This document shows positions 1 to 64,000 of a stretch of DNA of 64,000 nucleotides, one piece after another. The position numbers and the translations under genes are program-made. The stretch spans positions 3,874 through 67,873 of the forward strand of contig JALOOM010000007.1 in NCBI GenBank assembly GCA_025454395.1, written 5' to 3'. The notes under the pieces were generated by a model. The model had not been told where the DNA came from and did no database searches. It was given only the letters and a program-made list of their open reading frames with translations. The stretch comes from Elainella sp. Prado103 (GTDB lineage Bacteria > Cyanobacteriota > Cyanobacteriia > Elainellales > Elainellaceae). Within the stretch, counting starts at the first letter, position 1. Each line of letters begins with the position of its first letter.

Positions 1-4
1 TTCA

Positions 5-565
5 TCATTTCTGGCTGTTGCCTGTCCCATCTCCAGACTGAGCGCGATCGGACTGAAGCAAGTAGTATTTTTCCAAGATGGCTTGGGTGGAATTGGTCAG
101 TTTGACTGGATCGCCCGGTTGATAAAAATGCAAAGCACGAATTTCCTGCTTGGGCTTGGGCAGCCCTTCCGCTTTGACCAAAAACACTTTATGGTGATTC
201 CGGCTGTAGCTAGAGCCTCGCTTCCGCACCTCTCCCATGTGACTAAAGAGGTATTGGGCCGAGTCCGCCCGTAAGCCGGTTTCTTCACGCAACTCCCGAA
301 TCGCTGCCTCAATCCAGAGTTCGTTCCTTGTGGCAGCACCCCCTGGCAGAGAAAAGCGACTGCCATCTTCAGAAACAAGGAGAATCCCCTGATCGGTATC
401 CACCAAAGCTGTGCCTCGCCGTCTCGTTTTCGCCCGGATCGCTTTCATATTCGGCTGATCCGATCGGCTTTGTGAAGAGGGTTCGCTGGATTGCGCTTGG
501 TGCAAACGCTGGAAGGCGGCTGAAATTTTAGCGCTCAACGGGTGAAAATCATCCATGCAAAGCAT
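5..565 (-). CDS. NUDIX hydrolase
   Basis: Nudix box GGAATRNELWIEAAIRELREETGL. True start uncertain; ATG at 556 or 448 are alternatives. Confidence 0.85.
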   Translation of the reverse strand: MLCMDDFHPLSAKISAAFQRLHQAQSSEPSSQSRSDQPNMKAIRAKTRRRGTALVDTDQGILLVSEDGSRFSLPGGAATRNELWIEAAIRELREETGLRADSAQYLFSHMGEVRKRGSSYSRNHHKVFLVKAEGLPKPKQEIRALHFYQPGDPVKLTNSTQAILEKYYLLQSDRAQSGDGTGNSQK

Positions 566-601
566 TCACCTAATCTGGCTACTACTTTCCAGGATGCCAT
601 C

Positions 602-1954
602 TTACTTCGATCGCATCATCACCTGTTCGACAAAATTGGTATAGACTTCACCATCTATAAACTCTGGCGTATCTAAAATGCGCTGATGAAAGCCGATCGT
701 GGTGGGTAATCCCGTAATTGCACATTCCTGCAGAGCCCGTCGCATCCGCCGAATTGCGGTTGCTCGATCTTGCCCCCACACGATCAGCTTGCCAATCAGC
801 GAGTCGTAGTAGGGCGGAATTTCATAGTCCGTGTAGACATGGGAGTCAATCCGCACCCCGGGACCACCCGGCGGCAGGTAGCCGCTAATCCGCCCCGGAC
901 TGGGACGAAAGTTATGATCTGGGTCTTCAGCGTTAATCCGACATTCGATCGCATGTCCTCGAAACCGCACCTGTTCTTGGGTAAAGCTTAAGGGTTCGCC
1001 TTGGGCAACGCGAATTTGTTCGGCAATCAGATCGAGCCCCGTGATCATTTCCGTCACCGGGTGCTCAACCTGAATCCGGGTATTCATTTCCATGAAGTAA
1101 AAGTTGCCGAACCGATCGAGCAGAAATTCAACGGTACCTGCCCCCACGTAATTAATGCACTGAGCCACTCGCACAGCCGCCGCCCCCATTTTGCTGCGCA
1201 GTTCAGGGCTCAAGGCCGGGCTAGGAGCCTCTTCCAGCAGCTTTTGGTGTCGTCGCTGGATCGAACAATCCCGTTCACCCAAATGAACCACATTCCCGTG
1301 GCTATCGGCTAAGATTTGAAACTCGATGTGACGAGGCCGCTCAATAAATTTCTCTAAGTAAACCCCTGCATTGCCAAAGGCTGCCTCTGCTTCACCTTGG
1401 GCTGCCAGGAAGGATTTCACCAGTGCTTCCTCTTCCCGTACCAGCCGCATTCCTCGGCCACCGCCGCCTGCCGTCGCCTTAATGATTACGGGATAGCCGA
1501 TCTGTTCAGCGATCGTCAAGGCTTCTTTTTCATCGGTCAACAGTCCTTCACTGCCCGGCACAGTGGGCACGCCGATCCGCTGCATAGTTTCCCGAGCGGT
1601 TGATTTATCTCCCATCGATCGCATCGCATGGGGACTAGGGCCGATGAAGGCAATCTGATGATCAGCACAAATTTCCGCAAATTTGGCGTTTTCTGCCAGA
1701 AATCCATAGCCTGGGTGGATCGCGGTAGCATTACGGGTCAAGGCGGCCGCAATAATATTCGGGATATTGAGATAGCTTTTGCTGCTCGGAGGTTCGCCAA
1801 TACAAACCGCTTCATCCGCAAGCTGAACATGCAGGGCGTGACGATCGATCGTGGAATGCACCGCCACCGTCGCAATGCCCATTTCCTCACAGGTTCGGAG
1901 AATTCTCAACGCAATTTCTCCGCGATTGGCAATCAAAATTTTGTCGAAACGCAT
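602..1954 (-). CDS. accC: Acetyl-CoA carboxylase, biotin carboxylase subunit
   Basis: [16 protein letters not shown]-terminus, ATP-grasp [22 protein letters not shown]. Start moved to ATG 1954 from the ORF-track start at 1990. Confidence 0.97.
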
Positions 1955-2028
1955 CGTCCAGCTTCGCGATTGAAGAGTATAGACCACCAACCTGATTTAC
2001 CCTGGCGGGTCAGGATCGAGCGAACGCA

Positions 2029-2193
2029 GGGGACGCGCCATCGCCAAAACAGCAGGGGTTCAGCAGGAATTGATCAGGAGATCATCGTATCATGCAGCCT
2101 GATGACTTCTACTTTGCGCCTAACGAATCGCAGGAAGATCAGTCAGTCTCCGAACAGAGCAGACTACCGGAGGCGTTACGGTTGCATTTCCCC
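2029..2193 (-). ncRNA. ssrS: Structured ncRNA, probably 6S RNA (ssrS/ssaA)
   Basis: Minus strand folds by hand into a long rod: GGGG/CCCC, AUGC/GCGU, CCGU/AUGG, CGCC/GGCG, CGGUAG/CUGCUG, GUUCGG/CUGAAC, then a central unpaired region and two hairpins (GAUCUUC..GAAGUC; AUCAGG..CCUGAU). About 165 nt, intergenic, with no credible same-strand ORF. The 6S identity is recalled similarity only and needs Rfam RF00013. Confidence 0.6.
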
Positions 2194-2406
2194 AGATCAG
2201 AAAACCCATAAAAATTTGGCTGAAAATCAGGATCAAAACTTGAGGCAATTTCACATTCCCCAATTTTCACTTCCTGACTTCCAGCCGATCGACCCCGTTT
2301 CAGGCAATCCTATTCCTGAAAGATCTGGCTGCATAGGTGCCGAATTGATGCAGATGTCGAGCTACGAATGCAGTCATCGACCGTATTCCCAGCCCTAGCA
2401 ACCATC

Positions 2407-3123
2407 CTATTCGGCAGTAGCCAACTCTGTGCTACCCCGGGCCCGCCGCCGAGTCAAGCTGTTGTAGAGCATTTGACCGATCGCCTTGATCAAATTCCCT
2501 TCCAACTCTTTAAACATCTTCATGTTCATCCCAAAGGCATCGATCGCCTCTTGCACAATTCGATCAGCCGTGGCTTCATCGATCGGCATTTCGTCCAGGT
2601 TAGCCCGATAACGATTCTTGAACGCCTTCTCATCAGTAATGTGCTCAAATTCATAGAAAGCCGTGCCCTCTCCTTCACCCAGGTTCATGGCTTTTTGAGC
2701 GATCTTCTTGAGGATTTGCCCGCCCGACAGGTCACCAATGTAACGGGTATAGGAGTGAGCCACCAGCAGCTCTGGAGCGGTGTTACCGATCTCACGAATC
2801 CGCGCCACATAATCTTTCGTCGCTGCCGAAGGCATGATTTGATCGCGCCAGTTATTGCCAAAATAATATTGCAGGTCTTGCTCTAGCGTGGCTTTGCGAT
2901 GTAGCTCCGGAAAATAGATTTTTGACACCACCGGGTGCTGACGATGGCGCTCCATTTCTTCCTCCATCGCCGAATAGACATAGTAAAAATTGGCTGCCAG
3001 CTTCCGATAGGAAGTTTTCTCCACCACTCCCTTCAGGAAGCACTTGATGAATCCCATGTTTTCGGCTGCGGTATGCGCTTTTTTCGTCCCTTCCCGCAGC
3101 TTCGTGGCTAAATTACTGGTCAT
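2407..3123 (-). CDS. ho1: Heme oxygenase 1 (biliverdin-producing, phycobilin synthesis)
   Basis: LREGTKKAHTAAEN with the proximal His, YTRYIGDLSGGQILK motif, 238 aa with a cyanobacterial HO1-type tail. Confidence 0.93.
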   Translation of the reverse strand: MTSNLATKLREGTKKAHTAAENMGFIKCFLKGVVEKTSYRKLAANFYYVYSAMEEEMERHRQHPVVSKIYFPELHRKATLEQDLQYYFGNNWRDQIMPSAATKDYVARIREIGNTAPELLVAHSYTRYIGDLSGGQILKKIAQKAMNLGEGEGTAFYEFEHITDEKAFKNRYRANLDEMPIDEATADRIVQEAIDAFGMNMKMFKELEGNLIKAIGQMLYNSLTRRRARGSTELATAE

Positions 3124-3550
3124 GCTAAAAATCCTATCCCAACACTAGGTTTATGATGATCTGGCAGATTCAGTGCATCCCAATTCGGTACATCCTGACC
3201 CATGCGTCTCGATCAGCGAGCAGTGCATGAGAAATGCGCCGAAAAGTACACCTAAATTGTTACAGTAGACTGATTTGATGAGCGTTTGTGTTAAAAATTC
3301 TTACGCGAAAGTATGATCCCGATCGGGAAATCGGAGCGTAATCTACCGACAAAATTCCGATCGAGTCTCAATTCCGGCGAATCACGGCTCGATCGGTTTG
3401 CGACTTATCCAACTCAATATTTGACCAAACTTCATGAACGGTCAGGATACAACCCCTCATTTAGTTCATATTGCGTTACATAGTCCTGTTTGACCTGTCT
3501 TTTGACCTGTCTTTATGACCTGTCTACTGAAGGAGTAGCTCAGGGATCCG

Positions 3551-5305
3551 CTAAACCGTCGGTAATAGCCCATACTGCGCCAACCAGCCGTCATACCGTC
3601 CCGAGTTGACCAGACCAGAGAACGTGCCCTGGGTTTGCCCTGCCAGATACACCGCACCGTCTGCGGCAACGGCCACGCCATAGGATTCATCTTCCCGATC
3701 GGTGCCAAACTGAGTGCTGGCGGTTAAGTTGCCACTGCTGTCATATTGGGCCATCCAGGCATCGGTTTTACCGGCTGCTCCGCCAAACAGCGCCTTATCC
3801 GTTTCACCAACCACGTAAACCCGACCCAAGCCATCCACCGCGATTGCCTGTGCCTCCTCTAGACCATTTGTACCGAACTGCTTCACCCATTGCAGGGTAC
3901 CCGTCTGGCGATCGTAACGTGCGAGAAAGGCATCGGATTTCCCCCCGGCATCCGTATTAGCAGGTAAGCTGCCAGAGGGTAACGTGCCGGTAGTTTGTCC
4001 GGTGATGTAAACATCTGAACCAAAAACAGCAATGCTACGGGCATAGTCCTGCTCCGTGCCTTCACTGGCCAAGGTTTGACTCCAGAGTTGCCCGCCCGAA
4101 TTACCGTCATAGGCAGATACAAACCCATCCCCACCGACGGGTCGAATCCCGTTATTGTTCAACCCTACCGTCGCTCCAGTAATCCCGGTTGTGTAGAGCT
4201 TGCCTTCACTGATAGCCAGATCCACCGCAGCCGTCGCGTCGCCCCCAAATTCGATCCGTCCTGTGCCGCCAAAGGTCGCAATCGCATCACCGGTCGTGGC
4301 ATCATACTTCGCAATGAACCCTTTCCCAAGACTGGGCAGGGGAAACGCTCCCAGCACACCTGAGGTATAAAGGCTATTTCCGTCCAGGGCAATACTTAAC
4401 CCGGCATCTAAAGCGTTACGTGTTACTCCTTCTACCTGCACCGTTGTGGCGATCGTCTTAATCCACTGCTGCACGCCATCCGCATTATATTTGGTGACAA
4501 AAGCATCACTATTGGTGGAACTGCCAGACCCCGTGACCGTTGCCCCAACCACGTAATAGTTGCCTCCGGCATCAACGACTAGGTCAAAGCCCACATCTGC
4601 ACCGGGCGTATCGATCGATCGTCTCCACAGTTGGGTGCCATCAGCGGCGTACTTGGCGACAAACCCGTCTCCGGCAGGCCCGCTCGCGTTAGATACACCA
4701 GTCAAATAGAGATGACCCCCACTGTCTAGCGCCGTACCGTAGGTGTAATCATTGCCACTGGTGCCCAACTGTTGCAGCCAGCGACGACTGAAAGTGCCCA
4801 ACTGAATCGGAACCGGCCGGGGAGTGGGATCGGTGGGTAGGATCCCTGGATCGGTCGGTTGGCTGGGGAGCGCAGACACCACCGGCTCAGCCTCCAGTCC
4901 CAAACTGTAGCGGCTCACCCCTTTAATCTGCCGTACCCGCAGGTAATATTCTCCAGGCAGTAGATCCAACGAGAGGTTGCCATCTTTCCCGTTGGCAGAG
5001 GTTTTAGCACCAATGGTTTTGAGAAACTTTTTGATATTTTGTGGTTTTAACTCACTAAATTCCGTTCGGCCGATCGCCTTCAGAATCTTCTTTTTATTCC
5101 CTTTGAGCGCAAACACCTGTATCCCAATCACTGAGCCTTTGCTACTATCAAGCTGCAAATCGAAGCTGCTGCGCTCATTAAAGCGAATCCGAAACAGGTC
5201 ATCCCGATTGGATCGATCCAGTGCGCCTTTCAGCGCAGTAGAATCAGCTCCCAGGTTCAACCGCTTGGCAGCCGACAAGGTATTTTTAGCAATGTCTCGT
5301 GGCAT
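3551..5305 (-). CDS. SBBP-repeat beta-propeller protein with an N-terminal PPC-like beta-sandwich
   Basis: Repeated units W-x-x-Q/T-x-G-T..D.....+A+D..G.+Y+.G from about aa 175 to the end. N-terminal DDLFRI..LLPGEYYLRV resembles a pre-peptidase C-terminal domain. Pro-rich linker. Confidence 0.8.
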   Translation of the reverse strand: MPRDIAKNTLSAAKRLNLGADSTALKGALDRSNRDDLFRIRFNERSSFDLQLDSSKGSVIGIQVFALKGNKKKILKAIGRTEFSELKPQNIKKFLKTIGAKTSANGKDGNLSLDLLPGEYYLRVRQIKGVSRYSLGLEAEPVVSALPSQPTDPGILPTDPTPRPVPIQLGTFSRRWLQQLGTSGNDYTYGTALDSGGHLYLTGVSNASGPAGDGFVAKYAADGTQLWRRSIDTPGADVGFDLVVDAGGNYYVVGATVTGSGSSTNSDAFVTKYNADGVQQWIKTIATTVQVEGVTRNALDAGLSIALDGNSLYTSGVLGAFPLPSLGKGFIAKYDATTGDAIATFGGTGRIEFGGDATAAVDLAISEGKLYTTGITGATVGLNNNGIRPVGGDGFVSAYDGNSGGQLWSQTLASEGTEQDYARSIAVFGSDVYITGQTTGTLPSGSLPANTDAGGKSDAFLARYDRQTGTLQWVKQFGTNGLEEAQAIAVDGLGRVYVVGETDKALFGGAAGKTDAWMAQYDSSGNLTASTQFGTDREDESYGVAVAADGAVYLAGQTQGTFSGLVNSGRYDGWLAQYGLLPTV

Positions 5306-5902
5306 AGGTTTAATAGGGTTAATCTTAGGTCTATCGATTGTCCTATCCGGATCCAGGCAAGCCCATGGCAGGGCGATCCCGTATTCAGGCGATCGGATTG
5401 GGTACGTTCAGTTACCAGTATTCCCATCTCTGCTGCAGCCAGGCACAAGATCCCGGACAACCGAACAATGTTTCATCGGGACTTTACCGATTGACTTGAT
5501 ATCTCAGGAAATTTACGGTCAGGAATGGATCGCCATAGAAAATAGACAGCCATAGAAAATAGACGGCGAGCAATTCATAGAACTAGATAGAATGTCCTGG
5601 GTCTGATAGGCGCGATCCCCCGAGGCAAGCATTACATTTTGTTACTCTGATTTGATACATTGGTACTAGATTTCAGCGGGAGCAAAGGCGGAGGGATAAA
5701 GAGGGATAAAGACAGAAGGAGCATCCTGTAGTCTGGGTTTGGCGGGTGGATAGAGCCCAAGGCGAAAGAGGCTAGTGATCAATTGCCCTTATCAATTGAC
5801 GCTATAGATAGAGCACAATTTCAGAAAATGACCCTAAAAATCTCTAGATGTAGCGAGCAAGATCCGTTACTCTAGTCTCAGCCATTTGGTTTGAGAACGC
5901 TT

Positions 5903-8900
5903 ATGTCGTTTGTTGGTCTACACATTCACAGTGATTACAGCTTGCTAGACGGAGCCAGCCAGTTGCCCCAACTGGTCGATCGAGTTGTGGAGTTAGGGAT
6001 GTCGGCCGTGGCCCTCACCGATCACGGGGTCATGTATGGCGCGATCGAGCTGCTGAAAGTCTGCAAAGCCAAAGGTGTGAAGCCGATCATCGGCAATGAA
6101 ATGTACATCATCAACGGCGACATCACCAAACAGGAACGGCGGCCACGCTATCACCAGATTGTGTTAGCAAAAAACACCCTCGGCTACAAAAATCTGGTCA
6201 AGCTCACTACCATTTCGCATCTACAAGGTGTTCAAGGCAAAGGCATCTTCTCCCGCCCCTGCATCAGTAAAGATCTGCTGGAACAGTATCACGAAGGGTT
6301 GATCGTGACGAGTGCCTGTTTAGGGGGCGAGGTGCCGCAAGCAATCATGCAAGGCAAGCCTGAAATTGCTCGCCGGATCGCCCAGTGGTACAAAGACCTT
6401 TTTGGCGGGGATTACTATTTAGAGTTGCAAGATCATGGCTCTCAGGAAGATCGGATCGTCAATGTCGAAATTGTGCGGATCGCTCGCGAACTTGATATTC
6501 AGCTCATCTGCACCAACGATTCTCATTACATCTCCTGCTACGATGTCGAAGCCCACGATGCGCTGCTCTGTATCCAAACGGGCAAGCTGATCAGTGAAGA
6601 CAAGCGCCTGCGCTACAGCGGCACGGAATACCTTAAGTCAGCAGAAGAAATGCGCTGTCTGTTTCGAGATCACCTGACGGAAGACATTATTGAAGAGGCG
6701 ATCACCAATACCCTCACGGTGGCAGATAAGGTTGAACCCTACCAGATCTTAGGAGAACCTCGCATTCCCGACTATCCGGTTCCTGAAGGTTACACCCTGT
6801 CTTCCTACATGGAAGCCGTGACCTGCCAAGGGTTGATGGAGCGGTTTGGCTGCGAAAGTTACGAGGCGATCGATCCAGTCTATCGAGAGCGGCTGGAATA
6901 TGAAATGCAAATGATGCATCACATGGGCTTTGATGCCTATTTCTTAGTGGTGTGGGACTACATCAAATATGCCAGAGATCACGGAATTCCGGTTGGGCCG
7001 GGGCGGGGATCGGCGGCTGGATCGTTAGTGGCTTACGCCCTGCGCATCACCAACATCGATCCAGTTCACCATGGACTGCTGTTTGAACGGTTCCTAAACC
7101 CAGAACGGAAATCCATGCCCGATATTGATACTGATTTTTGCATCGATCGCCGCGATGAAGTGATTAGCTACGTTACTGAGAAATATGGGGCAGAGCGTGT
7201 TGCGCAAATTATCACTTACAACCGCATGACCTCCAAAGCCGTTTTGAAAGATGTCGCACGGGTGCTGGATATTCCCTATGCTGAGTCGGATCGGATGGCT
7301 AAGTTGATCCCCGTCATGCGCGGCAAGCCAGCCAAACTCAAGGTGATGATTTCGGACAGCACACCGGCTCCCGAATTTAAAGAAAAGTACGACACCGATC
7401 CAAAAGTGCGCCATTGGATTGACATGGCCATGCGGATTGAGGGCACTAACAAAAGTGTAGGGATCCATGCGGCTGGCGTGGTGATCTCAGCACAGCCTCT
7501 GGATGAGATTGTTCCCTTACAACGCAATGCAGATGGGGCCGTATTTACCCAATATTTCATGGAAGATATTGAGTCTCTAGGTCTGTTAAAAATGGACTTT
7601 CTGGGGTTGAAAAACCTGACTATGATCCAGAAAGCAGTGGATTTGATCGAGCAAACCCATCAGGTCAAAATTGATCTCGATCGCTTACCGATGGATGATC
7701 CCAAATCCTATCAATTGCTTGCTAAAGGGGAACTCGAAGGCATTTTCCAATTAGAATCTTCTGGGATGCGACAAATTGTGCGAGAGTTGCGCCCTTCTGG
7801 ATTAGAAGATATTTCTTCCGTGCTCGCCCTCTATCGACCCGGGCCATTGGATGCAGGATTGATTCCCAAGTTTATTAACCGGAAACATGGCCGGGAAGAG
7901 ATCAAATATGATGATGAGATTTTGCAGCCGATCCTGAAGGAAACCTACGGCATCATGGTCTACCAAGAACAGATCATGAAAATTGCTCAGGATATGGGTG
8001 GATATTCCCTTGGACAGGCCGATTTACTACGCCGTGCCATGGGAAAAAAGAAACCGGAAGAAATGCAAAAGCACCAGGCTGCATTTGTAGAAGGATCGGT
8101 TAAAAATGGTGTCAAGCAAAAAGTAGCAGAAGAACTGTGGGAACAGATGGTACAGTTCGCTGAATATTGCTTTAATAAATCTCACTCTACAGCCTATGGC
8201 TATGTCACCTTTCAGACGGCCTATCTGAAGGCGAATTATCCGGTGGAATACATGGCAGCACTTTTGACCGCCAATAGTGGCGATCAAGATAAAGTGCAGA
8301 AGTATATTGCCACCTGCATGATGATGGGAATTACCGTGGAGCCTCCCGATATTAATCGCTCAGGCGTAGATTTCACACCATTGCAGACTAGCATTTTGTT
8401 TGGATTATCCGCTATCCGCAACGTTGGCGAAGGGGCGATCGAACATATTCTGGCCGCACGAGATCAGGATGGGCCATTTAGCTCACTGTCAGATCTGTGC
8501 GATCGAATTGATCCAAGGGCGGTGAACCGGCGAGCCCTGGAAGCCTTAATTCAGTGTGGTGCCCTAGACTGCATTGACCAAAACCGTCACCAACTCATGC
8601 AAGATCTGGAACTCGTGTTGGATTGGGCTCAGTCCCGTGCCAAAGATCGGGCGATCGGTCAGGGTAATCTGTTCGATCTCCTGGGCAACAGTACGACCAC
8701 TAGCGGCTTTGAAACTGCCCCTAAGGCTACCCCGGTTCCTGATTATCCTCCCCAAGAAAAGCTAAAGCTAGAAAAAGATCTACTGGGCTTCTATATTTCT
8801 GATCATCCTCTCAAAACGATCCAGCAGTCCGCTCGCATGTTAGCCCCCATTAATTTGAGTGATCTTGCTGACAAGCCAGATAATCTCACCCTCAGTGCTA

Positions 8901-9391
8901 TTGTCATGATCAGTAGCCTGAAACCAATTGTCACAAAACGGGGCGATCGGATGGCCGTGTTGCAAATTGAGGATCTAACGGGTCAGGCAGATGCAGTTGT
9001 ATTCCCCAAAATTTTTGAACGGATCGGGCATTATTTGCAAGTCGATCAGCGCTTGATGGTGTGGGGCAAGTCCGATCGACGGGACGATCGCAGCCAGTTT
9101 ATCATTGAGGATGCTGAACCGATCGAGTCGGTACGAATGGTGATGGTGGAGCTAGATGCCACAACCGCAGGCGATATTACTAAACAGCATTATCTGCGCA
9201 CCGTTTTATTGGAGCAGCGGGGAGAAGATGATAGCGGCAAGGTTCCGGTGATTGCTGTTGTGTCTGGCCTAGAGCGCCGAGAAATCGTGCGTTTAGGGGC
9301 ACAGTTTCGGGTTCAAGACCATCAAGCGGCAGTATCGGCTTTACTGCGGGCGGGCTTTCAAGCCAGAGCTTCTTCACTCTTAGCCAGTTGA
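5903..9391 (+). CDS. dnaE: DNA polymerase III alpha subunit, contiguous with no intein
   Basis: PHP domain [44 protein letters not shown] fold. ATG at 5903 (ORF track starts at TTG 5891). Confidence 0.98.
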
Positions 9392-9436
9392 GTCGGGGAA
9401 GGAAGTCTCCTACCAGTTAATTGGCGTTGCTGAATG

Positions 9437-9787
9437 TTAGACCGTAACGCTAGGAGCATTAGATTGCAGATCCAAAAGCTGTTCTAGGAGATTCTCAATA
9501 GGAGTACAAAGCACCTCCGATGTAGGGGTAGTAGATAGTGCTGTTGGCCAAACATTCAGCAAACAAAACAACTGTTTGCCAACCTTTAAATCGTCACCGA
9601 AACCTGACCAGTTGCAACTACTCATTACAACAAGAAACATCTTTGCATCTGGAAAGACCTCCTTCAGCTTCTGTTCTCGGTTCTCAAAGTCAGACTTCCA
9701 GTTGTGTCGGCTCCACCCAAGCTGCGTTTTGCATTCAACGACAGCCAATAATTCAGAGCCACTCCAGATACTAATATCAGGGCGCAC
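9437..9787 (-). pseudogene. PD-(D/E)xK-type nuclease-like ORF, probably a 5'-truncated fragment
   Basis: RPDISIW...AVVECKTQLGW matches PD-x(10-12)-E-x-K. The motif begins at residue 2, with an in-frame TAA directly before the GTG. No CGATCG in the segment. Lies beside the tRNA-Ser 3' end. Confidence 0.55.
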
Positions 9788-10038
9788 TTAGTGGTGCAGA
9801 AAAGTCTTGCAAGGCAAAATCTACCGAGAGTCTCAAAGGAAAATCATCACTCCAAATAGCCTACACAGACTATTGGCTGCGCTAAAAATCCCAGTGCAGG
9901 ATCCACCCTTCCCGAATCTTCCCCGAATCTCACCCTGCCTCACCCCATTTCGCTACTGTTTTGCTGAGGGATGCGGAAGTAGTTTGTCTGAGAAACCAGG
10001 CTGTAAGCCTTGTGTAATGATAAGCCTTATGTAATGAA

Positions 10039-10123
10039 CGGAGAGGGGGGGATTCGAACCCCCGTTGAGTTGCCCCAAACTTGATTTCGAGTCAAGCGCA
10101 TTCAACCGCTCTGCCACCTCTCC
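10039..10123 (-). tRNA. trnS: tRNA-Ser(CGA)
   Basis: GGAGAGG acceptor stem pairing with CCTCTCC, discriminator G, anticodon arm CTTGA-CTCGAAA-TCAAG, long variable arm, GGTTCGAATCC T arm. CCA not encoded. Confidence 0.97.
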
Positions 10124-10228
10124 ACAGGCGTGGGATCTATTGTAAGGCTTGATGGAACGATCGACCATAGGGGTGAAGCAATTGCTGAGTTAAAATCCTT
10201 TGAAAGTTGGCAGATCTAGTCGGCAGAT

Positions 10229-12961
10229 TTAGTTGGGAGCAGCCGTAAAGAAGCCTTGCGATGGGTTCCACTGCAAAGCACCCTCTGCATCCAGGGAGTG
10301 AATTTTAACCTGGTGTTGGCGCAGTCGCTGCGCAGTCGCTGGATCGATCGTTTTGCCCCAGACGATACCCACTTGAGGGTGCAGGTCAGCCAATAAATCG
10401 GGATGCAGGGATTTACCTGACCAACCGATCGCTTCAACTGGAGCCAGCTTGGGTTTCAGATCTAACTGTCTGGGCAAAGCGGGAACGCCATCGAACCATA
10501 ACCAGTGCTGCTGCCCAACCTGAATCGAAAATACCTCCGGTTTGGTGAGATGATATTCGATCGTCACATCGCCCAGTTGGAGCGGGCGGCCGATCGCCAG
10601 CGGTAAGGACATTCCTTGCCTGGACTTGATTTGTTTTAAAAGCTGATCATGGGTTGGAAAGGTTCCGGCATCGGGTTGGGCATCAGGTTGGGCAGCCTCC
10701 ATCAGGGGAGTTGACCTGGCAGATGCAGTGGGTGTGCTGTAGAACAAATCGATCGGTTGAGCCGCGCTGATTTTTTGCCAAGCTGCTCGATCGCCATCTC
10801 CCAACCGAGGAGCGATCGCCCAGTTGAGATGGTTCACGCCCTGTCTTTGGAGGAAGGGCAACAGGGTAAATTGCACATCTTTGACACTGCCGCTGTAGAT
10901 CAAGCCTGTCCGCCCTCGATCCTGAATCACCAGCATGGGGTGTTCGCCAGTTAGCACCGTAATTTGGGTTAAAGTAGCTGCGCGGTAACTAGCAGGAATG
11001 GCCACAATGATCAAACCGATCAAGCCACCGATCCACCAGTAGCGGTGCAAGCGATCCCAACGCCAGAGCAGCAGAATCAAACTATAGAGGAGGAGGGTTT
11101 GCCAGATTTGCAAGGTGCCAACAGCAAACAAATTGCCAGGGAGATGGCTGGCGATGGCCGCGACTTGGAGGAGGAAATGCGCTGGAAAGTAGAGTAGTCC
11201 GGCCAAACTGCTGCCTAAATAGGGATGGACAAAGGCAGCGACGGCACTGATCATGCCACCAATACTCACGATCGTAATAAATGGACTTACGATGACATTC
11301 ACGAGAATGCTATAGGGAGATAGCACTCCAAATCCAGCGAGTAATATTGGTAAAGTCCAGATGGTGGCTGCGATCGGTACTGCAAAAAGGGTGGCGATCG
11401 GCGTAGGTAACCAGTCAAGCCAGCGACTCAGGTGAGGTAAAGTGATTAACAGTCCTAACGTAGCCAAGAAACTAAGCTGTAGCCCTAGATCCCAGATCCA
11501 GAGGGGATTCCACAACAGTAATAAAGTAGCAGCGACGAGCAATAGCCCAACGGGTTTAATCTGGCGATCGAACCAGAGGGCGAAGAGCGTGGCACCGCCC
11601 ATGATGCCAGCGCGGAGGATTGAGGCTTCTGCACCCGTTAAGCCTAGATAAAGGATCAAGGTACCTAAACCAATGCCGACCCGTAGAGAGTTTGAGCAAC
11701 GCGCAGTTAGAGCCAGAACTACGCCCAGCAGCAGCGAAACTTGTGTTCCAGAAGCTGCTAACGCATGGGCTAAGCCAGTTTGCTTGAACTGATCTTGAAT
11801 CGGGTAGGGGACATCTACGGCTGCTTTGCCCATGACCATGGCACTGACGAGGGCAGCCTCTGGATTGGATAAGCCTCGCTCCTGAATCTGGGTAATGCGT
11901 TGACGGATCGCCCAAAAGAGGGGTGGGGCTGGTTTACGATCGGCCGGGTAGACCAAACTGTCACCGATCAGCCCTGTGAAAATCCCTCGCTGTTGAAGGT
12001 ATTGGGCAAAGTTAAATCCTCCGGGATTGGCAGCAGGCTGAGGTTGATAGAGCGATCCTGTGATGCTGACTCGTAGTCCAGGATAAAGCTGCTCTCCTGC
12101 GATCGGGGGAATGGTGACATAGACATTACCATTAACAGACTGTTGTGTTTTTATTCTTTCAAGTGTTCTTTCAGATGTTTTTTGGAAGGTTCTTTCAGGT
12201 GTTTCCTCAGGCGATTTCTGGATCGCTCGATCGGTCTGTCTTACGGATGATCCGATCGCGGTGGGTTGCGGCTGCCGACGGGCTGTAATTTGAGCAGGCG
12301 GCTGAGAAGAAACCGCTTCTCTGCCAGTTTGTGTAGATTTAACCTGAGCAGCGTTTCCAGTTGTCTGGTTTGTTTTCTTTGCGTGGGTTTGCACTGAGGC
12401 GTGAGTTTGTGTTGAAGGGATAGGACTCGGTGACTTAGCTAGAGATGGAACGGTTCTCGTTGATGTCTGCCATGTCTGCTTGGCGGTTGCAGGTGCTATT
12501 TGACGAGTGGCAGGGGGAGTAGATTGCTTGAATGGCTGAGTCAACTCAATGCTTTCTGCCGCCAGTTCAAACTGAAGTCGATCGCTGCGAGTGAGGCGGG
12601 GTGGAGATTGAACAATGCCGATCAGGGTAATGGATTCGGATGATAAGGTATTGTCCTGAGGCAGACAGTGGGCGGCTCGATCCACCTCGCGAGCCCAGTG
12701 GCAAAGATCGGTAGAACTGGGTTGAGGTAACTGATGCTGGAAATAGAAGCTGGCAGCCGCACCAATTAATCCGGCTGTGAGCCAGACCCAACGGGCCGGA
12801 GCCATCTGCCAAAATCGTCGGATCAAAAGCGCGATCGTGCCACCCAAACTGAGACTGACGATCGCGCTGATGGGAACTGCTGCTAAAGTTCCGGGAATTC
12901 CAGTCAGCAATAATCCCACAATATAGGCACAGCAAAAGATTGCTGCAATGTCTGCAACCAT
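10229..12961 (-). CDS. comEC: Competence protein ComEC/Rec2 with a low-complexity insertion
   Basis: NPGGFNFAQYL, GLAHALAASGTQV, ASILRAGIMG, DLGLQLSFLAT motifs, multiple TM helices, degenerate C-terminal MBL-like region. Confidence 0.92.
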   Translation of the reverse strand: MVADIAAIFCCAYIVGLLLTGIPGTLAAVPISAIVSLSLGGTIALLIRRFWQMAPARWVWLTAGLIGAAASFYFQHQLPQPSSTDLCHWAREVDRAAHCLPQDNTLSSESITLIGIVQSPPRLTRSDRLQFELAAESIELTQPFKQSTPPATRQIAPATAKQTWQTSTRTVPSLAKSPSPIPSTQTHASVQTHAKKTNQTTGNAAQVKSTQTGREAVSSQPPAQITARRQPQPTAIGSSVRQTDRAIQKSPEETPERTFQKTSERTLERIKTQQSVNGNVYVTIPPIAGEQLYPGLRVSITGSLYQPQPAANPGGFNFAQYLQQRGIFTGLIGDSLVYPADRKPAPPLFWAIRQRITQIQERGLSNPEAALVSAMVMGKAAVDVPYPIQDQFKQTGLAHALAASGTQVSLLLGVVLALTARCSNSLRVGIGLGTLILYLGLTGAEASILRAGIMGGATLFALWFDRQIKPVGLLLVAATLLLLWNPLWIWDLGLQLSFLATLGLLITLPHLSRWLDWLPTPIATLFAVPIAATIWTLPILLAGFGVLSPYSILVNVIVSPFITIVSIGGMISAVAAFVHPYLGSSLAGLLYFPAHFLLQVAAIASHLPGNLFAVGTLQIWQTLLLYSLILLLWRWDRLHRYWWIGGLIGLIIVAIPASYRAATLTQITVLTGEHPMLVIQDRGRTGLIYSGSVKDVQFTLLPFLQRQGVNHLNWAIAPRLGDGDRAAWQKISAAQPIDLFYSTPTASARSTPLMEAAQPDAQPDAGTFPTHDQLLKQIKSRQGMSLPLAIGRPLQLGDVTIEYHLTKPEVFSIQVGQQHWLWFDGVPALPRQLDLKPKLAPVEAIGWSGKSLHPDLLADLHPQVGIVWGKTIDPATAQRLRQHQVKIHSLDAEGALQWNPSQGFFTAAPN

Positions 12962-13058
12962 GAAAAAGCACCCTAATCCTGAACGGTTGGAATCTGAGTC
13001 ATTGCCTGGTCAAACAAGGAAAGTCTGAAACAAACGCGATTCAGGATCAGGGGCAACG

Positions 13059-13550
13059 CTAGATCGATAACCCTAGCTTCAGACCTAAAATCGCATGGAG
13101 AAATAATAAACAGAGAGCAACGCTGCCCAGGTAGGCGTGAGCTGTGCGAAGTTGAGCTTTATTTTTCCCAAATTGGCTCGCTGCTAACACCCCATTGATT
13201 GCCAATAATCCGAGGGCAACGGTGCCGCTCCAAAAATGGGGACTTTGCAAAATCGGCTGCTGTTGCATGACCAGGGATAAAACCCCGCCGGTATACCCTA
13301 ACGCAATAAACAAAAACATCAGAGGGGCAATTTTCTGATGATCGGCCCAACTTTTGGCGGCTTCTGCACCACCTAACTGCCGCCCCCGCCAGCCGGTTAA
13401 GCCAACGACACTGCCCATCACAAACACAACAATCCCCATCATCAGCGGATGCCCCCAATGGACGATCGGTTCCGGCAGGTTCATCCCGCGAAACCAGGCG
13501 GCGATCGGCTCTAGGAGAGCACTCAAACTTGTGGATATTCCCTCTGGCAT
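13059..13550 (-). CDS. DUF4079 family membrane protein (cytochrome b561-like His pattern)
   Basis: HWGHPLMMGIV, DHQKIAP, SPHFWSG, AHAYLG, LHAILG; four TM helices. Confidence 0.8.
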   Translation of the reverse strand: MPEGISTSLSALLEPIAAWFRGMNLPEPIVHWGHPLMMGIVVFVMGSVVGLTGWRGRQLGGAEAAKSWADHQKIAPLMFLFIALGYTGGVLSLVMQQQPILQSPHFWSGTVALGLLAINGVLAASQFGKNKAQLRTAHAYLGSVALCLLFLHAILGLKLGLSI

Positions 13551-13767
13551 TGGTTTTCCTCTCTGGATGGCTGAAAAATCTGCGTCTTTTAAGAAATATT
13601 AAGAGGATTTGGAGGCAGTATCAACCAGGCAGTTCGAGTCACCCCTGCTGTATCACAATCAGCCGTATCACAATCAGCCGTATCACCTGATTGACTTTCT
13701 CATTCCCTGTTCATCCTTCTGCGTTTTGCCATACAGTGAGGATGAAGCAGTCTTTCTGGAGGCATCT

Positions 13768-13878
13768 ATGCCTGAACCAAAGCAATTTACCCTCAAACTG
13801 GATGCAGGCACCTTGGTTTTGATCATTTCGGTCTTGATTTTGTTGCCGCTTCTCTTCACGGGCTTTTTGGCGCATTAG
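13768..13878 (+). CDS. Small 36-aa single-TM protein
   Basis: GGAGG at 13758-13762 ahead of ATG 13768. MPEPKQFTLKLDAGTLVLIISVLILLPLLFTGFLAH has one hydrophobic helix. It is the 3' part of track ORF 13609..13878. Confidence 0.65.
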   Translation: MPEPKQFTLKLDAGTLVLIISVLILLPLLFTGFLAH

Positions 13879-13915
13879 CGCTGGGGATCATGCATGACAA
13901 CCGCATTGAGGCTGA

Positions 13916-15256
13916 GTGATCCGGATGATGCAGTTTTTTCGATCGCCTGCTTTCCCTTGGCGGCTATTTCGGTTTAGTTTTGTCAGCTTGCCCTATTTCT
14001 ATTTTGCGGTCTTCCCTGGGTTGATCGGGGCGATGGGGCTGCTGTGGGGCAAGTTCCGGCGATCTGCTCTCGATCGATCCACCAATCGAATGGTACTGGT
14101 CATCACGGGGCTGCTACTGGTGAGTTGTCTGTTTGCGGCCGATCGGGGGGAAGCCTTTTTGCAACTTACCAACTTTTTGCCCTACTTGCTGTTGTTTGCG
14201 GTGTTGCCCTACTTGCTGAACCGTACTGAAACACTGGCTCGACTGGCAATGGATGTGGTGATTGTGACGATTCCGATCAACCTGATTGCAGCAATTGAAT
14301 ATGTCTTGCGATCACCTGAGATTCCGCGTTGGTTGCGTCGCACTGAGTTGTCCCGCTGGTTTCGGAGCCGCCCCCACGCCGAACGAGCAATGGTGATGTT
14401 TGGTCATCCCAATGCCTTAGCCAGCTATTTAGTGTTGGTATTAGGGTTGGGGTTGGGGTTGATCCTATATCAAGCAAGCCGTCGGGTCAGCTATCAACAG
14501 AATTCGCTGCTCAGTTCTGCCACGGCTCACAATCTGGATCGGAGCGACGATCGTTCCCGCCAATATTGGCAAAATATTCTCCTTTACATTGGTACAGGTA
14601 GTTGTTTGCTGGGGATTTTTGCTTCTGGATCGCGGAACGGCATTTTGGTGGCGATCTCCCAACTGGTGATTTTTGGTTTATTTACTGGCTGGTTGACCAA
14701 AGTGAACCGCTGGGTGTGGGGATTTGTTGCGATCGGAGTCGCGGGACTGGTATCGGGTGTTGTGTGGTTAGGAGTCGGGGGACGATCGCTGTTAGAAATT
14801 GATTGGGACAACGATCCAAGAGTGGGGGTTTGGCGGTTTGGCTGGAATTTGTTGCGACAGCGGCCGTTTCTCGGTTGGGGGTTGGGCAATTTTAAGTTGC
14901 AATATCCACCTGGGTTGATTCCGGAGTATGACTACATTGCCCATCCTCATAATTTTTGGCTACTGCTAGCAGTCGAGGCTGGCATTCCAGTCATGATTTT
15001 GTTGACCGTGTGGGTGGGGAGAATCTGCTATGCAGCGGTGCAGAAGTTTGTTGAGACCGGGGTTGAATCGCCCGATCGCTGGTTAACTCTAGCCTATCTT
15101 CTGGCGTTCTGGGGTTGTATTGCGTTTGCGTTGTTTGATGTTACTTTCTATGATGCTCGTATCAATATGATGAATTGGTTTCTGCTATCTGGATTGTATA
15201 TACTTGCTCGTGATTGGAAGCATTCGGATACATTCAGCAGCTCACAGAAGATTTGA
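13916..15256 (+). CDS. O-antigen ligase (Wzy_C/WaaL-like) family membrane protein
   Basis: RAMVMFGHPNALASYL, SGSRNG, RPFLGWGLGNF, HPHNFWL; many TM helices. Confidence 0.88.
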   Translation: MIRMMQFFRSPAFPWRLFRFSFVSLPYFYFAVFPGLIGAMGLLWGKFRRSALDRSTNRMVLVITGLLLVSCLFAADRGEAFLQLTNFLPYLLLFAVLPYLLNRTETLARLAMDVVIVTIPINLIAAIEYVLRSPEIPRWLRRTELSRWFRSRPHAERAMVMFGHPNALASYLVLVLGLGLGLILYQASRRVSYQQNSLLSSATAHNLDRSDDRSRQYWQNILLYIGTGSCLLGIFASGSRNGILVAISQLVIFGLFTGWLTKVNRWVWGFVAIGVAGLVSGVVWLGVGGRSLLEIDWDNDPRVGVWRFGWNLLRQRPFLGWGLGNFKLQYPPGLIPEYDYIAHPHNFWLLLAVEAGIPVMILLTVWVGRICYAAVQKFVETGVESPDRWLTLAYLLAFWGCIAFALFDVTFYDARINMMNWFLLSGLYILARDWKHSDTFSSSQKI

Positions 15257-15273
15257 ACTGAGCGCGGGAGCTG

Positions 15274-15492
15274 TTATCGACGTAGAACCGAGGTGATAAT
15301 TACTGTTAAAGTGGCACTGGCAATGAGAGTGAAGGCAAGCTGCACAACCCACTGGGTGGCTTGTCGATAGTCGGCAAACCGCTCGTCAAATTTCTTGATA
15401 TCGCTGGAGAAAGCCTCCACATCATTAGACAACTTATCGAGCTTGTTGGCTAGATCTTGGAGAGTGGGTTGGTTGTCGGAGGTAATGGTCAT
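15274..15492 (-). CDS. Small coiled-coil protein with a C-terminal TM helix
   Basis: 72 aa: heptad-like LQDLANKLDKLSNDVEAFSSDIKKFDERF followed by hydrophobic WVVQLAFTLIASATLTVIITSV. Confidence 0.75.
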   Translation of the reverse strand: MTITSDNQPTLQDLANKLDKLSNDVEAFSSDIKKFDERFADYRQATQWVVQLAFTLIASATLTVIITSVLRR

Positions 15493-15556
15493 AGGGTATA
15501 AAGTCCAACTGCCCGCTTGACTATATTTTAATTTTATTCTGACTATTTTTTCTATT

Positions 15557-18500
15557 TTAAGGATAAAGCTGCCGTAGAATGCCAGGCGCTTCTAAAGTAC
15601 CTAGAATCAACTGGTGCAAATGTTGAAATTGCCACTGAAATAAAGGATGGTCAGCATCGGCTGCGATCGTGAGTAATTTGTCGGTCTGAGCGATTTGAGA
15701 GGCTGCCCCGGTCATCTGAAGCCAGTTTGCAAGAGGGTGTTCCCATTGCAGCAGAAACACCTGCACCGTATCTCGATCGTCTGGATCGATTGAAGATTGT
15801 AGGGTTATATAGAGATCTGGTAGCTCAGCATCGGGAGAGTTAGCTCGAGGAATTGAATGAAACGTAAGTATCTCATCCTGAAAGGTTTGCCATTCCGGCG
15901 CGATCAAGGGAGGTAGCATTCCTAACGTATATTTTTTTCGAGGTCGTAAGGATACACCACCGATTTCACAAGGCTCCTCATTGTCTAAGAGAAACTGGTG
16001 TAATTCTCGAAAGAAGGGTTGGATGACTTCTCGTTCGATGACTGAACAAAGGCGTAACCCAGCATCCGAATAATCGATCGAGCTAGCCATGGATGCGATT
16101 GAGCCAGGAGCGATCGAACCGGCTTCAGCCTGCTGTCGCTTCTCGTAGGCGGCCATTAAGTCTTTCTGGCTCCGGGCATCTAATTGTTGCCACAGTCCAT
16201 CTAATTCAGTAGCGAGCCAGAGTTTCGGATCGCGAAAGGGAGGTAAGTTGGCCGTATTGGCTTGCTCAACTGGGGGAGCAGTCACCGCTTCAGATAGGGT
16301 TTCTGAGATTGCGAGTTCAGAGGATGCGGTAATCTGCAAGAGTGAGGCCAGTTCTGACCGCTCTGACTGCTCTGACCGCTCTGACTGCTCTGATTCCAAC
16401 CGTTCTGATGCTGGTTGTGCTAGCTCGCCCGATTTTGATCGTTCTGGCTCTGGCTGTGCTAGCGGTAGGAAATTGCTAGGCTCAATGGGATCGGATTGAT
16501 GAATATTAGAAGAATCGATATTAGTGTAATTATGGGACGAATGTATCGCAAATTGATTATGCCGAGATAAATCAACTGGATGATCAAGGGGAGGACGAGT
16601 AGTGACAATCTCAGATAATGCCGAATCACAATTTTCTTGCAGGTTCGCCACCTGTTGTTTAAGTCGATCGATCTCTTGTTGTTGACTGACTAGCAACGCA
16701 TCCTTGATCTGAATTAACCGATCTTTCTCAGCAATTTCTAACGCCATTAAGGCCGATCGCACCAGATTTGCGTAATGGGGCTGAGCTAAGTCAATCTCTT
16801 GGGATGGCTCGCCGGACTGTTGCAAAAAACCTCGCTGCTCTGGCTGAATCACTAAAATCTGTCCAGTCAAGTTACTGATGTGCAGTTCCTTGCCGATCGA
16901 AGTACGGTGAACTTTAACAATATACTTGCGATGACTGTAATAGAACTCGACTGAACCATTATCTTGACCAATTGAAGAATCAATTGAGGTGTTGGAAGAG
17001 ATATCAGGTTCAGGATGAATAGCTGATTCATGGGACGGTTCATGGGACGGTTCATGGACTGCAAATCCATTTAAATTCGATCTGTTTGACTGAGGAGGTA
17101 TAGTAGCGGTTAGAGTCGAAAAATTGACCGTCTCTGGTTGCAGTTGGGAGGACACAGAAGTTAAACGAACACCAACTAATTCCAGTTGCAGCGTTTGGTT
17201 GCCATTCCATTCATTGATCTTAAGACGATAGGCAATATCGATCGCTGATGGTAATGGATAATATTCACCCCATCGCCAAGCGATCGCTTCAAATTTCATC
17301 CCCTCTGCCATCAAAGTGAGTTTGAGATGGGTTTGATCACGGCCAATTCGACGCTGTTCTACCACTTGCACATCAGCAGTCCAAAATACAGGATCCGGGT
17401 TTTCAATCCCACAGGGATGCAGCACGTCCAGTTGTTCATACAGAGCAAACGACAGATCGGCAAATTTCGCTTGGCTATCGATCGAAACGAGCGGCCGCAA
17501 ACAGTCTGGACTAAGGGTTTGATGAGCAAATTGTTCTAAACGCGATCGAAATGCTTCCAACTGGCTTGCTGCAAGCGTAAATCCTCCTGCCGCCCGGTGC
17601 CCACCAAACCTCTCAAGCAAATCACCGCTGAACTGAAGAGCTGCAAATACGTCAAATTCTGGAATACCACGAGCAGAACCACGAACTGTAACCGACTGAT
17701 TTGAACCTATGCTACTTAGATTATTATCAGGAATGTTGGATTGATGGACTAAAGATATAGGGTCTTCAGGCTGCAAATAACTATCTTCTGGCGTATCATT
17801 TCCTATATTGTCATTCGTGTGTTCGTAAGTGCCAATAAATACTGGTACCCCATATCGTTCGACCAAGCGAGAAGCTACAATACCGATCACGCCATGATGC
17901 CAACCGGGTTGAACAATCACTAAGACGCGCGATTGTTGAGGATTGAAGCCAGTTTCCTGACACCAAGCGATCGCTTCTTGTTCGATCAGTTCACATAAAC
18001 GCTGGCGCAGTTGATTAACCTGCTCACACTTCATGGCTAGTTCTAAAGCTCGTCCATCGTCATCAGTAGTTAACAGCTCAATCACAATTTGGGGATCAGC
18101 TAACCGCCCGATCGCGTTAATTCTTGGCCCCAAGCGAAAGCCGATCGCCTCTGGTTTTAAAGCTTTTTCATTGCTCAGCCCAGCAACTTGAATTAAAGCC
18201 TGCACACCTGGGATGCGAGATTTAGGCAAGAGTTTGAGCCCCCGTTTGACCCAGCGGCGATTCACTCCGGTTAAAGGAGCCAGATCGGCGATCGTTCCCA
18301 AGGTAAATAATTCAATTAGCGGTGTGGTCAGATCCTGCATTTTTTGCAGACTTTGAGCCAGACAGATTGCCAGAATATAGGCAACTCCCACACCTGCTAC
18401 TCCACGATAGGGAGAATCAGGATGAATCAACTTAGGATTCAAAATAGCATTAGCATCAGGTAGGGCTGGGGGAATGTCATGGTGATCAGTCACGATGACC

Positions 18501-19012
18501 ACAATGCCTAACTCACGGGCTAAGGCGATCGGATCATGGGCTGCAATCCCGTTGTCTACGGTCAGGATTAACTTTCCGCCTTCCTCGTGAAATTCTTCAA
18601 CAATGCGGCGATTAATGCCATACCCTTCCTGCATTCGACTCGGAATGGCATAGTCTACGATCGCGCCTAATCCCCGTAAAGCTCGCAACAATAAGGCAGT
18701 GCTGGTCATTCCATCGGCATCGTAGTCTCCACAAATGGCAATGTATTGTCGATCGGCAATGGCTCGCAGGAGTAACTCTAGGGCGATCGGCAGATCGGTA
18801 AATTCTTCCAGGGGCGAAGGTAGTTTGGGGAGTTCGGGATTGAGGAAAATCTGTGCGGCTTCAGCACTCTCGACCCCACGATTTAGCAACACCTGGGTAA
18901 TCAGCGGACTGAGATGAAGGGATTGCGCCAGAAATTGAGCTTGCTCAACCTGAGGCGGAGCAATGTGCCAACGTTGGTGTAAAGCAAGCGAACCGAAATC
19001 AGAGCCCAACAC
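15557..19012 (-). CDS. recJ: ssDNA-specific exonuclease RecJ with a long C-terminal extension
   Basis: GDYDADGMTST, LTVDNG, TDHH, LGTIADL, GFRLGPRINAIGRL, FGGHRAAGG. The protein is 1151 aa and the RecJ core ends near aa 620. Confidence 0.95.
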   Translation of the reverse strand: MLGSDFGSLALHQRWHIAPPQVEQAQFLAQSLHLSPLITQVLLNRGVESAEAAQIFLNPELPKLPSPLEEFTDLPIALELLLRAIADRQYIAICGDYDADGMTSTALLLRALRGLGAIVDYAIPSRMQEGYGINRRIVEEFHEEGGKLILTVDNGIAAHDPIALARELGIVVIVTDHHDIPPALPDANAILNPKLIHPDSPYRGVAGVGVAYILAICLAQSLQKMQDLTTPLIELFTLGTIADLAPLTGVNRRWVKRGLKLLPKSRIPGVQALIQVAGLSNEKALKPEAIGFRLGPRINAIGRLADPQIVIELLTTDDDGRALELAMKCEQVNQLRQRLCELIEQEAIAWCQETGFNPQQSRVLVIVQPGWHHGVIGIVASRLVERYGVPVFIGTYEHTNDNIGNDTPEDSYLQPEDPISLVHQSNIPDNNLSSIGSNQSVTVRGSARGIPEFDVFAALQFSGDLLERFGGHRAAGGFTLAASQLEAFRSRLEQFAHQTLSPDCLRPLVSIDSQAKFADLSFALYEQLDVLHPCGIENPDPVFWTADVQVVEQRRIGRDQTHLKLTLMAEGMKFEAIAWRWGEYYPLPSAIDIAYRLKINEWNGNQTLQLELVGVRLTSVSSQLQPETVNFSTLTATIPPQSNRSNLNGFAVHEPSHEPSHESAIHPEPDISSNTSIDSSIGQDNGSVEFYYSHRKYIVKVHRTSIGKELHISNLTGQILVIQPEQRGFLQQSGEPSQEIDLAQPHYANLVRSALMALEIAEKDRLIQIKDALLVSQQQEIDRLKQQVANLQENCDSALSEIVTTRPPLDHPVDLSRHNQFAIHSSHNYTNIDSSNIHQSDPIEPSNFLPLAQPEPERSKSGELAQPASERLESEQSERSEQSERSELASLLQITASSELAISETLSEAVTAPPVEQANTANLPPFRDPKLWLATELDGLWQQLDARSQKDLMAAYEKRQQAEAGSIAPGSIASMASSIDYSDAGLRLCSVIEREVIQPFFRELHQFLLDNEEPCEIGGVSLRPRKKYTLGMLPPLIAPEWQTFQDEILTFHSIPRANSPDAELPDLYITLQSSIDPDDRDTVQVFLLQWEHPLANWLQMTGAASQIAQTDKLLTIAADADHPLFQWQFQHLHQLILGTLEAPGILRQLYP

Positions 19013-19084
19013 AGCAAAACCCGAAGACTAAAATCGACTAATTCAATGCATTACTCAATGCACTAACTGAGCGAGTGAACTTGA

Positions 19085-19528
19085 CTAGAAGATTCTAACC
19101 TTACCATCATCTTCGATGTAAACCGATCGATCGCCCGGAGGTCGGCCGCCCGGTAGAATTTCGATGCGCAACAAGTTCGCTTCTGGACGAAACAGGATGG
19201 CTCGCAGCGGCAATGTGGTTTCATCCCAAAATACCAGGGAAGCGTTAGGGCGGGTGCCAAAATTTGGATCAACTTCCACGGTTTGATTCGGCAATAGGGC
19301 GATCGGATTAGTTCCGTAAATTTGCTCGATTTGAACCAGGCTAGAGGTGCGATTCACCACCCAAACTCGCACTTTGTCTCCCGGTGTAAATTGGATTTGC
19401 CGAGAAAGGCAATGCTGGGTACAATCGCGGGCAATACTGGGAGTGGCTAAGGTGAAGAGGCTGGCAATACTGAAGTGAAGGGCAAAAGCGATCGATCGAG
19501 AGCCCGGTTGCCAAAACAAGTTTTTCAT
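19085..19528 (-). CDS. Hypothetical secreted protein
   Basis: 147-aa ORF with a signal-peptide-like N-terminus (SIAFALHFSIASLFTLATPSIA) and a beta-rich body. Confidence 0.7.
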   Translation of the reverse strand: MKNLFWQPGSRSIAFALHFSIASLFTLATPSIARDCTQHCLSRQIQFTPGDKVRVWVVNRTSSLVQIEQIYGTNPIALLPNQTVEVDPNFGTRPNASLVFWDETTLPLRAILFRPEANLLRIEILPGGRPPGDRSVYIEDDGKVRIF

Positions 19529-19793
19529 GGGTTTTGCATTTTTGACCGATTCAACGAAATACGGAATTCAGTAAGTTTGCGTCTTTCCTAAAAGCTTATC
19601 TTTTTTTGAGCAATCGGAAGTTTTAATCTGGAAATTCCTGTTCTTTAAAGCATCAATTCTGTAGACTGAATCAATGGTTTTTGCCCAATGTTTTTGTCAG
19701 GATTGCTGGCTAGCTTCCGGATCAAGATCTGGGTCGGAAGTGGGCTGAATCTTGTCTGGTCATCAACCCGTTGTCGCAATGGAGAAATTTTCC

Positions 19794-20324
19794 ATGCTTA
19801 AGCAAATATTTGTTGGTGGGGTGCTAAGTCTGGGCTTCTGGGCTACTTCGAGCATCACGGCTGTCCCCAGTTTTGCTCAGTCTACGCCAGGAGGAACCAC
19901 TACACCGGAAACCACACCCGAAGCCGCACCCGAAAATGCTCCTGCTCCAACAGCGGTCAGCCAGGATGAAGTACAAAAATTTGCCAACGCGATCGAACAA
20001 TTCGAGACGATTCAAACCGCAGCGCAGCAGCAAGCCAATCAAATTTTGGCGGGCGAGTCCTTAAGTTGGGAACGGTTTAATCAAATCCTGCAAACTGAGC
20101 GCGATCCCCAGGCTCCAGCGACTTCAGAAGTTACCGATCAAGAGCGTCAACAGTTCGATCGGGCTGTGACTCAGTTGAGTGAACTGCAACAAACCACCCG
20201 GACTCAGATGACGGAGGCCATTCAGTCGGAAGGGTTAGAAACGACTCGGTTTGCCGAAATTCTGGCTATGGTACAGCGGGATCCATCATTGCGACAACGG
20301 ATTGAGCAGGAACTGCAAAACTAG
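19794..20324 (+). CDS. DUF4168 family secreted protein
   Basis: Signal peptide, Thr/Pro/Glu linker, VSQDEVQKFANA...AIQSEGLETTRFAEI. GGAGA precedes ATG 19794 (alternative starts 19752 and 19779). Confidence 0.8.
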   Translation: MLKQIFVGGVLSLGFWATSSITAVPSFAQSTPGGTTTPETTPEAAPENAPAPTAVSQDEVQKFANAIEQFETIQTAAQQQANQILAGESLSWERFNQILQTERDPQAPATSEVTDQERQQFDRAVTQLSELQQTTRTQMTEAIQSEGLETTRFAEILAMVQRDPSLRQRIEQELQN

Positions 20325-20371
20325 AATCGCAACTTTAAACCGGCAAACTAGGATAGATGGCTCCCCCATTG

Positions 20372-20492
20372 ATTAGCCCGTGCAACCATTAGCCCGTGCA
20401 ACCATTAGCCCATACAAATTAGCCAGTGCACTAGCCCATGCAACCATTAGTCCAGTGCAGCCATTAGCCAGTGCAGCCATTAGCCAGTACAA
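20372..20492. repeat. Degenerate tandem repeat, about 8 copies of a 13-17 bp unit ATTAGCC(C/A)GTGCA(A/G)CC
   Basis: Read directly in the intergenic region upstream of purM. Confidence 0.85.
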
Positions 20493-20530
20493 TACGACCT
20501 GTTCGGCATGTTGGCAGCAAAGGAAAAGTC

Positions 20531-21577
20531 ATGGACTATCGGCAAGCGGGGGTGGATGTAGAAGCAGGACGGGCATTTGTGCAGCAGATCCGCAGTCTGG
20601 TGGAGCGCACCTACCGCCCGGAAGTGCTCAGCCAACTGGGGGGCTTCAGTGGCTTTTTTGCGTTGCCCACTGGCTATCAAGAACCCGTGCTGGTTTCGGG
20701 TACAGATGGTGTAGGCACCAAGCTGAAGCTGGCTCAGCAGACCGATCGGCATGACACGATCGGCATTGATTTGGTGGCCATGTGTGTGAATGATGTGCTG
20801 ACCTGTGGAGCAGAGCCCCTGTTTTTTTTAGATTATCTGGCGACGGGCAAGCTAGCTCCAGAGCAGATGACGCAAGTGGTGGCTGGTATTTCGACTGGTT
20901 GCCAACTAGCGGGTTGTGCTTTAGTCGGGGGTGAAACGGCGGAAATGCCAGGATTTTATCAGCCAGGAGAATATGACCTGGCTGGTTTTTGTGTGGGCAT
21001 TGTTGAGAAAAGCCAGATTCTGGATGGATCGCAGGTGCAGGTGGGGGATGTGGCGATCGGGTTGGCCAGTTCGGGAATCCACAGCAATGGCTACAGTTTG
21101 GTGCGGCAGATTTTGGCAGCGACTGGACACCAACTGGGCGATCGACCGGAGCAGTTGGGTGGGCGAACCTTGGCAGAAGAACTGCTGACTCCGACCCAAA
21201 TCTATGTCAAAACCATTCTGGCGGCGCGATCAGCCGGGCTTGAAATTCATGGCATGGCTCATATTACCGGCGGTGGACTACCGGAAAATCTGCCACGCTG
21301 TCTGGGGAGCAATCAATCGATTCGCGTCAATCCTCAGAACTGGTCAATTCCACCGATCTTTAGCTGGTTGGCGGAAATGGGATCGGTTGCGCCTCTAGAA
21401 ATGTTCAATACCTTCAATATGGGAATCGGCTATGTATTGCTGGTCTCACCGGATCAAGCCGACTCTACACTCCAATGGCTGGCTGCACAACAATTGTCCG
21501 ATCAACCGCTATTTGCTGGGGCGATCGGAGAGGTGATTCCTGGTGCAGGAGAATTAGTCTTAGAAGGTCTGACCTGA
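20531..21577 (+). CDS. purM: Phosphoribosylformylglycinamidine cyclo-ligase (AIR synthase)
   Basis: [10 protein letters not shown] start at 20531, [36 protein letters not shown]. Confidence 0.97.
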
Positions 21578-21752
21578 AAGTTGGCGATGCGGATGATCCA
21601 GGGGCAGAGCAGCCGATGGTCATCCATTAGTGGATAAGAATGATTGGATGAGAATAGGGCATCGCTCCCAAAGCTGATCGGTCTAGCTCCACTGCTAGCT
21701 TATCTAATAGCCCTATCCTTCATCCTGTTGCTGTTTTGTCTCGTCTCCCGTC

Positions 21753-23636
21753 CTACAGCTTGGTGCCACATTCCGGACAGAACTTATTGTGCGGTTCATT
21801 CTCCGCGCCACAGTTGCTGCAGACGACCACTTTCACCGTGTCTTCAACTTGAGGTTCTGGCAACCCCACCATCTGGGCATTGCTCTTGCCTGGAGCCACC
21901 ATCGGATAGCAGTTTTCATCGCGCTTAACGCGCACATCCAGCAACACCGGGCCTTTGTGAGCCAGCATTTCTGCAATGGCTGACTGGAGTTGATCACGAT
22001 CCTCTACGACCATGCCTTTCACACCAAAGGCTTCGGCGAGTTTGACAAAGTCGGGCATCCCCGGTTGCATATCAGAAGCAGAATAACGCTCTCCGTAGAA
22101 GGCTTCTTGCCATTGCCGTACCATACCCTGCCAGCCGTTATTGATGATCACGGTTTTGACATTGATGCCATACTGCGCCAAGGTGCCCAACTCCTGACAG
22201 TTCATTTGGAAGCTGGCATCACCGCTAATGCAAATCACCTCTTCATCGGCAACGGCGACTTTCACCCCCATGGCTGCGGGCATCCCAAACCCCATCGTGC
22301 CCAGACCAGCACTGGAGATCCAGCGACGTGGCCCCATCGTTAAGAACTGGGCAGCCCACATCTGGTGTTGACCGACATCAGTGGTATAGAAGGCTTGGGG
22401 AGCCTGCCGACCCACTTCAACAATCACTTCTTGCGGCGAGAGTTGGTCGGGATAGCTAGGAGCCATGAGTGGGTAGTCTTTGCGCCAGCGATCGATCCGA
22501 TGTAACCATTCCTGGGTCTGATTAGGATTCACGGTTTGTCCCGCTTCGGAATCGCGCCGCAGCAGCTCCATCAATACCTTGCGGACATCGCCCACGATCG
22601 GCACTTCTGGCACACGGTTTTTACCAACTTCAGCCGGGTCAATATCGATATGGATCACCTTGGCACGAGATGCAAATTCATCCAGCTTGCCCGTGACCCG
22701 ATCGTCGAAGCGAGCCCCTACGGCGATCAGCAGATCACATTCTGTCACCGCAAAGTTGGCGTAGGCCGTACCATGCATCCCCAACATGCCCACCGAGAGG
22801 GGGTGGTGCTCATCAAAAATCCCCAAGCCCATCAGAGTGGTTGTGACTGGAATGTTATATCGCTCGGCTAATTCCTGAATTTCAGCATGAGCACTAGAGG
22901 CGATCGCTCCTCCTCCTACGTAGAGCAATGGTCGCCGAGCTTCTCGAATCAACTTCAACGCTTGAATAATCTGTCTGGGGTTCCCTTTCACCGTGGGACG
23001 GTACCCTGGTAATTTCACGGAACCTGGTTCAACGGGTACGTAGTCAAACACTTCTGTCCCGACATCCTTCGGAATATCGATCAAGACTGGGCCAGGACGA
23101 CCGCTGGCAGCAATGTGAAACGCTTCGGCCACAATGCGTCCCATATCACGGGGATCGCGCACGACATAGGAATGCTTGACGATTGGGAGGGTAATGCCAT
23201 AGATGTCGGTTTCCTGAAAGGCATCACTGCCAATTGCGGCCCGAGTGACCTGCCCAGTGATGATGACTAGCGGGATCGAATCCATCTGCGCTGTCGCAAT
23301 GCCTGTGACAAGGTTGGTTGCTCCTGGCCCAGAGGTGCCAAAACAGACACCGACTTGACCTGTGGCCCGCGCATAGCCATCCGCAGCATGGGCTGCCCCC
23401 TGTTCATGGCGGACAAGAATATGTTGTAAACGCCCCGCCGTTTCAAAGCGGTACAGTTCATCGTAAATCGGTAGAATGGCACCACCAGGATATCCAAAAA
23501 TATGCTGAACGCCGTGGCGCGTTAGACTATCCATGAGCGCATAGGCTCCGGTGACGCGACTTGGGGCAGCTTCAGGGATCGGACTGGTTTTGCTGCTAGC
23601 TTGTGTTTGGGGAGGTGCAGGGAGGACTTTTCGCAT
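21753..23636 (-). CDS. ilvB: Acetolactate synthase large subunit with a C-terminal zinc ribbon
   Basis: [45 protein letters not shown] motif, terminal CSNCG..FCPECG. Confidence 0.96.
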
Positions 23637-23815
23637 ATTTAAATCTGTATCTGCTGATGCACAAACTTTACGAATAATGTTCAGTCTAGTTCTGAGGCGG
23701 TATTCCTGTCGAGGCTTTTATGGAAAACAAACCTCTACAATAAATAAGGAATAATCACTATCGTTCAGGGGGGTTCTGGTTCAAGCCAATTCAGCTTCAG
23801 TTAAAGCTGTCAAAA

Positions 23816-23931
23816 TTCTCTAACACAAAGTTCTCTAACAATAAAGTTCTCTAACACAAGGTTCTCTAACAATAAAGTTCTCTAACACAAGGTTCTCTGA
23901 CATCGTTCTCTCACACTCAAGTTCTCTAACA
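23816..23931. repeat. Tandem repeat, 8 copies of a TTCTCTAACA core with alternating 15/16 bp units
   Basis: ttctctaacacaaag, ttctctaacaataaag, ttctctaacacaagg, ttctctaacaataaag and so on, decaying toward the right. Confidence 0.9.
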
Positions 23932-24453
23932 TCTCTACCCTGATGAAGGTGAGGGTGGGAGATACAGCTCGTTTTAATCCTACCGTCAACTCTGGTAAAA
24001 CCTGATAGATTCCATAGATTCTATATTTTTGCGTGAATTGCTTTGACAGGAATGAGGTGGGATCGCTAGCTTGGTCTAATCTGAAGCATAGTGCCTGATT
24101 CTCGCCCATACTGATGGCACTGATCCGGCTGACATTGATTCTATCGATCCTGCTCGATCAGTACTCAATCAGTCAGCATTAAATCACTGAATCACTGAAT
24201 CACTGAATCAATCAGTACTGTTTCACTCATTGCTGTTTCACCCATTCTCCTGCGCTAATCCTGCTTGCTGTATCACCCGGCATCCTAGCTGTCTATCACT
24301 TAGCCTATAACTGCTTGTTTCATACCTGACTAAATGACTGTTCGATATAAACGGTTGGTTTGACAATTCAGTATAGATCCGGAAGATTTTCTGCGCTCTG
24401 TGCTGATGAGGCGATACAACCTGTAGCATGGCAATAATATTGAGCTGACCTCG

Positions 24454-25401
24454 ATGGGCGATCTCGATAGCTACTATAGAGTTCTTGGTTTAGAACCTGG
24501 TGCGTCTCTTGATGAGGTGAACCAGGCATATCGTGATTTGGCATTTGTTTGGCATCCCGATCGATTGCCGAAAGATAATCTACGCTTACAAGAAAAAGCA
24601 CAGCAAAAACTGAAAGAGCTGAATCAGGCCCGCGATCATTTACGTTCTCAGCGGCTGCATCAACCAAACTCAGCCTCTGGAAAAAGTTCCACCCCCAAAA
24701 ATTCCAGCTCTAAGCATTCCAATTCTCATAGCTCCAATTCCCATAGCTCCAATTCCCACAGCTCGGGCGGGCAAACCCATAGTCCGCGAGAGCCGCATCG
24801 TGACCCCCATACCCACCGTGATCCCCACCGCGATCCCCATCGTGATCATCATCGGTATGAGCCACGTACGCCGCCGCCCCGCTACCACAGCTATCAAGCA
24901 CCGCCGCCCCGTCATGCTAGCCAGTATCAGTCTACAAATGGCTCCTCTAATGGTGCTCACAATCATGCGAAGCCACCGGATTGGTATCAGACAGTCCCCT
25001 CTCCTCCCCCTCCCCAACCCCCCCCTCGCCCGCAACAGCCTGATTTAAGTGGGACGAATTTGAGCGGGGCTGATTTACGTGAGAAAGATTTCTCTGGGCG
25101 TAATTTAAGCCGTGCTAATTTAAGTGGTGCCAATCTCAGTGATGCCTTCTTGCACCGGGTCAATTTTTCCCATGCCGATCTGAGTGGAGCTAACCTGTTT
25201 CGAGCCAATTTGCTGGAAGCCAATCTTTCGAATGCCAATTTGCAGGGAGCAAACTTGATTGGAGCCGACTTGAGTGGAGCCGACCTAACGGGAGCTGATC
25301 TAACGGGGGCCCGGATCGGAGTTTCCGATCGACTGATGGTAAAACTCACAGGAACCAAACTTTCAGGTGTCATTATGCCGGATGGTAGTATTCATGCCTG
25401 A
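24454..25401 (+). CDS. DnaJ-domain and pentapeptide-repeat protein
   Basis: J-domain with HPD (WHPDRL), His/Ser/Pro-rich linker, A(D/N)LxG pentapeptide repeats. Confidence 0.9.
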
Positions 25402-26279
25402 AGCTTTCGCAGCTCTGGGCTACCTCAGTAGTTTTACGGTTTCCTTAAATTTAATGTTAAAAAAGTAACCTCAATTTTGAGGAATGAGCTGAAGGATCTG
25501 GTTAGCCTTGTGGGTAATCTATACATGGAGAACTGCAAGCCGAAGCAGCCCCTCAAATGGCTTGCAGAATGGGCTCATTAAATCAGCACCGTTTTGTAGC
25601 GATCGACTCACCGGGGATCGATCCCCAAGTGAGACCACCAGATTCTTCCGTAATGAACAACGTCATACAGTATCAGAACCTGTTTTTTATGGTAATGTGT
25701 CTTATATCTTCATAGCTACCTCATATAAAACACATCCGTTCTTCATATACCTTTAAAGAGGTATGACGATCTTGGGTGAAGGCTCTAAAGCTTACAAGCC
25801 TACACAGTCAGTGGTTTTACGGACAGTGATTTTGAGGGGTGAGTTCTGAAAGCTGCATGTTCTGATAGTCGCATTCGACCAGTCACGTTCGACCAGTCGC
25901 ATTTGACCAGTCACGTTCTGGTATTGCCTGTTCTGACAGCTTTTGATAGCGACATTCTCAAGAGGCATTCTCAAGAGATGTCCTGAAGGTTAAAGTTCTG
26001 AAGGTTGAGATCACTAGAGATCACTCATGGATTGCAACTATGTCTGTCGGCTGATTCATTCGCGGATTAGGTGATTTGACCGTTGAGCCCAAAAGTGTTC
26101 CTGCTGGCTTTGAGTCTATTAGGTTTATTGGTTTACGAGTCCGTAGGTTCGTTAAAGCACCCTCATTTAACACCCCCATTCCTGCCCCCATTCAAGTTGA
26201 GCAGGAAGTCTCGCTCACCGCTCTATTTGCTCACTCGCTCGTTTCTGGATTGATTTCCTAGTCCTCCCAGGGGAGTTCG

Positions 26280-26762
26280 ATGCAATCTTTAGATACAGCG
26301 AGAACGAAGGCAAGGTTTGAAGCTAATTTTGCATTTGGTGATCTAATGATGGAGCCGCATCGTCAGTGCATCGGACAATCCATATCAGCTTCGCTCTTTC
26401 GATCGATTCCACCGGAACGCATTGGGTTATCTGGAGAGTATGACCATCAAGGACTGGCTAAGCGAGTCAAGCTGGCTTTCCAGGAATTGGTGTTGAAGCA
26501 AGAATTATCTCGATCGGAAATCGAACGACTACGAGTGACGCAACGGGGCGCAGTCGTTGTTATTGTTGGATTTGTGCCCGATCAAAAGTTACTGATTAAG
26601 CTAGTCAATATCGCGATGGCCGTCAGTGGCACCGCAGATGTTGAAGTGAATGGCATGAGCGTAGGTTATAGCTTGAAGCGCTATCTGGAAGTGAAGCCAG
26701 CTCGCGAAACCCTGCTACAGATTCAGAAATTACTGATGCCACCTGAGCTAATGTCTTCCTGA
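26280..26762 (+). CDS. Cyanobacterial BON-like (phospholipid-binding) domain protein
   Basis: IPPERIGLSGEYDHQGLAKRV...LRVTQRGAVVVIVG..V.GTADVEV pattern; GGGAG ahead of ATG. Confidence 0.65.
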   Translation: MQSLDTARTKARFEANFAFGDLMMEPHRQCIGQSISASLFRSIPPERIGLSGEYDHQGLAKRVKLAFQELVLKQELSRSEIERLRVTQRGAVVVIVGFVPDQKLLIKLVNIAMAVSGTADVEVNGMSVGYSLKRYLEVKPARETLLQIQKLLMPPELMSS

Positions 26763-26916
26763 ATCGCATCTCGTGAATGCTCCTGGACTCTCCTGAACCA
26801 GGTCTCGCGAATCACAGTTGTTCGCGGCATTCATCTGGTGTGAATCAGATTTGTCAACTTCACTGCCGAGGTACTTGCCACGAAGGATGTCCGTGAGAAC
26901 TATCAGCCATGGGCAT

Positions 26917-27408
26917 CTAGGTGATCACAAACTCGATCCCATAGGTGGATTGTAAATCGCAAGTTTGATGATCGATCAGATTCGTATCACTCAACTCAAG
27001 GTTGTAAAAATCGATCGTATCTTGCTTGAAATATGGCCCTGCGTGCCAAGTGCCGACTTCCAACTTGATGAAGCAGTCTCCCGGAATCTGAAACGCCACG
27101 ATCGAGTCGGGAGCAGGCTGCGGAGCACCACTAGGTGGAGCAACGGCAATCAACCACTCTTGTCCTGCCAGGGAACCCAGACATTGCGTACATCGCTGAT
27201 GGCGAGTCATTTGCGAAAACCGTAAGCCTCGCTGTTGCAGCCGCATGATGTAAAAACGAGGCGTACCCTGACTAAGCTGTAACTGAGCATCGGTTTGATC
27301 AAAAGCTTTACCGTCTGGACTGGCAAAAATTACCTGTCCAAACGGCTGGAAGGCAGCGGGATTAATCGGCTGAGCCCGCAGAGATTGGACGGCGATCGAT
27401 TCAGGCAT
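26917..27408 (-). CDS. Ureidoglycolate lyase-like cupin
   Basis: FQPFGQVI, MTRHQRCTQCLGSL, GTWHAGPYF, FYNLELSDTN. Confidence 0.8.
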   Translation of the reverse strand: MPESIAVQSLRAQPINPAAFQPFGQVIFASPDGKAFDQTDAQLQLSQGTPRFYIMRLQQRGLRFSQMTRHQRCTQCLGSLAGQEWLIAVAPPSGAPQPAPDSIVAFQIPGDCFIKLEVGTWHAGPYFKQDTIDFYNLELSDTNLIDHQTCDLQSTYGIEFVIT

Positions 27409-27519
27409 GGGTCAGAGAGCTTGATTGCTTCACCTTACTTGCTTCACCTTACCAGGTTTCACTCACTCCAGTTTGACCCTATCAGGGGCTGGATCACAGG
27501 ACTGGATCACAGGGCTGGA

Positions 27520-28500
27520 TCACAGGTTTTTCTGCCAATCTTGCTGAATTCGATCGATGCCATAGAATTTTTGCCAAAATCGATCGACTAGCCGCGTTGG
27601 TAACACTTTGGTCATGAGCCACAGTAGAAGATTGCCGCCGGTTGCAGCCACATAGCGGGGTTGGGGATGACGATCGTGCAAGGCTTTGAGGATGACTGCG
27701 GCGACCTGTTCCGGAGACCAGGCCCGCTGTGTTAATCGCTGGTTCAACTGGGTCAGATCACTCAGCGCAGCCCGATAGGCGGTTTGGCTGGGATCGGTAA
27801 TCATTGATTCCAAGTGCTGATTGGCTGTCTCAAAAAAGTCGGTTTGCACCGGCCCTGGCTCGATCACACTAACTCGAATATTGAACGGCTCCAACTCCAT
27901 CCGTAAAACATCGCTCAATCCCTCTAAGGCAAACTTGGATGTGCTATACAAACCGCCGAGGGGAAAAGCCACCCGACCCCCGATCGAGCTGATATTGACG
28001 ATGCGACCACCACCCTGCTGCCGGAAGATGGGAATCACTTGTTGGATCAGGGTGATCACCCCAAACAGATTCACCTCAAACTGTCTACGCATTGCGTCCG
28101 GAGTGACGAGCTCGATCGGCCCCATCTGCCCATAGCCTGCGTTATTCACCACAGCATGAATCGTGCCAAACTTCTGTAGCGCCTGAGCCACCAGAGCGTG
28201 AATTTGCTCTGTATCAGCCATGTCGGTCGCAACTACCAGCACTTCTGCCCCCAAATCTCGGCAACGAGTCGCGATCGTTTCCAGTTTGTCCTGGCTCCGA
28301 GCCGCTAACACTAAACGAGTTCCGGAATATTGGGTTGCTAACAGGATCGGTAGGGCAGCACCGATCCCAGAGGAGGCTCCTGTAATCAAAATGACCTGTT
28401 GATGGAGCGTTAATGAATTGAAGGTCGATGGATTCAAAGTCTCTAAGTTGTTTGAAGTGGATGGGTTAGAGAGGGGTGAACTCGATAAACTTGATGACAA
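27520..28500 (-). CDS. Short-chain dehydrogenase/reductase (SDR)
   Basis: TGASSGIG, NNAG, YSTSK catalytic motif. Probable TTG start at 28500 after GAGGGAG; the ORF track extends to 28596. Confidence 0.9.
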   Translation of the reverse strand: MSSSLSSSPLSNPSTSNNLETLNPSTFNSLTLHQQVILITGASSGIGAALPILLATQYSGTRLVLAARSQDKLETIATRCRDLGAEVLVVATDMADTEQIHALVAQALQKFGTIHAVVNNAGYGQMGPIELVTPDAMRRQFEVNLFGVITLIQQVIPIFRQQGGGRIVNISSIGGRVAFPLGGLYSTSKFALEGLSDVLRMELEPFNIRVSVIEPGPVQTDFFETANQHLESMITDPSQTAYRAALSDLTQLNQRLTQRAWSPEQVAAVILKALHDRHPQPRYVAATGGNLLLWLMTKVLPTRLVDRFWQKFYGIDRIQQDWQKNL

Positions 28501-28732
28501 AACAAATCTCTCCCTCAGTGCAGCATCAATTAGTTTTAAGCTAGCAAAGCCAGCCCGAATCCAACAGCAACTAAACGGTAGATTTAGCAGGATCAATCCC
28601 CCATCTGCCGATCAGATTAAATTGTTCAAATTAGATTGTTCAAATTAGATTGTTCAAATTAGATCATTCGGACTAAATCATTCAGGCTAAACCATTCAGA
28701 CCAATCATGAGGGCAACAAGGACGGTTGAAAA

Positions 28733-29374
28733 TTGATTTTTGTTTATCTGCATGGATTTGCCTCCAGCCCTCGATCGGCCAAAGCAGAATACTTTCAAAC
28801 CTGTTTTCGATCGCGCCAGATCGATCTGCAAGTGCCGGATCTCAATCAGCCCAATTTTTCCCAACTCACCCTGACACGCCAGATTCAGCAAGTTCAAGCC
28901 TGTATTGCGGCTGCCAACCCTGAAGATCAGCCCGTGACGGTGATTGGTTCGAGTTTCGGAGGCTTGACTGCTGCTTGGGTAGCAGAACAATGTTCTCAAG
29001 TCCAATGCCTGGTTTTGCTCGCACCCGCGTTTCAGTTTCTCAGCCATTGGCAAGCTCGGCTAGGACGGGAGCAACTCCAACAGTGGCAACAGACTGGATC
29101 GATGGCGGTTTATCACTATGGGGCTGGCCAGATGCTGCCATTGGACTACTCCTTTGTCGTCGATCTGGGTAGCTATGAAGATGCCAAATTACAGCGATCG
29201 ATCCCGACCCTTATTTTGCATGGTAGTCAGGATGAGGTCATCCCAGTGCAAGCCAGCCGAGACTATGGGGCAACTCGTCCTTGGGTGCAATTGATCGAAC
29301 TCCCCAGCGACCACGCCTTAACTGATGTCACAACTGAACTCTGGCAACAGGTGCAAACTTTTTGCTGCCTTTGA
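28733..29374 (+). CDS. YqiA/YcfP-family alpha/beta hydrolase (esterase)
   Basis: YLHGFASSP, GSSFGG nucleophile elbow, HGSQDEVIP, SDHAL. Confidence 0.88.
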   Translation: MIFVYLHGFASSPRSAKAEYFQTCFRSRQIDLQVPDLNQPNFSQLTLTRQIQQVQACIAAANPEDQPVTVIGSSFGGLTAAWVAEQCSQVQCLVLLAPAFQFLSHWQARLGREQLQQWQQTGSMAVYHYGAGQMLPLDYSFVVDLGSYEDAKLQRSIPTLILHGSQDEVIPVQASRDYGATRPWVQLIELPSDHALTDVTTELWQQVQTFCCL

Positions 29375-29592
29375 CTGCGGCGGTATGCATCGTTCATCTC
29401 TGACCATCTTCCCGGTTAGCCTCGAACTTTTACCCTCACCTTTGCTTTCATCTTTTGTCCCAATTGCTTGAATCTTGTCCAACGGTCTGAACTTTGCCCA
29501 ACGATCTGAAACAAATTGCTGGATTTTGCGGTCAACCCGATCGAATGGCTCTGGTTCAGGTTGTAGTTCAGGTTGCATTTCAGGTTGCATTC

Positions 29593-30027
29593 ATGAGATC
29601 TCGATTGCTGACCTTAATACTGGCAGCCCCATTGCTGCTCACCATTCCGGATCGCTCTGAGCGCAGATTCGATCGCAAGATTGTAGACTTTAGTCGATCG
29701 GCACCGACAGTCGATCCGGCGGTCGCTCATGCGGCTCCTCGATCGCTACCTAGTTCTGATGTTAGCAGTGGCAACGATGCAAGTCAGGCAGCAGGTGATG
29801 GCTTCTGTGTTTCAGTGCTGCCATCTCAGCAAACCATTGTGCAATCCCAACCGAGAGCGGCCGAGGCGACGAGGAGTTCGGTTATTTTGCTCTATCCCCA
29901 GCGATCGAGTGGAGCGGTGTCCCAGCGATGGCTTTGTGTCAGCCCCCAGACCTCCGATTATATTGCCCTGGGTCGATCGATCCTGGGTCGAATCGCTCGC
30001 TTAGAAGGGTGGCGGCTGCGCGGCTAG
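29593..30027 (+). CDS. Possible hypothetical protein with a hydrophobic N-terminus
   Basis: ATG 29593 MRSRLLTLILAAPLLLTIP...; fills a 700-bp gap, but I recognise no family. Confidence 0.35.
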   Translation: MRSRLLTLILAAPLLLTIPDRSERRFDRKIVDFSRSAPTVDPAVAHAAPRSLPSSDVSSGNDASQAAGDGFCVSVLPSQQTIVQSQPRAAEATRSSVILLYPQRSSGAVSQRWLCVSPQTSDYIALGRSILGRIARLEGWRLRG

Positions 30028-30110
30028 CCAAAATCAGGCAGGATATAAAGTGGGTCAATCCGCCGTTAGAATGGAGAGTGCTCGATCCAGTCCAAGTTTA
30101 AGAGTAATTT

Positions 30111-31568
30111 ATGTCTGTTCGCGTTCGCATTGCGCCGAGTCCGACCGGCAATCTCCATATTGGCACTGCCCGGACTGCGGTTTTTAACTGGCTCTTTGCC
30201 CGTCATCAAGGCGGCACATTTGTGCTGAGAATTGAGGATACCGATCTAGAGCGATCCCGTCCGGAATATACCCAGAATATTTTGGCCGGTTTGGCCTGGT
30301 TGGGGCTGAATTGGGATGAGGGCCCCAGCTTTCAGACCGATCGGATGGATCTCTATCGCCAAAAAGTGCAAGATTTGCTCGATCGGGGCTTGGCCTATCG
30401 TGCCTATGACACGCCTGAAGAACTGGAGGCGATGCGAGAAGCCCAGAAAGCAAACAATCAAGCGCCCCGCTATGATAATCGGCATCGTAACCTTACCCCA
30501 GCACAGGAAGCCGCTTTCATGGCTGAGGGTCGTCAGCCGGTGATTCGCTTCAAAATTGAGGACGATCGAGAAATTTCCTGGCATGATTTGGTACGAGGCA
30601 CAGTGACCTGGAAGGGGCGCGATCTCGGTGGCGATATGGTGATCGCACGAGCCGCCAGTGCTGACGAAATTGGGCAGCCGCTCTACAACTTTGTAGTGGT
30701 GGTGGATGACATTGATATGCAGATTAGCCATGTGATTCGAGGTGAGGATCACATCGGCAACACGCCCAAGCAAATTCTGCTCTATGAGGCTTTGGGTGCA
30801 GCGGTGCCTCAATTCGGCCATACTCCCCTGATTCTCAACCAGGCGGGTGCGAAGCTATCCAAGCGAGATGGGGTCACTTCGATCTCCGACTTTCAACAGA
30901 TGGGCTACACTCCGGAAGCGATCACCAACTACATGACGTTACTAGGTTGGTCTCCGCCGGAAGGCATGGGCGAGATTTTCTCGTTGCCGGAAGCCGCTCA
31001 ACAGTTTAGCTTCGATCGGGTCAACAAAGCGGGCGCAAAGTTTGACTGGGACAAACTCAACTGGATCAATAGTCAGTATCTGCACCAGATGCCGATCGAT
31101 CAACTCACCGATCGGTTGATTCCCTATTGGCAAGCGGCAGGGTATGAATTGGATCCGGTGGGCGATCGGGGTTGGCTAGCAGCAGTGGCAGAATTAATTG
31201 GGCCCAGTTTGGCGCGGTTAGATGAAGCGGTACCCATGACGCGCTACCTGTTTGTGCCAGATGTGGGCTTTACAGCAGCAGCCACCACTCAACTACAAAT
31301 GGATAAGGTTGCCACCGCCTTAGCAGGAATAGCCACTGCCTTAGCTGCCGAGTCAAACCTGACGGCTGAGAATGTGCAGACCGTGATCCAGGCAGGCGTG
31401 CAGGCGGCTGGGGTGAAAAAAGGCGTGGTGATGAAATCTCTGCGGGCTGCTTTAACGGGAGATTTACAAGGCCCGGATTTAGTCCAGTCCTGGCTATTGC
31501 TGAATCAACACCAGTTGGATCGACCTCGGTTGCAGCAGGCGATCGCCCTAGGGGTTTCCTCACTCTAG
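30111..31568 (+). CDS. gltX: Glutamate--tRNA ligase
   Basis: [13 protein letters not shown] (HIGH-like), IRGEDH, KLSKR. Confidence 0.97.
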
Positions 31569-31630
31569 GGATTGACTAGAGACTCACAAGCGACCCAAGG
31601 CTGAATTCATCAAAGCAGGAGCGGAGCGGT

Positions 31631-32146
31631 ATGGCGGGCAGACAGCAAAGACGAATAGGGCAGAGTCAGCGACTGGGCTGGGCAATCATGTTGGGTATGT
31701 TTGCCGCTCCAGCCACTCCACTGAAGGCACAGGAGAAAATCATCCCTTCCTCCGAAACGACCATTTTTGAAAATGTGACCCTTTCTCCCAGTTTTGCTGC
31801 GCCTGCTACCGTCCGGGGAATTAGCGGTGGGGCAATCCCCGCCAGTGAATTGCTTGGTCGAAGCGAAACCGAAACCGGAGCTTGCACCGGCTTTATCGAT
31901 CAACAGCCCGATCACCGCATGACCCTAACCCAATTTTTCAATTTTCTCAGCCTGGAAATCCAGAGTACCGACGATACCTCGCTGGTGATTCGCGGCCCCG
32001 GCGGTACCTGGTGTAACGACGATTTCAGCGGAAAGAATCCCGGTATGGCAGGGCAATGGCTATCCGGCACCTATGAGATTTGGATTGGATCGCCCCGTCA
32101 GGATGCCTACTTTCCCTATGTCATTCGGTTTTCCGAGCAGCCGTAG
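31631..32146 (+). CDS. Conserved secreted hypothetical protein (PPC-like beta-sandwich)
   Basis: Signal peptide; GACTGFIDQQPDH, DTSLVIRGPGGTWCNDD, GTYEIWIG. Confidence 0.75.
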   Translation: MAGRQQRRIGQSQRLGWAIMLGMFAAPATPLKAQEKIIPSSETTIFENVTLSPSFAAPATVRGISGGAIPASELLGRSETETGACTGFIDQQPDHRMTLTQFFNFLSLEIQSTDDTSLVIRGPGGTWCNDDFSGKNPGMAGQWLSGTYEIWIGSPRQDAYFPYVIRFSEQP

Positions 32147-32231
32147 GGTTTCCGAACCGCTGTGACTGCTGGCATGAGCCCTGTGGTCGGAGCGATGGCG
32201 TGCTCGTCGCATCAAATCTCTGATCTGCGCT

Positions 32232-32660
32232 CTATTCGGCTGCTCCTCCAGTTGCTTCGGCAGACTCAAAGGTGAGGGACACGCCGTTCATGCAATAGCG
32301 TAATCCGGTTGGGGCTGGGCCATCGTTGAATACATGCCCCAAATGCCCGCCGCAACGCTGACAGTGAACTTCTGTGCGAGTCATAAACAGCGATCGATCC
32401 ACCGAAGTTTCGATCGCATTGTCTAAAGGAGCATAGAAGCTGGGCCAGCCGGTGCCACTATTAAATTTGGTTTCTGAACTAAAGAGGGGCGTGCCACACC
32501 CAGCGCAATAGTAAGTGCCAGGTTGGTAGTTTTTGTCGAGGGGGCTGGTGCCAGCTCGTTCGGTGCCATGTTTACGCAGCACCTGAAATTGTTCGGGCGT
32601 GAGGTCAGCCCGCCACTCCGCTTCTGATTTGGTGATCTCGAAATTTTTTTGAGTAGTCAT
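32232..32660 (-). CDS. msrB: Peptide-methionine (R)-S-oxide reductase
   Basis: GTERAGT, CAGCG, GTGWPSF, CQRCGGHLGHVF, RYCMNG; start at ATG 32660. Confidence 0.96.
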   Translation of the reverse strand: MTTQKNFEITKSEAEWRADLTPEQFQVLRKHGTERAGTSPLDKNYQPGTYYCAGCGTPLFSSETKFNSGTGWPSFYAPLDNAIETSVDRSLFMTRTEVHCQRCGGHLGHVFNDGPAPTGLRYCMNGVSLTFESAEATGGAAE

Positions 32661-32852
32661 ACAGCAACCGTTACGACAGTTTAGATTTGAGATTTGGCTG
32701 AAAGCATCCCAGCTTAAATGGAAGCTGGAGGTCAAATGCCTGCGGATCCAACACTTGCGGATCCAACATCTGAGGATCGGAACGATCCTTCAGCTTTCTT
32801 CAGCCTAAAAGATTTTGTCGATGGCTTCAAATCCTGAAAACCGGCTGCTATT

Positions 32853-33602
32853 TTACGGGCTCTCTCCTCGGTAGTGATCCCAATCTAGATTCGGCATCCG
32901 CTCAAAGGCTTCTCGCAGCGAAATTTCCCAAAGCTTGCGAATTTTATCGAGATAGGGATCGCCCAAGCTGAGGCGGAGCTGGTGACTGATAAAAAAACTA
33001 TTGGTGCTATACATGGACAGATCGATCGGGGGGCCGACAGAAATATTAGACTTCATGGTGGAGTCGATCGATAACAACGCACATTTGGCAGCCTCTTCAA
33101 TCGGAGTGTCATAGTTGAGGGTGCGATCGAGGATCGGCTTGCCGTATTTGGTTTCCCCAATTTGCAGAAATGGGGTTTCTTGTGTTGCTTGGATAAAATT
33201 ACCCTGACTGTAAATCATGTATAGCCCTGGCGCTTCACCGCGAATCTGTCCACCCAATAGCATGGTGCATTTGAAGTCAATATGGTCTTTCTCCAGCCAG
33301 GGGCGTTCTTGCTGCTGTACTTGACGGATCTTTGCTCCCACATAACGCGCCACATCATAAAGGGTGGGGATGGTGTGGAGATTTTCGCTTTCCTGTAACT
33401 TGAGATCTTGCTGAAGCAGATTGATGACCGCCTGGGTGATCGACAGATTGCCTGCCGTACATATCAACAGCACTCGCTGTCCCGGAGCAGAAAAGTCGAA
33501 CATTTTTTGGTAGGTCGAAATGTAATCAACGCCAGCATTAGTGCGTGAATCGGCTGCCATTACTAGCCCATGGCGTGTCAAAATCCCAAGGCAATAGGTC
33601 AT
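32853..33602 (-). CDS. anbu: Anbu proteasome-type Ntn protease
   Basis: MTYCLG with Thr1 nucleophile, AADSRTNAGVD, AGNLSITQ, QIGETKYGKPILDR, DSTMKSNISVGPP; start at ATG 33602. Confidence 0.92.
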   Translation of the reverse strand: MTYCLGILTRHGLVMAADSRTNAGVDYISTYQKMFDFSAPGQRVLLICTAGNLSITQAVINLLQQDLKLQESENLHTIPTLYDVARYVGAKIRQVQQQERPWLEKDHIDFKCTMLLGGQIRGEAPGLYMIYSQGNFIQATQETPFLQIGETKYGKPILDRTLNYDTPIEEAAKCALLSIDSTMKSNISVGPPIDLSMYSTNSFFISHQLRLSLGDPYLDKIRKLWEISLREAFERMPNLDWDHYRGESP

Positions 33603-33739
33603 GTGAACCCAAAGGTGAACGATCGGTAACACTCTTTCCCATCTTAGGGGCAGGTGGTTCGAACCAAACCAACGATCAACCATAAACCAACGATCAACCC
33701 AAACATACAAACATACAGTGAGGCAATTAGTGAGGACGT

Positions 33740-33949
33740 ATGAGTTCAGTGGAATCTTCTAGTATTAAGCTCGATCAATTTTTGAAATGGGTCGGCATGG
33801 TGCAAACCGGCGGTGAAGCGAAGATGCTCATTCAGGATGGCCAGGTACGGGTGAATGGGGCGATCGAAACTCGCCGAGGCCGCAGATTATCTGAAGGCGA
33901 TCGGGTCGATGTAATGGGCGAAACCTTCGTCGTAGCAGGCTTAGACTAA
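33740..33949 (+). CDS. S4-domain RNA-binding protein (YbcJ/YaaA-like)
   Basis: IKLDQFLK..G...TGGEAK..IQDGQVRVNG..ETRRGRRL. Confidence 0.9.
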   Translation: MSSVESSSIKLDQFLKWVGMVQTGGEAKMLIQDGQVRVNGAIETRRGRRLSEGDRVDVMGETFVVAGLD

Positions 33950-34114
33950 CTTCATCAAGCAGACGGATAGGGATCGATGCAGTGGGCTTGCAGCAAATCT
34001 GTCGCTAGCGCGATGAATGGGGATGAATAGTGCTAGTCTCTAATTAAATATGCTGTGTGTACAGAGATGTTTAGCATGAAATTTGATCGATTAAGACTGG
34101 GAGGGATCACACTC

Positions 34115-34537
34115 ATGAAGAGATGGGTTGGCGTGCTGATGGCATTTAGTGTTCTACTGGGATGTCTAGGCTGGCTCGGAACTCAGCCTGCGGTGGCGTT
34201 CGGTTGGAATCAATTCAGCGCAACACCAACGCTTGCAGTTGCAGAACCTCGGAACCGGGCAGATGATAAGCTAGCGACTGAATTTGGTAAAAAGATTGAT
34301 TTAAATAATACGAATGTCCGTGCGTTTATGGACTATCCAGGGTTGTATCCCACCCTCGCTCGTAAGATTTTGGAAAATGCTCCGTTCGACTCAGTCAATG
34401 ATGTCCTGAAAATGCCCGGCTTGTCCGAGCGACAAGTGGATGTGTTACAGGCGAATCTGGATAACTTTACAGTCTCCGCTCCTGAAGATGTCTTCGTGGA
34501 AGGTGGAGATCGCTTCAATAACGGGATCTATCGTTAA
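34115..34537 (+). CDS. psbU: Photosystem II extrinsic 12 kDa protein PsbU
   Basis: RNRADDKLATEFGKKIDLNNTNVRAF..YPGLYPTLA, EGGDRFNNGIY; GGAGGG before ATG 34115. Confidence 0.96.
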   Translation: MKRWVGVLMAFSVLLGCLGWLGTQPAVAFGWNQFSATPTLAVAEPRNRADDKLATEFGKKIDLNNTNVRAFMDYPGLYPTLARKILENAPFDSVNDVLKMPGLSERQVDVLQANLDNFTVSAPEDVFVEGGDRFNNGIYR

Positions 34538-34700
34538 AACGGGATCTATCGCTAGATGGATTGGCGGAATGGATTGATCGCGTAGTCGCGAGTTAATCGC
34601 AAACCAAATCGCACTTAGTTGGAAGAGGGAATGCGTACCTGTTCGACTAAGGGCGATTTTTAGTATTTTGATGCGTTGGTCGTTATTCGCTGGTTAGCCT

Positions 34701-36632
34701 GTGTCTTACTCTGAGTTGCCGGATGAGTTACCCGATCGCCCTCCCTTGCCCGATCGGTTTGATGTGTTAATTATTGGTGGGGGAGCGGCTGGACTCTATA
34801 CAGCGCTCTGTTTGCCCTCTCATCTCCAAGTGGGACTAATTACCAAAGATCGGCTGTCTCTCTCTGCCAGTGATTGGGCGCAGGGCGGCATTGCGGCTGC
34901 AATTTCAACCGATGATTCCCCCCAATTGCATTTGCAGGACACTTTAAAAGCAGGAGCAGGGTTATGTGAGCCATCGGCCGTTTCCCTATTGGTGGAAAAG
35001 GCTGCTGACTGTGTCCATAAGCTTGTAGAAATGGGAGTTGCCTTCGATCGCGATCGGCAGACCACGCAGCTAGCACTGACCCTAGAAGCGGCTCATTCTC
35101 GTCGTCGCGTCCTTCATGCGGCTGATACCACCGGGCGGGCGATGGTGACGACTTTAATGGCTCAAGTGCTCGATCGCCCCAATATTCAAGTCTTGCAGGC
35201 ATTTGTGCTGGATCTGGTCATGCAATCTCATCCAGATCCACCCAATCTAGACCCACCCAATCTAGACCCACCCAATCCAGCTTCTTTCCCTCATTGTCAG
35301 GGTGTCGTGATGGTGTATGGCGATCAGTTAGTGCGAGTGGCGGCTGGGGCGGTAATTCTAGCCACCGGCGGCGGCGGACAGGTTTATGCCCAAACGACGA
35401 ATCCTGAGCTGAGTACGGGCGATGGGGTGGCGATGGCCTGGCGATCGGGCGCAGAAGTGCGTGATTTAGAATTTGTCCAGTTTCATCCGACCGCTCTCAC
35501 CCAGCCTGGGGCTCCCCGGTTTCTCATCAGCGAGGCGGTGCGGGGAGAAGGGGCGCATTTAGTTGATCAGACAGGCCGACGCTTTGCATTTGATTACCAT
35601 CCAGCCGGTGAGTTAGCTCCCCGCGATGTTGTGAGCCGAGCCATTTTCAACCACTTGCAGCAAACGAGTGCCGATCCCACCACAGCCCATGTTTGGCTGG
35701 ATTTGCGATCGATCGATCCAGACACGGTGCGCCACCGCTTTCCCAACATCATTCAGGTCTGTAAACAATGGGGCATTGATCTGTTTCAACAACCGATCCC
35801 AGTTGCGCCTGCAGCCCATTACTGGATGGGAGGCATCACGACCGATCGCGAGAGCCGCACGACTTTACCAGGGCTGTATGCGGTGGGGGAAACCGCCAGT
35901 ACGGGGGTACATGGTGCCAATCGGCTAGCCAGCAACTCCCTGCTGGAATGTCTGGTGTTTGGGGCTCAACTGGCGGCGATCGAGGTGAAGCCGCCTGGAT
36001 CTGGTGAAGCCGCAACTCATCCAGATGCAGAGTCGAAGTCAATGAACCTCTTAGATGAGGTGATTCAAGCCAATCTCCCAGTCAATCTCCCAGTCAATCT
36101 CCCAGTCAATCTCCCAGTCAATCTCCCAGTCAATCTTGCGCCCCTATCCCCTGAATTGACAGACATCCGGCAGGCTCTACCGCGATTAATGTGGCAAAGT
36201 GCTGGAATTTGTCGAGAAGCGGCCAGTTTAGCGGCTGCGATCAATCAAGTGGAGCAATGGCGACAGATTTTTGCTGCCGATCCGCTCAGCCAGTTTGTGA
36301 TGCAGGCGATCCAGCAGCTTCAAGGAGAACCATCTGGCGAGGTAACAGCGGGCGATCGATCCTCGGATGCTTCGGGTCGTCGTTCTGCCAGCCCCACCTA
36401 TCCGCCGATCCCACTCAACCCGCCCGGCATGGCTCTCACCCTACGCCAATGGAGTGAACTCCGCAATTTACTAGATATTGCTGGTTTAATGCTTAAAAGT
36501 GCTGCATTCCGAACTGAAAGTCGCGGCGGACATTATCGCGCCGATTATCCTGAGATCGATCCCCAATGGCAGTCCCATACGGTAATTGTGGGTGAAACCA
36601 TCACCCGATCCGCCCAGATCGCCCCAGCATGA
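34701..36632 (+). CDS. nadB: L-aspartate oxidase with repeat insertions
   Basis: IIGGGAAG, SDWAQGGIAAA, LEAAHSRRRVLH, EFVQFHPT, GVHGANRLASNSLLECLVFG, ESRGGHYR. Confidence 0.96.
   Translation: MSYSELPDELPDRPPLPDRFDVLIIGGGAAGLYTALCLPSHLQVGLITKDRLSLSASDWAQGGIAAAISTDDSPQLHLQDTLKAGAGLCEPSAVSLLVEKAADCVHKLVEMGVAFDRDRQTTQLALTLEAAHSRRRVLHAADTTGRAMVTTLMAQVLDRPNIQVLQAFVLDLVMQSHPDPPNLDPPNLDPPNPASFPHCQGVVMVYGDQLVRVAAGAVILATGGGGQVYAQTTNPELSTGDGVAMAWRSGAEVRDLEFVQFHPTALTQPGAPRFLISEAVRGEGAHLVDQTGRRFAFDYHPAGELAPRDVVSRAIFNHLQQTSADPTTAHVWLDLRSIDPDTVRHRFPNIIQVCKQWGIDLFQQPIPVAPAAHYWMGGITTDRESRTTLPGLYAVGETASTGVHGANRLASNSLLECLVFGAQLAAIEVKPPGSGEAATHPDAESKSMNLLDEVIQANLPVNLPVNLPVNLPVNLPVNLAPLSPELTDIRQALPRLMWQSAGICREAASLAAAINQVEQWRQIFAADPLSQFVMQAIQQLQGEPSGEVTAGDRSSDASGRRSASPTYPPIPLNPPGMALTLRQWSELRNLLDIAGLMLKSAAFRTESRGGHYRADYPEIDPQWQSHTVIVGETITRSAQIAPA
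36071..36136 (+). repeat. Five perfect 12-bp repeats CAATCTCCCAGT inside nadB (NLPV x5)
   Basis: Read directly; in frame. Confidence 0.95.
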
Positions 36633-36702
36633 ATGCCCCAAACCCTGTTTTGCCCTAGAAATTTGTCTAAACCATTCGAAATCTAAGCCATCTTACAAAA
36701 CT

Positions 36703-37401
36703 ATGGAACTGAAGCCTGCTTTAACCCCAGATGCCGATCGCGAAGCTTTCCAACTTGATGAAGTAGCCACCGATCGCAGACTCAGCGATGAGCAGTATCG
36801 TCGGAAAATGGAACGCCGCAAAGAAGTGCAAGAGCAGCGATTGTCCCAACGAACCCAGGAGAAAGGACTCATCATTGTCAATACTGGCAACGGCAAAGGG
36901 AAAACCACCGCTGCTCTAGGGATGGTGTTGCGTTCCTTAGGGCATGGTTATCGTGTTGCGATCGTGCAATTTATTAAAGGAGCCTGGGAACCCGCTGAAA
37001 AAGCAGCCCTGGCCCCTTGGTCGCAGGGAACGGAGCATCAGCCGCCTCAGTTAGAGTTTCATGCCATGGGAGAAGGCTTCACTTGGGAAACCCAGGATCG
37101 GCAGCGGGATATTCAAAATGCGGAAGCCGCCTGGCAAAAAGCATTGGAGTATATTACCAATCCCGACTTTAAGTTGGTGTTGTTAGATGAGGTAAATGTG
37201 GCGATCAAACTGGGTTATCTCGATCCGGCGGTGATTGTGGCTGGCTTGGCAAGCAAACCGGCTGATTGTCATGTGATTTTGACCGGGCGAGGGGCTCCAC
37301 CTGTACTGATCGATCGGGCTGATTTGGTGACGGAAATGACCTTAGTGAAGCACCCGTTCCGCGAACAAGGTGTGAAGGCTCAACCAGGGATCGAGTATTA
37401 G
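36703..37401 (+). CDS. cobO: Cob(I)yrinic acid a,c-diamide adenosyltransferase
   Basis: TGNGKGKTTAALG, QFIKG, GEGFTW, LLDEVN, TGRG, HPF..G..AQPGIEY; start at ATG 36703. Confidence 0.95.
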   Translation: MELKPALTPDADREAFQLDEVATDRRLSDEQYRRKMERRKEVQEQRLSQRTQEKGLIIVNTGNGKGKTTAALGMVLRSLGHGYRVAIVQFIKGAWEPAEKAALAPWSQGTEHQPPQLEFHAMGEGFTWETQDRQRDIQNAEAAWQKALEYITNPDFKLVLLDEVNVAIKLGYLDPAVIVAGLASKPADCHVILTGRGAPPVLIDRADLVTEMTLVKHPFREQGVKAQPGIEY

Positions 37402-37469
37402 CGATCAGGATCTAACCCTCTGGCATTCCAGACCGATCGGCGGCGCAAACGAACGGACAGCCCACCCCA

Positions 37470-38657
37470 TTACAGGGCTGCTGAGTTCGGAAGCGGCACG
37501 ACCGGCAGACTAGGAAGCGGGCTAGCTTCTGGAAGGGGCACTGGGATAGGCGCAGAGCTAGAGTCTGGTAGGGGTGAGGTTGCAGCCGGTGGAATTGCAG
37601 CCGGTGAGACAGTCGCCGGTGAGACACTCGCCGGTGAGACACTCGCCGGTGAGACAGTCGCCGGTGGAATTGCAGCCGGTGAGACAGTCGCCGGTGAGAC
37701 AGTCGCCGGTGAGACAGTGGCAGCGCAAGATTCTGTTCCGGGCGACTGAGTTGTAATTTGAATCTGTGGATAACCAGCGGTACTCAATAACTGGCTGACC
37801 ACGAGTTGGGCCCGATCGGTCGCCGATTGCAGGATGCCATCATTGCAGGCAGTCTGGACAATTTTAGCTAAGGTTTCTTGCTGCGCTAAAACTTGCAATT
37901 CTGGAGCAACATCGGGCCCCAGCCCCAAAAAGCCCCGATCGTAGTCATACACCTTCGATCGATTCACATCTATTTTGCTGTCTAGAATTTTGGCTGGAGG
38001 CAGTACCAGAGCAATTTGATCGCCATTTACCTGGATGTTTTGAGGCTGAAGGGTAGACAAATCCACCCCAGCACGCACTTCACCATGGGCGATGTAAAGT
38101 AACGTAGTTTTGCCGATCACATAGCTGCCCAAGGTACGCTCTCGGCTAGTCGGCACCACCGATTCCATACTGTAAACCGCAGTGGTTAATTCGCTGGCTC
38201 CGCGCACTTGCTGCACCACGATCGATCGAATATCAACTTGTGCCGGTGCGGTCGTGAGGGTTAAAGCTTGACGCAAGTGATGCAACAGTTGCCCGCCTGA
38301 TTGCCACATGCCGATCAGCCCAAAAGCGATGATGAACAACACGCCACCCGTCGTCATCAACGATAGATTCTTGCACCAAAGCTGCCAACCTGGGGTAGGT
38401 CGAGGCGGATGTGTCCAAGATGCACGATCGGCAGAATGGGCATATCCGGCAGAATGGGCATAACGATCGGACGGTGAAGTCGCAGCGGTGGTTGAAGGGT
38501 GTAATTCTCTAGGCAATTCCCCGGACAATTCCCGATCGGTTACAAAGCCGACCGTGGGTGGGTTGAAGGGTTGTGGGCGTTGGGTGGGGTTGGCGGGAAA
38601 AGCAACAGGAGCTGAGGCATGGGGCTGGGAGGGTGGCTGGTGAGGGCGATCGGGCAT
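37470..38657 (-). CDS. DUF4230 family protein with a Pro-rich N-terminus and ATVSP-repeat tail
   Basis: Single TM helix, ELTTAVYSMESVVP, GEVRAGVDLS, LPPAKILDSKID. Confidence 0.85.
   Translation of the reverse strand: MPDRPHQPPSQPHASAPVAFPANPTQRPQPFNPPTVGFVTDRELSGELPRELHPSTTAATSPSDRYAHSAGYAHSADRASWTHPPRPTPGWQLWCKNLSLMTTGGVLFIIAFGLIGMWQSGGQLLHHLRQALTLTTAPAQVDIRSIVVQQVRGASELTTAVYSMESVVPTSRERTLGSYVIGKTTLLYIAHGEVRAGVDLSTLQPQNIQVNGDQIALVLPPAKILDSKIDVNRSKVYDYDRGFLGLGPDVAPELQVLAQQETLAKIVQTACNDGILQSATDRAQLVVSQLLSTAGYPQIQITTQSPGTESCAATVSPATVSPATVSPAAIPPATVSPASVSPASVSPATVSPAAIPPAATSPLPDSSSAPIPVPLPEASPLPSLPVVPLPNSAAL
37581..37717 (-). repeat. About 9 copies of a 15-bp unit encoding ATVSP/ASVSP/AAIPP
   Basis: gccggtgagacagtc and variants, read directly. 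Confidence 0.9.
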
Positions 38658-39005
38658 GATCTTCGCTTTCCTGATGGTGGTGTGGAGGGCAGTTCTGAGG
38701 GTAATTGCGATCGAACGGGTTCTGCGCTAAACCTCTTCAGATTCTACCGAGATGATATTTTTTGCTGGTAAAAGTAATTTAGCAAAGTTGATGCTAGCGA
38801 TAAATAATCTGTAAGGCGAGATGAAATTTTTGAGACATCCTGAAATTGGTGGTCAAACCTGGCTTTGAGGCATTAATTTTTTAAAATTAACCATGAATGG
38901 ATGATGCCCAGCTTTCAGAAAACATACCTGGGCAGACCGGGATCGCTGTAAGATAACTTCAAGATACCTTCAAGAATTTGTTGCAAACTTTTGGTTGGGT
39001 TCAAC

Positions 39006-39371
39006 ATGCTGCTCAAATCCACAACTCGCCACATCCGCATTTTCACTGCCGATCTGCAAGCTGATCAATTGGTGCCTGCTGAGGACAAATTGACCCTTGA
39101 TGTCGATCCTGATAATGAGTTGCTTTGGAACGATGCCGCCTTGCAACAGGTCTATCGCAAGTTTGATGAACTGGTTGCCAGCTATGCTGGGGCCGATTTA
39201 ACCGATTACAATCTGCGGCGGATTGGTTCTGACCTAGAACATTTTGTCCGCTCCCTATTGCAGTCAGGACAGATTGCTTACAACTTAGCCAGTCGAGTCC
39301 GGAACTACAGTTTGGGCTTGCCGCGTCTGGCTGATGAGGGCAATGACAGTGATCATCTCGTGATTCGGTAG
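39006..39371 (+). CDS. ndhM: NDH-1 subunit M
   Basis: [42 protein letters not shown]; start at ATG 39006. Confidence 0.95.
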
Positions 39372-39565
39372 GGTAGGCATCCTGCGATCGGATCGCCTGA
39401 TTCGGTCTTCCATGCACCTGGAATGCCCCAGCAATTCGTCAGGGGCAGGGTTGGGTTGATCCCGCCACCCAGAAAAAACTGACTCCCACCCGGATCTATC
39501 CCATCAGGTCTAAGATATCCTGGTAAAACCAACGTATTCCTGGATAGATCGGATCTTCTGGCTTC

Positions 39566-41992
39566 ATGCCCCATTCCGTAACTCTTTACTGCCCTAACCC
39601 GACTTGCCAAGCAGCGAATGCGGAAGACCATCACTTCTGCCAGAAATGCTCCACAGTGCTGCCCCACCATTATCTCTGGGCGATCGGTTCCGGGAGTTTC
39701 GCTGCCAAATTGGGTGATCGGGTGGGCGATCGATATGTCTGTAAGCAACCCAATGTCTTTCTGGATACGAAGCCTGGTCTCTTATCCAACACCTACCGGG
39801 AACTTCCTCAGCGTTATTTACCCTATTTGCGCTTGGTTCCCTATCAGCTCCATTTGCCCCAGGTTTACGATTGGGTGCAATTGGAAGCCGATCGAGCAGA
39901 TTTATTATTGTTGGATCGAGTTCCTCTTATCTCAGGGGGCGATCGAGTTACATCCCTAGCTCCAGCCCAGACTGCCAGCTCAATGCAACTATTGCCAACT
40001 TTGGCTGAGCAATGGCAGCAGGTATCTCCCCTGCGGCAGCTCAACTGGCTGTGGCAAATCGCCAATCTGTGGCAGCCCCTCAGTAGTGAACAGGTGGCGG
40101 GTAGTCTGCTCGATCCAGCCTTAGTGCGGGTTGAAGGATCGTTAATCCGATTACTGAAGTTGCGTCTCTTGGAAGCTCCTCCCCTCACGGATTTAGGGCA
40201 GTTATGGTTACAGTGGTCTGAAACGGCCCATCCAGAAGTCCGGCCGTTTATAGAGCAACTGAGCCAGAAGCTGATTGCCGGAGAAATTCCCAATGGGGAA
40301 GTATTAGTAAGCTATTTAGATGCGGGATTGGCTGAACTCAGCCAGTGCCAAACTCGCCAGCTTGAATTGATTACGCTCACCGATCAGGGGCCGACTCGCC
40401 AGCGCAATGAAGATGCTTGTTACCCTGTGAGTGGCACCCAGACGACCGCAACCCATCCAGCCCTATTGATCGTCTGTGATGGGATTGGGGGGCATCAAGG
40501 GGGCGATGTGGCCTCTCATTTGGCAATCACCACCTTAGAACAACGGGTGAAAGCACTTGATCTCGATCGGTTTGATCCAATCCATTTATCGATCGAGCTG
40601 GAAAAGGCTGCCTGTGAAGCGAATGATCAGATTAGCCAACGGAATGATCAAGAACACCGATTTGAACGGCAACGTATGGGTACAACCCTGGTGATGGCTC
40701 TCGTGCGTCATCATGAACTTTATGTTACCCATGTCGGCGATAGTCGCGCCTATTGGATTACCTCACGCGGTTGTCATCAACTCACTTTAGACGATGATGT
40801 GGCTTCTCGAGAAGTGCGGTTGGGCTACAGTTTTTATCGTCAAGCCCTGCATCAACCCAGTGCAGGATCGTTGGTGCAGGCTCTGGGGATGGGAGACTCC
40901 TCGATGCTGTATCCCACTGTCCAACGGTTGATTCCCGATGAAGAGGGATTGCTGCTGCTCTGCTCCGATGGGTTGAGTGACAACGATCGGATTGAGGAGA
41001 GCTGGGAGGCTGAAATTTTGCCGTTGCTCAGTCGGCAGGCTGATTTGGCAACGGTGAGTCAGCGCTTGGTGGAGATTGGTAATACCCGCAATGGCTATGA
41101 CAATGTGACGGTGGGGTTGATTCACTATCGGGTGGCAATCACTCATCCAGTACCAACCTTATCGCAACTACCCGAAACTTTACCATTCAGTTTATCCACA
41201 CAGCCGACGGTGAAAACGCAACCGAGTTGGGGACAAACAGATCAGTGGACTACCGAAAATACTCAGTTTGACGATCGAGAAACCGCAGATACAACTCTGG
41301 TGGCTCCACTGCAATCAGACTCATCTCCGACCCAGACCCGGCACTCGGCCAGCTCTATCAGGCGACAATGGAATCTTACCCCGCTTTGGCTAGGCATTGG
41401 GTTATTGATGGCGATCGGAGCAGGTGTCGGGGCGCTTTTGTCAGTGCTGCGGGAAGATCATTCTGGAGCTGATCCCACTCCTTTACCGGCTTCACCTGTA
41501 CCAACCCTCGAAAGTCAGCAACCGAATCTCGCCATGCCTCTCAGTTCGCTAGAGGTAGGCATGTTGGTACAACTGACTCAATCACCCGATGGGAATGAAC
41601 CCCTGCTGCTGGATCGTCCGGGCAATTGGGGAGCGACGACCGCAGAACCTCTGGCAGAACCTGTCAATCAGCCTGAGCCGCAACCGTTAGGTCGCATTCC
41701 GAGGAGTGCAGTTCTGGAGGTGCTACGGAAGCAAAGTTTGATCCAGCAAGAGCGTTGGGTAGAGTTAAGGGTTTGTACGGTGACTACCACTACATCCTCT
41801 GCGTCGCCCAGTGGTCTAACCAGTAGCCCAACCAGTAGCCCAACCAGTAGCCCAACTGAGCCGATCGAGCCTGAACCCTTGCTGTCCCCTCTCCAAACAG
41901 GGCAGACCGGCTGGATCGAGGAAAGGCTGATCTTGCCCTTGCTGACTCCCTACTCAGACGGCTCAACCGCACAGCCATCTGCCTGTCGCTAA
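39566..41992 (+). CDS. Membrane-anchored PP2C Ser/Thr phosphatase with an N-terminal Cys4 zinc ribbon (PrpJ-like)
   Basis: CPNPTC..FCQKC; PP2C motifs NEDA, VCDGIGGH, GTT, HVGDSRAY, CSDGLSD, DNVTV; TM helix LWLGIGLLMAIGAGVGALL. Confidence 0.9.
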   Translation: MPHSVTLYCPNPTCQAANAEDHHFCQKCSTVLPHHYLWAIGSGSFAAKLGDRVGDRYVCKQPNVFLDTKPGLLSNTYRELPQRYLPYLRLVPYQLHLPQVYDWVQLEADRADLLLLDRVPLISGGDRVTSLAPAQTASSMQLLPTLAEQWQQVSPLRQLNWLWQIANLWQPLSSEQVAGSLLDPALVRVEGSLIRLLKLRLLEAPPLTDLGQLWLQWSETAHPEVRPFIEQLSQKLIAGEIPNGEVLVSYLDAGLAELSQCQTRQLELITLTDQGPTRQRNEDACYPVSGTQTTATHPALLIVCDGIGGHQGGDVASHLAITTLEQRVKALDLDRFDPIHLSIELEKAACEANDQISQRNDQEHRFERQRMGTTLVMALVRHHELYVTHVGDSRAYWITSRGCHQLTLDDDVASREVRLGYSFYRQALHQPSAGSLVQALGMGDSSMLYPTVQRLIPDEEGLLLLCSDGLSDNDRIEESWEAEILPLLSRQADLATVSQRLVEIGNTRNGYDNVTVGLIHYRVAITHPVPTLSQLPETLPFSLSTQPTVKTQPSWGQTDQWTTENTQFDDRETADTTLVAPLQSDSSPTQTRHSASSIRRQWNLTPLWLGIGLLMAIGAGVGALLSVLREDHSGADPTPLPASPVPTLESQQPNLAMPLSSLEVGMLVQLTQSPDGNEPLLLDRPGNWGATTAEPLAEPVNQPEPQPLGRIPRSAVLEVLRKQSLIQQERWVELRVCTVTTTTSSASPSGLTSSPTSSPTSSPTEPIEPEPLLSPLQTGQTGWIEERLILPLLTPYSDGSTAQPSACR

Positions 41993-42366
41993 GCGCAAAT
42001 TAGAAACAACTCGATCGGCAGCGCGGCAGTTTTGCCGGAGTTAGGCTAGCAACTCTGATCATGCCTGGATTGGAGGAGTTTGATCCGTAGAGTTGACCGA
42101 TCCATCCCCATCGCAGTACAGTCAGTTCTATTCAAGGCGGCTGTCTGAACCCAGGTTTTCGATAACCGATCGTCTGCGTTTACTCGCGTAGCAGACCGGA
42201 TAGACTGATATAGGACTGTTGATATTGAAGACGAGAATGGGGTAGCCCTAGGTCATCTGGATCATAGAGTGTAACTCATCTAGTTGAGGTTGCCGCCAGA
42301 TTTGACTGCTCGCGTCGATCGAGTGATTTTCTTTGTAGCTTCTGCGTTTGTCTGAATTCCTGTCGA

Positions 42367-44022
42367 ATGCCTGATCATCCTTGCCTCAGATTGGCAATTT
42401 CTCGCCTCGCGGAGCTGGAGCCGCGACACTATGCTATTTGGGTGTGGCAGGCTCCTTATCCAGGTGGTTATGTGCATCATAACTGCCAGTGGACAGAAAC
42501 CTTAACGGAGGCTTGGCACGCCTGGCAAAACTTCTTTCCGGTGCGGGGTCTGCCGCCTGTGCCCTTTGTTTCTTCTGCGTTTATTCCATCTCCGCCGTTG
42601 GACTTGAATGGAGATACTGCCAATCCGGCTGGGCAGCCCACCAATTACACCGGACGGGTGATGCAACAATTGGGGGTGACTCTCTGGCAATGGCTATTTG
42701 ACGGGCCCATCCAAAGCAGTTACAACCGTAGCCTGGGCATTGCGATCGGTCAACGGCAAGCTTTGCGGTTGCGCTTGGAAGTGCGCGATCCCGATTTAAT
42801 CATGCTGCCCTGGGAGATCATGCAAACTGAATCAGGCACCCAGGCCATTTCCCTTAGCAAGCAAATTTTGTTCAGCCGCACCACCAGTGATGTTGATTCT
42901 CTGCCGCCCCAACGCACCGAACAGGTTTTGAGAATTCTGCTGGTTTTGGGACACAATCCAGAAGCGCCGCCAGTGGGCAGTTCTGAGCAGGGTGGACAAC
43001 GCTTAGCCCTGGAGCAAGAAGCAGAGTCCTTGGCTCAATTATTGGAGAGCGCTGGTGCCACCGACTATCGGAGTACCGCCCCCGCTATCTGTCAGGTGAC
43101 TACCTTAATCGAACCCAGCAAAACTGAGTTAACCAACTTGTTGGAAACCGGGGCCTATAACGTCCTGTTTTATTCTGGGCATGGGGCTCCTGCTGCCGAC
43201 GGTGGCTTACTATTTTTGCGAGCCGATGCGGAAATTAACGGGACTGAACTGGCTCAGATCCTGGTGCGAATGCAAGTCAAACTCGCCGTGTTCAATGCCT
43301 GCTGGGGTGCCCAGCCCGATCATCGCGATGGCCAAGCGATTCCGCGCAGTAGCTTGGCGGAGGTGTTAATCCATCACGGAGTACCTGCTGTGTTGGGAAT
43401 GCGCGATTCTATTACCGATGAAGAGGCGCTCAGTTTTATCAAAAAATTTACGCAGCAGTTGGCCCGCCGATCGCCCATTGATGAAGCAGTAGCGATTGCC
43501 CGCCAAGACTTACTGTTGTTGTATCGGTTTAATCAACCGGCTTGGACACTGCCTGTCCTTTATATGCACCCCGAATTTGATGGCGAGCTGATCCGCCCTT
43601 ATACAGAAGGTGTGACTGAAATTCCCGATCAGTCAGCCAGTTGGTTAGGTCGTCACATGCCCCAGGCTTATCTGCGCTCTCTCGTGGCTCCCCCTAAAAT
43701 TTGGTCCCTGCGAGGGGGGATCATGCGGGTTGGACGGGGTGAAGGCAACGATGTGGTGTTACAACAGCCAGAAGTATCGCGAGAACATGCCGAAATTTTA
43801 TTTCAAGATGCGGCGGGTGCAACCTCGATCGAGGAAAGCGAGCCGACCTATCTGTTGCGCGATAAGTCGCGTTGTGGCACCTGGGTTTGCAATCCAGCCA
43901 ATTCAGAAGGGTGGATCTTGGTTCGTAATCGGGAAGTGCCGCTCCCTTCAAAAACCCAATTGCGGTTCGGTAATCCTCGCGGACAAGCCTTGGAGTTTGT
44001 GATCGGATCGCCGCCCATCTAG
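42367..44022 (+). CDS. CHAT (caspase/HetF-like) protease with a C-terminal FHA domain
   Basis: LPWEIM, FYSGHG, VFNACWG, W.LPVLY; FHA motifs GRGEGNDVVL..PEVSREHA and DKSRCGTWV. Confidence 0.9.
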   Translation: MPDHPCLRLAISRLAELEPRHYAIWVWQAPYPGGYVHHNCQWTETLTEAWHAWQNFFPVRGLPPVPFVSSAFIPSPPLDLNGDTANPAGQPTNYTGRVMQQLGVTLWQWLFDGPIQSSYNRSLGIAIGQRQALRLRLEVRDPDLIMLPWEIMQTESGTQAISLSKQILFSRTTSDVDSLPPQRTEQVLRILLVLGHNPEAPPVGSSEQGGQRLALEQEAESLAQLLESAGATDYRSTAPAICQVTTLIEPSKTELTNLLETGAYNVLFYSGHGAPAADGGLLFLRADAEINGTELAQILVRMQVKLAVFNACWGAQPDHRDGQAIPRSSLAEVLIHHGVPAVLGMRDSITDEEALSFIKKFTQQLARRSPIDEAVAIARQDLLLLYRFNQPAWTLPVLYMHPEFDGELIRPYTEGVTEIPDQSASWLGRHMPQAYLRSLVAPPKIWSLRGGIMRVGRGEGNDVVLQQPEVSREHAEILFQDAAGATSIEESEPTYLLRDKSRCGTWVCNPANSEGWILVRNREVPLPSKTQLRFGNPRGQALEFVIGSPPI

Positions 44023-44151
44023 TTGCCTAAATTCTCTGGCTCTATCGATCGAGCTAGCCAGATCGGTAGAAATTATCCGTGGAAATTACCAATTGATGGG
44101 AAATCTATCGTTTACAATTCGGAACGAGGCAAAGTTCAGGTGTAGTGACTC

Positions 44152-44850
44152 ATGTCAAGCAATTCACAGGATGAGAATCCTTCGCCAGAGTTTTTGGAGC
44201 ATACCATGACCCACAATCCGAACCCCGCTGTGCTGTTTCCAACCCGAGCCCATGCTGAGCTGGAACTGCTGCAAATGCTTTTACAAGAAGAGGCAGACTC
44301 TCTCGATACATCAGTTGCTTATCCTTGGAATCCGGCAGAAGCAGAAAGCTACTTTGAGGTGTTGGAACAGGCGGTTTTGCAAGCGGGTTGGACAGAAGCA
44401 GAATTTACCGAGCCTGGACAGGCAATTTCGAATCTATTAAATCAAGCTTGGGCTGAGGCTACCTTGCCGGTTTCATCGGTTTCAACGGCGATGCTGAGTT
44501 TGCTTCAGCAGTTTGCCTCCCGGTTTGATGCCCAAGTGCCTCAACAAGTCTTAAGTTCAATTGCCCAGCAAGCTCAGCAGTTGATGAGCGAAAATCGTTC
44601 GATCGCCGATCGAATGGTGGATTGTGTGCGCGACTGTTTTCCCGCTTGGGCAGAAGAAGATTTGCAAGTTTTGGCTCGTCCCTTTGCCTTTGCCATGCGG
44701 AGTGCAGAAACGGAAGTCTTGGAAGCCGCGCTTCGCTCTATGCGTTGTGCCGCCTGGAGTGATCTGTCCGGTGTAGAACAGGCTCGTCTGAGTTTGGCGA
44801 TCGCTCGCTATGCGATTGATCACGCTGCCAGTGATCCTCATGAAGTCTAG
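44152..44850 (+). CDS. Conserved cyanobacterial hypothetical protein, possibly PatU3-like
   Basis: YPWNP, DCFPAWAEEDLQVLARPFAFAMRS, WSDLSGVEQARLSLAIARYA; alternative start at 44206. Confidence 0.8.
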   Translation: MSSNSQDENPSPEFLEHTMTHNPNPAVLFPTRAHAELELLQMLLQEEADSLDTSVAYPWNPAEAESYFEVLEQAVLQAGWTEAEFTEPGQAISNLLNQAWAEATLPVSSVSTAMLSLLQQFASRFDAQVPQQVLSSIAQQAQQLMSENRSIADRMVDCVRDCFPAWAEEDLQVLARPFAFAMRSAETEVLEAALRSMRCAAWSDLSGVEQARLSLAIARYAIDHAASDPHEV

Positions 44851-44914
44851 TGAATTACGGCCAGTCTGATTTCTTGCCAGTCTAATTTCTTGCCTGTTCA
44901 ACTTGCGGGAAAGC

Positions 44915-46273
44915 CTAGCGAAACCCAGTAAACCGAGTTGCGAAATTCTGCGATCGAGTCGGAGATAAAGCCCGGGCCTTGAGGATCGCTGCCGTCAAAA
45001 AAGCGTAAGAGATAACCCCCACCACTGCCAATACGAGTAAATTAATCAGCCCCATCGTATTCCAGAGGGCATGGAGTCCTGAAGCAGTTAAGTAGCCCAC
45101 CCCCAAAATCTGCCAGCGCTTGGTGGGTTTGAGAATACTCAACCCAATGAAGTAGCCTAAATAGCCGCTGTAAGCCATGTGACCGGAAATAGAACCCAGG
45201 ATGCGCGGAATGAGGAGCTGTAGCCCCAGTAGCTCTCGATACCCCACTCCCGCCTGAAACGTCACATCATTCATAATTCCGGGTACATATTGCCCCAAAG
45301 TTTCGAGCAAAGTGAAGCCAACCGCCGAAGCAGTGCCCAGTAAGATGCCATCTAGGGGTTCCCAAACTCCAATTTTTTCTCGGGCAGGCGATCGAAGCCG
45401 TGTGCCGATCCAGTAAACCAGCAATATGGGAATCGCCTTCAGCAACTCTTCCATGAGCCCCGCCCCAAAAAACATTTGGATCAACGTGATCACAAATCCT
45501 TCTGAGCCATCTTCAGGAATGTTGCCGGGCAAAATGCCGCGAAACACCAGGACAAATAATCGCAGCACAGGGCTCAGCAGCAGCAGCATTGTGGTAATGC
45601 CGGTACCCACCAGTAGCCACCAAGGCTTTTGTTTGCCACAGAGCTGATAGACAAAATAATAAGCAATGCCTGCAATATAAGCTGCCAGGAGCACATTAAA
45701 AAATCCTGGATTGCCGATCGACAGAAACAGCAGCACCACAAAAGATACGGTGATGATGCCTGGAATCAAATAGGCTTTACGGGTGAGATCACGCCCCGTG
45801 GAGAGGATGGGGAACAATTGGCTGAGGGTGACCCCATCGCTCGGTATGGCTTCTCGCGGGTAAGCAGCGGCGATCGGTTCTGGTTCAGTCGGTAAAGGCA
45901 GGGCAGAAGGATGGGTCGGAATGGAATTGCGCAGCTCAAACACAAATTGCGGCCCAGTTTGAGATAGCAAAATTTGATCGCCAGCCCGGAGATGCCGACA
46001 CCCTTTAATCCGCTGACCATTCACATAGGTGCCATTGGCACTATCGAGATCGCAAATTTGCCAGCCTGAGGTGGAATGAGGCGCGACGCTAATTCGCACA
46101 TGCTGTCGGGAAACAGCTCCATAAAGCTGGGAGTCAAGCACAATCTGGCAACGCGGATCCCGGCCAATCACCACGGTTGCTGGGGCAATCAGTGGATAAG
46201 TGACCAGGGATGACTCCTTGGGATGAGTAGTGATCCGCCGTAGAAACGCAGAACAGGAAGATGAACTGTTCAT
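44915..46273 (-). CDS. FHA domain plus PrsW-family intramembrane metalloprotease
   Basis: IGRDP..VSRQH..DLDSANGTYVNG (FHA); GLMEELLK, GFTLLET, GHMAYSG, LHALWN (PrsW). Confidence 0.9.
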   Translation of the reverse strand: MNSSSSCSAFLRRITTHPKESSLVTYPLIAPATVVIGRDPRCQIVLDSQLYGAVSRQHVRISVAPHSTSGWQICDLDSANGTYVNGQRIKGCRHLRAGDQILLSQTGPQFVFELRNSIPTHPSALPLPTEPEPIAAAYPREAIPSDGVTLSQLFPILSTGRDLTRKAYLIPGIITVSFVVLLFLSIGNPGFFNVLLAAYIAGIAYYFVYQLCGKQKPWWLLVGTGITTMLLLLSPVLRLFVLVFRGILPGNIPEDGSEGFVITLIQMFFGAGLMEELLKAIPILLVYWIGTRLRSPAREKIGVWEPLDGILLGTASAVGFTLLETLGQYVPGIMNDVTFQAGVGYRELLGLQLLIPRILGSISGHMAYSGYLGYFIGLSILKPTKRWQILGVGYLTASGLHALWNTMGLINLLVLAVVGVISYAFLTAAILKARALSPTRSQNFATRFTGFR

Positions 46274-46315
46274 TGTAGGGGGTGCCGCACTGGGTCAGGA
46301 ACAACGGCAGGCAGA

Positions 46316-46510
46316 TTATTGATTGGCACGGGCGTCCTGAACCGCCGCATAAAATAAAATGCCGGTGAGTGGAATTGCCAGAATTAAGATTACGGTTGTC
46401 ACTAAACTGCCGAGTTGGGGTTGTCCTGAAGAAAGTTCAAACATTGAACCCACTGCCGCGATCGCTGCGACACAAGACCCTGCCAAAAATACACCACTTT
46501 TAGGAGTCAC
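46316..46510 (-). CDS. Small two-TM hypothetical membrane protein (64 aa)
   Basis: GTG start after a GAGG-like site; two hydrophobic segments. Confidence 0.7.
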   Translation of the reverse strand: MTPKSGVFLAGSCVAAIAAVGSMFELSSGQPQLGSLVTTVILILAIPLTGILFYAAVQDARANQ

Positions 46511-46737
46511 CAGTCAGCCTACCTCGTACAAATGATCAATCCACCATACTTGCCCTACTAATGAAACTTCTCCTCAGGGAGGAATGAATCATTGCAGCAC
46601 TAGCACTATAGATATAGAAGCATAAAAGATCTAGAAGCACAAAACCCCCCACAGGCTTGCCGATCGCTCCTGTGAGCATCTGCCGAATTCGCAATTTTGC
46701 CAATTCCAGGTGCCAAGCCGATCGGATCGGCTTCAGC

Positions 46738-47964
46738 CTAATCTACAAGACAGTCCTCAAGCTGTTGCTTCAACGTCGGGTGATCGAGGTTTTGACCAAT
46801 TAGCACAAGCTGGATCTTAGGCTCGCCCTTCCAGGCTTCATCATCCAACGAGAATCGTTTGCCACTGAGATGGAAAATGTGGCGTTTGGGGCTTTCCTCA
46901 AACCAGAGGATTCCCTTTGCTCGGAAGATATTTTCTGGTAATTGGTGATCGAGAAAATTCTGGAATTTCCGAATGGCAAAGGGCCGATCGCTCTGAAATG
47001 ATAGGGATGTGAAGCCATCCATCTCCAGGTGATTGGAATGATGGGCATGATCGTGATGCTCATGGCTATGATGCTCGTGATCATGATGATCGTGATCATG
47101 ATGGGCATGGCTGTGATGCTCATGGCTATGATGCTCATGGCTATGATGCTCATGGCTATGATGCTCGTGATCATGATGCTCATGATCGCAATGCCCATGC
47201 TCATGATCGCAAGCAGAATGATCGTGATGATCGTGATCATGATGATCGTGATCATGATGATCGTGCTCCGGTTCAATCAACCGATCCGGATTGAAGTATT
47301 GATCCGACTCGAATAACCCCACACTGAGAATGAGCGGTAATGCCACCTGGGACTTGGCAGTGCGCAGAATGCGAGCCCCTTCCTTGATTTCACGGATTTT
47401 GCCCTCTAATCGATCGATCTCAGCTTCCTGCACCAGATCGGTCTTGTTGAGCAAAATAATATCGCCATAGAGAATTTGATTGTAGGCAGCCTGGCTATTG
47501 AAGAGATCAAGGCTGTAGTTTTCCGAATCTACCAGGGTCACGATCGAGTCAAGCCGAGTCATATCACGCAGCTCCGTACCCAAAAAGGTGAGAGCGATCG
47601 GTAGAGGATCGGCCAGCCCTGTGGTTTCAACGACCAGATAGTCAATCCGATCTTGACGCTCCAACACTCGATAAACGGCATCGACGAGATCATTGTTGAT
47701 GGTGCAGCAGATACAGCCGTTACTCAGTTCAACCATCGTGTCATCTGAGCCTTCCACCGTCACCAGCAGCTCATTGTCGATCCCCACTTCTCCAAACTCA
47801 TTCACCAACACGGCCGTCTTCAGACCTTCCTGGTTGGTCAGAATATGATTGAGCAGGGTGGTTTTGCCACTGCCCAAAAAGCCAGTGATAATCGTGACCG
47901 GCAGCCCATGCTTAGCATCATCCATGCGGGTTGCAGTTGCGGCGGAAGGAACGGTTGAAGTCAT
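46738..47964 (-). CDS. COG0523/CobW-family G3E GTPase, putative Zn metallochaperone with a His-rich insert
   Basis: GFLGSGKTT, NEFG, GCICC (CxCC), ETTGLADP, NKTD, C-terminal CobW_C domain; likely start at ATG 47964. Confidence 0.93.
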   Translation of the reverse strand: MTSTVPSAATATRMDDAKHGLPVTIITGFLGSGKTTLLNHILTNQEGLKTAVLVNEFGEVGIDNELLVTVEGSDDTMVELSNGCICCTINNDLVDAVYRVLERQDRIDYLVVETTGLADPLPIALTFLGTELRDMTRLDSIVTLVDSENYSLDLFNSQAAYNQILYGDIILLNKTDLVQEAEIDRLEGKIREIKEGARILRTAKSQVALPLILSVGLFESDQYFNPDRLIEPEHDHHDHDHHDHDHHDHSACDHEHGHCDHEHHDHEHHSHEHHSHEHHSHEHHSHAHHDHDHHDHEHHSHEHHDHAHHSNHLEMDGFTSLSFQSDRPFAIRKFQNFLDHQLPENIFRAKGILWFEESPKRHIFHLSGKRFSLDDEAWKGEPKIQLVLIGQNLDHPTLKQQLEDCLVD

Positions 47965-48217
47965 AGCTTTGCCTGGATAGATCTGCAATGTAATGTAAGG
48001 TCAAAAATGCAAGGCCCAAACATATGGGGTCAGTTAGAAACTACTGGAATTGCTTGGGGCACAGCAGGCTGAGACTGTCCAGCATACTGAATTTCGTCAG
48101 CTCTTTAATTTTCATTCCTCAGAAGCGCAATATTGCATCGAACCAAAAGTCAATTACAACAAGCAGCATTCATCATACCTTCATTATCACCGATCCCTTC
48201 CAGGGAGGAAAAGAAAA

Positions 48218-48232
48218 TGATAATCATTCTCT
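48218..48232. promoter_or_regulatory. Putative Zur (FurB) box
   Basis: TGATAATCATTCTCT differs at 2 positions from the cyanobacterial Zur consensus TGATAATnATTATCA, and lies upstream of the COG0523 gene. Confidence 0.65.
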
Positions 48233-48603
48233 GATTTTTTCTGAAGGGATCCTGTTCAACTTGGGGAAGATCGCTCGTAGCAGGCGGTTCAGGGCTTAGT
48301 AGGCTTCCCTAAGCTTAAGGAAGAGTCTGAAATGAGGGTTGGGGTCAATACCCATTCAACATAAAGCTGCACAGAATCAACCTTATATGGGGCAAGGGCT
48401 TAAGCCCCTGGTTCAGTTCAGCCCCATCAAGGATTGGAATCAGGAGTTTAAGGTTAGGACTATTGGTTAGGACTATTATATAAAGTCGTTCATGCCAAGT
48501 CGTTTTAGACTGAATGGGTGACGTTCTAGTCTGAATTAGACAACTCTTGACAATCGGCTCGACAATTGGTGATAACCGCGTTGGTGATAATGGTGGCTGC
48601 CCT

Positions 48604-50088
48604 ATGACGCTCGCTTTTTACAACACATTGACCCGTCGTAAAGAAACGTTTACTCCGATCGAGCCGGGTCAGGTCAAAATGTATTGCTGCGGGGTCACCG
48701 TTTACGACTATTGCCACCTGGGTCATGCGCGTTCCTACATCGTCTGGGACACAGTGCGGCGCTATCTGATGTGGTTGGGCTACCAAGTACATTACGTGCA
48801 GAATTTCACGGACATTGATGACAAGATTTTGAATCGGGCCCGCGAAGAAGGCAGCACGATGGAGGCGGTGGCCAACCGGAATATTGCAACTTACTTTGAA
48901 GATATTCGCCGCTTGAATGTGTTAGATGCGATCGAGTATCCACGGGCTACCGAGCATATTGCCGAGATTCAAGCGTTGATCAAATCCTTGATTGCGATCG
49001 ACTATGCCTATCCATCCGGGGGAGATGTTTACTACCGGGTGCAACGATTTCCGAGCTATGGCAAGTTGTCGGGTCGTCAGCTCGATCAGATGCAGGCGGG
49101 AGCGAGTGGTCGGGTTGAGGCAGAAGGGGGAGAAGGCGCTAAAAAGCAACACCCATTTGATTTTGCGCTCTGGAAAGCGGCTAAACCGGGAGAACCGGCT
49201 TGGGATTCGCCTTGGGGCGCAGGGCGGCCCGGTTGGCATATCGAGTGCTCCGCCATGATTCGATCGCGCTTAGGAGAGACGATCGATATTCATACGGGTG
49301 GGGGCGATCTGGTGTTTCCGCACCATGAGAATGAGATTGCTCAATCGGAAGGAGCCACTGGCAAACCCCTGTCCCGGTTCTGGCTGCACAACGGCATGGT
49401 GAATGTGGGCGGCGTAAAAATGTCGAAGTCGCTGGGCAATTTCACGACGATCCGGCAGCTTCTAGATGCACCCAATCATCCTGATCCGATGGCAGTGCGG
49501 CTATTTGTGTTGCAAGCCCACTATCGGAAGCCGTTGGATTTCACTGAGGAGTCGATCGCGGCCGCTCAAAATAGCTGGGAAACCCTGAAAGAAGGACTGT
49601 TGTTTGGCGATAAGTTTGGGTCTGGCTTGGGTTGGACAGATGGGGCAGATCGATCGATCGGACTAGCAGAATTGCTGCGATTACCGGGTGCCAGTGAGCC
49701 GGTTCAGAAATTTCAGGCCGCCATGGACGATGACCTCAACTCTCCAGGGGCTCTGGCAGTACTGTTTGAACTGGCTAAAGAACTACGACGGGAAGGCAAC
49801 GTGATTACCCATGCTGGCAAAACTCCGACCGATCCCCAGCAGTTGCGGCAACAGTGGCAAACCCTAGTGGTGCTGGCTCAAGTGCTCGGTTTAGAAGCTG
49901 TCGCCGAACCCGCAGCGCCTCAAGTTGAACTGACCGATCAACAGATCCAAGACTGGATTGAGCAACGCCGAGCCGCCAAGCAGTCTAAGAACTTTGCTGA
50001 GGCCGATCGCATCCGGGAGGAGCTGAAAGCCAAGGGCATTGTTCTAGTGGACAAACCGGGCGGCATCACGGAATGGCATCTCGTCTAG
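48604..50088 (+). CDS. cysS: Cysteine--tRNA ligase
   Basis: YCCGVTVYDYCHLGHAR, GRPGWHIECSAM, FPHHENE, KMSKS; start at ATG 48604. Confidence 0.97.
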   Translation: MTLAFYNTLTRRKETFTPIEPGQVKMYCCGVTVYDYCHLGHARSYIVWDTVRRYLMWLGYQVHYVQNFTDIDDKILNRAREEGSTMEAVANRNIATYFEDIRRLNVLDAIEYPRATEHIAEIQALIKSLIAIDYAYPSGGDVYYRVQRFPSYGKLSGRQLDQMQAGASGRVEAEGGEGAKKQHPFDFALWKAAKPGEPAWDSPWGAGRPGWHIECSAMIRSRLGETIDIHTGGGDLVFPHHENEIAQSEGATGKPLSRFWLHNGMVNVGGVKMSKSLGNFTTIRQLLDAPNHPDPMAVRLFVLQAHYRKPLDFTEESIAAAQNSWETLKEGLLFGDKFGSGLGWTDGADRSIGLAELLRLPGASEPVQKFQAAMDDDLNSPGALAVLFELAKELRREGNVITHAGKTPTDPQQLRQQWQTLVVLAQVLGLEAVAEPAAPQVELTDQQIQDWIEQRRAAKQSKNFAEADRIREELKAKGIVLVDKPGGITEWHLV

Positions 50089-50108
50089 GTTGCTGCTACC
50101 AGAAGAAG

Positions 50109-51440
50109 CTAAACCTGCCGTAATCGCAGCATCTGAGCGACGACGGCCATGCTTTCCTCATAGAGCACATCCCGCCCCCAGCGCTGGAGTTGCTGACTCA
50201 TCAAGAACTCTGCTTTTTGATCGCTCGTGGCGGTCACCTGTTCAGTCCGGGCAATTTGGGCACCGCCTTTGGCTTCCATCCGCATACAGCCAGTCGTTTC
50301 TGAACAAATGATCGTGTTGCAGTCGGCTTTGGGGTTGCTAGAGGTGAGGCTAATACCGATCAGATCGCCAATGATCTCACCCGGATCACCGATCGGTACG
50401 CCTGCCAGTTCTGCCTTGATGATCTTTTGATTCGGCCCCACTAAATCAATATGGATAAGGTCGTAGAGATCTCTAGTCTCTGTGTAGGAGGTGGGTTGCC
50501 ATTCGAGGCGGCTAGCTAACCAACCGAGAAACATCAGGGCTTGAGCCGGATTCCCTTTTTCATAGTCGATCACAACTTGATCGATCTCTTGCAAGGATTC
50601 TCGGCGTTCTGGTGGATCGAAAGCTGCCGCTGTTAGCTCTTGCCAAGCCGAAAAGCGGTGCCAGTTTAGATCGGCCACGTAGGTTTCAGCTTCGATCAAC
50701 TCCGCCATTTTGAGGAACTCGGACTCAGGATCGCTGTAGTAGGAGGAGTCTAAAATGATGCAGCGGCAACACTCCACCATTTTTTTAAACAGTTCTTGCT
50801 CTGGATTGGGGGTCGCTTTCCACCAAATAAACTTGGGCAGTTCAGGAATCATCAGAGAGGCGGCCATATCTCCAACCCGATTCAATGCCTCTTTCGTCCC
50901 TTGCAGCGTAATGTACTCACAGCACATCAAATTACTGCTGCTTTTCTTCAAAATAGGGCAATAGGCAGACACTTGGGCCGTAACACCGCGATCTTCCCCC
51001 AGGATCGGACAGAGAGTGATGATCCGGCAGGGATTCTGAGCCGCAATCGCATCGCTTACACTTTGACCGCGAAAGTCAGCATTAGTGAGTTTCGCTTGCT
51101 CAGGCGGCAGTTTCGCATATTCTTCTCGCAGTTTGACCAATGTGGCAGGATCGACCCGCCCCGTAATGCTCAGACCGTAGGCTTTCTGGGCGTTTTTAAC
51201 CGCCTCTTTCATTAACGGCCCATTAACTCCTTCGATCGGGCCATCGTAGAAACCGAGAACAGCCAGCAATTGCTGAAATTCTTCCGGTTCATAGATCACC
51301 ATACTGAAGGTGGAAGCACGGATCGCCACCGGAGACACATTGTCCCCAACTTGGGCGTGCCAGATCTGACTCAGTTCTGCCTCGATCTCATCGATCGAGA
51401 TATCTTTGGGCTTTTGGAGAGTAACAAGTGGAGTGCTCAT
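50109..51440 (-). CDS. opcA: G6PDH assembly/allosteric protein OpcA
   Basis: MSTPLVTLQKPKDIS, NPCRIITLCP, ADLNWHR, QLQRWGRD; follows zwf. Confidence 0.95.
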   Translation of the reverse strand: MSTPLVTLQKPKDISIDEIEAELSQIWHAQVGDNVSPVAIRASTFSMVIYEPEEFQQLLAVLGFYDGPIEGVNGPLMKEAVKNAQKAYGLSITGRVDPATLVKLREEYAKLPPEQAKLTNADFRGQSVSDAIAAQNPCRIITLCPILGEDRGVTAQVSAYCPILKKSSSNLMCCEYITLQGTKEALNRVGDMAASLMIPELPKFIWWKATPNPEQELFKKMVECCRCIILDSSYYSDPESEFLKMAELIEAETYVADLNWHRFSAWQELTAAAFDPPERRESLQEIDQVVIDYEKGNPAQALMFLGWLASRLEWQPTSYTETRDLYDLIHIDLVGPNQKIIKAELAGVPIGDPGEIIGDLIGISLTSSNPKADCNTIICSETTGCMRMEAKGGAQIARTEQVTATSDQKAEFLMSQQLQRWGRDVLYEESMAVVAQMLRLRQV

Positions 51441-51653
51441 GGGCAGTTTTGCAGTGAGAATGGAGAATTAGGGGGTAGTTCAGAAATTCGAGGTCAGGAA
51501 TGGGATCGCTGTCGTGGATGGGTTCGATTCGGTCGAATTTGACCTGGTTTGCCTGATCGGTTTGGCGGGTCGGGTCGGTTAACGATCGCCTCGTAGGAGG
51601 ATAGGATCAGTAAACTTGCAGAGGCTACTGCATTAACGATGAGGCAACTTGGC

Positions 51654-53183
51654 TTAAAGTCTACGCCACTGTCTTCCTTCTTGATTGAGCAGCAGCTCTG
51701 CTTCGATCGGTCCCCAAGTGCCTGCCTCATAAAGCGGGATAGTCTCAGGAGGAGCCGGGGCATCCCAAACCTCTAAAACGGGTGTGAGAATCCGCCAAGA
51801 AGCCTCCACTTCATCCCCGCGCGTAAATAGGGTTTGATCGCCCAACATGCAATCTACCAGAAGGCGACTGTAGGCTTCTGTATTCGGTTGACCAAAGGCG
51901 TTTTCATAGCTAAAGTCCATTTCGACCGATCGCGTCCGAAGGGAGCTACCCGGCGTTTTCACCTCCATGCGTAATGAAATCCCTTCATTGGGCTGAATTC
52001 TCAATGCCAACACATTGTTGTTCATTTGTTTAGCGGCGGACTGGAACATCAAAAAGGGTACTTCCCGGAAACGAATGGCAATTTCAGTGACTTTCTTACT
52101 CATCCGTTTGCCCGTGCGCAGATAGAAAGGCACACCCTTCCAGCGCCAGTTATCCACCATCAGCTTCAGGGCCGCATAGGTGGGAGTGGTCGATCCCGCA
52201 CTCGCGCCTTCCTCTTCGCGATAGGCAGGTACCGGCTTGCTGTTCATCCAACCGTTGGTATATTGCCCGCGTACAGCAGACAGCTCCAGCCTCTCAAGGT
52301 CATAGAGATGGGTTGCCTGCAAGACTTTCACCTTCTCGTTACGAATACTATCAGCATCCAGAGAGTTCGGAGCCTCCATTGCCGTTAAACAGAACAACTG
52401 CATCAGGTGATTTTGCACCATATCGCGCAAGGCTCCTGCTGTTTCGTAATAGCCTGCTCGTCCTTCTAGTCCCACTGTTTCGGCGACCGTAATCTGCACA
52501 TGATCGACAAATTGCCGATTCCACAGGGGTTCAAAGATAGCATTGGCAAACCGGAAGACCAACAGGTTTTGAACAGTTTCTTTGCCCAAGTAGTGATCGA
52601 TCCGGTAGATCTGCTCCTCGGCACAGGTTTGATAGACGACGCGATTCAGCATTTGGGCTGAACTCAGGTCTTTGCCAAACGGCTTTTCAATCACTAGGCG
52701 TTGCTTGCGCGGATCCTCCAACATGTTGGCCATGCCTAGCTGTTGGATCGCCTCGGCAAAAAATCGTGGGGCTACCGAGAGATAAAAGACTCGATTGCCT
52801 CGCGTGCCCCGCTGCGCATCCACTTCCCCCAGAAACGTTTTCAGACGCTGGTAGTCATCCGGTTTATCGATATCAGCGGCAAAGTAGAATAAGCCCTTGG
52901 CAAATTCATCCCAGATGGCTTCTTTGCGCAGACCGCCACCGAATTCTTCTACCCCTTCGCGCATCTGTTCTCGAAAATAGTCGTGGCTCCAATCTCGCCG
53001 GGCGACTCCCACGATCGTAATTTCCGGTGGCAGGCGGCGTTCCAGCTTCATCTGATACAGAGCAGGCACCAACTTGCGCTGGGTTAAATCACCCGATGCA
53101 CCAAAAATCACCAGAATTTGTGGTTCTGGGATCCGATCTTGCTGAAGTCCAACTCGTAACGGGTTTTCCAGTAAAGTCACCAT
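51654..53183 (-). CDS. zwf: Glucose-6-phosphate 1-dehydrogenase
   Basis: [41 protein letters not shown]. Confidence 0.98.
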
Positions 53184-53329
53184 AGGCCAATCTCAGGGGG
53201 GTGAAGACTCAATAAGTAGGGCTAAAGGAAGCGAATCGATCTAACCAGTCACCAAACCAGTCACCAAACCAGCAATCAAGTCCAGCAATCAAGTCCAGCA
53301 ATCAAGTAGCGAAAAATCGAAACATCATG

Positions 53330-53358
53330 AAAAAGGTGGGCGACCCCAGCCGCCCATT
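53330..53358 (-). terminator. Putative intrinsic terminator or stabilising hairpin after tal
   Basis: Minus strand TGGGCG-gctggggt-CGCCCA followed by CCTTTTT, a few nt after the tal stop. Confidence 0.5.
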
Positions 53359-53367
53359 CCAGTCAGA

Positions 53368-54519
53368 CTAATGCGATGCCGCCAAGCTCAACTGATCCAC
53401 TTTGTCTTGCAAAGATTGCATCAATGACTCAAACGGCTGCACAAACTTTTCAATCCCATCGGTCAGTAATTCATCCATCACCTCAGCTAGCGAAATATTG
53501 ATATCGGCATCTCCGAGGCTGGCAATCAGATGATATGCCTCAGAAACATGGCTCTCTAGCCGATCGTCCACATTACAGTGATCGGCACAGGCCTCCACCG
53601 TATTGGGTGGCAGAGTATTCACGGTTTCTGCCCCAATCAGCTCATCGACATACATGACATCACGGTAGTCCGGATTCTTGGTGCTGGTGCTAGCCCACAG
53701 GAGCCGTTGCACTTTTGCCCCTTTTGCCGCTAGGGCTTGCCAACGATCGCTCGTCGCTATCTTTTTGTATTCCTGGTAGGCAATCTTGGCGTTAGCAATC
53801 GCAACTTTACCTTTGATTGAGAGCAATCGTTCCCGGAGGTTGGCATCATCCATCCCTATCAATTTCTGGTCGATCCGAGCATCAATATTGCTGTCAATGC
53901 GGCTGAGGAAGAAGCTGGCCACCGAGGCGATTTTGTCGATCGGTTCCCCCTGCTCCACTCGTGCTTCCAAGCCGCGCAGATAGGCATGGGCACTCCCAAG
54001 ATAGCTTTCCACGGAGAACAGCAGTGTCACATTCACATTGATCCCAGCCGCAATCACGGCTTCTACCGCCGGTAATCCCGCATCGGTGCCCGGAATCTTG
54101 ATCATGACGTTAGGGCGATCAATCTGGGTATAGTAACGCTTGGCTTCGGCAATCGTCGCTTCTGTGTCATGGGCGATCGTAGGGGGCACCTCAATACTGA
54201 CATAGCCATCCAAGCCCTGGGTTTGCTGATAAACCGGCATCAGAATATCACAAGCATTCCGAATATCTTCAAATACCAGGCTCTCGTAAATTTGCTGGAT
54301 CGAGAGATGGTCTCGAATGCCTGCTTCGATCGAGCGATCGTAGATGGCATTGCCATGGATTGCCTTTTGAAAGATGGCCGGGTTTGAGGTGATTCCAGCA
54401 ATGCCACTTTGCTCAACGAGCCGCTGCAATTCCCCCGACTGGATCAGATCGCGGGTCAGGTTATCCATCCAAATGCTCTGGCCATGCTGTTTAATTTCAA
54501 GTAGATGATTTGCTGTCAT
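53368..54519 (-). CDS. tal: Transaldolase (long type)
   Basis: GITSNPAIF, VSIEV, MIKIPGT (Schiff-base Lys), NVTLLFS, RLLWAST. Confidence 0.96.
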   Translation of the reverse strand: MTANHLLEIKQHGQSIWMDNLTRDLIQSGELQRLVEQSGIAGITSNPAIFQKAIHGNAIYDRSIEAGIRDHLSIQQIYESLVFEDIRNACDILMPVYQQTQGLDGYVSIEVPPTIAHDTEATIAEAKRYYTQIDRPNVMIKIPGTDAGLPAVEAVIAAGINVNVTLLFSVESYLGSAHAYLRGLEARVEQGEPIDKIASVASFFLSRIDSNIDARIDQKLIGMDDANLRERLLSIKGKVAIANAKIAYQEYKKIATSDRWQALAAKGAKVQRLLWASTSTKNPDYRDVMYVDELIGAETVNTLPPNTVEACADHCNVDDRLESHVSEAYHLIASLGDADINISLAEVMDELLTDGIEKFVQPFESLMQSLQDKVDQLSLAASH

Positions 54520-54610
54520 GATCGATCAACTCCTGTTTCAAAATATGTGATCTGCTGTGCTGCACAGATCTCCTGTGTTTCACCATAGATCTGGGAGAAT
54601 TTCGTCTGAA

Positions 54611-55744
54611 TCAGCCTTTGGTTGATAATATTTCGCGCTCCTGCTGCTCGCGGCTATGTTCTTGAATAAACGACTCGACTAGCGCCACATCCTCTACACT
54701 CCCGATCACCAAGGGAGTGCGAGTGTGCAACTGATCAGGCACCACATCCAAAATCCGCTGTGTTCCGGTTGAAGCAACACCGCCTGCCTGTTCCACCAAA
54801 AAGGCTAATGGAGCAGATTCATACAATAGCCTGAGCTTACCTTCAGGCTTCTTCACCGTACCGGGATAGAGGAAGACTCCACCTTGAAACAAAATGCGGT
54901 GAATATCGCCTACCAAGGCACCACTGTAGCGAGCGGTGTAACCTTCATGGCGATGGACGTAGCGAATGTAGTTGCGGATCGGCTCTTCCCATTGCCAAAA
55001 ATTGCCCTCATTGACGCTGTAGATGGATCCATGCGTCGGAATCTTAATATTTTCGCTAGAGAGAATAAACTCCCCTAAGCTTGGATCAAGGGTGAAGGCA
55101 TGCACACCCGATCCAACGGAATAGACCAGCATCGTACTGGGGCCATACAGGACATAGCCTGCGGCAATCTGTTGATGTCCGTCCCGCAGCAGATCGCGGG
55201 CTTGCCCATCTAAATCGTTGCCTTCTTGCTGCCGAATCGCAAAAATTGCCCCTACATTCAAGTTGATATCGACATTTGAGGAGCCATCGATCGGGTCATA
55301 AAGTAAGGTATAGCGTCCCAACGGACAGTTCTCTGGAATATAGTAAGGCTGATCCATCTCTTCAGAAGCCAGACGGCAAACCAGTCCACTCTGCTCAAAG
55401 GCAGAAATGAAGACCTGATTGGCAAATTCGTCCATTTTCTTGACCGATTCGCCCTGAACATTGGTGCGGCCGGTAAATCCTAAGGCATCTTCCACCAGTC
55501 CAGCTCGGGTGAGGCGACGGGCAATCAGCTTTGCCGCTAGCCCAATCCGGTTCATCAAAGCGCTGAGGTCTTGGGCATCGGAGGAAAAGCTTTGCAACTG
55601 TTGCAAAACATGACGAGAGAGCGTAGTACAGTCTCGATCGAGGGCATATTTGTGATTAAGACTGAGGGCTGGATTGGCATCTGATAAATTGGCATCTGAT
55701 AAATTGGCATCTGATAGATTGCCATTGGCTTGATGATCAGCCAT
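54611..55744 (-). CDS. fbp: Fructose-1,6-bisphosphatase class 1
   Basis: [32 protein letters not shown]. Confidence 0.96.
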
Positions 55745-56055
55745 ATATTCTTCCTTCCATGCGGGATGTGTAAGCCTGAAGAGTCAATTTGGATCGCAGG
55801 CTATTTAGCAATCTGGGCTGCCCTGCCCTTTCTATCTTAGAAAGGCATTTTCAGAACCGGGCTGAACTTTAGATCAACTATAGAAATGCTGGCAGGATCG
55901 CCATCGGACTGATCTATTCCCCCAGGAAGATTTCGATTTGATCGGAGCTGATTTTCTCCTGACCCAATCGATCGCCCCGATGCCAACCTGATGCCAAATT
56001 GGCCAACCTGGTGCCAACTTGATCAGCCTGGAGCGATCGAGTCACGAAGGGAGGG

Positions 56056-56577
56056 TTATGGAGCCACTCGACAATGCCGATCGGTGGCCTTGCGCATCGC
56101 TCCTAAAACGGTGGAAACGAAAACGCAACTGCGACGACGATCGCCGAGATGGGTGGCCAGGCTGAGGCGACCTAGCGGCGGCATCACATTTCCTCGATCG
56201 GTGAACTCGATAAAAAATCCTTGTCTGTTCTGCGATAGGGTAGTGTCCGCTGGGGCAAGTTGTATCCCCGCAGGCAAAGTTTCCCAGTGAGACGGTGCAC
56301 CATGACTGGGATAGATTGCCCATTCGATGTGATTGTTCACCGTGCGGAAGCCAATTTGCCAATTCTGGCGGGTTTGGATCGCTCGCAGTTGCGTTTGTCG
56401 AATGGCTTGAAAAGCTTTATCCTGAGCGGCTTTCAATAGATTTCTCTGATGCCAACCTAGCCAATTCGGAGCCGCAATGCCGATCAGAATAGACACAATC
56501 GTTAGCGCAACGAGCAGTTCTGGTAAGCTCATCCCGGCAGTCTGGGTGGCATTTCGTTGTCCATGTATCGATCTCAT
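56056..56577 (-). CDS. Type IV pilin-like protein (FimT/GspH-like minor pilin)
   Basis: Class III signal peptide G|MSLPE with Glu at +5, then a hydrophobic helix. Confidence 0.85.
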   Translation of the reverse strand: MRSIHGQRNATQTAGMSLPELLVALTIVSILIGIAAPNWLGWHQRNLLKAAQDKAFQAIRQTQLRAIQTRQNWQIGFRTVNNHIEWAIYPSHGAPSHWETLPAGIQLAPADTTLSQNRQGFFIEFTDRGNVMPPLGRLSLATHLGDRRRSCVFVSTVLGAMRKATDRHCRVAP

Positions 56578-56779
56578 AAAGACACCCTATTTTTTGTAAA
56601 GTTTGTCAATGAATGTGAACCATCATGCCCGTTACGGCAGCGTTCACTCCGGCTAGCGATCGAAATTTACGAACTATTGTTTTAGTCGAGCTGGGCTGAG
56701 GATTTTCACTGAAACCCATCCCCACAATCGACACCAAATGGACTGTCTATGGGGTAGCAGTGAATTCTTGAGCCCAGGG

Positions 56780-56809
56780 TTGTCAGATCTCTTCAAGAAG
56801 GAGTATGCT
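56780..56809 (+). promoter_or_regulatory. Sigma70-type promoter of tRNA-Leu
   Basis: TTGTCA (56780-85), 18-bp spacer, TATGCT (56804-09), about 48 bp upstream of the tRNA. Confidence 0.5.
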
Positions 56810-56856
56810 TAATTACTGGAGTAATGCTCTCAGGAGTTTGCTCTGAGGTTAAACCT

Positions 56857-56937
56857 GCGGATGTGGCGGAATTGGTATACGCGCACGTTTGAGGGGCGTG
56901 TGGCTTTGCCTTGCGAGTTCGAGTCTCGCCATCCGCA
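56857..56937 (+). tRNA. trnL: tRNA-Leu(GAG)
   Basis: GCGGATG/CATCCGC acceptor stem, discriminator A, anticodon arm CACGT-TTGAGGG-GCGTG, T arm GCGAGTTCGAGTCTCGC. Confidence 0.97.
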
Positions 56938-57000
56938 TTTTTCATGGCTTCCAGAGTCCTGTTAACATAGATAGCAGAAGTTTAATTTTTGTAACTAATT

Positions 57001-57624
57001 TTGACTCCTGCATTCAAACCATCGACAGGACTAACTTTGCCAGCCACCTGGTATGCCCTCGATCCAATTTGGGAGGGCGATGAAACGGTCGTGCAGCAGG
57101 GACTGCCCCACACCCAACTTGCGCCTGCCTGGCAGTTGTTGATGTTGGGAGATGGCTCACCCACTCGTCATTTACAACTTCTCACCGGCGAGCCGACGGA
57201 AGTCGATGTGATCGACATGTCTCCGATCGGGGAAGATGCCCAGGGGGCCCCAGCTCGGATTCAAATGGTGCCCAGTCCCTGGATTCGCCGCCAAGTTTGG
57301 TTACGTACTGCCTCTGGTCAGCGATTAGCCTATGCGACTTCATGGTGGGAAGCCAGCCATGTAGATGAATATTTGCAAAATCGATCGTTACCCATTTGGG
57401 CCAGCTTAGCCCGATTGCGTACGGAACTCTACCGCGATGTGCAAGGCATTCACTACGGTCACTCAGCACCTCTAGAACTCGCCTTCGGACAGCGTGGCCC
57501 ATTCTGGGGGCGGCACTACCTGTTCTGGCACCATGGTCGCCCCCTGACGCTAATTTATGAAGTGTTTTCGCCCTACTTGACGAAATATCTCGGTTCAACT
57601 GAGCTAGATCTGAGCAAGAGATAA
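57001..57624 (+). CDS. ubiC: Chorismate pyruvate-lyase (DUF98/UbiC type; 4-hydroxybenzoate for plastoquinone)
   Basis: LMLGDGSPTRHL, RRQVWLRT, LAYATSW, PFWGRHYLF, LTLIYEVFSP. Confidence 0.85.
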   Translation: MTPAFKPSTGLTLPATWYALDPIWEGDETVVQQGLPHTQLAPAWQLLMLGDGSPTRHLQLLTGEPTEVDVIDMSPIGEDAQGAPARIQMVPSPWIRRQVWLRTASGQRLAYATSWWEASHVDEYLQNRSLPIWASLARLRTELYRDVQGIHYGHSAPLELAFGQRGPFWGRHYLFWHHGRPLTLIYEVFSPYLTKYLGSTELDLSKR

Positions 57625-57725
57625 ACGGCGGAACAGGGCGCGATGAAGGATTAATAACGATGAAGGGTGGACTTAACCACCCCACTTATCGTTACTCTCC
57701 ACTTTGGTTTCCCCTGGTTACCTGC

Positions 57726-58715
57726 TTAAAATTGCCGCAGGAACCGCAAATCGCTGGTATAGAGACGACGAATATCATCGATCTGGTGCAACACCATGGC
57801 AATACGTTCCACCCCTAACCCAGCCGCAAAGCCTGTATAAACTTCTGGATCATACCCGACGGCTTTGAGGACATTGGGATCGACCATGCCACAGCCCATC
57901 ACTTCTAACCAACGCCCACGCCATTGCACATCGACTTCGGCTGAGGGTTCCGTGAAGGGGAAAAAGCTGGGGCGAAACCGAATCGGCAGCTCACCAAACA
58001 TGGTTTCCAAGAAAACCTTGATCGTCCCCCGTAGATCGGTGAAGGTGAGCCCTTCATCAACCGCCAAAATTTCGAGTTGATGGAAGACAGCGGAGTGGGT
58101 GGCATCGACTGTGTCGCGCCGGTAGCAACGGCCTGGCATCACAATCCGCACGGGAGGATCGTTGGTTTCCATGTAACGGATTTGCACCGAGGAAGTGTGG
58201 GTGCGCAGGATGTTGCCATCGGGCAGGTAGAGGGTATCCTGCATATCCCTGGCTGGGTGATCGGGCAGGAAGTTGAGGGCTTCGAAGTTGTAGTAATCTG
58301 TCTCCATTTCCGGGCCGGTGGCAACGGTATAGCCCAACCCAACGAAAATATCGATCATTCGATCGATCGTGCTGGTGAGCGGATGGGAACGACCTTGGGA
58401 TCGGTAGACCCCTGGCATCGTCACATCAAGGGCTTCTGCGGCAAGCTGGGCTTCAATCTGAGCTGCTTGCAGCAGATCGCGCCTGTGATCCAGATCTGCC
58501 TGAAGACTATCTTTTACCTCATTCGCCAGTGCTCCAATGCGAGGACGTTCACTGGCATCAAGTTTGCCCATGCCGCCGAGCACCTGGGAGAGGCTACCTT
58601 TCTTACCCAGATACTTGATGCGGAGTTGTTCTAAATCTTCAAGAGTGGCAACAGTGGCGATCTCTTGCTGGGCGGATTGGCGAAGGTCTGCCAACTGGGT
58701 TTCCAAATTGCTCAT
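57726..58715 (-). CDS. pheS: Phenylalanine--tRNA ligase alpha subunit
   Basis: [39 protein letters not shown]. Confidence 0.98.
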
Positions 58716-58892
58716 GCCTGAACGTCTGCGGGAAAAATGAAGGGATAGGTTTGACCGTAATTCAGTCTACCTCTACTCTAACCCGATCCTCTACTACAAC
58801 TCGATCGGTTGAAAAACCGCAGGCTGGGATGCAGTGCTTCTACACTGGATCTGGGTTATTTAGATTCCCAGCAATTGACGAGGCGCAATGGT

Positions 58893-59744
58893 ATGAGGCT
58901 GCTCATTAGTAACGATGATGGAATTTTCGCGCTCGGTATTCGAACTCTGGCAAATACGCTGGTGGCGGCTGGGCATGAGGTAACGGTAGTTTGTCCCGAT
59001 CGCGAGCGATCCGCCACAGGGCATGGCTTAACCCTCCATAAGCCAATCCGAGCAGAACAAGTAGAATCCGTCTTTCATGCCGATATTCAGGCTTGGGCTT
59101 GTTCAGGCACCCCTTCAGACTGTGTGAAGCTGGCATTAGGGGCACTCCTCACCCATCCACCCGATATGGTGCTTTCAGGCATTAACCATGGATCGAATCT
59201 AGGCACCGATGTGCTTTACTCCGGCACCGTTTCAGCCGCAATGGAAGGGGTGATTGAAGGGATCCCAAGCGTGGCATTCAGTCTCACGAGCTTTGCGAGT
59301 CAAGACTTTCAACCGGCTGCCCAGTTTGCCCAAGCCCTGCTGGAACAATTGGCAGCCCAACCCTTACCTGCCGGAAGTTTACTGAATGTGAATGTGCCCG
59401 CTATTCCCGAAGCCGAAATTGCCGGGGTCGTCATTACACGCCAAGGGGTGCGGCGCTATTTCGATCAGTTTGAAAAGCGGATTGATCCGCGAGGAAAGAC
59501 TTACTATTGGCTAGCCGGAGAGGTGTTAGAGGAAATTCCACAGCCAGAACTAGCCTCACTGGAAGCGTTTCGGCTCAAAACGCAAGAGTTAGATTGGGAC
59601 TGGTTTCGACAAATGCCGACCGATGTACAAGCGATCCGGCAAAATTACATCACGATTACGCCGCTTCAGTACAATCTAACCTGCGCGAGTAGTATGGCTC
59701 ACTTGCACCAACGCCAGCTTTATCATCGCCCGACCCAATCTTGA
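58893..59744 (+). CDS. surE: 5'/3'-nucleotidase SurE
   Basis: [34 protein letters not shown]; start at ATG 58893. Confidence 0.96.
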
Positions 59745-60304
59745 TCGCCAGATTAAACCAATAAGCTTATATATTATGAGTAGAGTTCTTGTCGTCCTAG
59801 CTTGATTGGCTTGAGAGTTGGACTATCCTCCCATCTGCGCTTCAGGATCAAATCGACCTGAATTTCGGACTACAGCTCTCACCTGAGATCACACCTGAAA
59901 TGATGGCTGTGAAGCAGGATTAAATAGGGGTTGCGATCGAGGCAATGCATAACGCGAAGAACGGTTCAGTTGGAGAGGTCGGATGCCACAGCGCAAGCTA
60001 ACCATAGATTGGCAGTGAAAAGGCTAGCAGTCAGTGCATGACAGCAGGGTGAGCTGATTTCAATGGTTGAGCAATAACCAGCCGTTTGTGGTGATGGAAT
60101 GGGTGCTGAGCTGCCATGGGTGACTGAAGGGATCTGTCGTCTGTTTGATTAAACGGGTTTTCCGGACACTCTGGTCAAAATCCCGAAATAACTGTGAAAT
60201 AGAGAACATCAAACCGTTCAAATCATCCAACTCAACCGTTCAAATCATTCATCGAATCGTTTAAAGACCCACTTCGCTCTGGTGAAATTTGGCGAGAAGC
60301 GCTC

Positions 60305-61198
60305 ATGTCGAATACGCAAGACCAATTCGCAGTTTGTTTCTGGGGAGTGAGAGGCAGCATTGCTTGTCCAGGCAAAAGTACAGTGCGGTATGGGGGAAAT
60401 ACATCCTGCATCGAAATGCGGGTAGGCGGACAGCATTTAATTTTTGACGGAGGCACAGGACTGCGGGTGCTGGGAGATTCTCTCCTGTCTCAGATGCCGG
60501 TAGAAGCCCATCTATTTTTTACTCATTCCCACTGGGATCACATTCAAGGGTTCCCATTTTTTGTCCCTGCCTTTGTACAAGGCAATCGATTCCATATTTA
60601 CGGCACTGTTGCACCCAACGGCTCCACGATCGAACAACGCTTAAACGATCAGATGCTGCATCCTAACTTTCCGGTGCCGCTACAAATTATGGGAGCCGAT
60701 CTGCAATTTTATAATTTGAGGGTGCGCGAGTCCGTCCAGATGGGTGAGGTGCTCGTCGAAAATGCACCGCTCAATCATCCGGGGGAAGCGGTTGGCTACC
60801 GAGTCAACTGGCGTGGCTATTCGGTGGCCTACATCACCGACACGGAACATTTTCCCGATCGCCTAGATGAGAATGTGCTAGCACTGGCTCACAATGCCAA
60901 TGTGATGATTTACGACTCGACCTATACGGATGAAGAATATTACGCTGAGTCATCCAGCAAAATTGGCTGGGGCCATTCGACTTGGCAGGAAGCCGTCAAA
61001 ATCGCCAAAGCCGCCAATGTGGAGAAGCTAGTGATTTTTCACCATGATCCACTCCACGATGACAATTTTATGGATCGGGTCAAAGCCGATGCGGCCCGAC
61101 AGTTTCCCAACAGTGTGGTGGCCTGGGAAGGGTTAGAAATCGATGTGCAGTCTACGCGAGGGATCAGCACCCGTGAAATTCAGGTACAGCCTGCCTGA
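60305..61198 (+). CDS. MBL-fold metallo-hydrolase (RNase Z/PhnP-like clade)
   Basis: WGVRGS, YGGNTSC, THSHWDH (HxHxDH), NHPG, TDTEH, GWGHS, FHHDP. Confidence 0.9.
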   Translation: MSNTQDQFAVCFWGVRGSIACPGKSTVRYGGNTSCIEMRVGGQHLIFDGGTGLRVLGDSLLSQMPVEAHLFFTHSHWDHIQGFPFFVPAFVQGNRFHIYGTVAPNGSTIEQRLNDQMLHPNFPVPLQIMGADLQFYNLRVRESVQMGEVLVENAPLNHPGEAVGYRVNWRGYSVAYITDTEHFPDRLDENVLALAHNANVMIYDSTYTDEEYYAESSSKIGWGHSTWQEAVKIAKAANVEKLVIFHHDPLHDDNFMDRVKADAARQFPNSVVAWEGLEIDVQSTRGISTREIQVQPA

Positions 61199-61258
61199 TC
61201 TGGATCGGGTTTGCAAGTGGATCCGTGCGATCGATGGTTTTGTGTCAAAATGTAAAGC

Positions 61259-62287
61259 GTGTGGATAGCTTCTTCTCTTTCAACCGTTAAAACTCCAACA
61301 GTTATTGCCCTGGGAAACTTTGATGGCGTACACCGGGGGCATCAAAGCGTCATTGGGACGATATTGGCGAACACCAATGGGCGGTGGCGATCGGATCAGG
61401 ACTGCGTGAAATCGTCAAGCTGGGTGACCGCTCCAAGGGTGATCTCTCCAAGGATAGACTTTCAAAGTCAGCCGTTGGTTACAGTGGTGAGTTTTTCGCC
61501 CCACCCGCAAGAATTTTTTACAGGGCAGCGGCGCTTACTGTTAACCCCGCTGGCGGAGAAAGCAAAATATTTGCAGGCGATCGGAGTAGAGCAAATCGTG
61601 TTGTTGCCGTTCAATGCGGAGTTGGCTGCTTTAACACCGCCTGATTTTGTGGAGCAGATTTTGGTACGAGGATTGCAAGCACAACGTATTAGCGTCGGGA
61701 AAGATTTTCGGTTTGGACAAGGGCGATCGGGCACCATTACCGATTTACAACAACTGGCGGCTCCCTATGGCATCACAGTTGAAGTAGCTCCCCTCTATCT
61801 CGATCATGACGGCCGGATCAGCAGTTCCCGCATTCGGGAGGCTTTGCGCCAGGGTGATATTGCCCAGGCCAACCAGCTTTTGGGTCGTCCCTATCAGTTA
61901 GTAGGCGAAGTGGTGACTGGACGGCAGTTAGGTCGAACGATCGGGTTTCCCACTGCCAATTTAAAGCTGCCGGAAGACAAATTTTTACCTTGCTGCGGCG
62001 TGTATAGTGTTTGGGTTAGCGCTGCTGAGGAGCAAAATCATCCTGGCGTGATGAACATTGGCTATCGTCCGACCGTGGAGGGGCAACAATTGACGGTCGA
62101 AATTCACCTTTTCGATTGGTCAGGTGATTTATATGGGCACACTCTAACCGTCAGCTTGGTGCATTTTTTGCGTCCAGAACAGAAGTTCCCTAGCTTAGAG
62201 GCACTGAAGGCGCAGATTCAGCAAGACTGCGACCAGGCTCGGCGGGGCCTGAATCCCTCCTGCGAAATTATTGGCCCAACCCCTTAA
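61259..62287 (+). CDS. ribF: Bifunctional riboflavin kinase/FAD synthetase
   Basis: GNFDGVHRGHQ, ISSSRIR, GRTIGFPTAN, EIHLFD, LRPEQKF. Confidence 0.96.
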   Translation: MWIASSLSTVKTPTVIALGNFDGVHRGHQSVIGTILANTNGRWRSDQDCVKSSSWVTAPRVISPRIDFQSQPLVTVVSFSPHPQEFFTGQRRLLLTPLAEKAKYLQAIGVEQIVLLPFNAELAALTPPDFVEQILVRGLQAQRISVGKDFRFGQGRSGTITDLQQLAAPYGITVEVAPLYLDHDGRISSSRIREALRQGDIAQANQLLGRPYQLVGEVVTGRQLGRTIGFPTANLKLPEDKFLPCCGVYSVWVSAAEEQNHPGVMNIGYRPTVEGQQLTVEIHLFDWSGDLYGHTLTVSLVHFLRPEQKFPSLEALKAQIQQDCDQARRGLNPSCEIIGPTP

Positions 62288-62290
62288 CCC

Positions 62291-63199
62291 ATGAGAGAGA
62301 GTATCGATCGGCTACTGCATAACCTCGGACAGACCATGGTCGGCAAACAAGCCGCTATTCGGCTGGTCTTAGTGGCCCTCTTTTCCGGTGGCCATGCCCT
62401 ACTGGAAGATGTGCCAGGTGTGGGCAAAACCCTATTGGCGAAATCACTGGCTCGATCGATCGATGGTCAGTTTCAGCGGATTCAATGTACTCCAGACTTG
62501 TTACCGGCCGATGTCACAGGGACAAATATCTGGAATCCCCGCAGTGGTGAATTTGAATTTTTACCTGGCCCCGTCTTCACCCATGTTCTGCTGGCGGACG
62601 AAATCAACCGCGCTACCCCACGCACCCAGTCGGCTCTGTTGGAAGTAATGGAAGAACAACAGGTGACGATCGATGGAGTTTCCCGCCATGTGCCTAGCCC
62701 ATTTTTTGTGATCGCCACGCAAAACCCGGTGGAATATCAAGGTACCTTTCCCTTACCTGAAGCCCAGATGGATCGGTTTGCACTGGCGTTGAGTTTGGGG
62801 TATCCCAGCGAGGCGGAAGAATTGCAAATGTTGCAGCGGTTGCAGACGGGTATTACGATCGATTCGCTGAAACCCTGTTTAACTTTGGCCGAAATGGCAG
62901 AACTGCGACGACTATGCATGGCAGTTCGGGTGGAATCTCATTTACAGCAATATATGCTGGATTTGGTGCGAGCCACTCGTCAGCAAGAAGATGTGATTTT
63001 AGGAGTCAGTCCCCGTGGCACCGTGGCTTTGCATCGAGCTGTGCAAGCCTATGCTTTTCTTGAAGGACGTAACTATGCCATTCCGGATGATGTCAAGTTT
63101 CTAGCTCCTCCCGTGCTAGCTCATCGGCTAATTGTCTCTGGAGGGCAGAAAGCGGCGGCGGTGGTCGATCGCCTCTTGCGCTCAGTGGCTATTCCCTAA
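62291..63199 (+). CDS. moxR: MoxR-family AAA+ ATPase
   Basis: EDVPGVGKT, IQCTPDLLPADVTG, LADEINRA, ATQNP, LPEAQMDRF. Confidence 0.93.
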   Translation: MRESIDRLLHNLGQTMVGKQAAIRLVLVALFSGGHALLEDVPGVGKTLLAKSLARSIDGQFQRIQCTPDLLPADVTGTNIWNPRSGEFEFLPGPVFTHVLLADEINRATPRTQSALLEVMEEQQVTIDGVSRHVPSPFFVIATQNPVEYQGTFPLPEAQMDRFALALSLGYPSEAEELQMLQRLQTGITIDSLKPCLTLAEMAELRRLCMAVRVESHLQQYMLDLVRATRQQEDVILGVSPRGTVALHRAVQAYAFLEGRNYAIPDDVKFLAPPVLAHRLIVSGGQKAAAVVDRLLRSVAIP

Positions 63200-63224
63200 C
63201 CTGCTGCAAATTTCCGGTTTTGGG

Positions 63225-63965
63225 CTACACCTGGTTTTGGGCTACACCAATGTACATCACTGAGCAATCGTTGGAGATTTGGGCTTGCAAGCCGCCAGTT
63301 TGCCGATAGTACCGATAGGCGATCCAGTAGTCCCAGAGTGTGGTACCAAACAGGTTGAAGCCTTGTAGATCGATCGGTTGGAACCCAGCTTGTATCAACA
63401 GGTGGGTGAGTTCAGGCGGGGTGATAAACTGCTGCCAGTCGTGAATGCCTGCTGGAATCAGCCGTAGCCAATCTTCCAGGAGCCAGATCATAATCAGTTT
63501 TGACCAGAAGGTGCGATTGATCGTGTCAAAACAAAACCAGCCCTGCGGTTTAAGTACCCGTTGAATTTCCTGAATAGTTTGGGGTAGATCGGCCACATGC
63601 TCCAAGACATCGACGCAGACGACTACATCAAATTCCCCTGACTGAAATGGCAAAGCCTCCGCTGCCCCCAACTGATAGCAGATGGATTGCCCAACCGATC
63701 GGGCATGTTCCTGCGCGGCGTGAATGCACTGGCTTGCCGGATCCACACCACTGACAATCGATCCCCGCGATGCCAAAAACTCACAAGTGTAGCCACCACC
63801 GCAGCCTACATCCAGTACCCGCAGTCCTTGCCAGTTGGCAATATAACGATCGAAATAGGCAAACCGCAGGGGATTAAGATGATGTAGCGCATAGACCTGG
63901 CTATCGGGCTGCCACCATTCTGCGGCGACCCGATCGTAGAAAGTCAGATCATTGCGCTGTTTCAT
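63225..63965 (-). CDS. ubiG: UbiG-like class I SAM-dependent methyltransferase
   Basis: LHHLNPLRFAY, VLDVGCGGG, DVLEHV, FDTINRT, HDWQQFITP; GGAGG before ATG 63965. Confidence 0.8.
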   Translation of the reverse strand: MKQRNDLTFYDRVAAEWWQPDSQVYALHHLNPLRFAYFDRYIANWQGLRVLDVGCGGGYTCEFLASRGSIVSGVDPASQCIHAAQEHARSVGQSICYQLGAAEALPFQSGEFDVVVCVDVLEHVADLPQTIQEIQRVLKPQGWFCFDTINRTFWSKLIMIWLLEDWLRLIPAGIHDWQQFITPPELTHLLIQAGFQPIDLQGFNLFGTTLWDYWIAYRYYRQTGGLQAQISNDCSVMYIGVAQNQV

Positions 63966-64000
63966 CCTCCTCCCTCGCGCCAAAATCAGGCTAATTCGGA

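What the first reader, a model, noticed from the sequence alone, without database searches (positions are those of the whole stretch)
39566..46273. Candidate phospho-gated proteolysis module: PP2C, CHAT-FHA, PatU3-like and convergent FHA-PrsW
Seen: three co-directional genes and a convergent fourth encode a membrane PP2C phosphatase, a caspase-fold protease with an FHA domain, a conserved small protein, and an intramembrane metalloprotease with a second FHA domain. Established: FHA domains bind phosphothreonine and PP2C removes it. In Anabaena the CHAT protease HetF cleaves PatU3 to couple division and differentiation, and I recall the PP2C PrpJ lying beside a HetF-like gene there. Inference: this is a self-contained switch in which pThr marks recruit two different proteases and the phosphatase resets it. 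It may be a morphogenetic or division pathway parallel to HetF-PatU3. No Ser/Thr kinase is in the window, so the writer would be elsewhere.
Basis: partly seen in the sequence, partly recalled or inferred. Interest (0 to 1): 0.78.

Follow-up and report, generated by a model that had tools for sequence, protein, structure and literature searches.

The report
HetF/PatU3-like protease pair with phospho-readers
This cyanobacterial gene cluster holds a sister copy of the known HetF protease and, right beside it, a sister copy of HetF's substrate PatU3, flanked by a membrane phosphatase and a second protease that each carry or serve phosphothreonine readers, so it looks like a second, phosphorylation-controlled version of a proteolytic switch that governs cell division and differentiation in filamentous cyanobacteria.

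Summary
The four genes and all domain calls are real. Every catalytic motif is intact.

The cluster is the orthologue of Anabaena PCC 7120 alr1728-all1729-all1730-all1731(prpJ1). I confirmed this because the two published FurA boxes of alr1728 lie exactly 205 and 531 nt upstream of the FHA-PrsW gene there.

The firm core is the CHAT-FHA protease and the small protein downstream of it:
- CHAT-FHA's closest paralogue is HetF.
- In 401 cyanobacterial genomes the two genes co-occur in 199, occur alone in 6, and are both absent in 196.
- They lie within 6 kb in 108 of 124 placed cases.

The small protein is a real PatU/PatU3 paralogue. hhalign gives score 43.4 and E 1.9e-5, against a maximum of 26.8 in 300 shuffles. 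Its invariant Arg165 aligns with the Arg where HetF cuts PatU3, and sits in a modelled exposed loop.

The two outer genes are looser. The PP2C is usually adjacent (82/109) but its family is far more widespread. FHA-PrsW is often adjacent (66/104) but phyletically separable.

Most likely this is a protease-substrate pair gated by phosphothreonine. That is inferred, not shown. I rate it a new variant of a known kind, interest about 0.66.

The parts
39566..41992 (+). Membrane PP2C phosphatase, orthologue by synteny of Anabaena PrpJ1 (All1731). Layout: 4-Cys zinc ribbon (res 9-28), conserved alpha/beta N-terminal domain (res ~35-260), PP2C domain (272-525), disordered Thr/Ser-rich linker (526-603), TM helix (604-629), extracytoplasmic beta-rich domain with conserved Cys737/Cys807.
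   Evidence: domains; motifs, TM; alignment A4; AF2 model, pLDDT 74.5; best structural match is M. tuberculosis PstP, 2cm1, E 5.8e-16; orthology with all1731.
41141..41374 (+). Cytoplasmic juxtamembrane linker of the PP2C. Most orthologues carry a conserved K-T-Q-x-[L/V] motif about 20 residues before the TM helix. The window protein has KTQ at 550 and PTQ at 588. It is a candidate pThr docking site for FHA domains (inference).
   Evidence: the Thr column at window Thr589 is nearly invariant; pLDDT below 50, predicted disordered.
42367..44022 (+). CHAT-FHA protease, the closest paralogue of HetF. Layout: conserved N-terminal region (1-100), CHAT caspase-fold domain (101-~410) with His272/Cys312, linker with invariant Thr417-x-x-Pro420, and an atypical FHA (446-540).
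   Evidence: own-genome HetF-like ORF is the best paralogue: 38% identity, E 1.9e-41; other CHAT proteins reach E 3e-8 at best; family 55-92% identical, dyad invariant.
43180..43302 (+). Codons of the catalytic dyad: His272 (43180-43182) and Cys312 (43300-43302).
   Evidence: The corresponding Cys295 of HetF is essential (PMC9457339).
44206..44850 (+). PatU3 paralogue ('p232', 214 aa from Met19; the longest ORF starts at 44152). It is all-helical. Motifs: YPWNP (39-43), VPQ (111-113), EDLQVLARPxAxAMR[S/G] (151-166), LSxxEQARLSLAIARYA (187-203). It is the predicted substrate or partner of the CHAT-FHA protease.
   Evidence: 586 homologues, all 'hypothetical'; single copy in 201/401 genomes; alignment A2; homology to PatU; AF2 model, pLDDT 80.5; no PDB neighbour.
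44698..44700 (+). Codon of invariant Arg165. It aligns with PatU3 Arg117, the residue after which HetF cuts PatU3, and is the predicted cleavage site (M-R|S-A-E-T against Y-R|S-P-E-T).
   Evidence: alignments; loop 164-168 between helices 150-163 and 169-179; PMC9457339: cleavage mapped after R117.
44915..46273 (-). FHA-PrsW intramembrane glutamic protease, orthologue of the Anabaena Fox gene alr1728. It has a canonical FHA (res 34-103; GR37-38, SRQH55-58, NGT80-82), then a multi-pass PrsW domain (216-429; EELLK275, H365, HALWN401). It converges on the PatU3 paralogue with 64 bp between the stop codons.
   Evidence: distribution and adjacency; identity with alr1728; PMC4005646: Fox gene, FurA-activated.
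38991..39371 (+). ndhM (NDH-1 subunit M), a conserved upstream neighbour of the PP2C gene. It is context, not a proposed part of the module, and it warns that synteny here is partly ancestral.

Best explanation
The window carries the copy, in an Elainella-like filamentous cyanobacterium, of a chromosomal cluster conserved across about half of sampled cyanobacterial genomes. It is orthologous to Anabaena PCC 7120 alr1728 / all1729 / all1730 / all1731 (prpJ1).

Core. The core is a duplicated HetF-PatU3 system. The CHAT-FHA protein is the sister of the divisome protease HetF. The small protein encoded directly downstream is a shortened paralogue of HetF's substrate PatU3.

Most likely mechanism (inferred):
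- The CHAT domain (Cys312/His272) cuts the small protein after its invariant Arg165, in an exposed inter-helix loop. This destroys or converts a regulator, as HetF does with PatU3.
- Where HetF is anchored by a TM segment and periplasmic TPRs, this protease carries a C-terminal FHA domain instead. Its activity or location would therefore depend on a phosphothreonine mark.
- Candidate marks are its own invariant linker Thr417 and the conserved K-T-Q-x-L motif in the juxtamembrane linker of the neighbouring PP2C.
- The membrane PP2C (PrpJ1 type) has an extracytoplasmic domain and a conserved N-terminal domain. It would erase the mark, which is written by a Hanks kinase encoded elsewhere.
- The convergent FHA-PrsW protease is a second pThr reader at the membrane. 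It often travels with the cluster but is evolutionarily separable. It probably acts in the same envelope or division signalling network, not as an obligate part.

Shown: gene content, intact active sites, orthology to the prpJ1/alr1728 locus, co-occurrence and adjacency statistics, homology of the small protein to PatU3 with the Arg aligned, and a loop position in a model.

Inferred: cleavage, pThr gating, the identity of the pThr sites, and the physiological role.
For: - Domains and motifs.
- Closest paralogue: HetF is by far the nearest. The own-genome HetF-like ORF scores E 1.9e-41, other CHAT proteins 3e-8 or worse. The HetF NCBIfam model hits at 1.5e-49.
- Co-occurrence of CHAT-FHA and the small protein in 401 genomes: 199 both, 4 and 2 alone, 196 neither.
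- Adjacency: 108/124 in the class sample; 74/78 among named loci.
- Whole array: ndhM>PP2C>CHAT-FHA>small protein><FHA-PrsW is kept in Nostocaceae (11/12) and several other families.
- PatU homology, profile search: the A2 HMM's only recurrent non-self hit in 5 of 8 genomes is PatU. That ORF is named PatU by NCBI, sits next to a HetZ-like ORF, and holds SSYRSPET.
- PatU homology, alignments: hhalign gives E 5e-5, then probability 77.7%, E 1.9e-5, score 43.4 over 99 columns with a broader PatU set. The reversed alignment scores 26.6, and 300 shuffles average about 15 with a maximum of 26.8.
- Cleavage Arg: BLASTP (E 8e-6) aligns M-R165-S-A-E-T with Y-R187-S-P-E-T. A relaxed alignment also lines up YPWNP with FPWE.
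- HetF cuts PatU3 after R117 within T-N-Y-R|S-P-E-T (PMC9457339).
- Model: Arg165 lies in a loop of a confident all-helical model.
- Both systems in one genome: the own genome also keeps a true PatU and a HetF-like gene, so the two systems coexist.
- Locus identity: the alr1728 FurA boxes lie at exactly 205 and 531 nt.
- Genetics: prpJ and alr1728 mutants are both Fox- (PMC6161253; PMC4005646). all1729 is among 10 genes found only in filamentous cyanobacteria, together with hetR, hetZ and patU3 (PMC2821919).
- PP2C fold: closest to membrane-anchored PstP of M. tuberculosis.
Against: - No cleavage, binding or phosphorylation has been observed.
- The profile-profile probability is 78%, not above 95%. 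The reciprocal PatU-profile genome search did not retrieve the small protein.
- The small protein has no conserved Thr, so it is probably not itself the FHA ligand.
- The FHA of the protease lacks the canonical Asn, and the GR Arg varies among members, so pThr binding is uncertain.
- Intergenic gaps are 195, 375 and about 184 bp. The promoter/terminator scans are at chance level, so co-transcription is not shown.
- ndhM is also a conserved neighbour, so part of the synteny may be inherited rather than selected for joint function.
- FHA-PrsW and the PP2C family have much wider or different distributions.
- One genome (G087) keeps the small protein, the PP2C and PrsW without the protease.
Confidence: 0.55

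Rival explanations
1. The small protein is not a substrate. It is a stoichiometric regulator, adaptor or pseudosubstrate inhibitor (securin-like) of the CHAT-FHA protease. The true substrate is another protein, for example a pThr-bearing membrane or divisome protein recruited through the FHA domain.
For: The co-occurrence and adjacency are very tight, which fits any obligate partner. HetF is described as separase-like, clan CD (PMC9457339), and separases have securin inhibitors. The small protein lacks a conserved Thr. G087 keeps it without the protease, which suggests it has a function of its own.
Against: It is homologous to a proven substrate (PatU3). The one residue known to define that substrate's cleavage site is invariant and aligned, and it is modelled in a loop.
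Confidence: 0.2
2. The four genes are an inherited syntenic block of independently acting genes. The PP2C (PrpJ1) and FHA-PrsW work in separate envelope or heterocyst pathways, and only the CHAT-FHA/PatU3-paralogue pair is functionally coupled.
For: ndhM, an unrelated respiratory gene, is conserved next to the PP2C just as often. FHA-PrsW is present in 86 genomes without the pair and absent from 50 with it. The PP2C family occurs in 325/401 genomes. Intergenic gaps are long and no operon signals were found.
Against: Adjacency of the PP2C (82/109) and PrsW (66/104) to the pair persists across distant families in a phylum with little conserved gene order. Both flanking proteins deal with pThr, as does the FHA on the protease. 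Mutants of prpJ and of alr1728 share a Fox- phenotype. Genomes with the pair show two PrpJ-like hits, and most genomes without it show one (only two candidates were scored per genome).
Confidence: 0.25
3. The cluster is an anti-phage or conflict system built on a CHAT protease effector, as in Craspase or CBASS-associated CHAT proteins.
For: CHAT proteases and FHA/PP2C modules do occur in conflict systems. There are marginal PADLOC domain-level hits (E about 7e-4).
Against: The genes are single-copy and vertically conserved at a fixed chromosomal place among housekeeping genes (nadB, cobO, ndhM, cysS). Base composition shows no anomaly. No defence-family match rises above noise. The orthologues have developmental phenotypes in Anabaena.
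Confidence: 0.03

Closest known systems
HetF-PatU3 proteolytic pathway of Anabaena sp. PCC 7120 (PMC9457339; PMC8406250)
   Same: The CHAT clan-CD protease has the same Cys/His dyad and is the closest paralogue of HetF. The partner protein is homologous to PatU3, with an invariant Arg aligned on the mapped cleavage Arg117. Both systems coexist in the same genomes and have largely overlapping phyletic distributions.
   Different: HetF is anchored by a TM segment and periplasmic TPRs, whereas this protease is soluble and ends in an FHA domain. hetF and patU3 are unlinked (patU3 sits with hetZ), whereas here protease and partner are adjacent in about 87% of genomes. The partner lacks PatU's C-terminal third. 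No activity has been demonstrated.
PrpJ1 (All1731) and the Fox gene alr1728 of Anabaena sp. PCC 7120
   Same: They are direct orthologues by synteny of the window's PP2C and FHA-PrsW genes. The PP2C is membrane-anchored, and mutants of both genes cannot fix N2 in air.
   Different: The window organism belongs to a non-Nostocalean lineage (closest named relative Elainella saxicola), so the ancestral role cannot be heterocyst-specific. In the papers I could search, these genes were studied singly and never as one module with all1730/all1729.
PstP / FhaA / FhaB(FipA) / PknA-PknB cell-division cluster of Mycobacterium tuberculosis
   Same: A membrane-anchored PP2C is encoded next to FHA-domain proteins. 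The PP2C fold is closest to PstP. The FHA of the PrsW protein best matches the FhaB/FipA model (NF049868, 1.5e-12). pThr sites lie in juxtamembrane linkers (my own knowledge of that system).
   Different: No kinase, RodA or PBP genes are in the cluster. Here the FHA domains are fused to proteases instead of being free adaptors. The resemblance is one of logic, not orthology.
PrsW site-1 protease of Bacillus subtilis (RsiW cleavage)
   Same: The Pfam PrsW domain scores above its cut-off, and the EExxK and HxxxN motifs are intact.
   Different: The NCBIfam PrsW equivalog scores 19 bits against a cut-off of 225. There is an N-terminal cytoplasmic FHA domain. No sigma/anti-sigma pair is nearby.

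Membership tests
HetF (NCBIfam NF045509, cell division protein HetF) | CHAT caspase-fold domain with a catalytic His/Cys dyad | tested here: met
   Pfam CHAT 2e-23. The HetF model matches positions 71-384 at 1.5e-49. His272 and Cys312 are invariant in 14 sequences.
HetF (NCBIfam NF045509, cell division protein HetF) | Full-length architecture (TM segment plus periplasmic TPR region) and a score above the equivalog cut-off of 1200 bits | tested here: not met
   It scores 169 bits. There is no TM-like segment and the C-terminus is an FHA domain. A separate HetF-like ORF of 963 aa exists on contig C47. The window gene is therefore a paralogue, not HetF.
PatU / PatU3 | Sequence homology to the PatU core | tested here: met
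   hhalign gives probability 77.7%, E 1.9e-5, score 43.4, against a shuffle maximum of 26.8. PatU is the recurrent HMM hit in 5 of 8 genomes. BLASTP gives E 8e-6.
PatU / PatU3 | Arg at the HetF cleavage site (R117 of PatU3) followed by a small residue | tested here: met
   Arg165 is invariant in 32 sequences, is followed by Ser or Gly, and aligns with PatU R187 (= PatU3 R117).
PatU / PatU3 | Full PatU length including the C-terminal domain, and a position next to hetZ | tested here: not met
   The alignment ends at about PatU residue 245 of 328. The window protein has 214 aa. It sits next to CHAT-FHA, not hetZ. The true PatU orthologue is elsewhere in the genome (G000:C134).
PatU / PatU3 | Cleaved by a HetF-type protease; inhibits division or differentiation | not testable with these tools
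   Needs biochemistry and genetics.
PPM/PP2C phosphatase, PrpJ1 (All1731) orthologue | Metal-binding PP2C motifs and a C-terminal membrane anchor | tested here: met
   NED281, DGIGGH305, GDSR391, SDGLSD467 and DNVT512 are present, with a TM helix at 604-629. The fold is closest to PstP and tPphA.
PPM/PP2C phosphatase, PrpJ1 (All1731) orthologue | Orthology with all1731 by conserved position | tested here: met
   The same gene order occurs in the PCC 7120-type chromosome. alr1728 is identified by its published FurA boxes at exactly 205 and 531 nt, and no other genes are called in between.
FHA domain (PF00498), pThr reader | Canonical pThr-binding residues (GR, SxxH, NG[T/S]) | tested here: met
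   In the FHA of the PrsW protein, GR37-38, SRQH55-58 and NGT80-82 are all present. Pfam 1.2e-16.
FHA domain (PF00498), pThr reader | The same residues in the FHA of the CHAT protein | tested here: inconclusive
   G456-R457 and S471-x-x-H474 are present in the window protein. The Asn position is Cys here and varies across the family, and the GR Arg is Ser or Lys in some members.
PrsW intramembrane protease (PF13367) | Domain score above the Pfam cut-off, with EExxK and HxxxN motifs | tested here: met
   It scores 122 bits against a cut-off of 23.5. EELLK275 and HALWN401 are present.
PrsW intramembrane protease (PF13367) | Equivalog of B. subtilis PrsW (NF033739) | tested here: not met
   It scores 19 bits against a cut-off of 225.
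Known anti-phage defence systems (PADLOC-DB) | Match to a defence-system protein model | tested here: not met
   There are only two marginal domain-level hits, at E about 7e-4.

The most novel reading that the evidence does not exclude
A second HetF/PatU3-type proteolytic switch exists in nearly all filamentous cyanobacteria and is gated by phosphothreonine. In this reading a membrane sensor phosphatase (PrpJ1 type) sets the pThr state of a juxtamembrane or linker Thr. The FHA domain of the HetF-sister protease reads that state, and the protease then removes the PatU3 paralogue by a cut after Arg165. This would control septum or envelope remodelling and filament integrity. The small protein (All1729) was singled out in 2010 as one of ten filament-specific genes, so this would give a mechanism to a candidate determinant of cyanobacterial multicellularity. 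It would also explain why prpJ1 and alr1728 mutants fail in heterocyst envelope maturation.
Probability: 0.3. Interest if true: 0.8.

Novelty: new variant of a known kind. Interest (0 to 1): 0.66.

Why it matters
HetF-PatU3 is the only CHAT protease-substrate pair defined in cyanobacteria, and it couples cell division to differentiation. This work shows that a sister protease sits next to a sister of that substrate, with the cleavage Arg conserved, in about half of sampled cyanobacterial genomes.

- It gives an immediately testable substrate for an uncharacterised, highly conserved protease family (55-92% identity across families).
- It links three scattered genetic observations in Anabaena into one locus: prpJ1, alr1728 and the 'filament-specific' all1729.
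- It suggests how Ser/Thr phosphorylation could control regulated proteolysis in bacterial multicellular development.
- It gives a first family assignment to a 'hypothetical' protein family of several hundred members (586 database homologues).

Tried and rejected
- (1) A back-translated DNA pattern for the PatU3 cleavage peptide in five Nostocaceae genomes gave one chance hit next to another PP2C paralogue, not patU3. PatU was then found through the profile of the small protein.
- (2) I tried to map PCC 7120 locus tags from GenBank accession offsets and abandoned it. PatU3 (alr0101) is BAB77625, so the offsets are not constant. I used the FurA-box test instead. The same boxes are absent from a more distant Nostoc locus.
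- (3) The reciprocal genome search with a Nostocales-only PatU profile did not retrieve the small protein.
- (4) The N-terminal domain of the PP2C (res 35-260) matched only a zinc ribbon in Pfam, in a single-sequence PDB search and in an HMM-versus-PDB search. Foldseek on the full-length model returned only PP2C folds. A 'pseudokinase' fold therefore stays untested; only the order of secondary-structure elements is compatible with it.
- (5) Foldseek of the small-protein model against the PDB found nothing (best E 1.2).
- (6) Promoter and terminator scans were at chance level.
- (8) The J. Bacteriol. papers on PrpJ1/2 and on the ten Fox genes are not held. Their content is cited only through papers that quote them.
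- (9) The defence-system reading was rejected (and the genomic context).

Full report
**What is there.** Listing ORFs confirms four genes at the stated coordinates. Three are co-directional: 39566-41992, 42367-44022 and 44152-44850. The fourth, 44915-46273, is convergent.
- Pfam and NCBIfam give a PP2C phosphatase (PF00481/PF13672; Stp1-type 2.1e-46) with a weak N-terminal 4-Cys prefix.
- The second gene is a CHAT protease (2e-23) with a C-terminal FHA (2.5e-9). Its CHAT part matches the HetF equivalog model at 1.5e-49 but far below that model's cut-off.
- The third gene encodes a 232-aa protein with no family.
- The fourth is an FHA (1.2e-16) fused to a PrsW intramembrane protease (2.6e-35).
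- A motif check shows every catalytic signature intact, one TM helix in the PP2C (604-629), several in PrsW, and none in the other two.
- No Hanks kinase catalytic-loop motif occurs anywhere in the window.
- The flanks are housekeeping genes (nadB, cobO, DUF4230, ndhM; a CobW/ZigA-like GTPase and cysS), and base composition is flat.
- Homologues of the 232-aa ORF begin at its Met19, so the gene is probably 44206-44850 (214 aa). I number it from there.

**Whose genome, and what is the locus elsewhere.**
- The window is contig C57 of a 5.8-Mb cyanobacterial assembly. The closest named relative is Elainella saxicola.
- At least 573 species genomes encode a CHAT-FHA relative.
- Among the 80 best named loci, the small protein follows CHAT-FHA on the same strand in 74 of 78 with room. 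The PP2C precedes it in 50 of 68. FHA-PrsW converges in 32 of 68. ndhM lies upstream in 32.
- I fetched 40 further regions from other families. The whole array ndhM>PP2C>CHAT-FHA>small protein><FHA-PrsW is kept in 11 of 12 genomes of one family, which proved to be Nostocaceae, and in several other families.
- In Trichormus variabilis and PCC 7120-type chromosomes the order and orientation are the same.
- To tie this to published locus tags, I searched the PCC 7120-type locus for the two FurA boxes published for the alr1728 promoter (PMC4005646). Both occur once, exactly, ending 205 and 531 nt upstream of the FHA-PrsW start. Those are the published distances.
- So alr1728 is FHA-PrsW. With no other called genes in between, all1729 is the small protein, all1730 is CHAT-FHA and all1731 (prpJ/prpJ1) is the PP2C.
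- The literature then says three things. prpJ mutants are Fox- and lack the major heterocyst glycolipid (PMC6161253). alr1728 is a Fox gene activated by FurA. all1729 is one of ten 'core' genes found only in filamentous cyanobacteria, with hetR, hetZ and patU3 (PMC2821919).
- In the papers I could search, nothing treats the four genes as one unit or mentions all1730.

**Are the four genes co-conserved?** I searched the same 401 genomes of the class with each protein and compared the tables.
- CHAT-FHA orthologues (E<1e-90) occur in 203 genomes and the single-copy small protein in 201.
- Both are present in 199. The protease alone occurs in 4, two of them incomplete assemblies (73% and 88%) and a third with the gene at a contig end. 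The small protein alone occurs in 2. Neither is present in 196.
- Where both are placed, they lie within 6 kb in 108 of 124 genomes.
- FHA-PrsW occurs in 237 genomes. Of these, 151 also have the pair, and 86 lack it (whole families of smaller genomes). Another 50 genomes have the pair without PrsW (37 of them in one family). When both are present, PrsW is within 6 kb of the small protein in 66 of 104.
- The PrpJ-like PP2C family is in 325 of 401 genomes. The best hit is within 6 kb of CHAT-FHA in 82 of 109. Genomes with the pair show two hits and most others show one, but only two candidates were scored per genome.
- The counts are not corrected for phylogeny.
- My reading is that the protease and the small protein form an obligate pair. 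The PP2C is a frequent, probably functional neighbour. FHA-PrsW is a frequent but separable associate.
- ndhM is just as often conserved upstream. This warns that some of the synteny is simply old.

**What is the small protein?**
- An alignment of 32 diverse members (A2) shows the motifs YPWNP, VPQ, EDLQVLARPxAxAMR[S/G] and LSxxEQARLSLAIARYA. The invariant residues are P112, D152, R158, P159, A161, R165, W184 and L187. There is no conserved Thr.
- An HMM of A2 run over eight whole genomes finds, besides the family itself, only one recurrent weak hit (E 0.04-0.3 in five genomes), an ORF of about 330 aa.
- That ORF lies next to a HetZ-like ORF and contains FPWE and SSYRSPET. NCBI names it PatU, and its 258-aa split form is PatU3.
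- HetF cuts PatU3 after Arg117 in T-N-Y-R|S-P-E-T (PMC9457339).
- Profile-profile comparison gives E 5e-5.
- With 25 PatU sequences, including non-Nostocalean ones taken from genomes, it gives probability 77.7%, E 1.9e-5 and score 43.4 over 99 columns.
- Controls: the reversed PatU alignment scores 26.6. 150 column shuffles give mean 14.6, sd 2.9, maximum 25.1. 150 block shuffles give a maximum of 26.8.
- Both BLASTP (E 8e-6 for the single comparison) and the broader hhalign place the invariant Arg165 of the small protein on the cleavage Arg of PatU (M-R-S-A-E-T against Y-R-S-P-E-T).
- With relaxed alignment settings the N-terminal YPWNP also lines up with PatU's FPWE, though with low posterior confidence.
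- The family lacks PatU's C-terminal third.
- An AlphaFold2 model (pLDDT 80.5) is all-helical and puts Arg165 in the loop 164-168 between two confident helices. It has no PDB neighbour.
- The genome also has a true PatU and a HetF-like gene.
- In 65 chosen genomes, PatU is present in 20 of 24 that have the small protein. It is present in 5 of 41 that lack it, and those five are genomes whose only CHAT hit is a weak, presumably HetF-like one (E 1e-33 to 1e-45).
- The 'PatU3-like' label is therefore supported: this is a paralogous protease/partner pair.

**The phospho parts.**
- The FHA on PrsW is canonical (GR, SRQH, NGT) and best resembles FhaB/FipA.
- The FHA on the protease keeps G456-R457 and S471/H474. 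It has Cys in place of the canonical Asn, that position varies in the family, and the GR Arg is not universal. pThr binding is plausible for it but not assured.
- The only invariant Thr in the protease linker is Thr417, in V-T-E-I-P.
- The PP2C orthologues share a 4-Cys ribbon and a well-conserved alpha/beta domain (res 35-260). Its fold I could not assign.
- They also share a PstP-like catalytic domain and a disordered Thr-rich linker, with a conserved K-T-Q-x-[L/V] about 20 residues before the TM helix. Beyond the helix is an outer domain with two conserved Cys.
- These two Thr sites are my candidates for FHA ligands. This is inference only.

**How it most likely works, and rivals.**
- I commit, at about 0.55, to a phospho-gated HetF/PatU3-type switch. 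The CHAT-FHA protease cuts the adjacent PatU3 paralogue after Arg165. Its FHA ties this to a pThr mark that the membrane PP2C removes. FHA-PrsW is a second membrane pThr reader in the same network. The kinase is encoded elsewhere.
- Rival 1: the small protein is a regulator or pseudosubstrate rather than a substrate (0.2).
- Rival 2: only the pair is coupled, and the rest is inherited synteny (0.25).
- Rival 3: it is a defence system (0.03). This is rejected by the genomic context, the vertical conservation and PADLOC.
- Earlier notes of this scan on other genomes had reached a similar picture of the cluster. One note on this genome had guessed the PatU3 relation from memory. I treated these as leads and re-derived each point.

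**Limits.**
- The promoter scans are uninformative.
- Two key older papers are not held.
- No multimer modelling was possible.
- The co-occurrence counts are uncorrected for shared ancestry.

Noticed in passing
L123 (G087:C16:46800-66700), about 8855-9651: One genome of another family keeps ndhM-PP2C, then about 800 bp with no CHAT-FHA, then the PatU3 paralogue and FHA-PrsW. The protease has been lost naturally while its partner is retained.
   Followed up: partly
G384:C173:20268-21557: In this genome of the same family, the FHA-PrsW orthologue reads with nine in-frame stops and is apparently a pseudogene. CHAT-FHA and the small protein are still present.
   Followed up: no
window 46738-47988 (-): This CobW/ZigA-like metallochaperone GTPase carries a His-rich insert of about 90 aa (HDH/HEH repeats) between its GTPase and C-terminal domains.
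   Followed up: no
window 34701-36632 (+) and 37470-38657 (-): The nadB ORF carries short tandem peptide repeats (DPPNL x3, NLPV x5). The DUF4230 protein ends in ATVSP/SVSP repeats.
   Followed up: no
L161 8880-9990 (PCC 7120-type chromosome CP183817.1): A DDE_3 IS transposase lies directly upstream of the alr1728 promoter region, about 100 bp beyond the distal FurA box.
   Followed up: no
L137 1663-2964 (-) (G400:C1): This is a second membrane-anchored PrpJ-like PP2C paralogue in a Nostocaceae genome. It turned up by chance in a pattern search and may be the PrpJ2 type.
   Followed up: no
G000:C47:24861-27371 (-) and G000:C134:215349-216131 (-): The window's own genome also encodes a HetF-like protein (963-aa ORF) and a true PatU orthologue at unlinked sites.
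   Followed up: partly

Follow-up and report, generated by a model that had tools for sequence, protein, structure and literature searches.

A probable relative of the PatU helical core encoded beside a HetF-like CHAT-FHA protease in Elainella sp. Prado103

The window analysed here, a 64,000-nucleotide stretch of DNA from Elainella sp. Prado103, encodes next to a CHAT protease a small protein belonging to a conserved, so far unnamed, all-helical family of cyanobacteria, for which the designation FAM is used below. As judged from profile comparisons, FAM and the helical core of PatU are very probably distant homologues. The reading that we favour, with a probability of roughly one half, is that FAM is a PatU-core paralogue which is cut by the adjacent, HetF-paralogous protease, the two forming a sister system of HetF and PatU3. 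HetF is a CHAT protease that has been described as separase-related, and PatU3 is a cell-division inhibitor that is inactivated when HetF cuts it after Arg117 (PMC9457339). In addition to being cut by HetF, PatU3 binds sigma-HetZ and Ftn6/ZipS (PMC9457339, PMC13342950, PMC12288457).

The reading frame at positions 44152-44850 (+) is open and codes for 232 aa. Its window translation carries YPWNP, VPQQVLSSIAQQAQQLMSENRSIADRMVDCVRDCFP...LARPFAFAMRS and WSDLSGVEQARLSLAIARYA, letter for letter as quoted in a preliminary description of this DNA. Homologues are 205-220 aa long and their alignments begin at Met19 of the 232-aa frame; since a GGAG is also found 10 nt 5' of the ATG at 44206, this ATG is the likely start, giving a protein of 214 aa (44206..44850, +, stop codon included). 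The 18 codons at 44152..44205 (+) lie outside the coverage by homologues and represent a possible, probably untranslated, N-terminal extension. Both forms, of 232 aa and 214 aa, are contained in the protein collection; the residue numbers of FAM given below refer to the 214-aa form.

Directly upstream, at 42367..44022 (+), lies the gene for a 551-aa cysteine protease of the CHAT type that ends in an FHA domain (CHAT-FHA), assigned with Pfam and NCBIfam. This is the CHAT protease that the preliminary description had placed beside the frame, and the Cys312 named there is indeed its catalytic cysteine (43300-43302, +); the catalytic His272 is encoded at 43180-43182 (+). No promoter-like or terminator-like site was seen between the CHAT-FHA and FAM genes. 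Upstream of CHAT-FHA lie ndhM and, at 39566..41992 (+), the gene for a membrane PP2C Ser/Thr phosphatase of 808 aa with an N-terminal four-Cys zinc ribbon (Pfam and NCBIfam), a frequent, non-obligatory upstream neighbour of FAM. The zinc ribbon of this phosphatase resembles those found in front of kinases (NF045510, weak match); about 230 residues precede the PP2C domain, and a hydrophobic segment is located near residue 620. The convergent neighbour of FAM, at 44915..46273 (-), encodes an FHA-PrsW intramembrane protease (Pfam), the FHA domain of which matches the FhaB/FipA model of NCBIfam, and which has a phyletic pattern different from that of FAM. Two further genes of the window may be mentioned. 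The gene at 46738-47988 (-) encodes a CobW/COG0523-type GTPase in which the GTPase domain and CobW_C are separated by a long insert rich in His, Asp and Glu (HDHHDHDHH...HEHHSHEHHSHEHH); this suggests a metal (zinc) chaperone. At 37470-38657 (-) a DUF4230 protein is encoded, with a Pro-rich N-terminus and imperfect C-terminal pentapeptide repeats (ATVSP / ASVSP / AAIPP).

The FAM family comprises 586 clusters at 90% identity and 233 clusters at 50% identity, and nearly all of its named members are called 'hypothetical protein'. Near-invariant positions are YPW(39-41), P112, D152-L153, R158-P159, M164-R165, W184, L187 and A200. The AlphaFold model, calculated from a 114-sequence alignment, has a mean pLDDT of 84, is all-helical with nine helices and ends after the last helix. 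Searches of FAM against Pfam and NCBIfam delivered noise only, and a pairwise search of the Elainella genome found no paralogue of FAM. The Foldseek comparison proposed in the preliminary description likewise returned no relative of the predicted structure from the PDB (best E 1.2). No Thr is invariant in the family as a possible ligand of an FHA domain; the FHA ligand is therefore probably another protein. The naming of FAM members as 'DivIVA' by JGI and, in one case, as 'Phycobilisome protein' by NCBI is unsupported by domain scans of the window protein, and protein P0185 (1068 aa, 13 matched stretches) was discarded as a low-complexity false match. In the literature no description was found of the FAM family, of a HetF-like/PatU3-like pair or of a cyanobacterial CHAT+FHA protein.

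The genuine PatU of the Elainella genome is a 344-aa ORF on contig C134 which overlaps the end of hetZ. The hetZ gene on this contig scores 634 bits (NF037963; the cut-off of the HetZ model is 550), and close homologues of the 344-aa ORF bear the NCBI name PatU. Real PatU/PatU3 sequences contain ...PPLFPWET..., LPEKVFWQLLAKCQVLLTSSLPLGAKLVQVVESMFP...LAGLVLRSSYRS and DYFDLLPRQQMALSLMAAKQ, so that the PatU3 pattern given in the preliminary description proved correct. With the FAM HMM, the PatU of Elainella ranks 4 among the ORFs of its genome at E 0.087. Since this match is unconvincing alone, profile-profile tests and other genomes were included.

In hhalign, the FAM alignment matched a 40-sequence PatU alignment over 95 columns with Prob 74.8%, E 2.6e-5 and a score of 42; larger alignments of both families gave Prob 77.7 and E 1.9e-5. 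As compared with the real score of 42, both reversed alignments yielded 28.2, 100 column shuffles a maximum of 26.2 and 100 block shuffles a maximum of 34.3. The profile check against PatU3 that the preliminary description had called for thus came out positive, with a probability of 75-78% and an E of about 2e-5, above the 200 shuffles and both reversed controls. At a relaxed threshold the match is collinear over the whole FAM protein. The YPW motif of FAM (residues 39-41; 44320..44328, +) then pairs with FPW of PatU, and the conserved W of FAM with the invariant W of PatU. The FAM block at 44539..44646 (+), VP...L..I..A.Q...LV.CV..FP, pairs with PatU LP..L..L..C...KLVRAVE.LFP in hhalign and hmmsearch alignments; at the relaxed threshold the pairing reads VP..L..I...LV.CV..LP against LP..L..L...KLVRAVE.LFP. 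Downstream of it MR|S of FAM pairs with RS of PatU, and EQARLSLAIARYAL with QQMVLSLLAAREI; the FAM block W..LS..EQARLSLAIARYA at 44761..44817 (+) is aligned with PatU Y....QQM.LSLLAA.

Single sequences behave in the same way when searched with the profiles. The FAM HMM scores 135 PatU proteins with a median of 15.8 bits and a top value of 26.2, and their reversed sequences with a median of 0.3 and a top value of 7.3 bits, so that 98.5% of the PatU proteins outscore the best reversed control. In the opposite direction, the PatU HMM reaches up to 27 bits on FAM members and 2.9 bits on reversed sequences. Across 301 cyanobacterial genomes the FAM HMM has six secondary matches at E 1e-3 or better. 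In five of the six (E 1e-5 to 6e-4) the matched ORF, of 333-392 aa, immediately follows a gene that passes the cut-off of the HetZ model, and because of this position the five are taken to be PatU. In the AlphaFold models the helices of FAM and PatU follow each other in the same order. The PatU model also contains strands at residues 242-340 that resemble Ig/FnIII folds, and a Foldseek search of this model against the PDB matched only the C-terminal Ig-like domain.

FAM is not PatU in the strict sense, because its gene lies away from hetZ and both end regions of PatU, N-terminal part and C-terminal domain, are missing. The term 'PatU3 paralogue' used in the preliminary description therefore holds, at the profile level, for the helical core, and fails for the N-terminal part and the Ig-like domain of PatU, both of which are missing. 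As to PatU itself, the gene is a single ORF of 330-400 aa in most other genomes. In Dolichospermum it is split as in Anabaena PCC 7120, with stops in the N-terminal part that leave a PatU3 frame of 270-272 aa.

The protease gives matches of 2e-23 to the Pfam CHAT model and of 2.5e-9 to the FHA model. Against the NCBIfam HetF model CHAT-FHA scores 169 bits, in the protease domain only (equivalog cut-off 1200). When its CHAT domain is compared with the CHAT proteins of Elainella, the HetF-like protein of the genome scores 143 bits, whereas none of the other six exceeds 35 bits, which bears out the earlier designation of the protease as HetF-like. By sequence comparison the genome's HetF has CHAT-FHA as its closest paralogue. 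In the Elainella HetF-like protein itself, which reaches 593 bits against the HetF model, the CHAT domain is accompanied by a hydrophobic segment and a long C-terminal region. Both His272 and Cys312 of CHAT-FHA are invariant in 64/64 sequences. In its FHA domain the phosphate-binding Arg and Ser are conserved, and the canonical Asn is replaced by Tyr (by Cys in the window). HetF paralogues without the membrane helix were mentioned in a paper from 2013.

HetF cuts PatU3 between Arg117 and Ser118, in T-N-Y-R|S-P-E-T, and substitutions of R117 block cleavage (PMC9457339). In the split PatU3 of Dolichospermum, counting from a GTG start puts the S-S-Y-R-S Arg at residue 117. Arg165 of FAM is aligned with this PatU3 Arg117 in all alignments. 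The predicted cleavage site, Arg165-Ser166 of FAM (Arg183-Ser184 in the 232-aa numbering), is encoded at 44698..44703 (+), aligned with Arg117-Ser118 of PatU3; it reads A-M-R|S-A-E-T-E in the window, and the translation across it is FAFAMRSAETEVL. Arg165 occurs in 340/345 members, with G, S, D or N at P1', and R158, another Arg, is no less invariant. In both AlphaFold models confidence dips at the site of the aligned Arg. This site belongs to a low-confidence, variable loop in the PatU model, and in the FAM model Arg165 caps a highly conserved helix (DLxVLARPxAYAMR) just before the dip. Because this segment of FAM is a conserved helix and not a variable loop, it would suit binding as well as cutting, and it may be a binding motif. 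By analogy with HetF and PatU3, cleavage of FAM by CHAT-FHA after Arg165, the exact site included, is nevertheless what we regard as most likely.

Synteny was examined in 80 FAM loci from other genomes, and phyletic distribution in 301 cyanobacterial genomes. CHAT-FHA lies directly upstream of FAM and in the same orientation in 63/80 loci; in the remaining 17/80, with unicellular species among them, it is not adjacent. For 18/19 non-adjacent cases the protease is encoded elsewhere in the genome, and no conserved neighbour was found in those FAM loci that are without it. The PP2C gene is located upstream in 42/80 loci and FHA-PrsW is present in 39/80. Among the 301 genomes, FAM occurs in 83 and a CHAT-FHA orthologue also in 83, with both in 82. 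The sole case of FAM without the protease among the 83 genomes is a Gloeocapsopsis (G011), where PP2C and FAM are found side by side and a CHAT-FHA orthologue nowhere.

PatU is present in 71/301 genomes, accompanied by HetF-like matches, and all but one of these genomes also possess FAM. In 13 genomes FAM occurs without PatU; the unicellular Crocosphaera, Microcystis, Pannus, Gloeocapsa and Gloeocapsopsis belong to this group, and Microcystis and Crocosphaera have kept FAM and CHAT-FHA while PatU and HetF are absent. Only one genome has PatU without FAM and CHAT-FHA. Because 13 FAM-only genomes are opposed by this one PatU-only genome, the FAM/CHAT-FHA and PatU systems are separable, with the former being the broader. 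FHA-PrsW is distributed differently: it is absent from the FAM-bearing Microcystis and Crocosphaera genomes and present in five genomes without FAM. It therefore stands outside the co-inherited core and serves as a control: the pattern shared by FAM, its protease and, as described below, HetZ-related protein 2 is not trivial. The idea of a duplicated protease-substrate pair, which the preliminary description had put forward, fits both the phyletic pattern and the synteny; by analogy with HetF and PatU3, the duplicated partner would be a substrate.

A third component may be a paralogue of HetZ. HetZ belongs to the ECF-type sigma factors, and PatU3 probably acts as its anti-sigma factor (PMC13342950). 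Besides HetZ, the Elainella genome has two HetZ paralogues, and no PatU-like gene was found beside either of them. One of the two, HetZ-related protein 2 (NF037965, 589 bits), is encoded outside the window on contig C139:10521-11723 (+). HetZ-related protein 2 occurs in 84/301 genomes, which are the exact union of the FAM and CHAT-FHA genome sets and take in unicellular genera. Its gene is adjacent neither to FAM nor to CHAT-FHA in any of them, and no real physical linkage with FAM was found: of 25 pairs that share a contig, 4 fall within 55 kb, with the others scattered. HetZ-related protein 2 may be the partner of FAM, on the basis of a shared distribution that rests on few independent gains and losses. 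In three genomes of one family (G080, G248, G294) it is shortened to 316-324 aa, with in-frame stops in 2/3 copies; it may be decaying in this lineage, where FAM and the protease are kept. The other paralogue, HetZ-related protein (NF037964, 622 bits), is located at C151:2338-3666 (+); the gene after it, at 4099-6825 (+), codes for 909 aa with an N-terminus that resembles Ser/Thr kinases. Located 1.7 kb upstream of the paralogue, a short ORF (C151:409-657) has a weak match to the FAM HMM (E 0.039), probably by chance.

According to the favoured reading, the soluble CHAT-FHA would cut FAM after Arg165 (A-M-R|S), and the cut would take the inhibitor off its partner. Ser/Thr phosphorylation would probably gate CHAT-FHA by way of the FHA domain, as a phosphothreonine-reading module, with the adjoining PP2C phosphatase as the off-switch, and FAM may have as its partner HetZ-related protein 2, which is a paralogue of the HetZ-like sigma factor type. 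We infer cleavage, partner and phospho-control alike by analogy. FAM is most likely a substrate, or at least a dedicated partner, of CHAT-FHA, and the two possibly form with HetZ-related protein 2 a trio of sigma factor, anti-sigma factor and protease. More tentatively, HetZ-related protein 2, the FAM inhibitor and a phosphothreonine-gated CHAT-FHA could make up a second, broader sigma-HetZ/PatU/HetF circuit. This circuit, which we hold to be possible but doubtful, could be the ancestor of the heterocyst/division switch, because it would be shared by filamentous forms and the unicellular Microcystis, Crocosphaera and Gloeocapsa.

Separase is held by its pseudosubstrate securin, and FAM could in a similar way be a partner of CHAT-FHA and not its substrate, that is, a securin-like pseudosubstrate inhibitor, a chaperone or an adaptor which uses its conserved ARPxAYAMR helix to occupy the active site or to direct it. 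Such a role would agree with the tight synteny and co-occurrence of the two genes, with the position of Arg165 in a very conserved helix instead of a variable loop, and with the description of HetF as separase-related (PMC9457339). Among characterised relatives, however, HetF and PatU3 come closest, and they are a genuine enzyme and substrate with the aligned Arg as their cut site; we consider a partner that escapes cutting unlikely. Another proposal is that FAM is a PatU-like inhibitor, for example one that regulates division or serves HetZ-related protein 2 as anti-sigma factor, which is controlled without cleavage by CHAT-FHA. Phosphorylation, HetF or general proteolysis, for instance, would then take over the control, and the adjacency of the genes would reflect co-regulation only. 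The supported homology to the PatU core, the distribution shared with HetZ-related protein 2 and the lack of adjacency to the protease in 17/80 loci, unicellular species included, would agree with such an inhibitor. However, the protease is present in 82/83 FAM genomes, even where the genes are unlinked, and unicellular species that are without HetF still have both genes, which makes this proposal quite improbable.

It may finally be asked whether the likeness of FAM to PatU is a product of chance or of composition, both being helical and rich in Q, A and L, FAM then being a small, unrelated protein that partners a HetF-like protease. FAM has no match in Pfam, NCBIfam or the PDB, the hhalign probability is only about 75% with reversed controls at 28, and the genome's own PatU is found at E 0.087. 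These values are opposed by a real hhalign score above all 202 controls and by the 98.5% of PatU proteins that beat the best reversed control. PatU is, moreover, the recurrent secondary match genome-wide, the five motifs are collinear, and the neighbouring protease has been recognized independently as a paralogue of PatU3's own protease. A chance likeness thus appears very unlikely.

To our knowledge, HetF-PatU3 is the only known proteolytic switch that links cell division with heterocyst differentiation. The FAM/CHAT-FHA pair is found in 28% of the sampled cyanobacterial genomes, including unicellular bloom-formers without HetF and PatU, and would, if true, provide an evolutionary origin for the pathway. 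It would also give a function to three 'hypothetical' families, FAM, CHAT-FHA and HetZ-related protein 2, and it makes the testable prediction that FAM is cut after Arg165. In Anabaena, prpJ (all1731) encodes a PP2C that is required for heterocyst maturation; alr1728 is a Fox gene, and all1729 is listed as specific to filamentous strains. If the correspondence of locus tags holds, the FAM locus may explain the role of the prpJ region in the heterocyst maturation of Anabaena.

Among known systems, the actinobacterial fhaA-fhaB-pstP genes form a Ser/Thr phospho-signalling cluster of cell division. As at the FAM locus, FHA proteins are encoded there beside a membrane PP2C; in contrast, the FAM locus is without a kinase, its outputs are proteases and its lineage is cyanobacterial. 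The sigma/anti-sigma pair of sigma-HetZ and PatU3 (PMC13342950) resembles the present case in that a HetZ paralogue matches the distribution of FAM and its protease. Here FAM is not adjacent to the sigma-like gene, and the link consists in co-occurrence only. HetF (Alr3546, CHAT, clan CD) has its counterpart in the CHAT domain with a His-Cys dyad of CHAT-FHA. HetF, however, possesses a transmembrane segment and a C-terminal periplasmic region, whereas CHAT-FHA is without both and carries a C-terminal FHA domain instead. The hetF and patU3 genes are unlinked, whereas the gene for CHAT-FHA is linked to that of its putative substrate.

PatU3 (Alr0101) of Anabaena sp. PCC 7120 and the unsplit PatU have core blocks in the same order as FAM, those in common being [F/Y]PW, W, [L/V]P..L..[L/I]...LV..V..[LF]P, R|S and [Q/E]Q..LSL..A. 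In both PatU and FAM an Arg at the position of the HetF cut is followed by a small residue, and both are accompanied by a protease of the HetF lineage, putatively so in the case of FAM. Identity between FAM and PatU3 is too low for pairwise detection. PatU is encoded directly after hetZ, whereas FAM has CHAT-FHA and FHA-PrsW as its neighbours, with hetZ-patU on another contig. The unsplit PatU begins with a PatU5-like N-terminal part, which is missing from FAM, where only about 38 residues precede YPW and the alignment starts from about residue 85 of PatU. The C-terminal Ig-like beta-sandwich of PatU, of about 100 aa, is also missing from FAM, which in turn has additional helices between YPW and the core. 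Unlike PatU, FAM is found in unicellular cyanobacteria whose genomes are without PatU.
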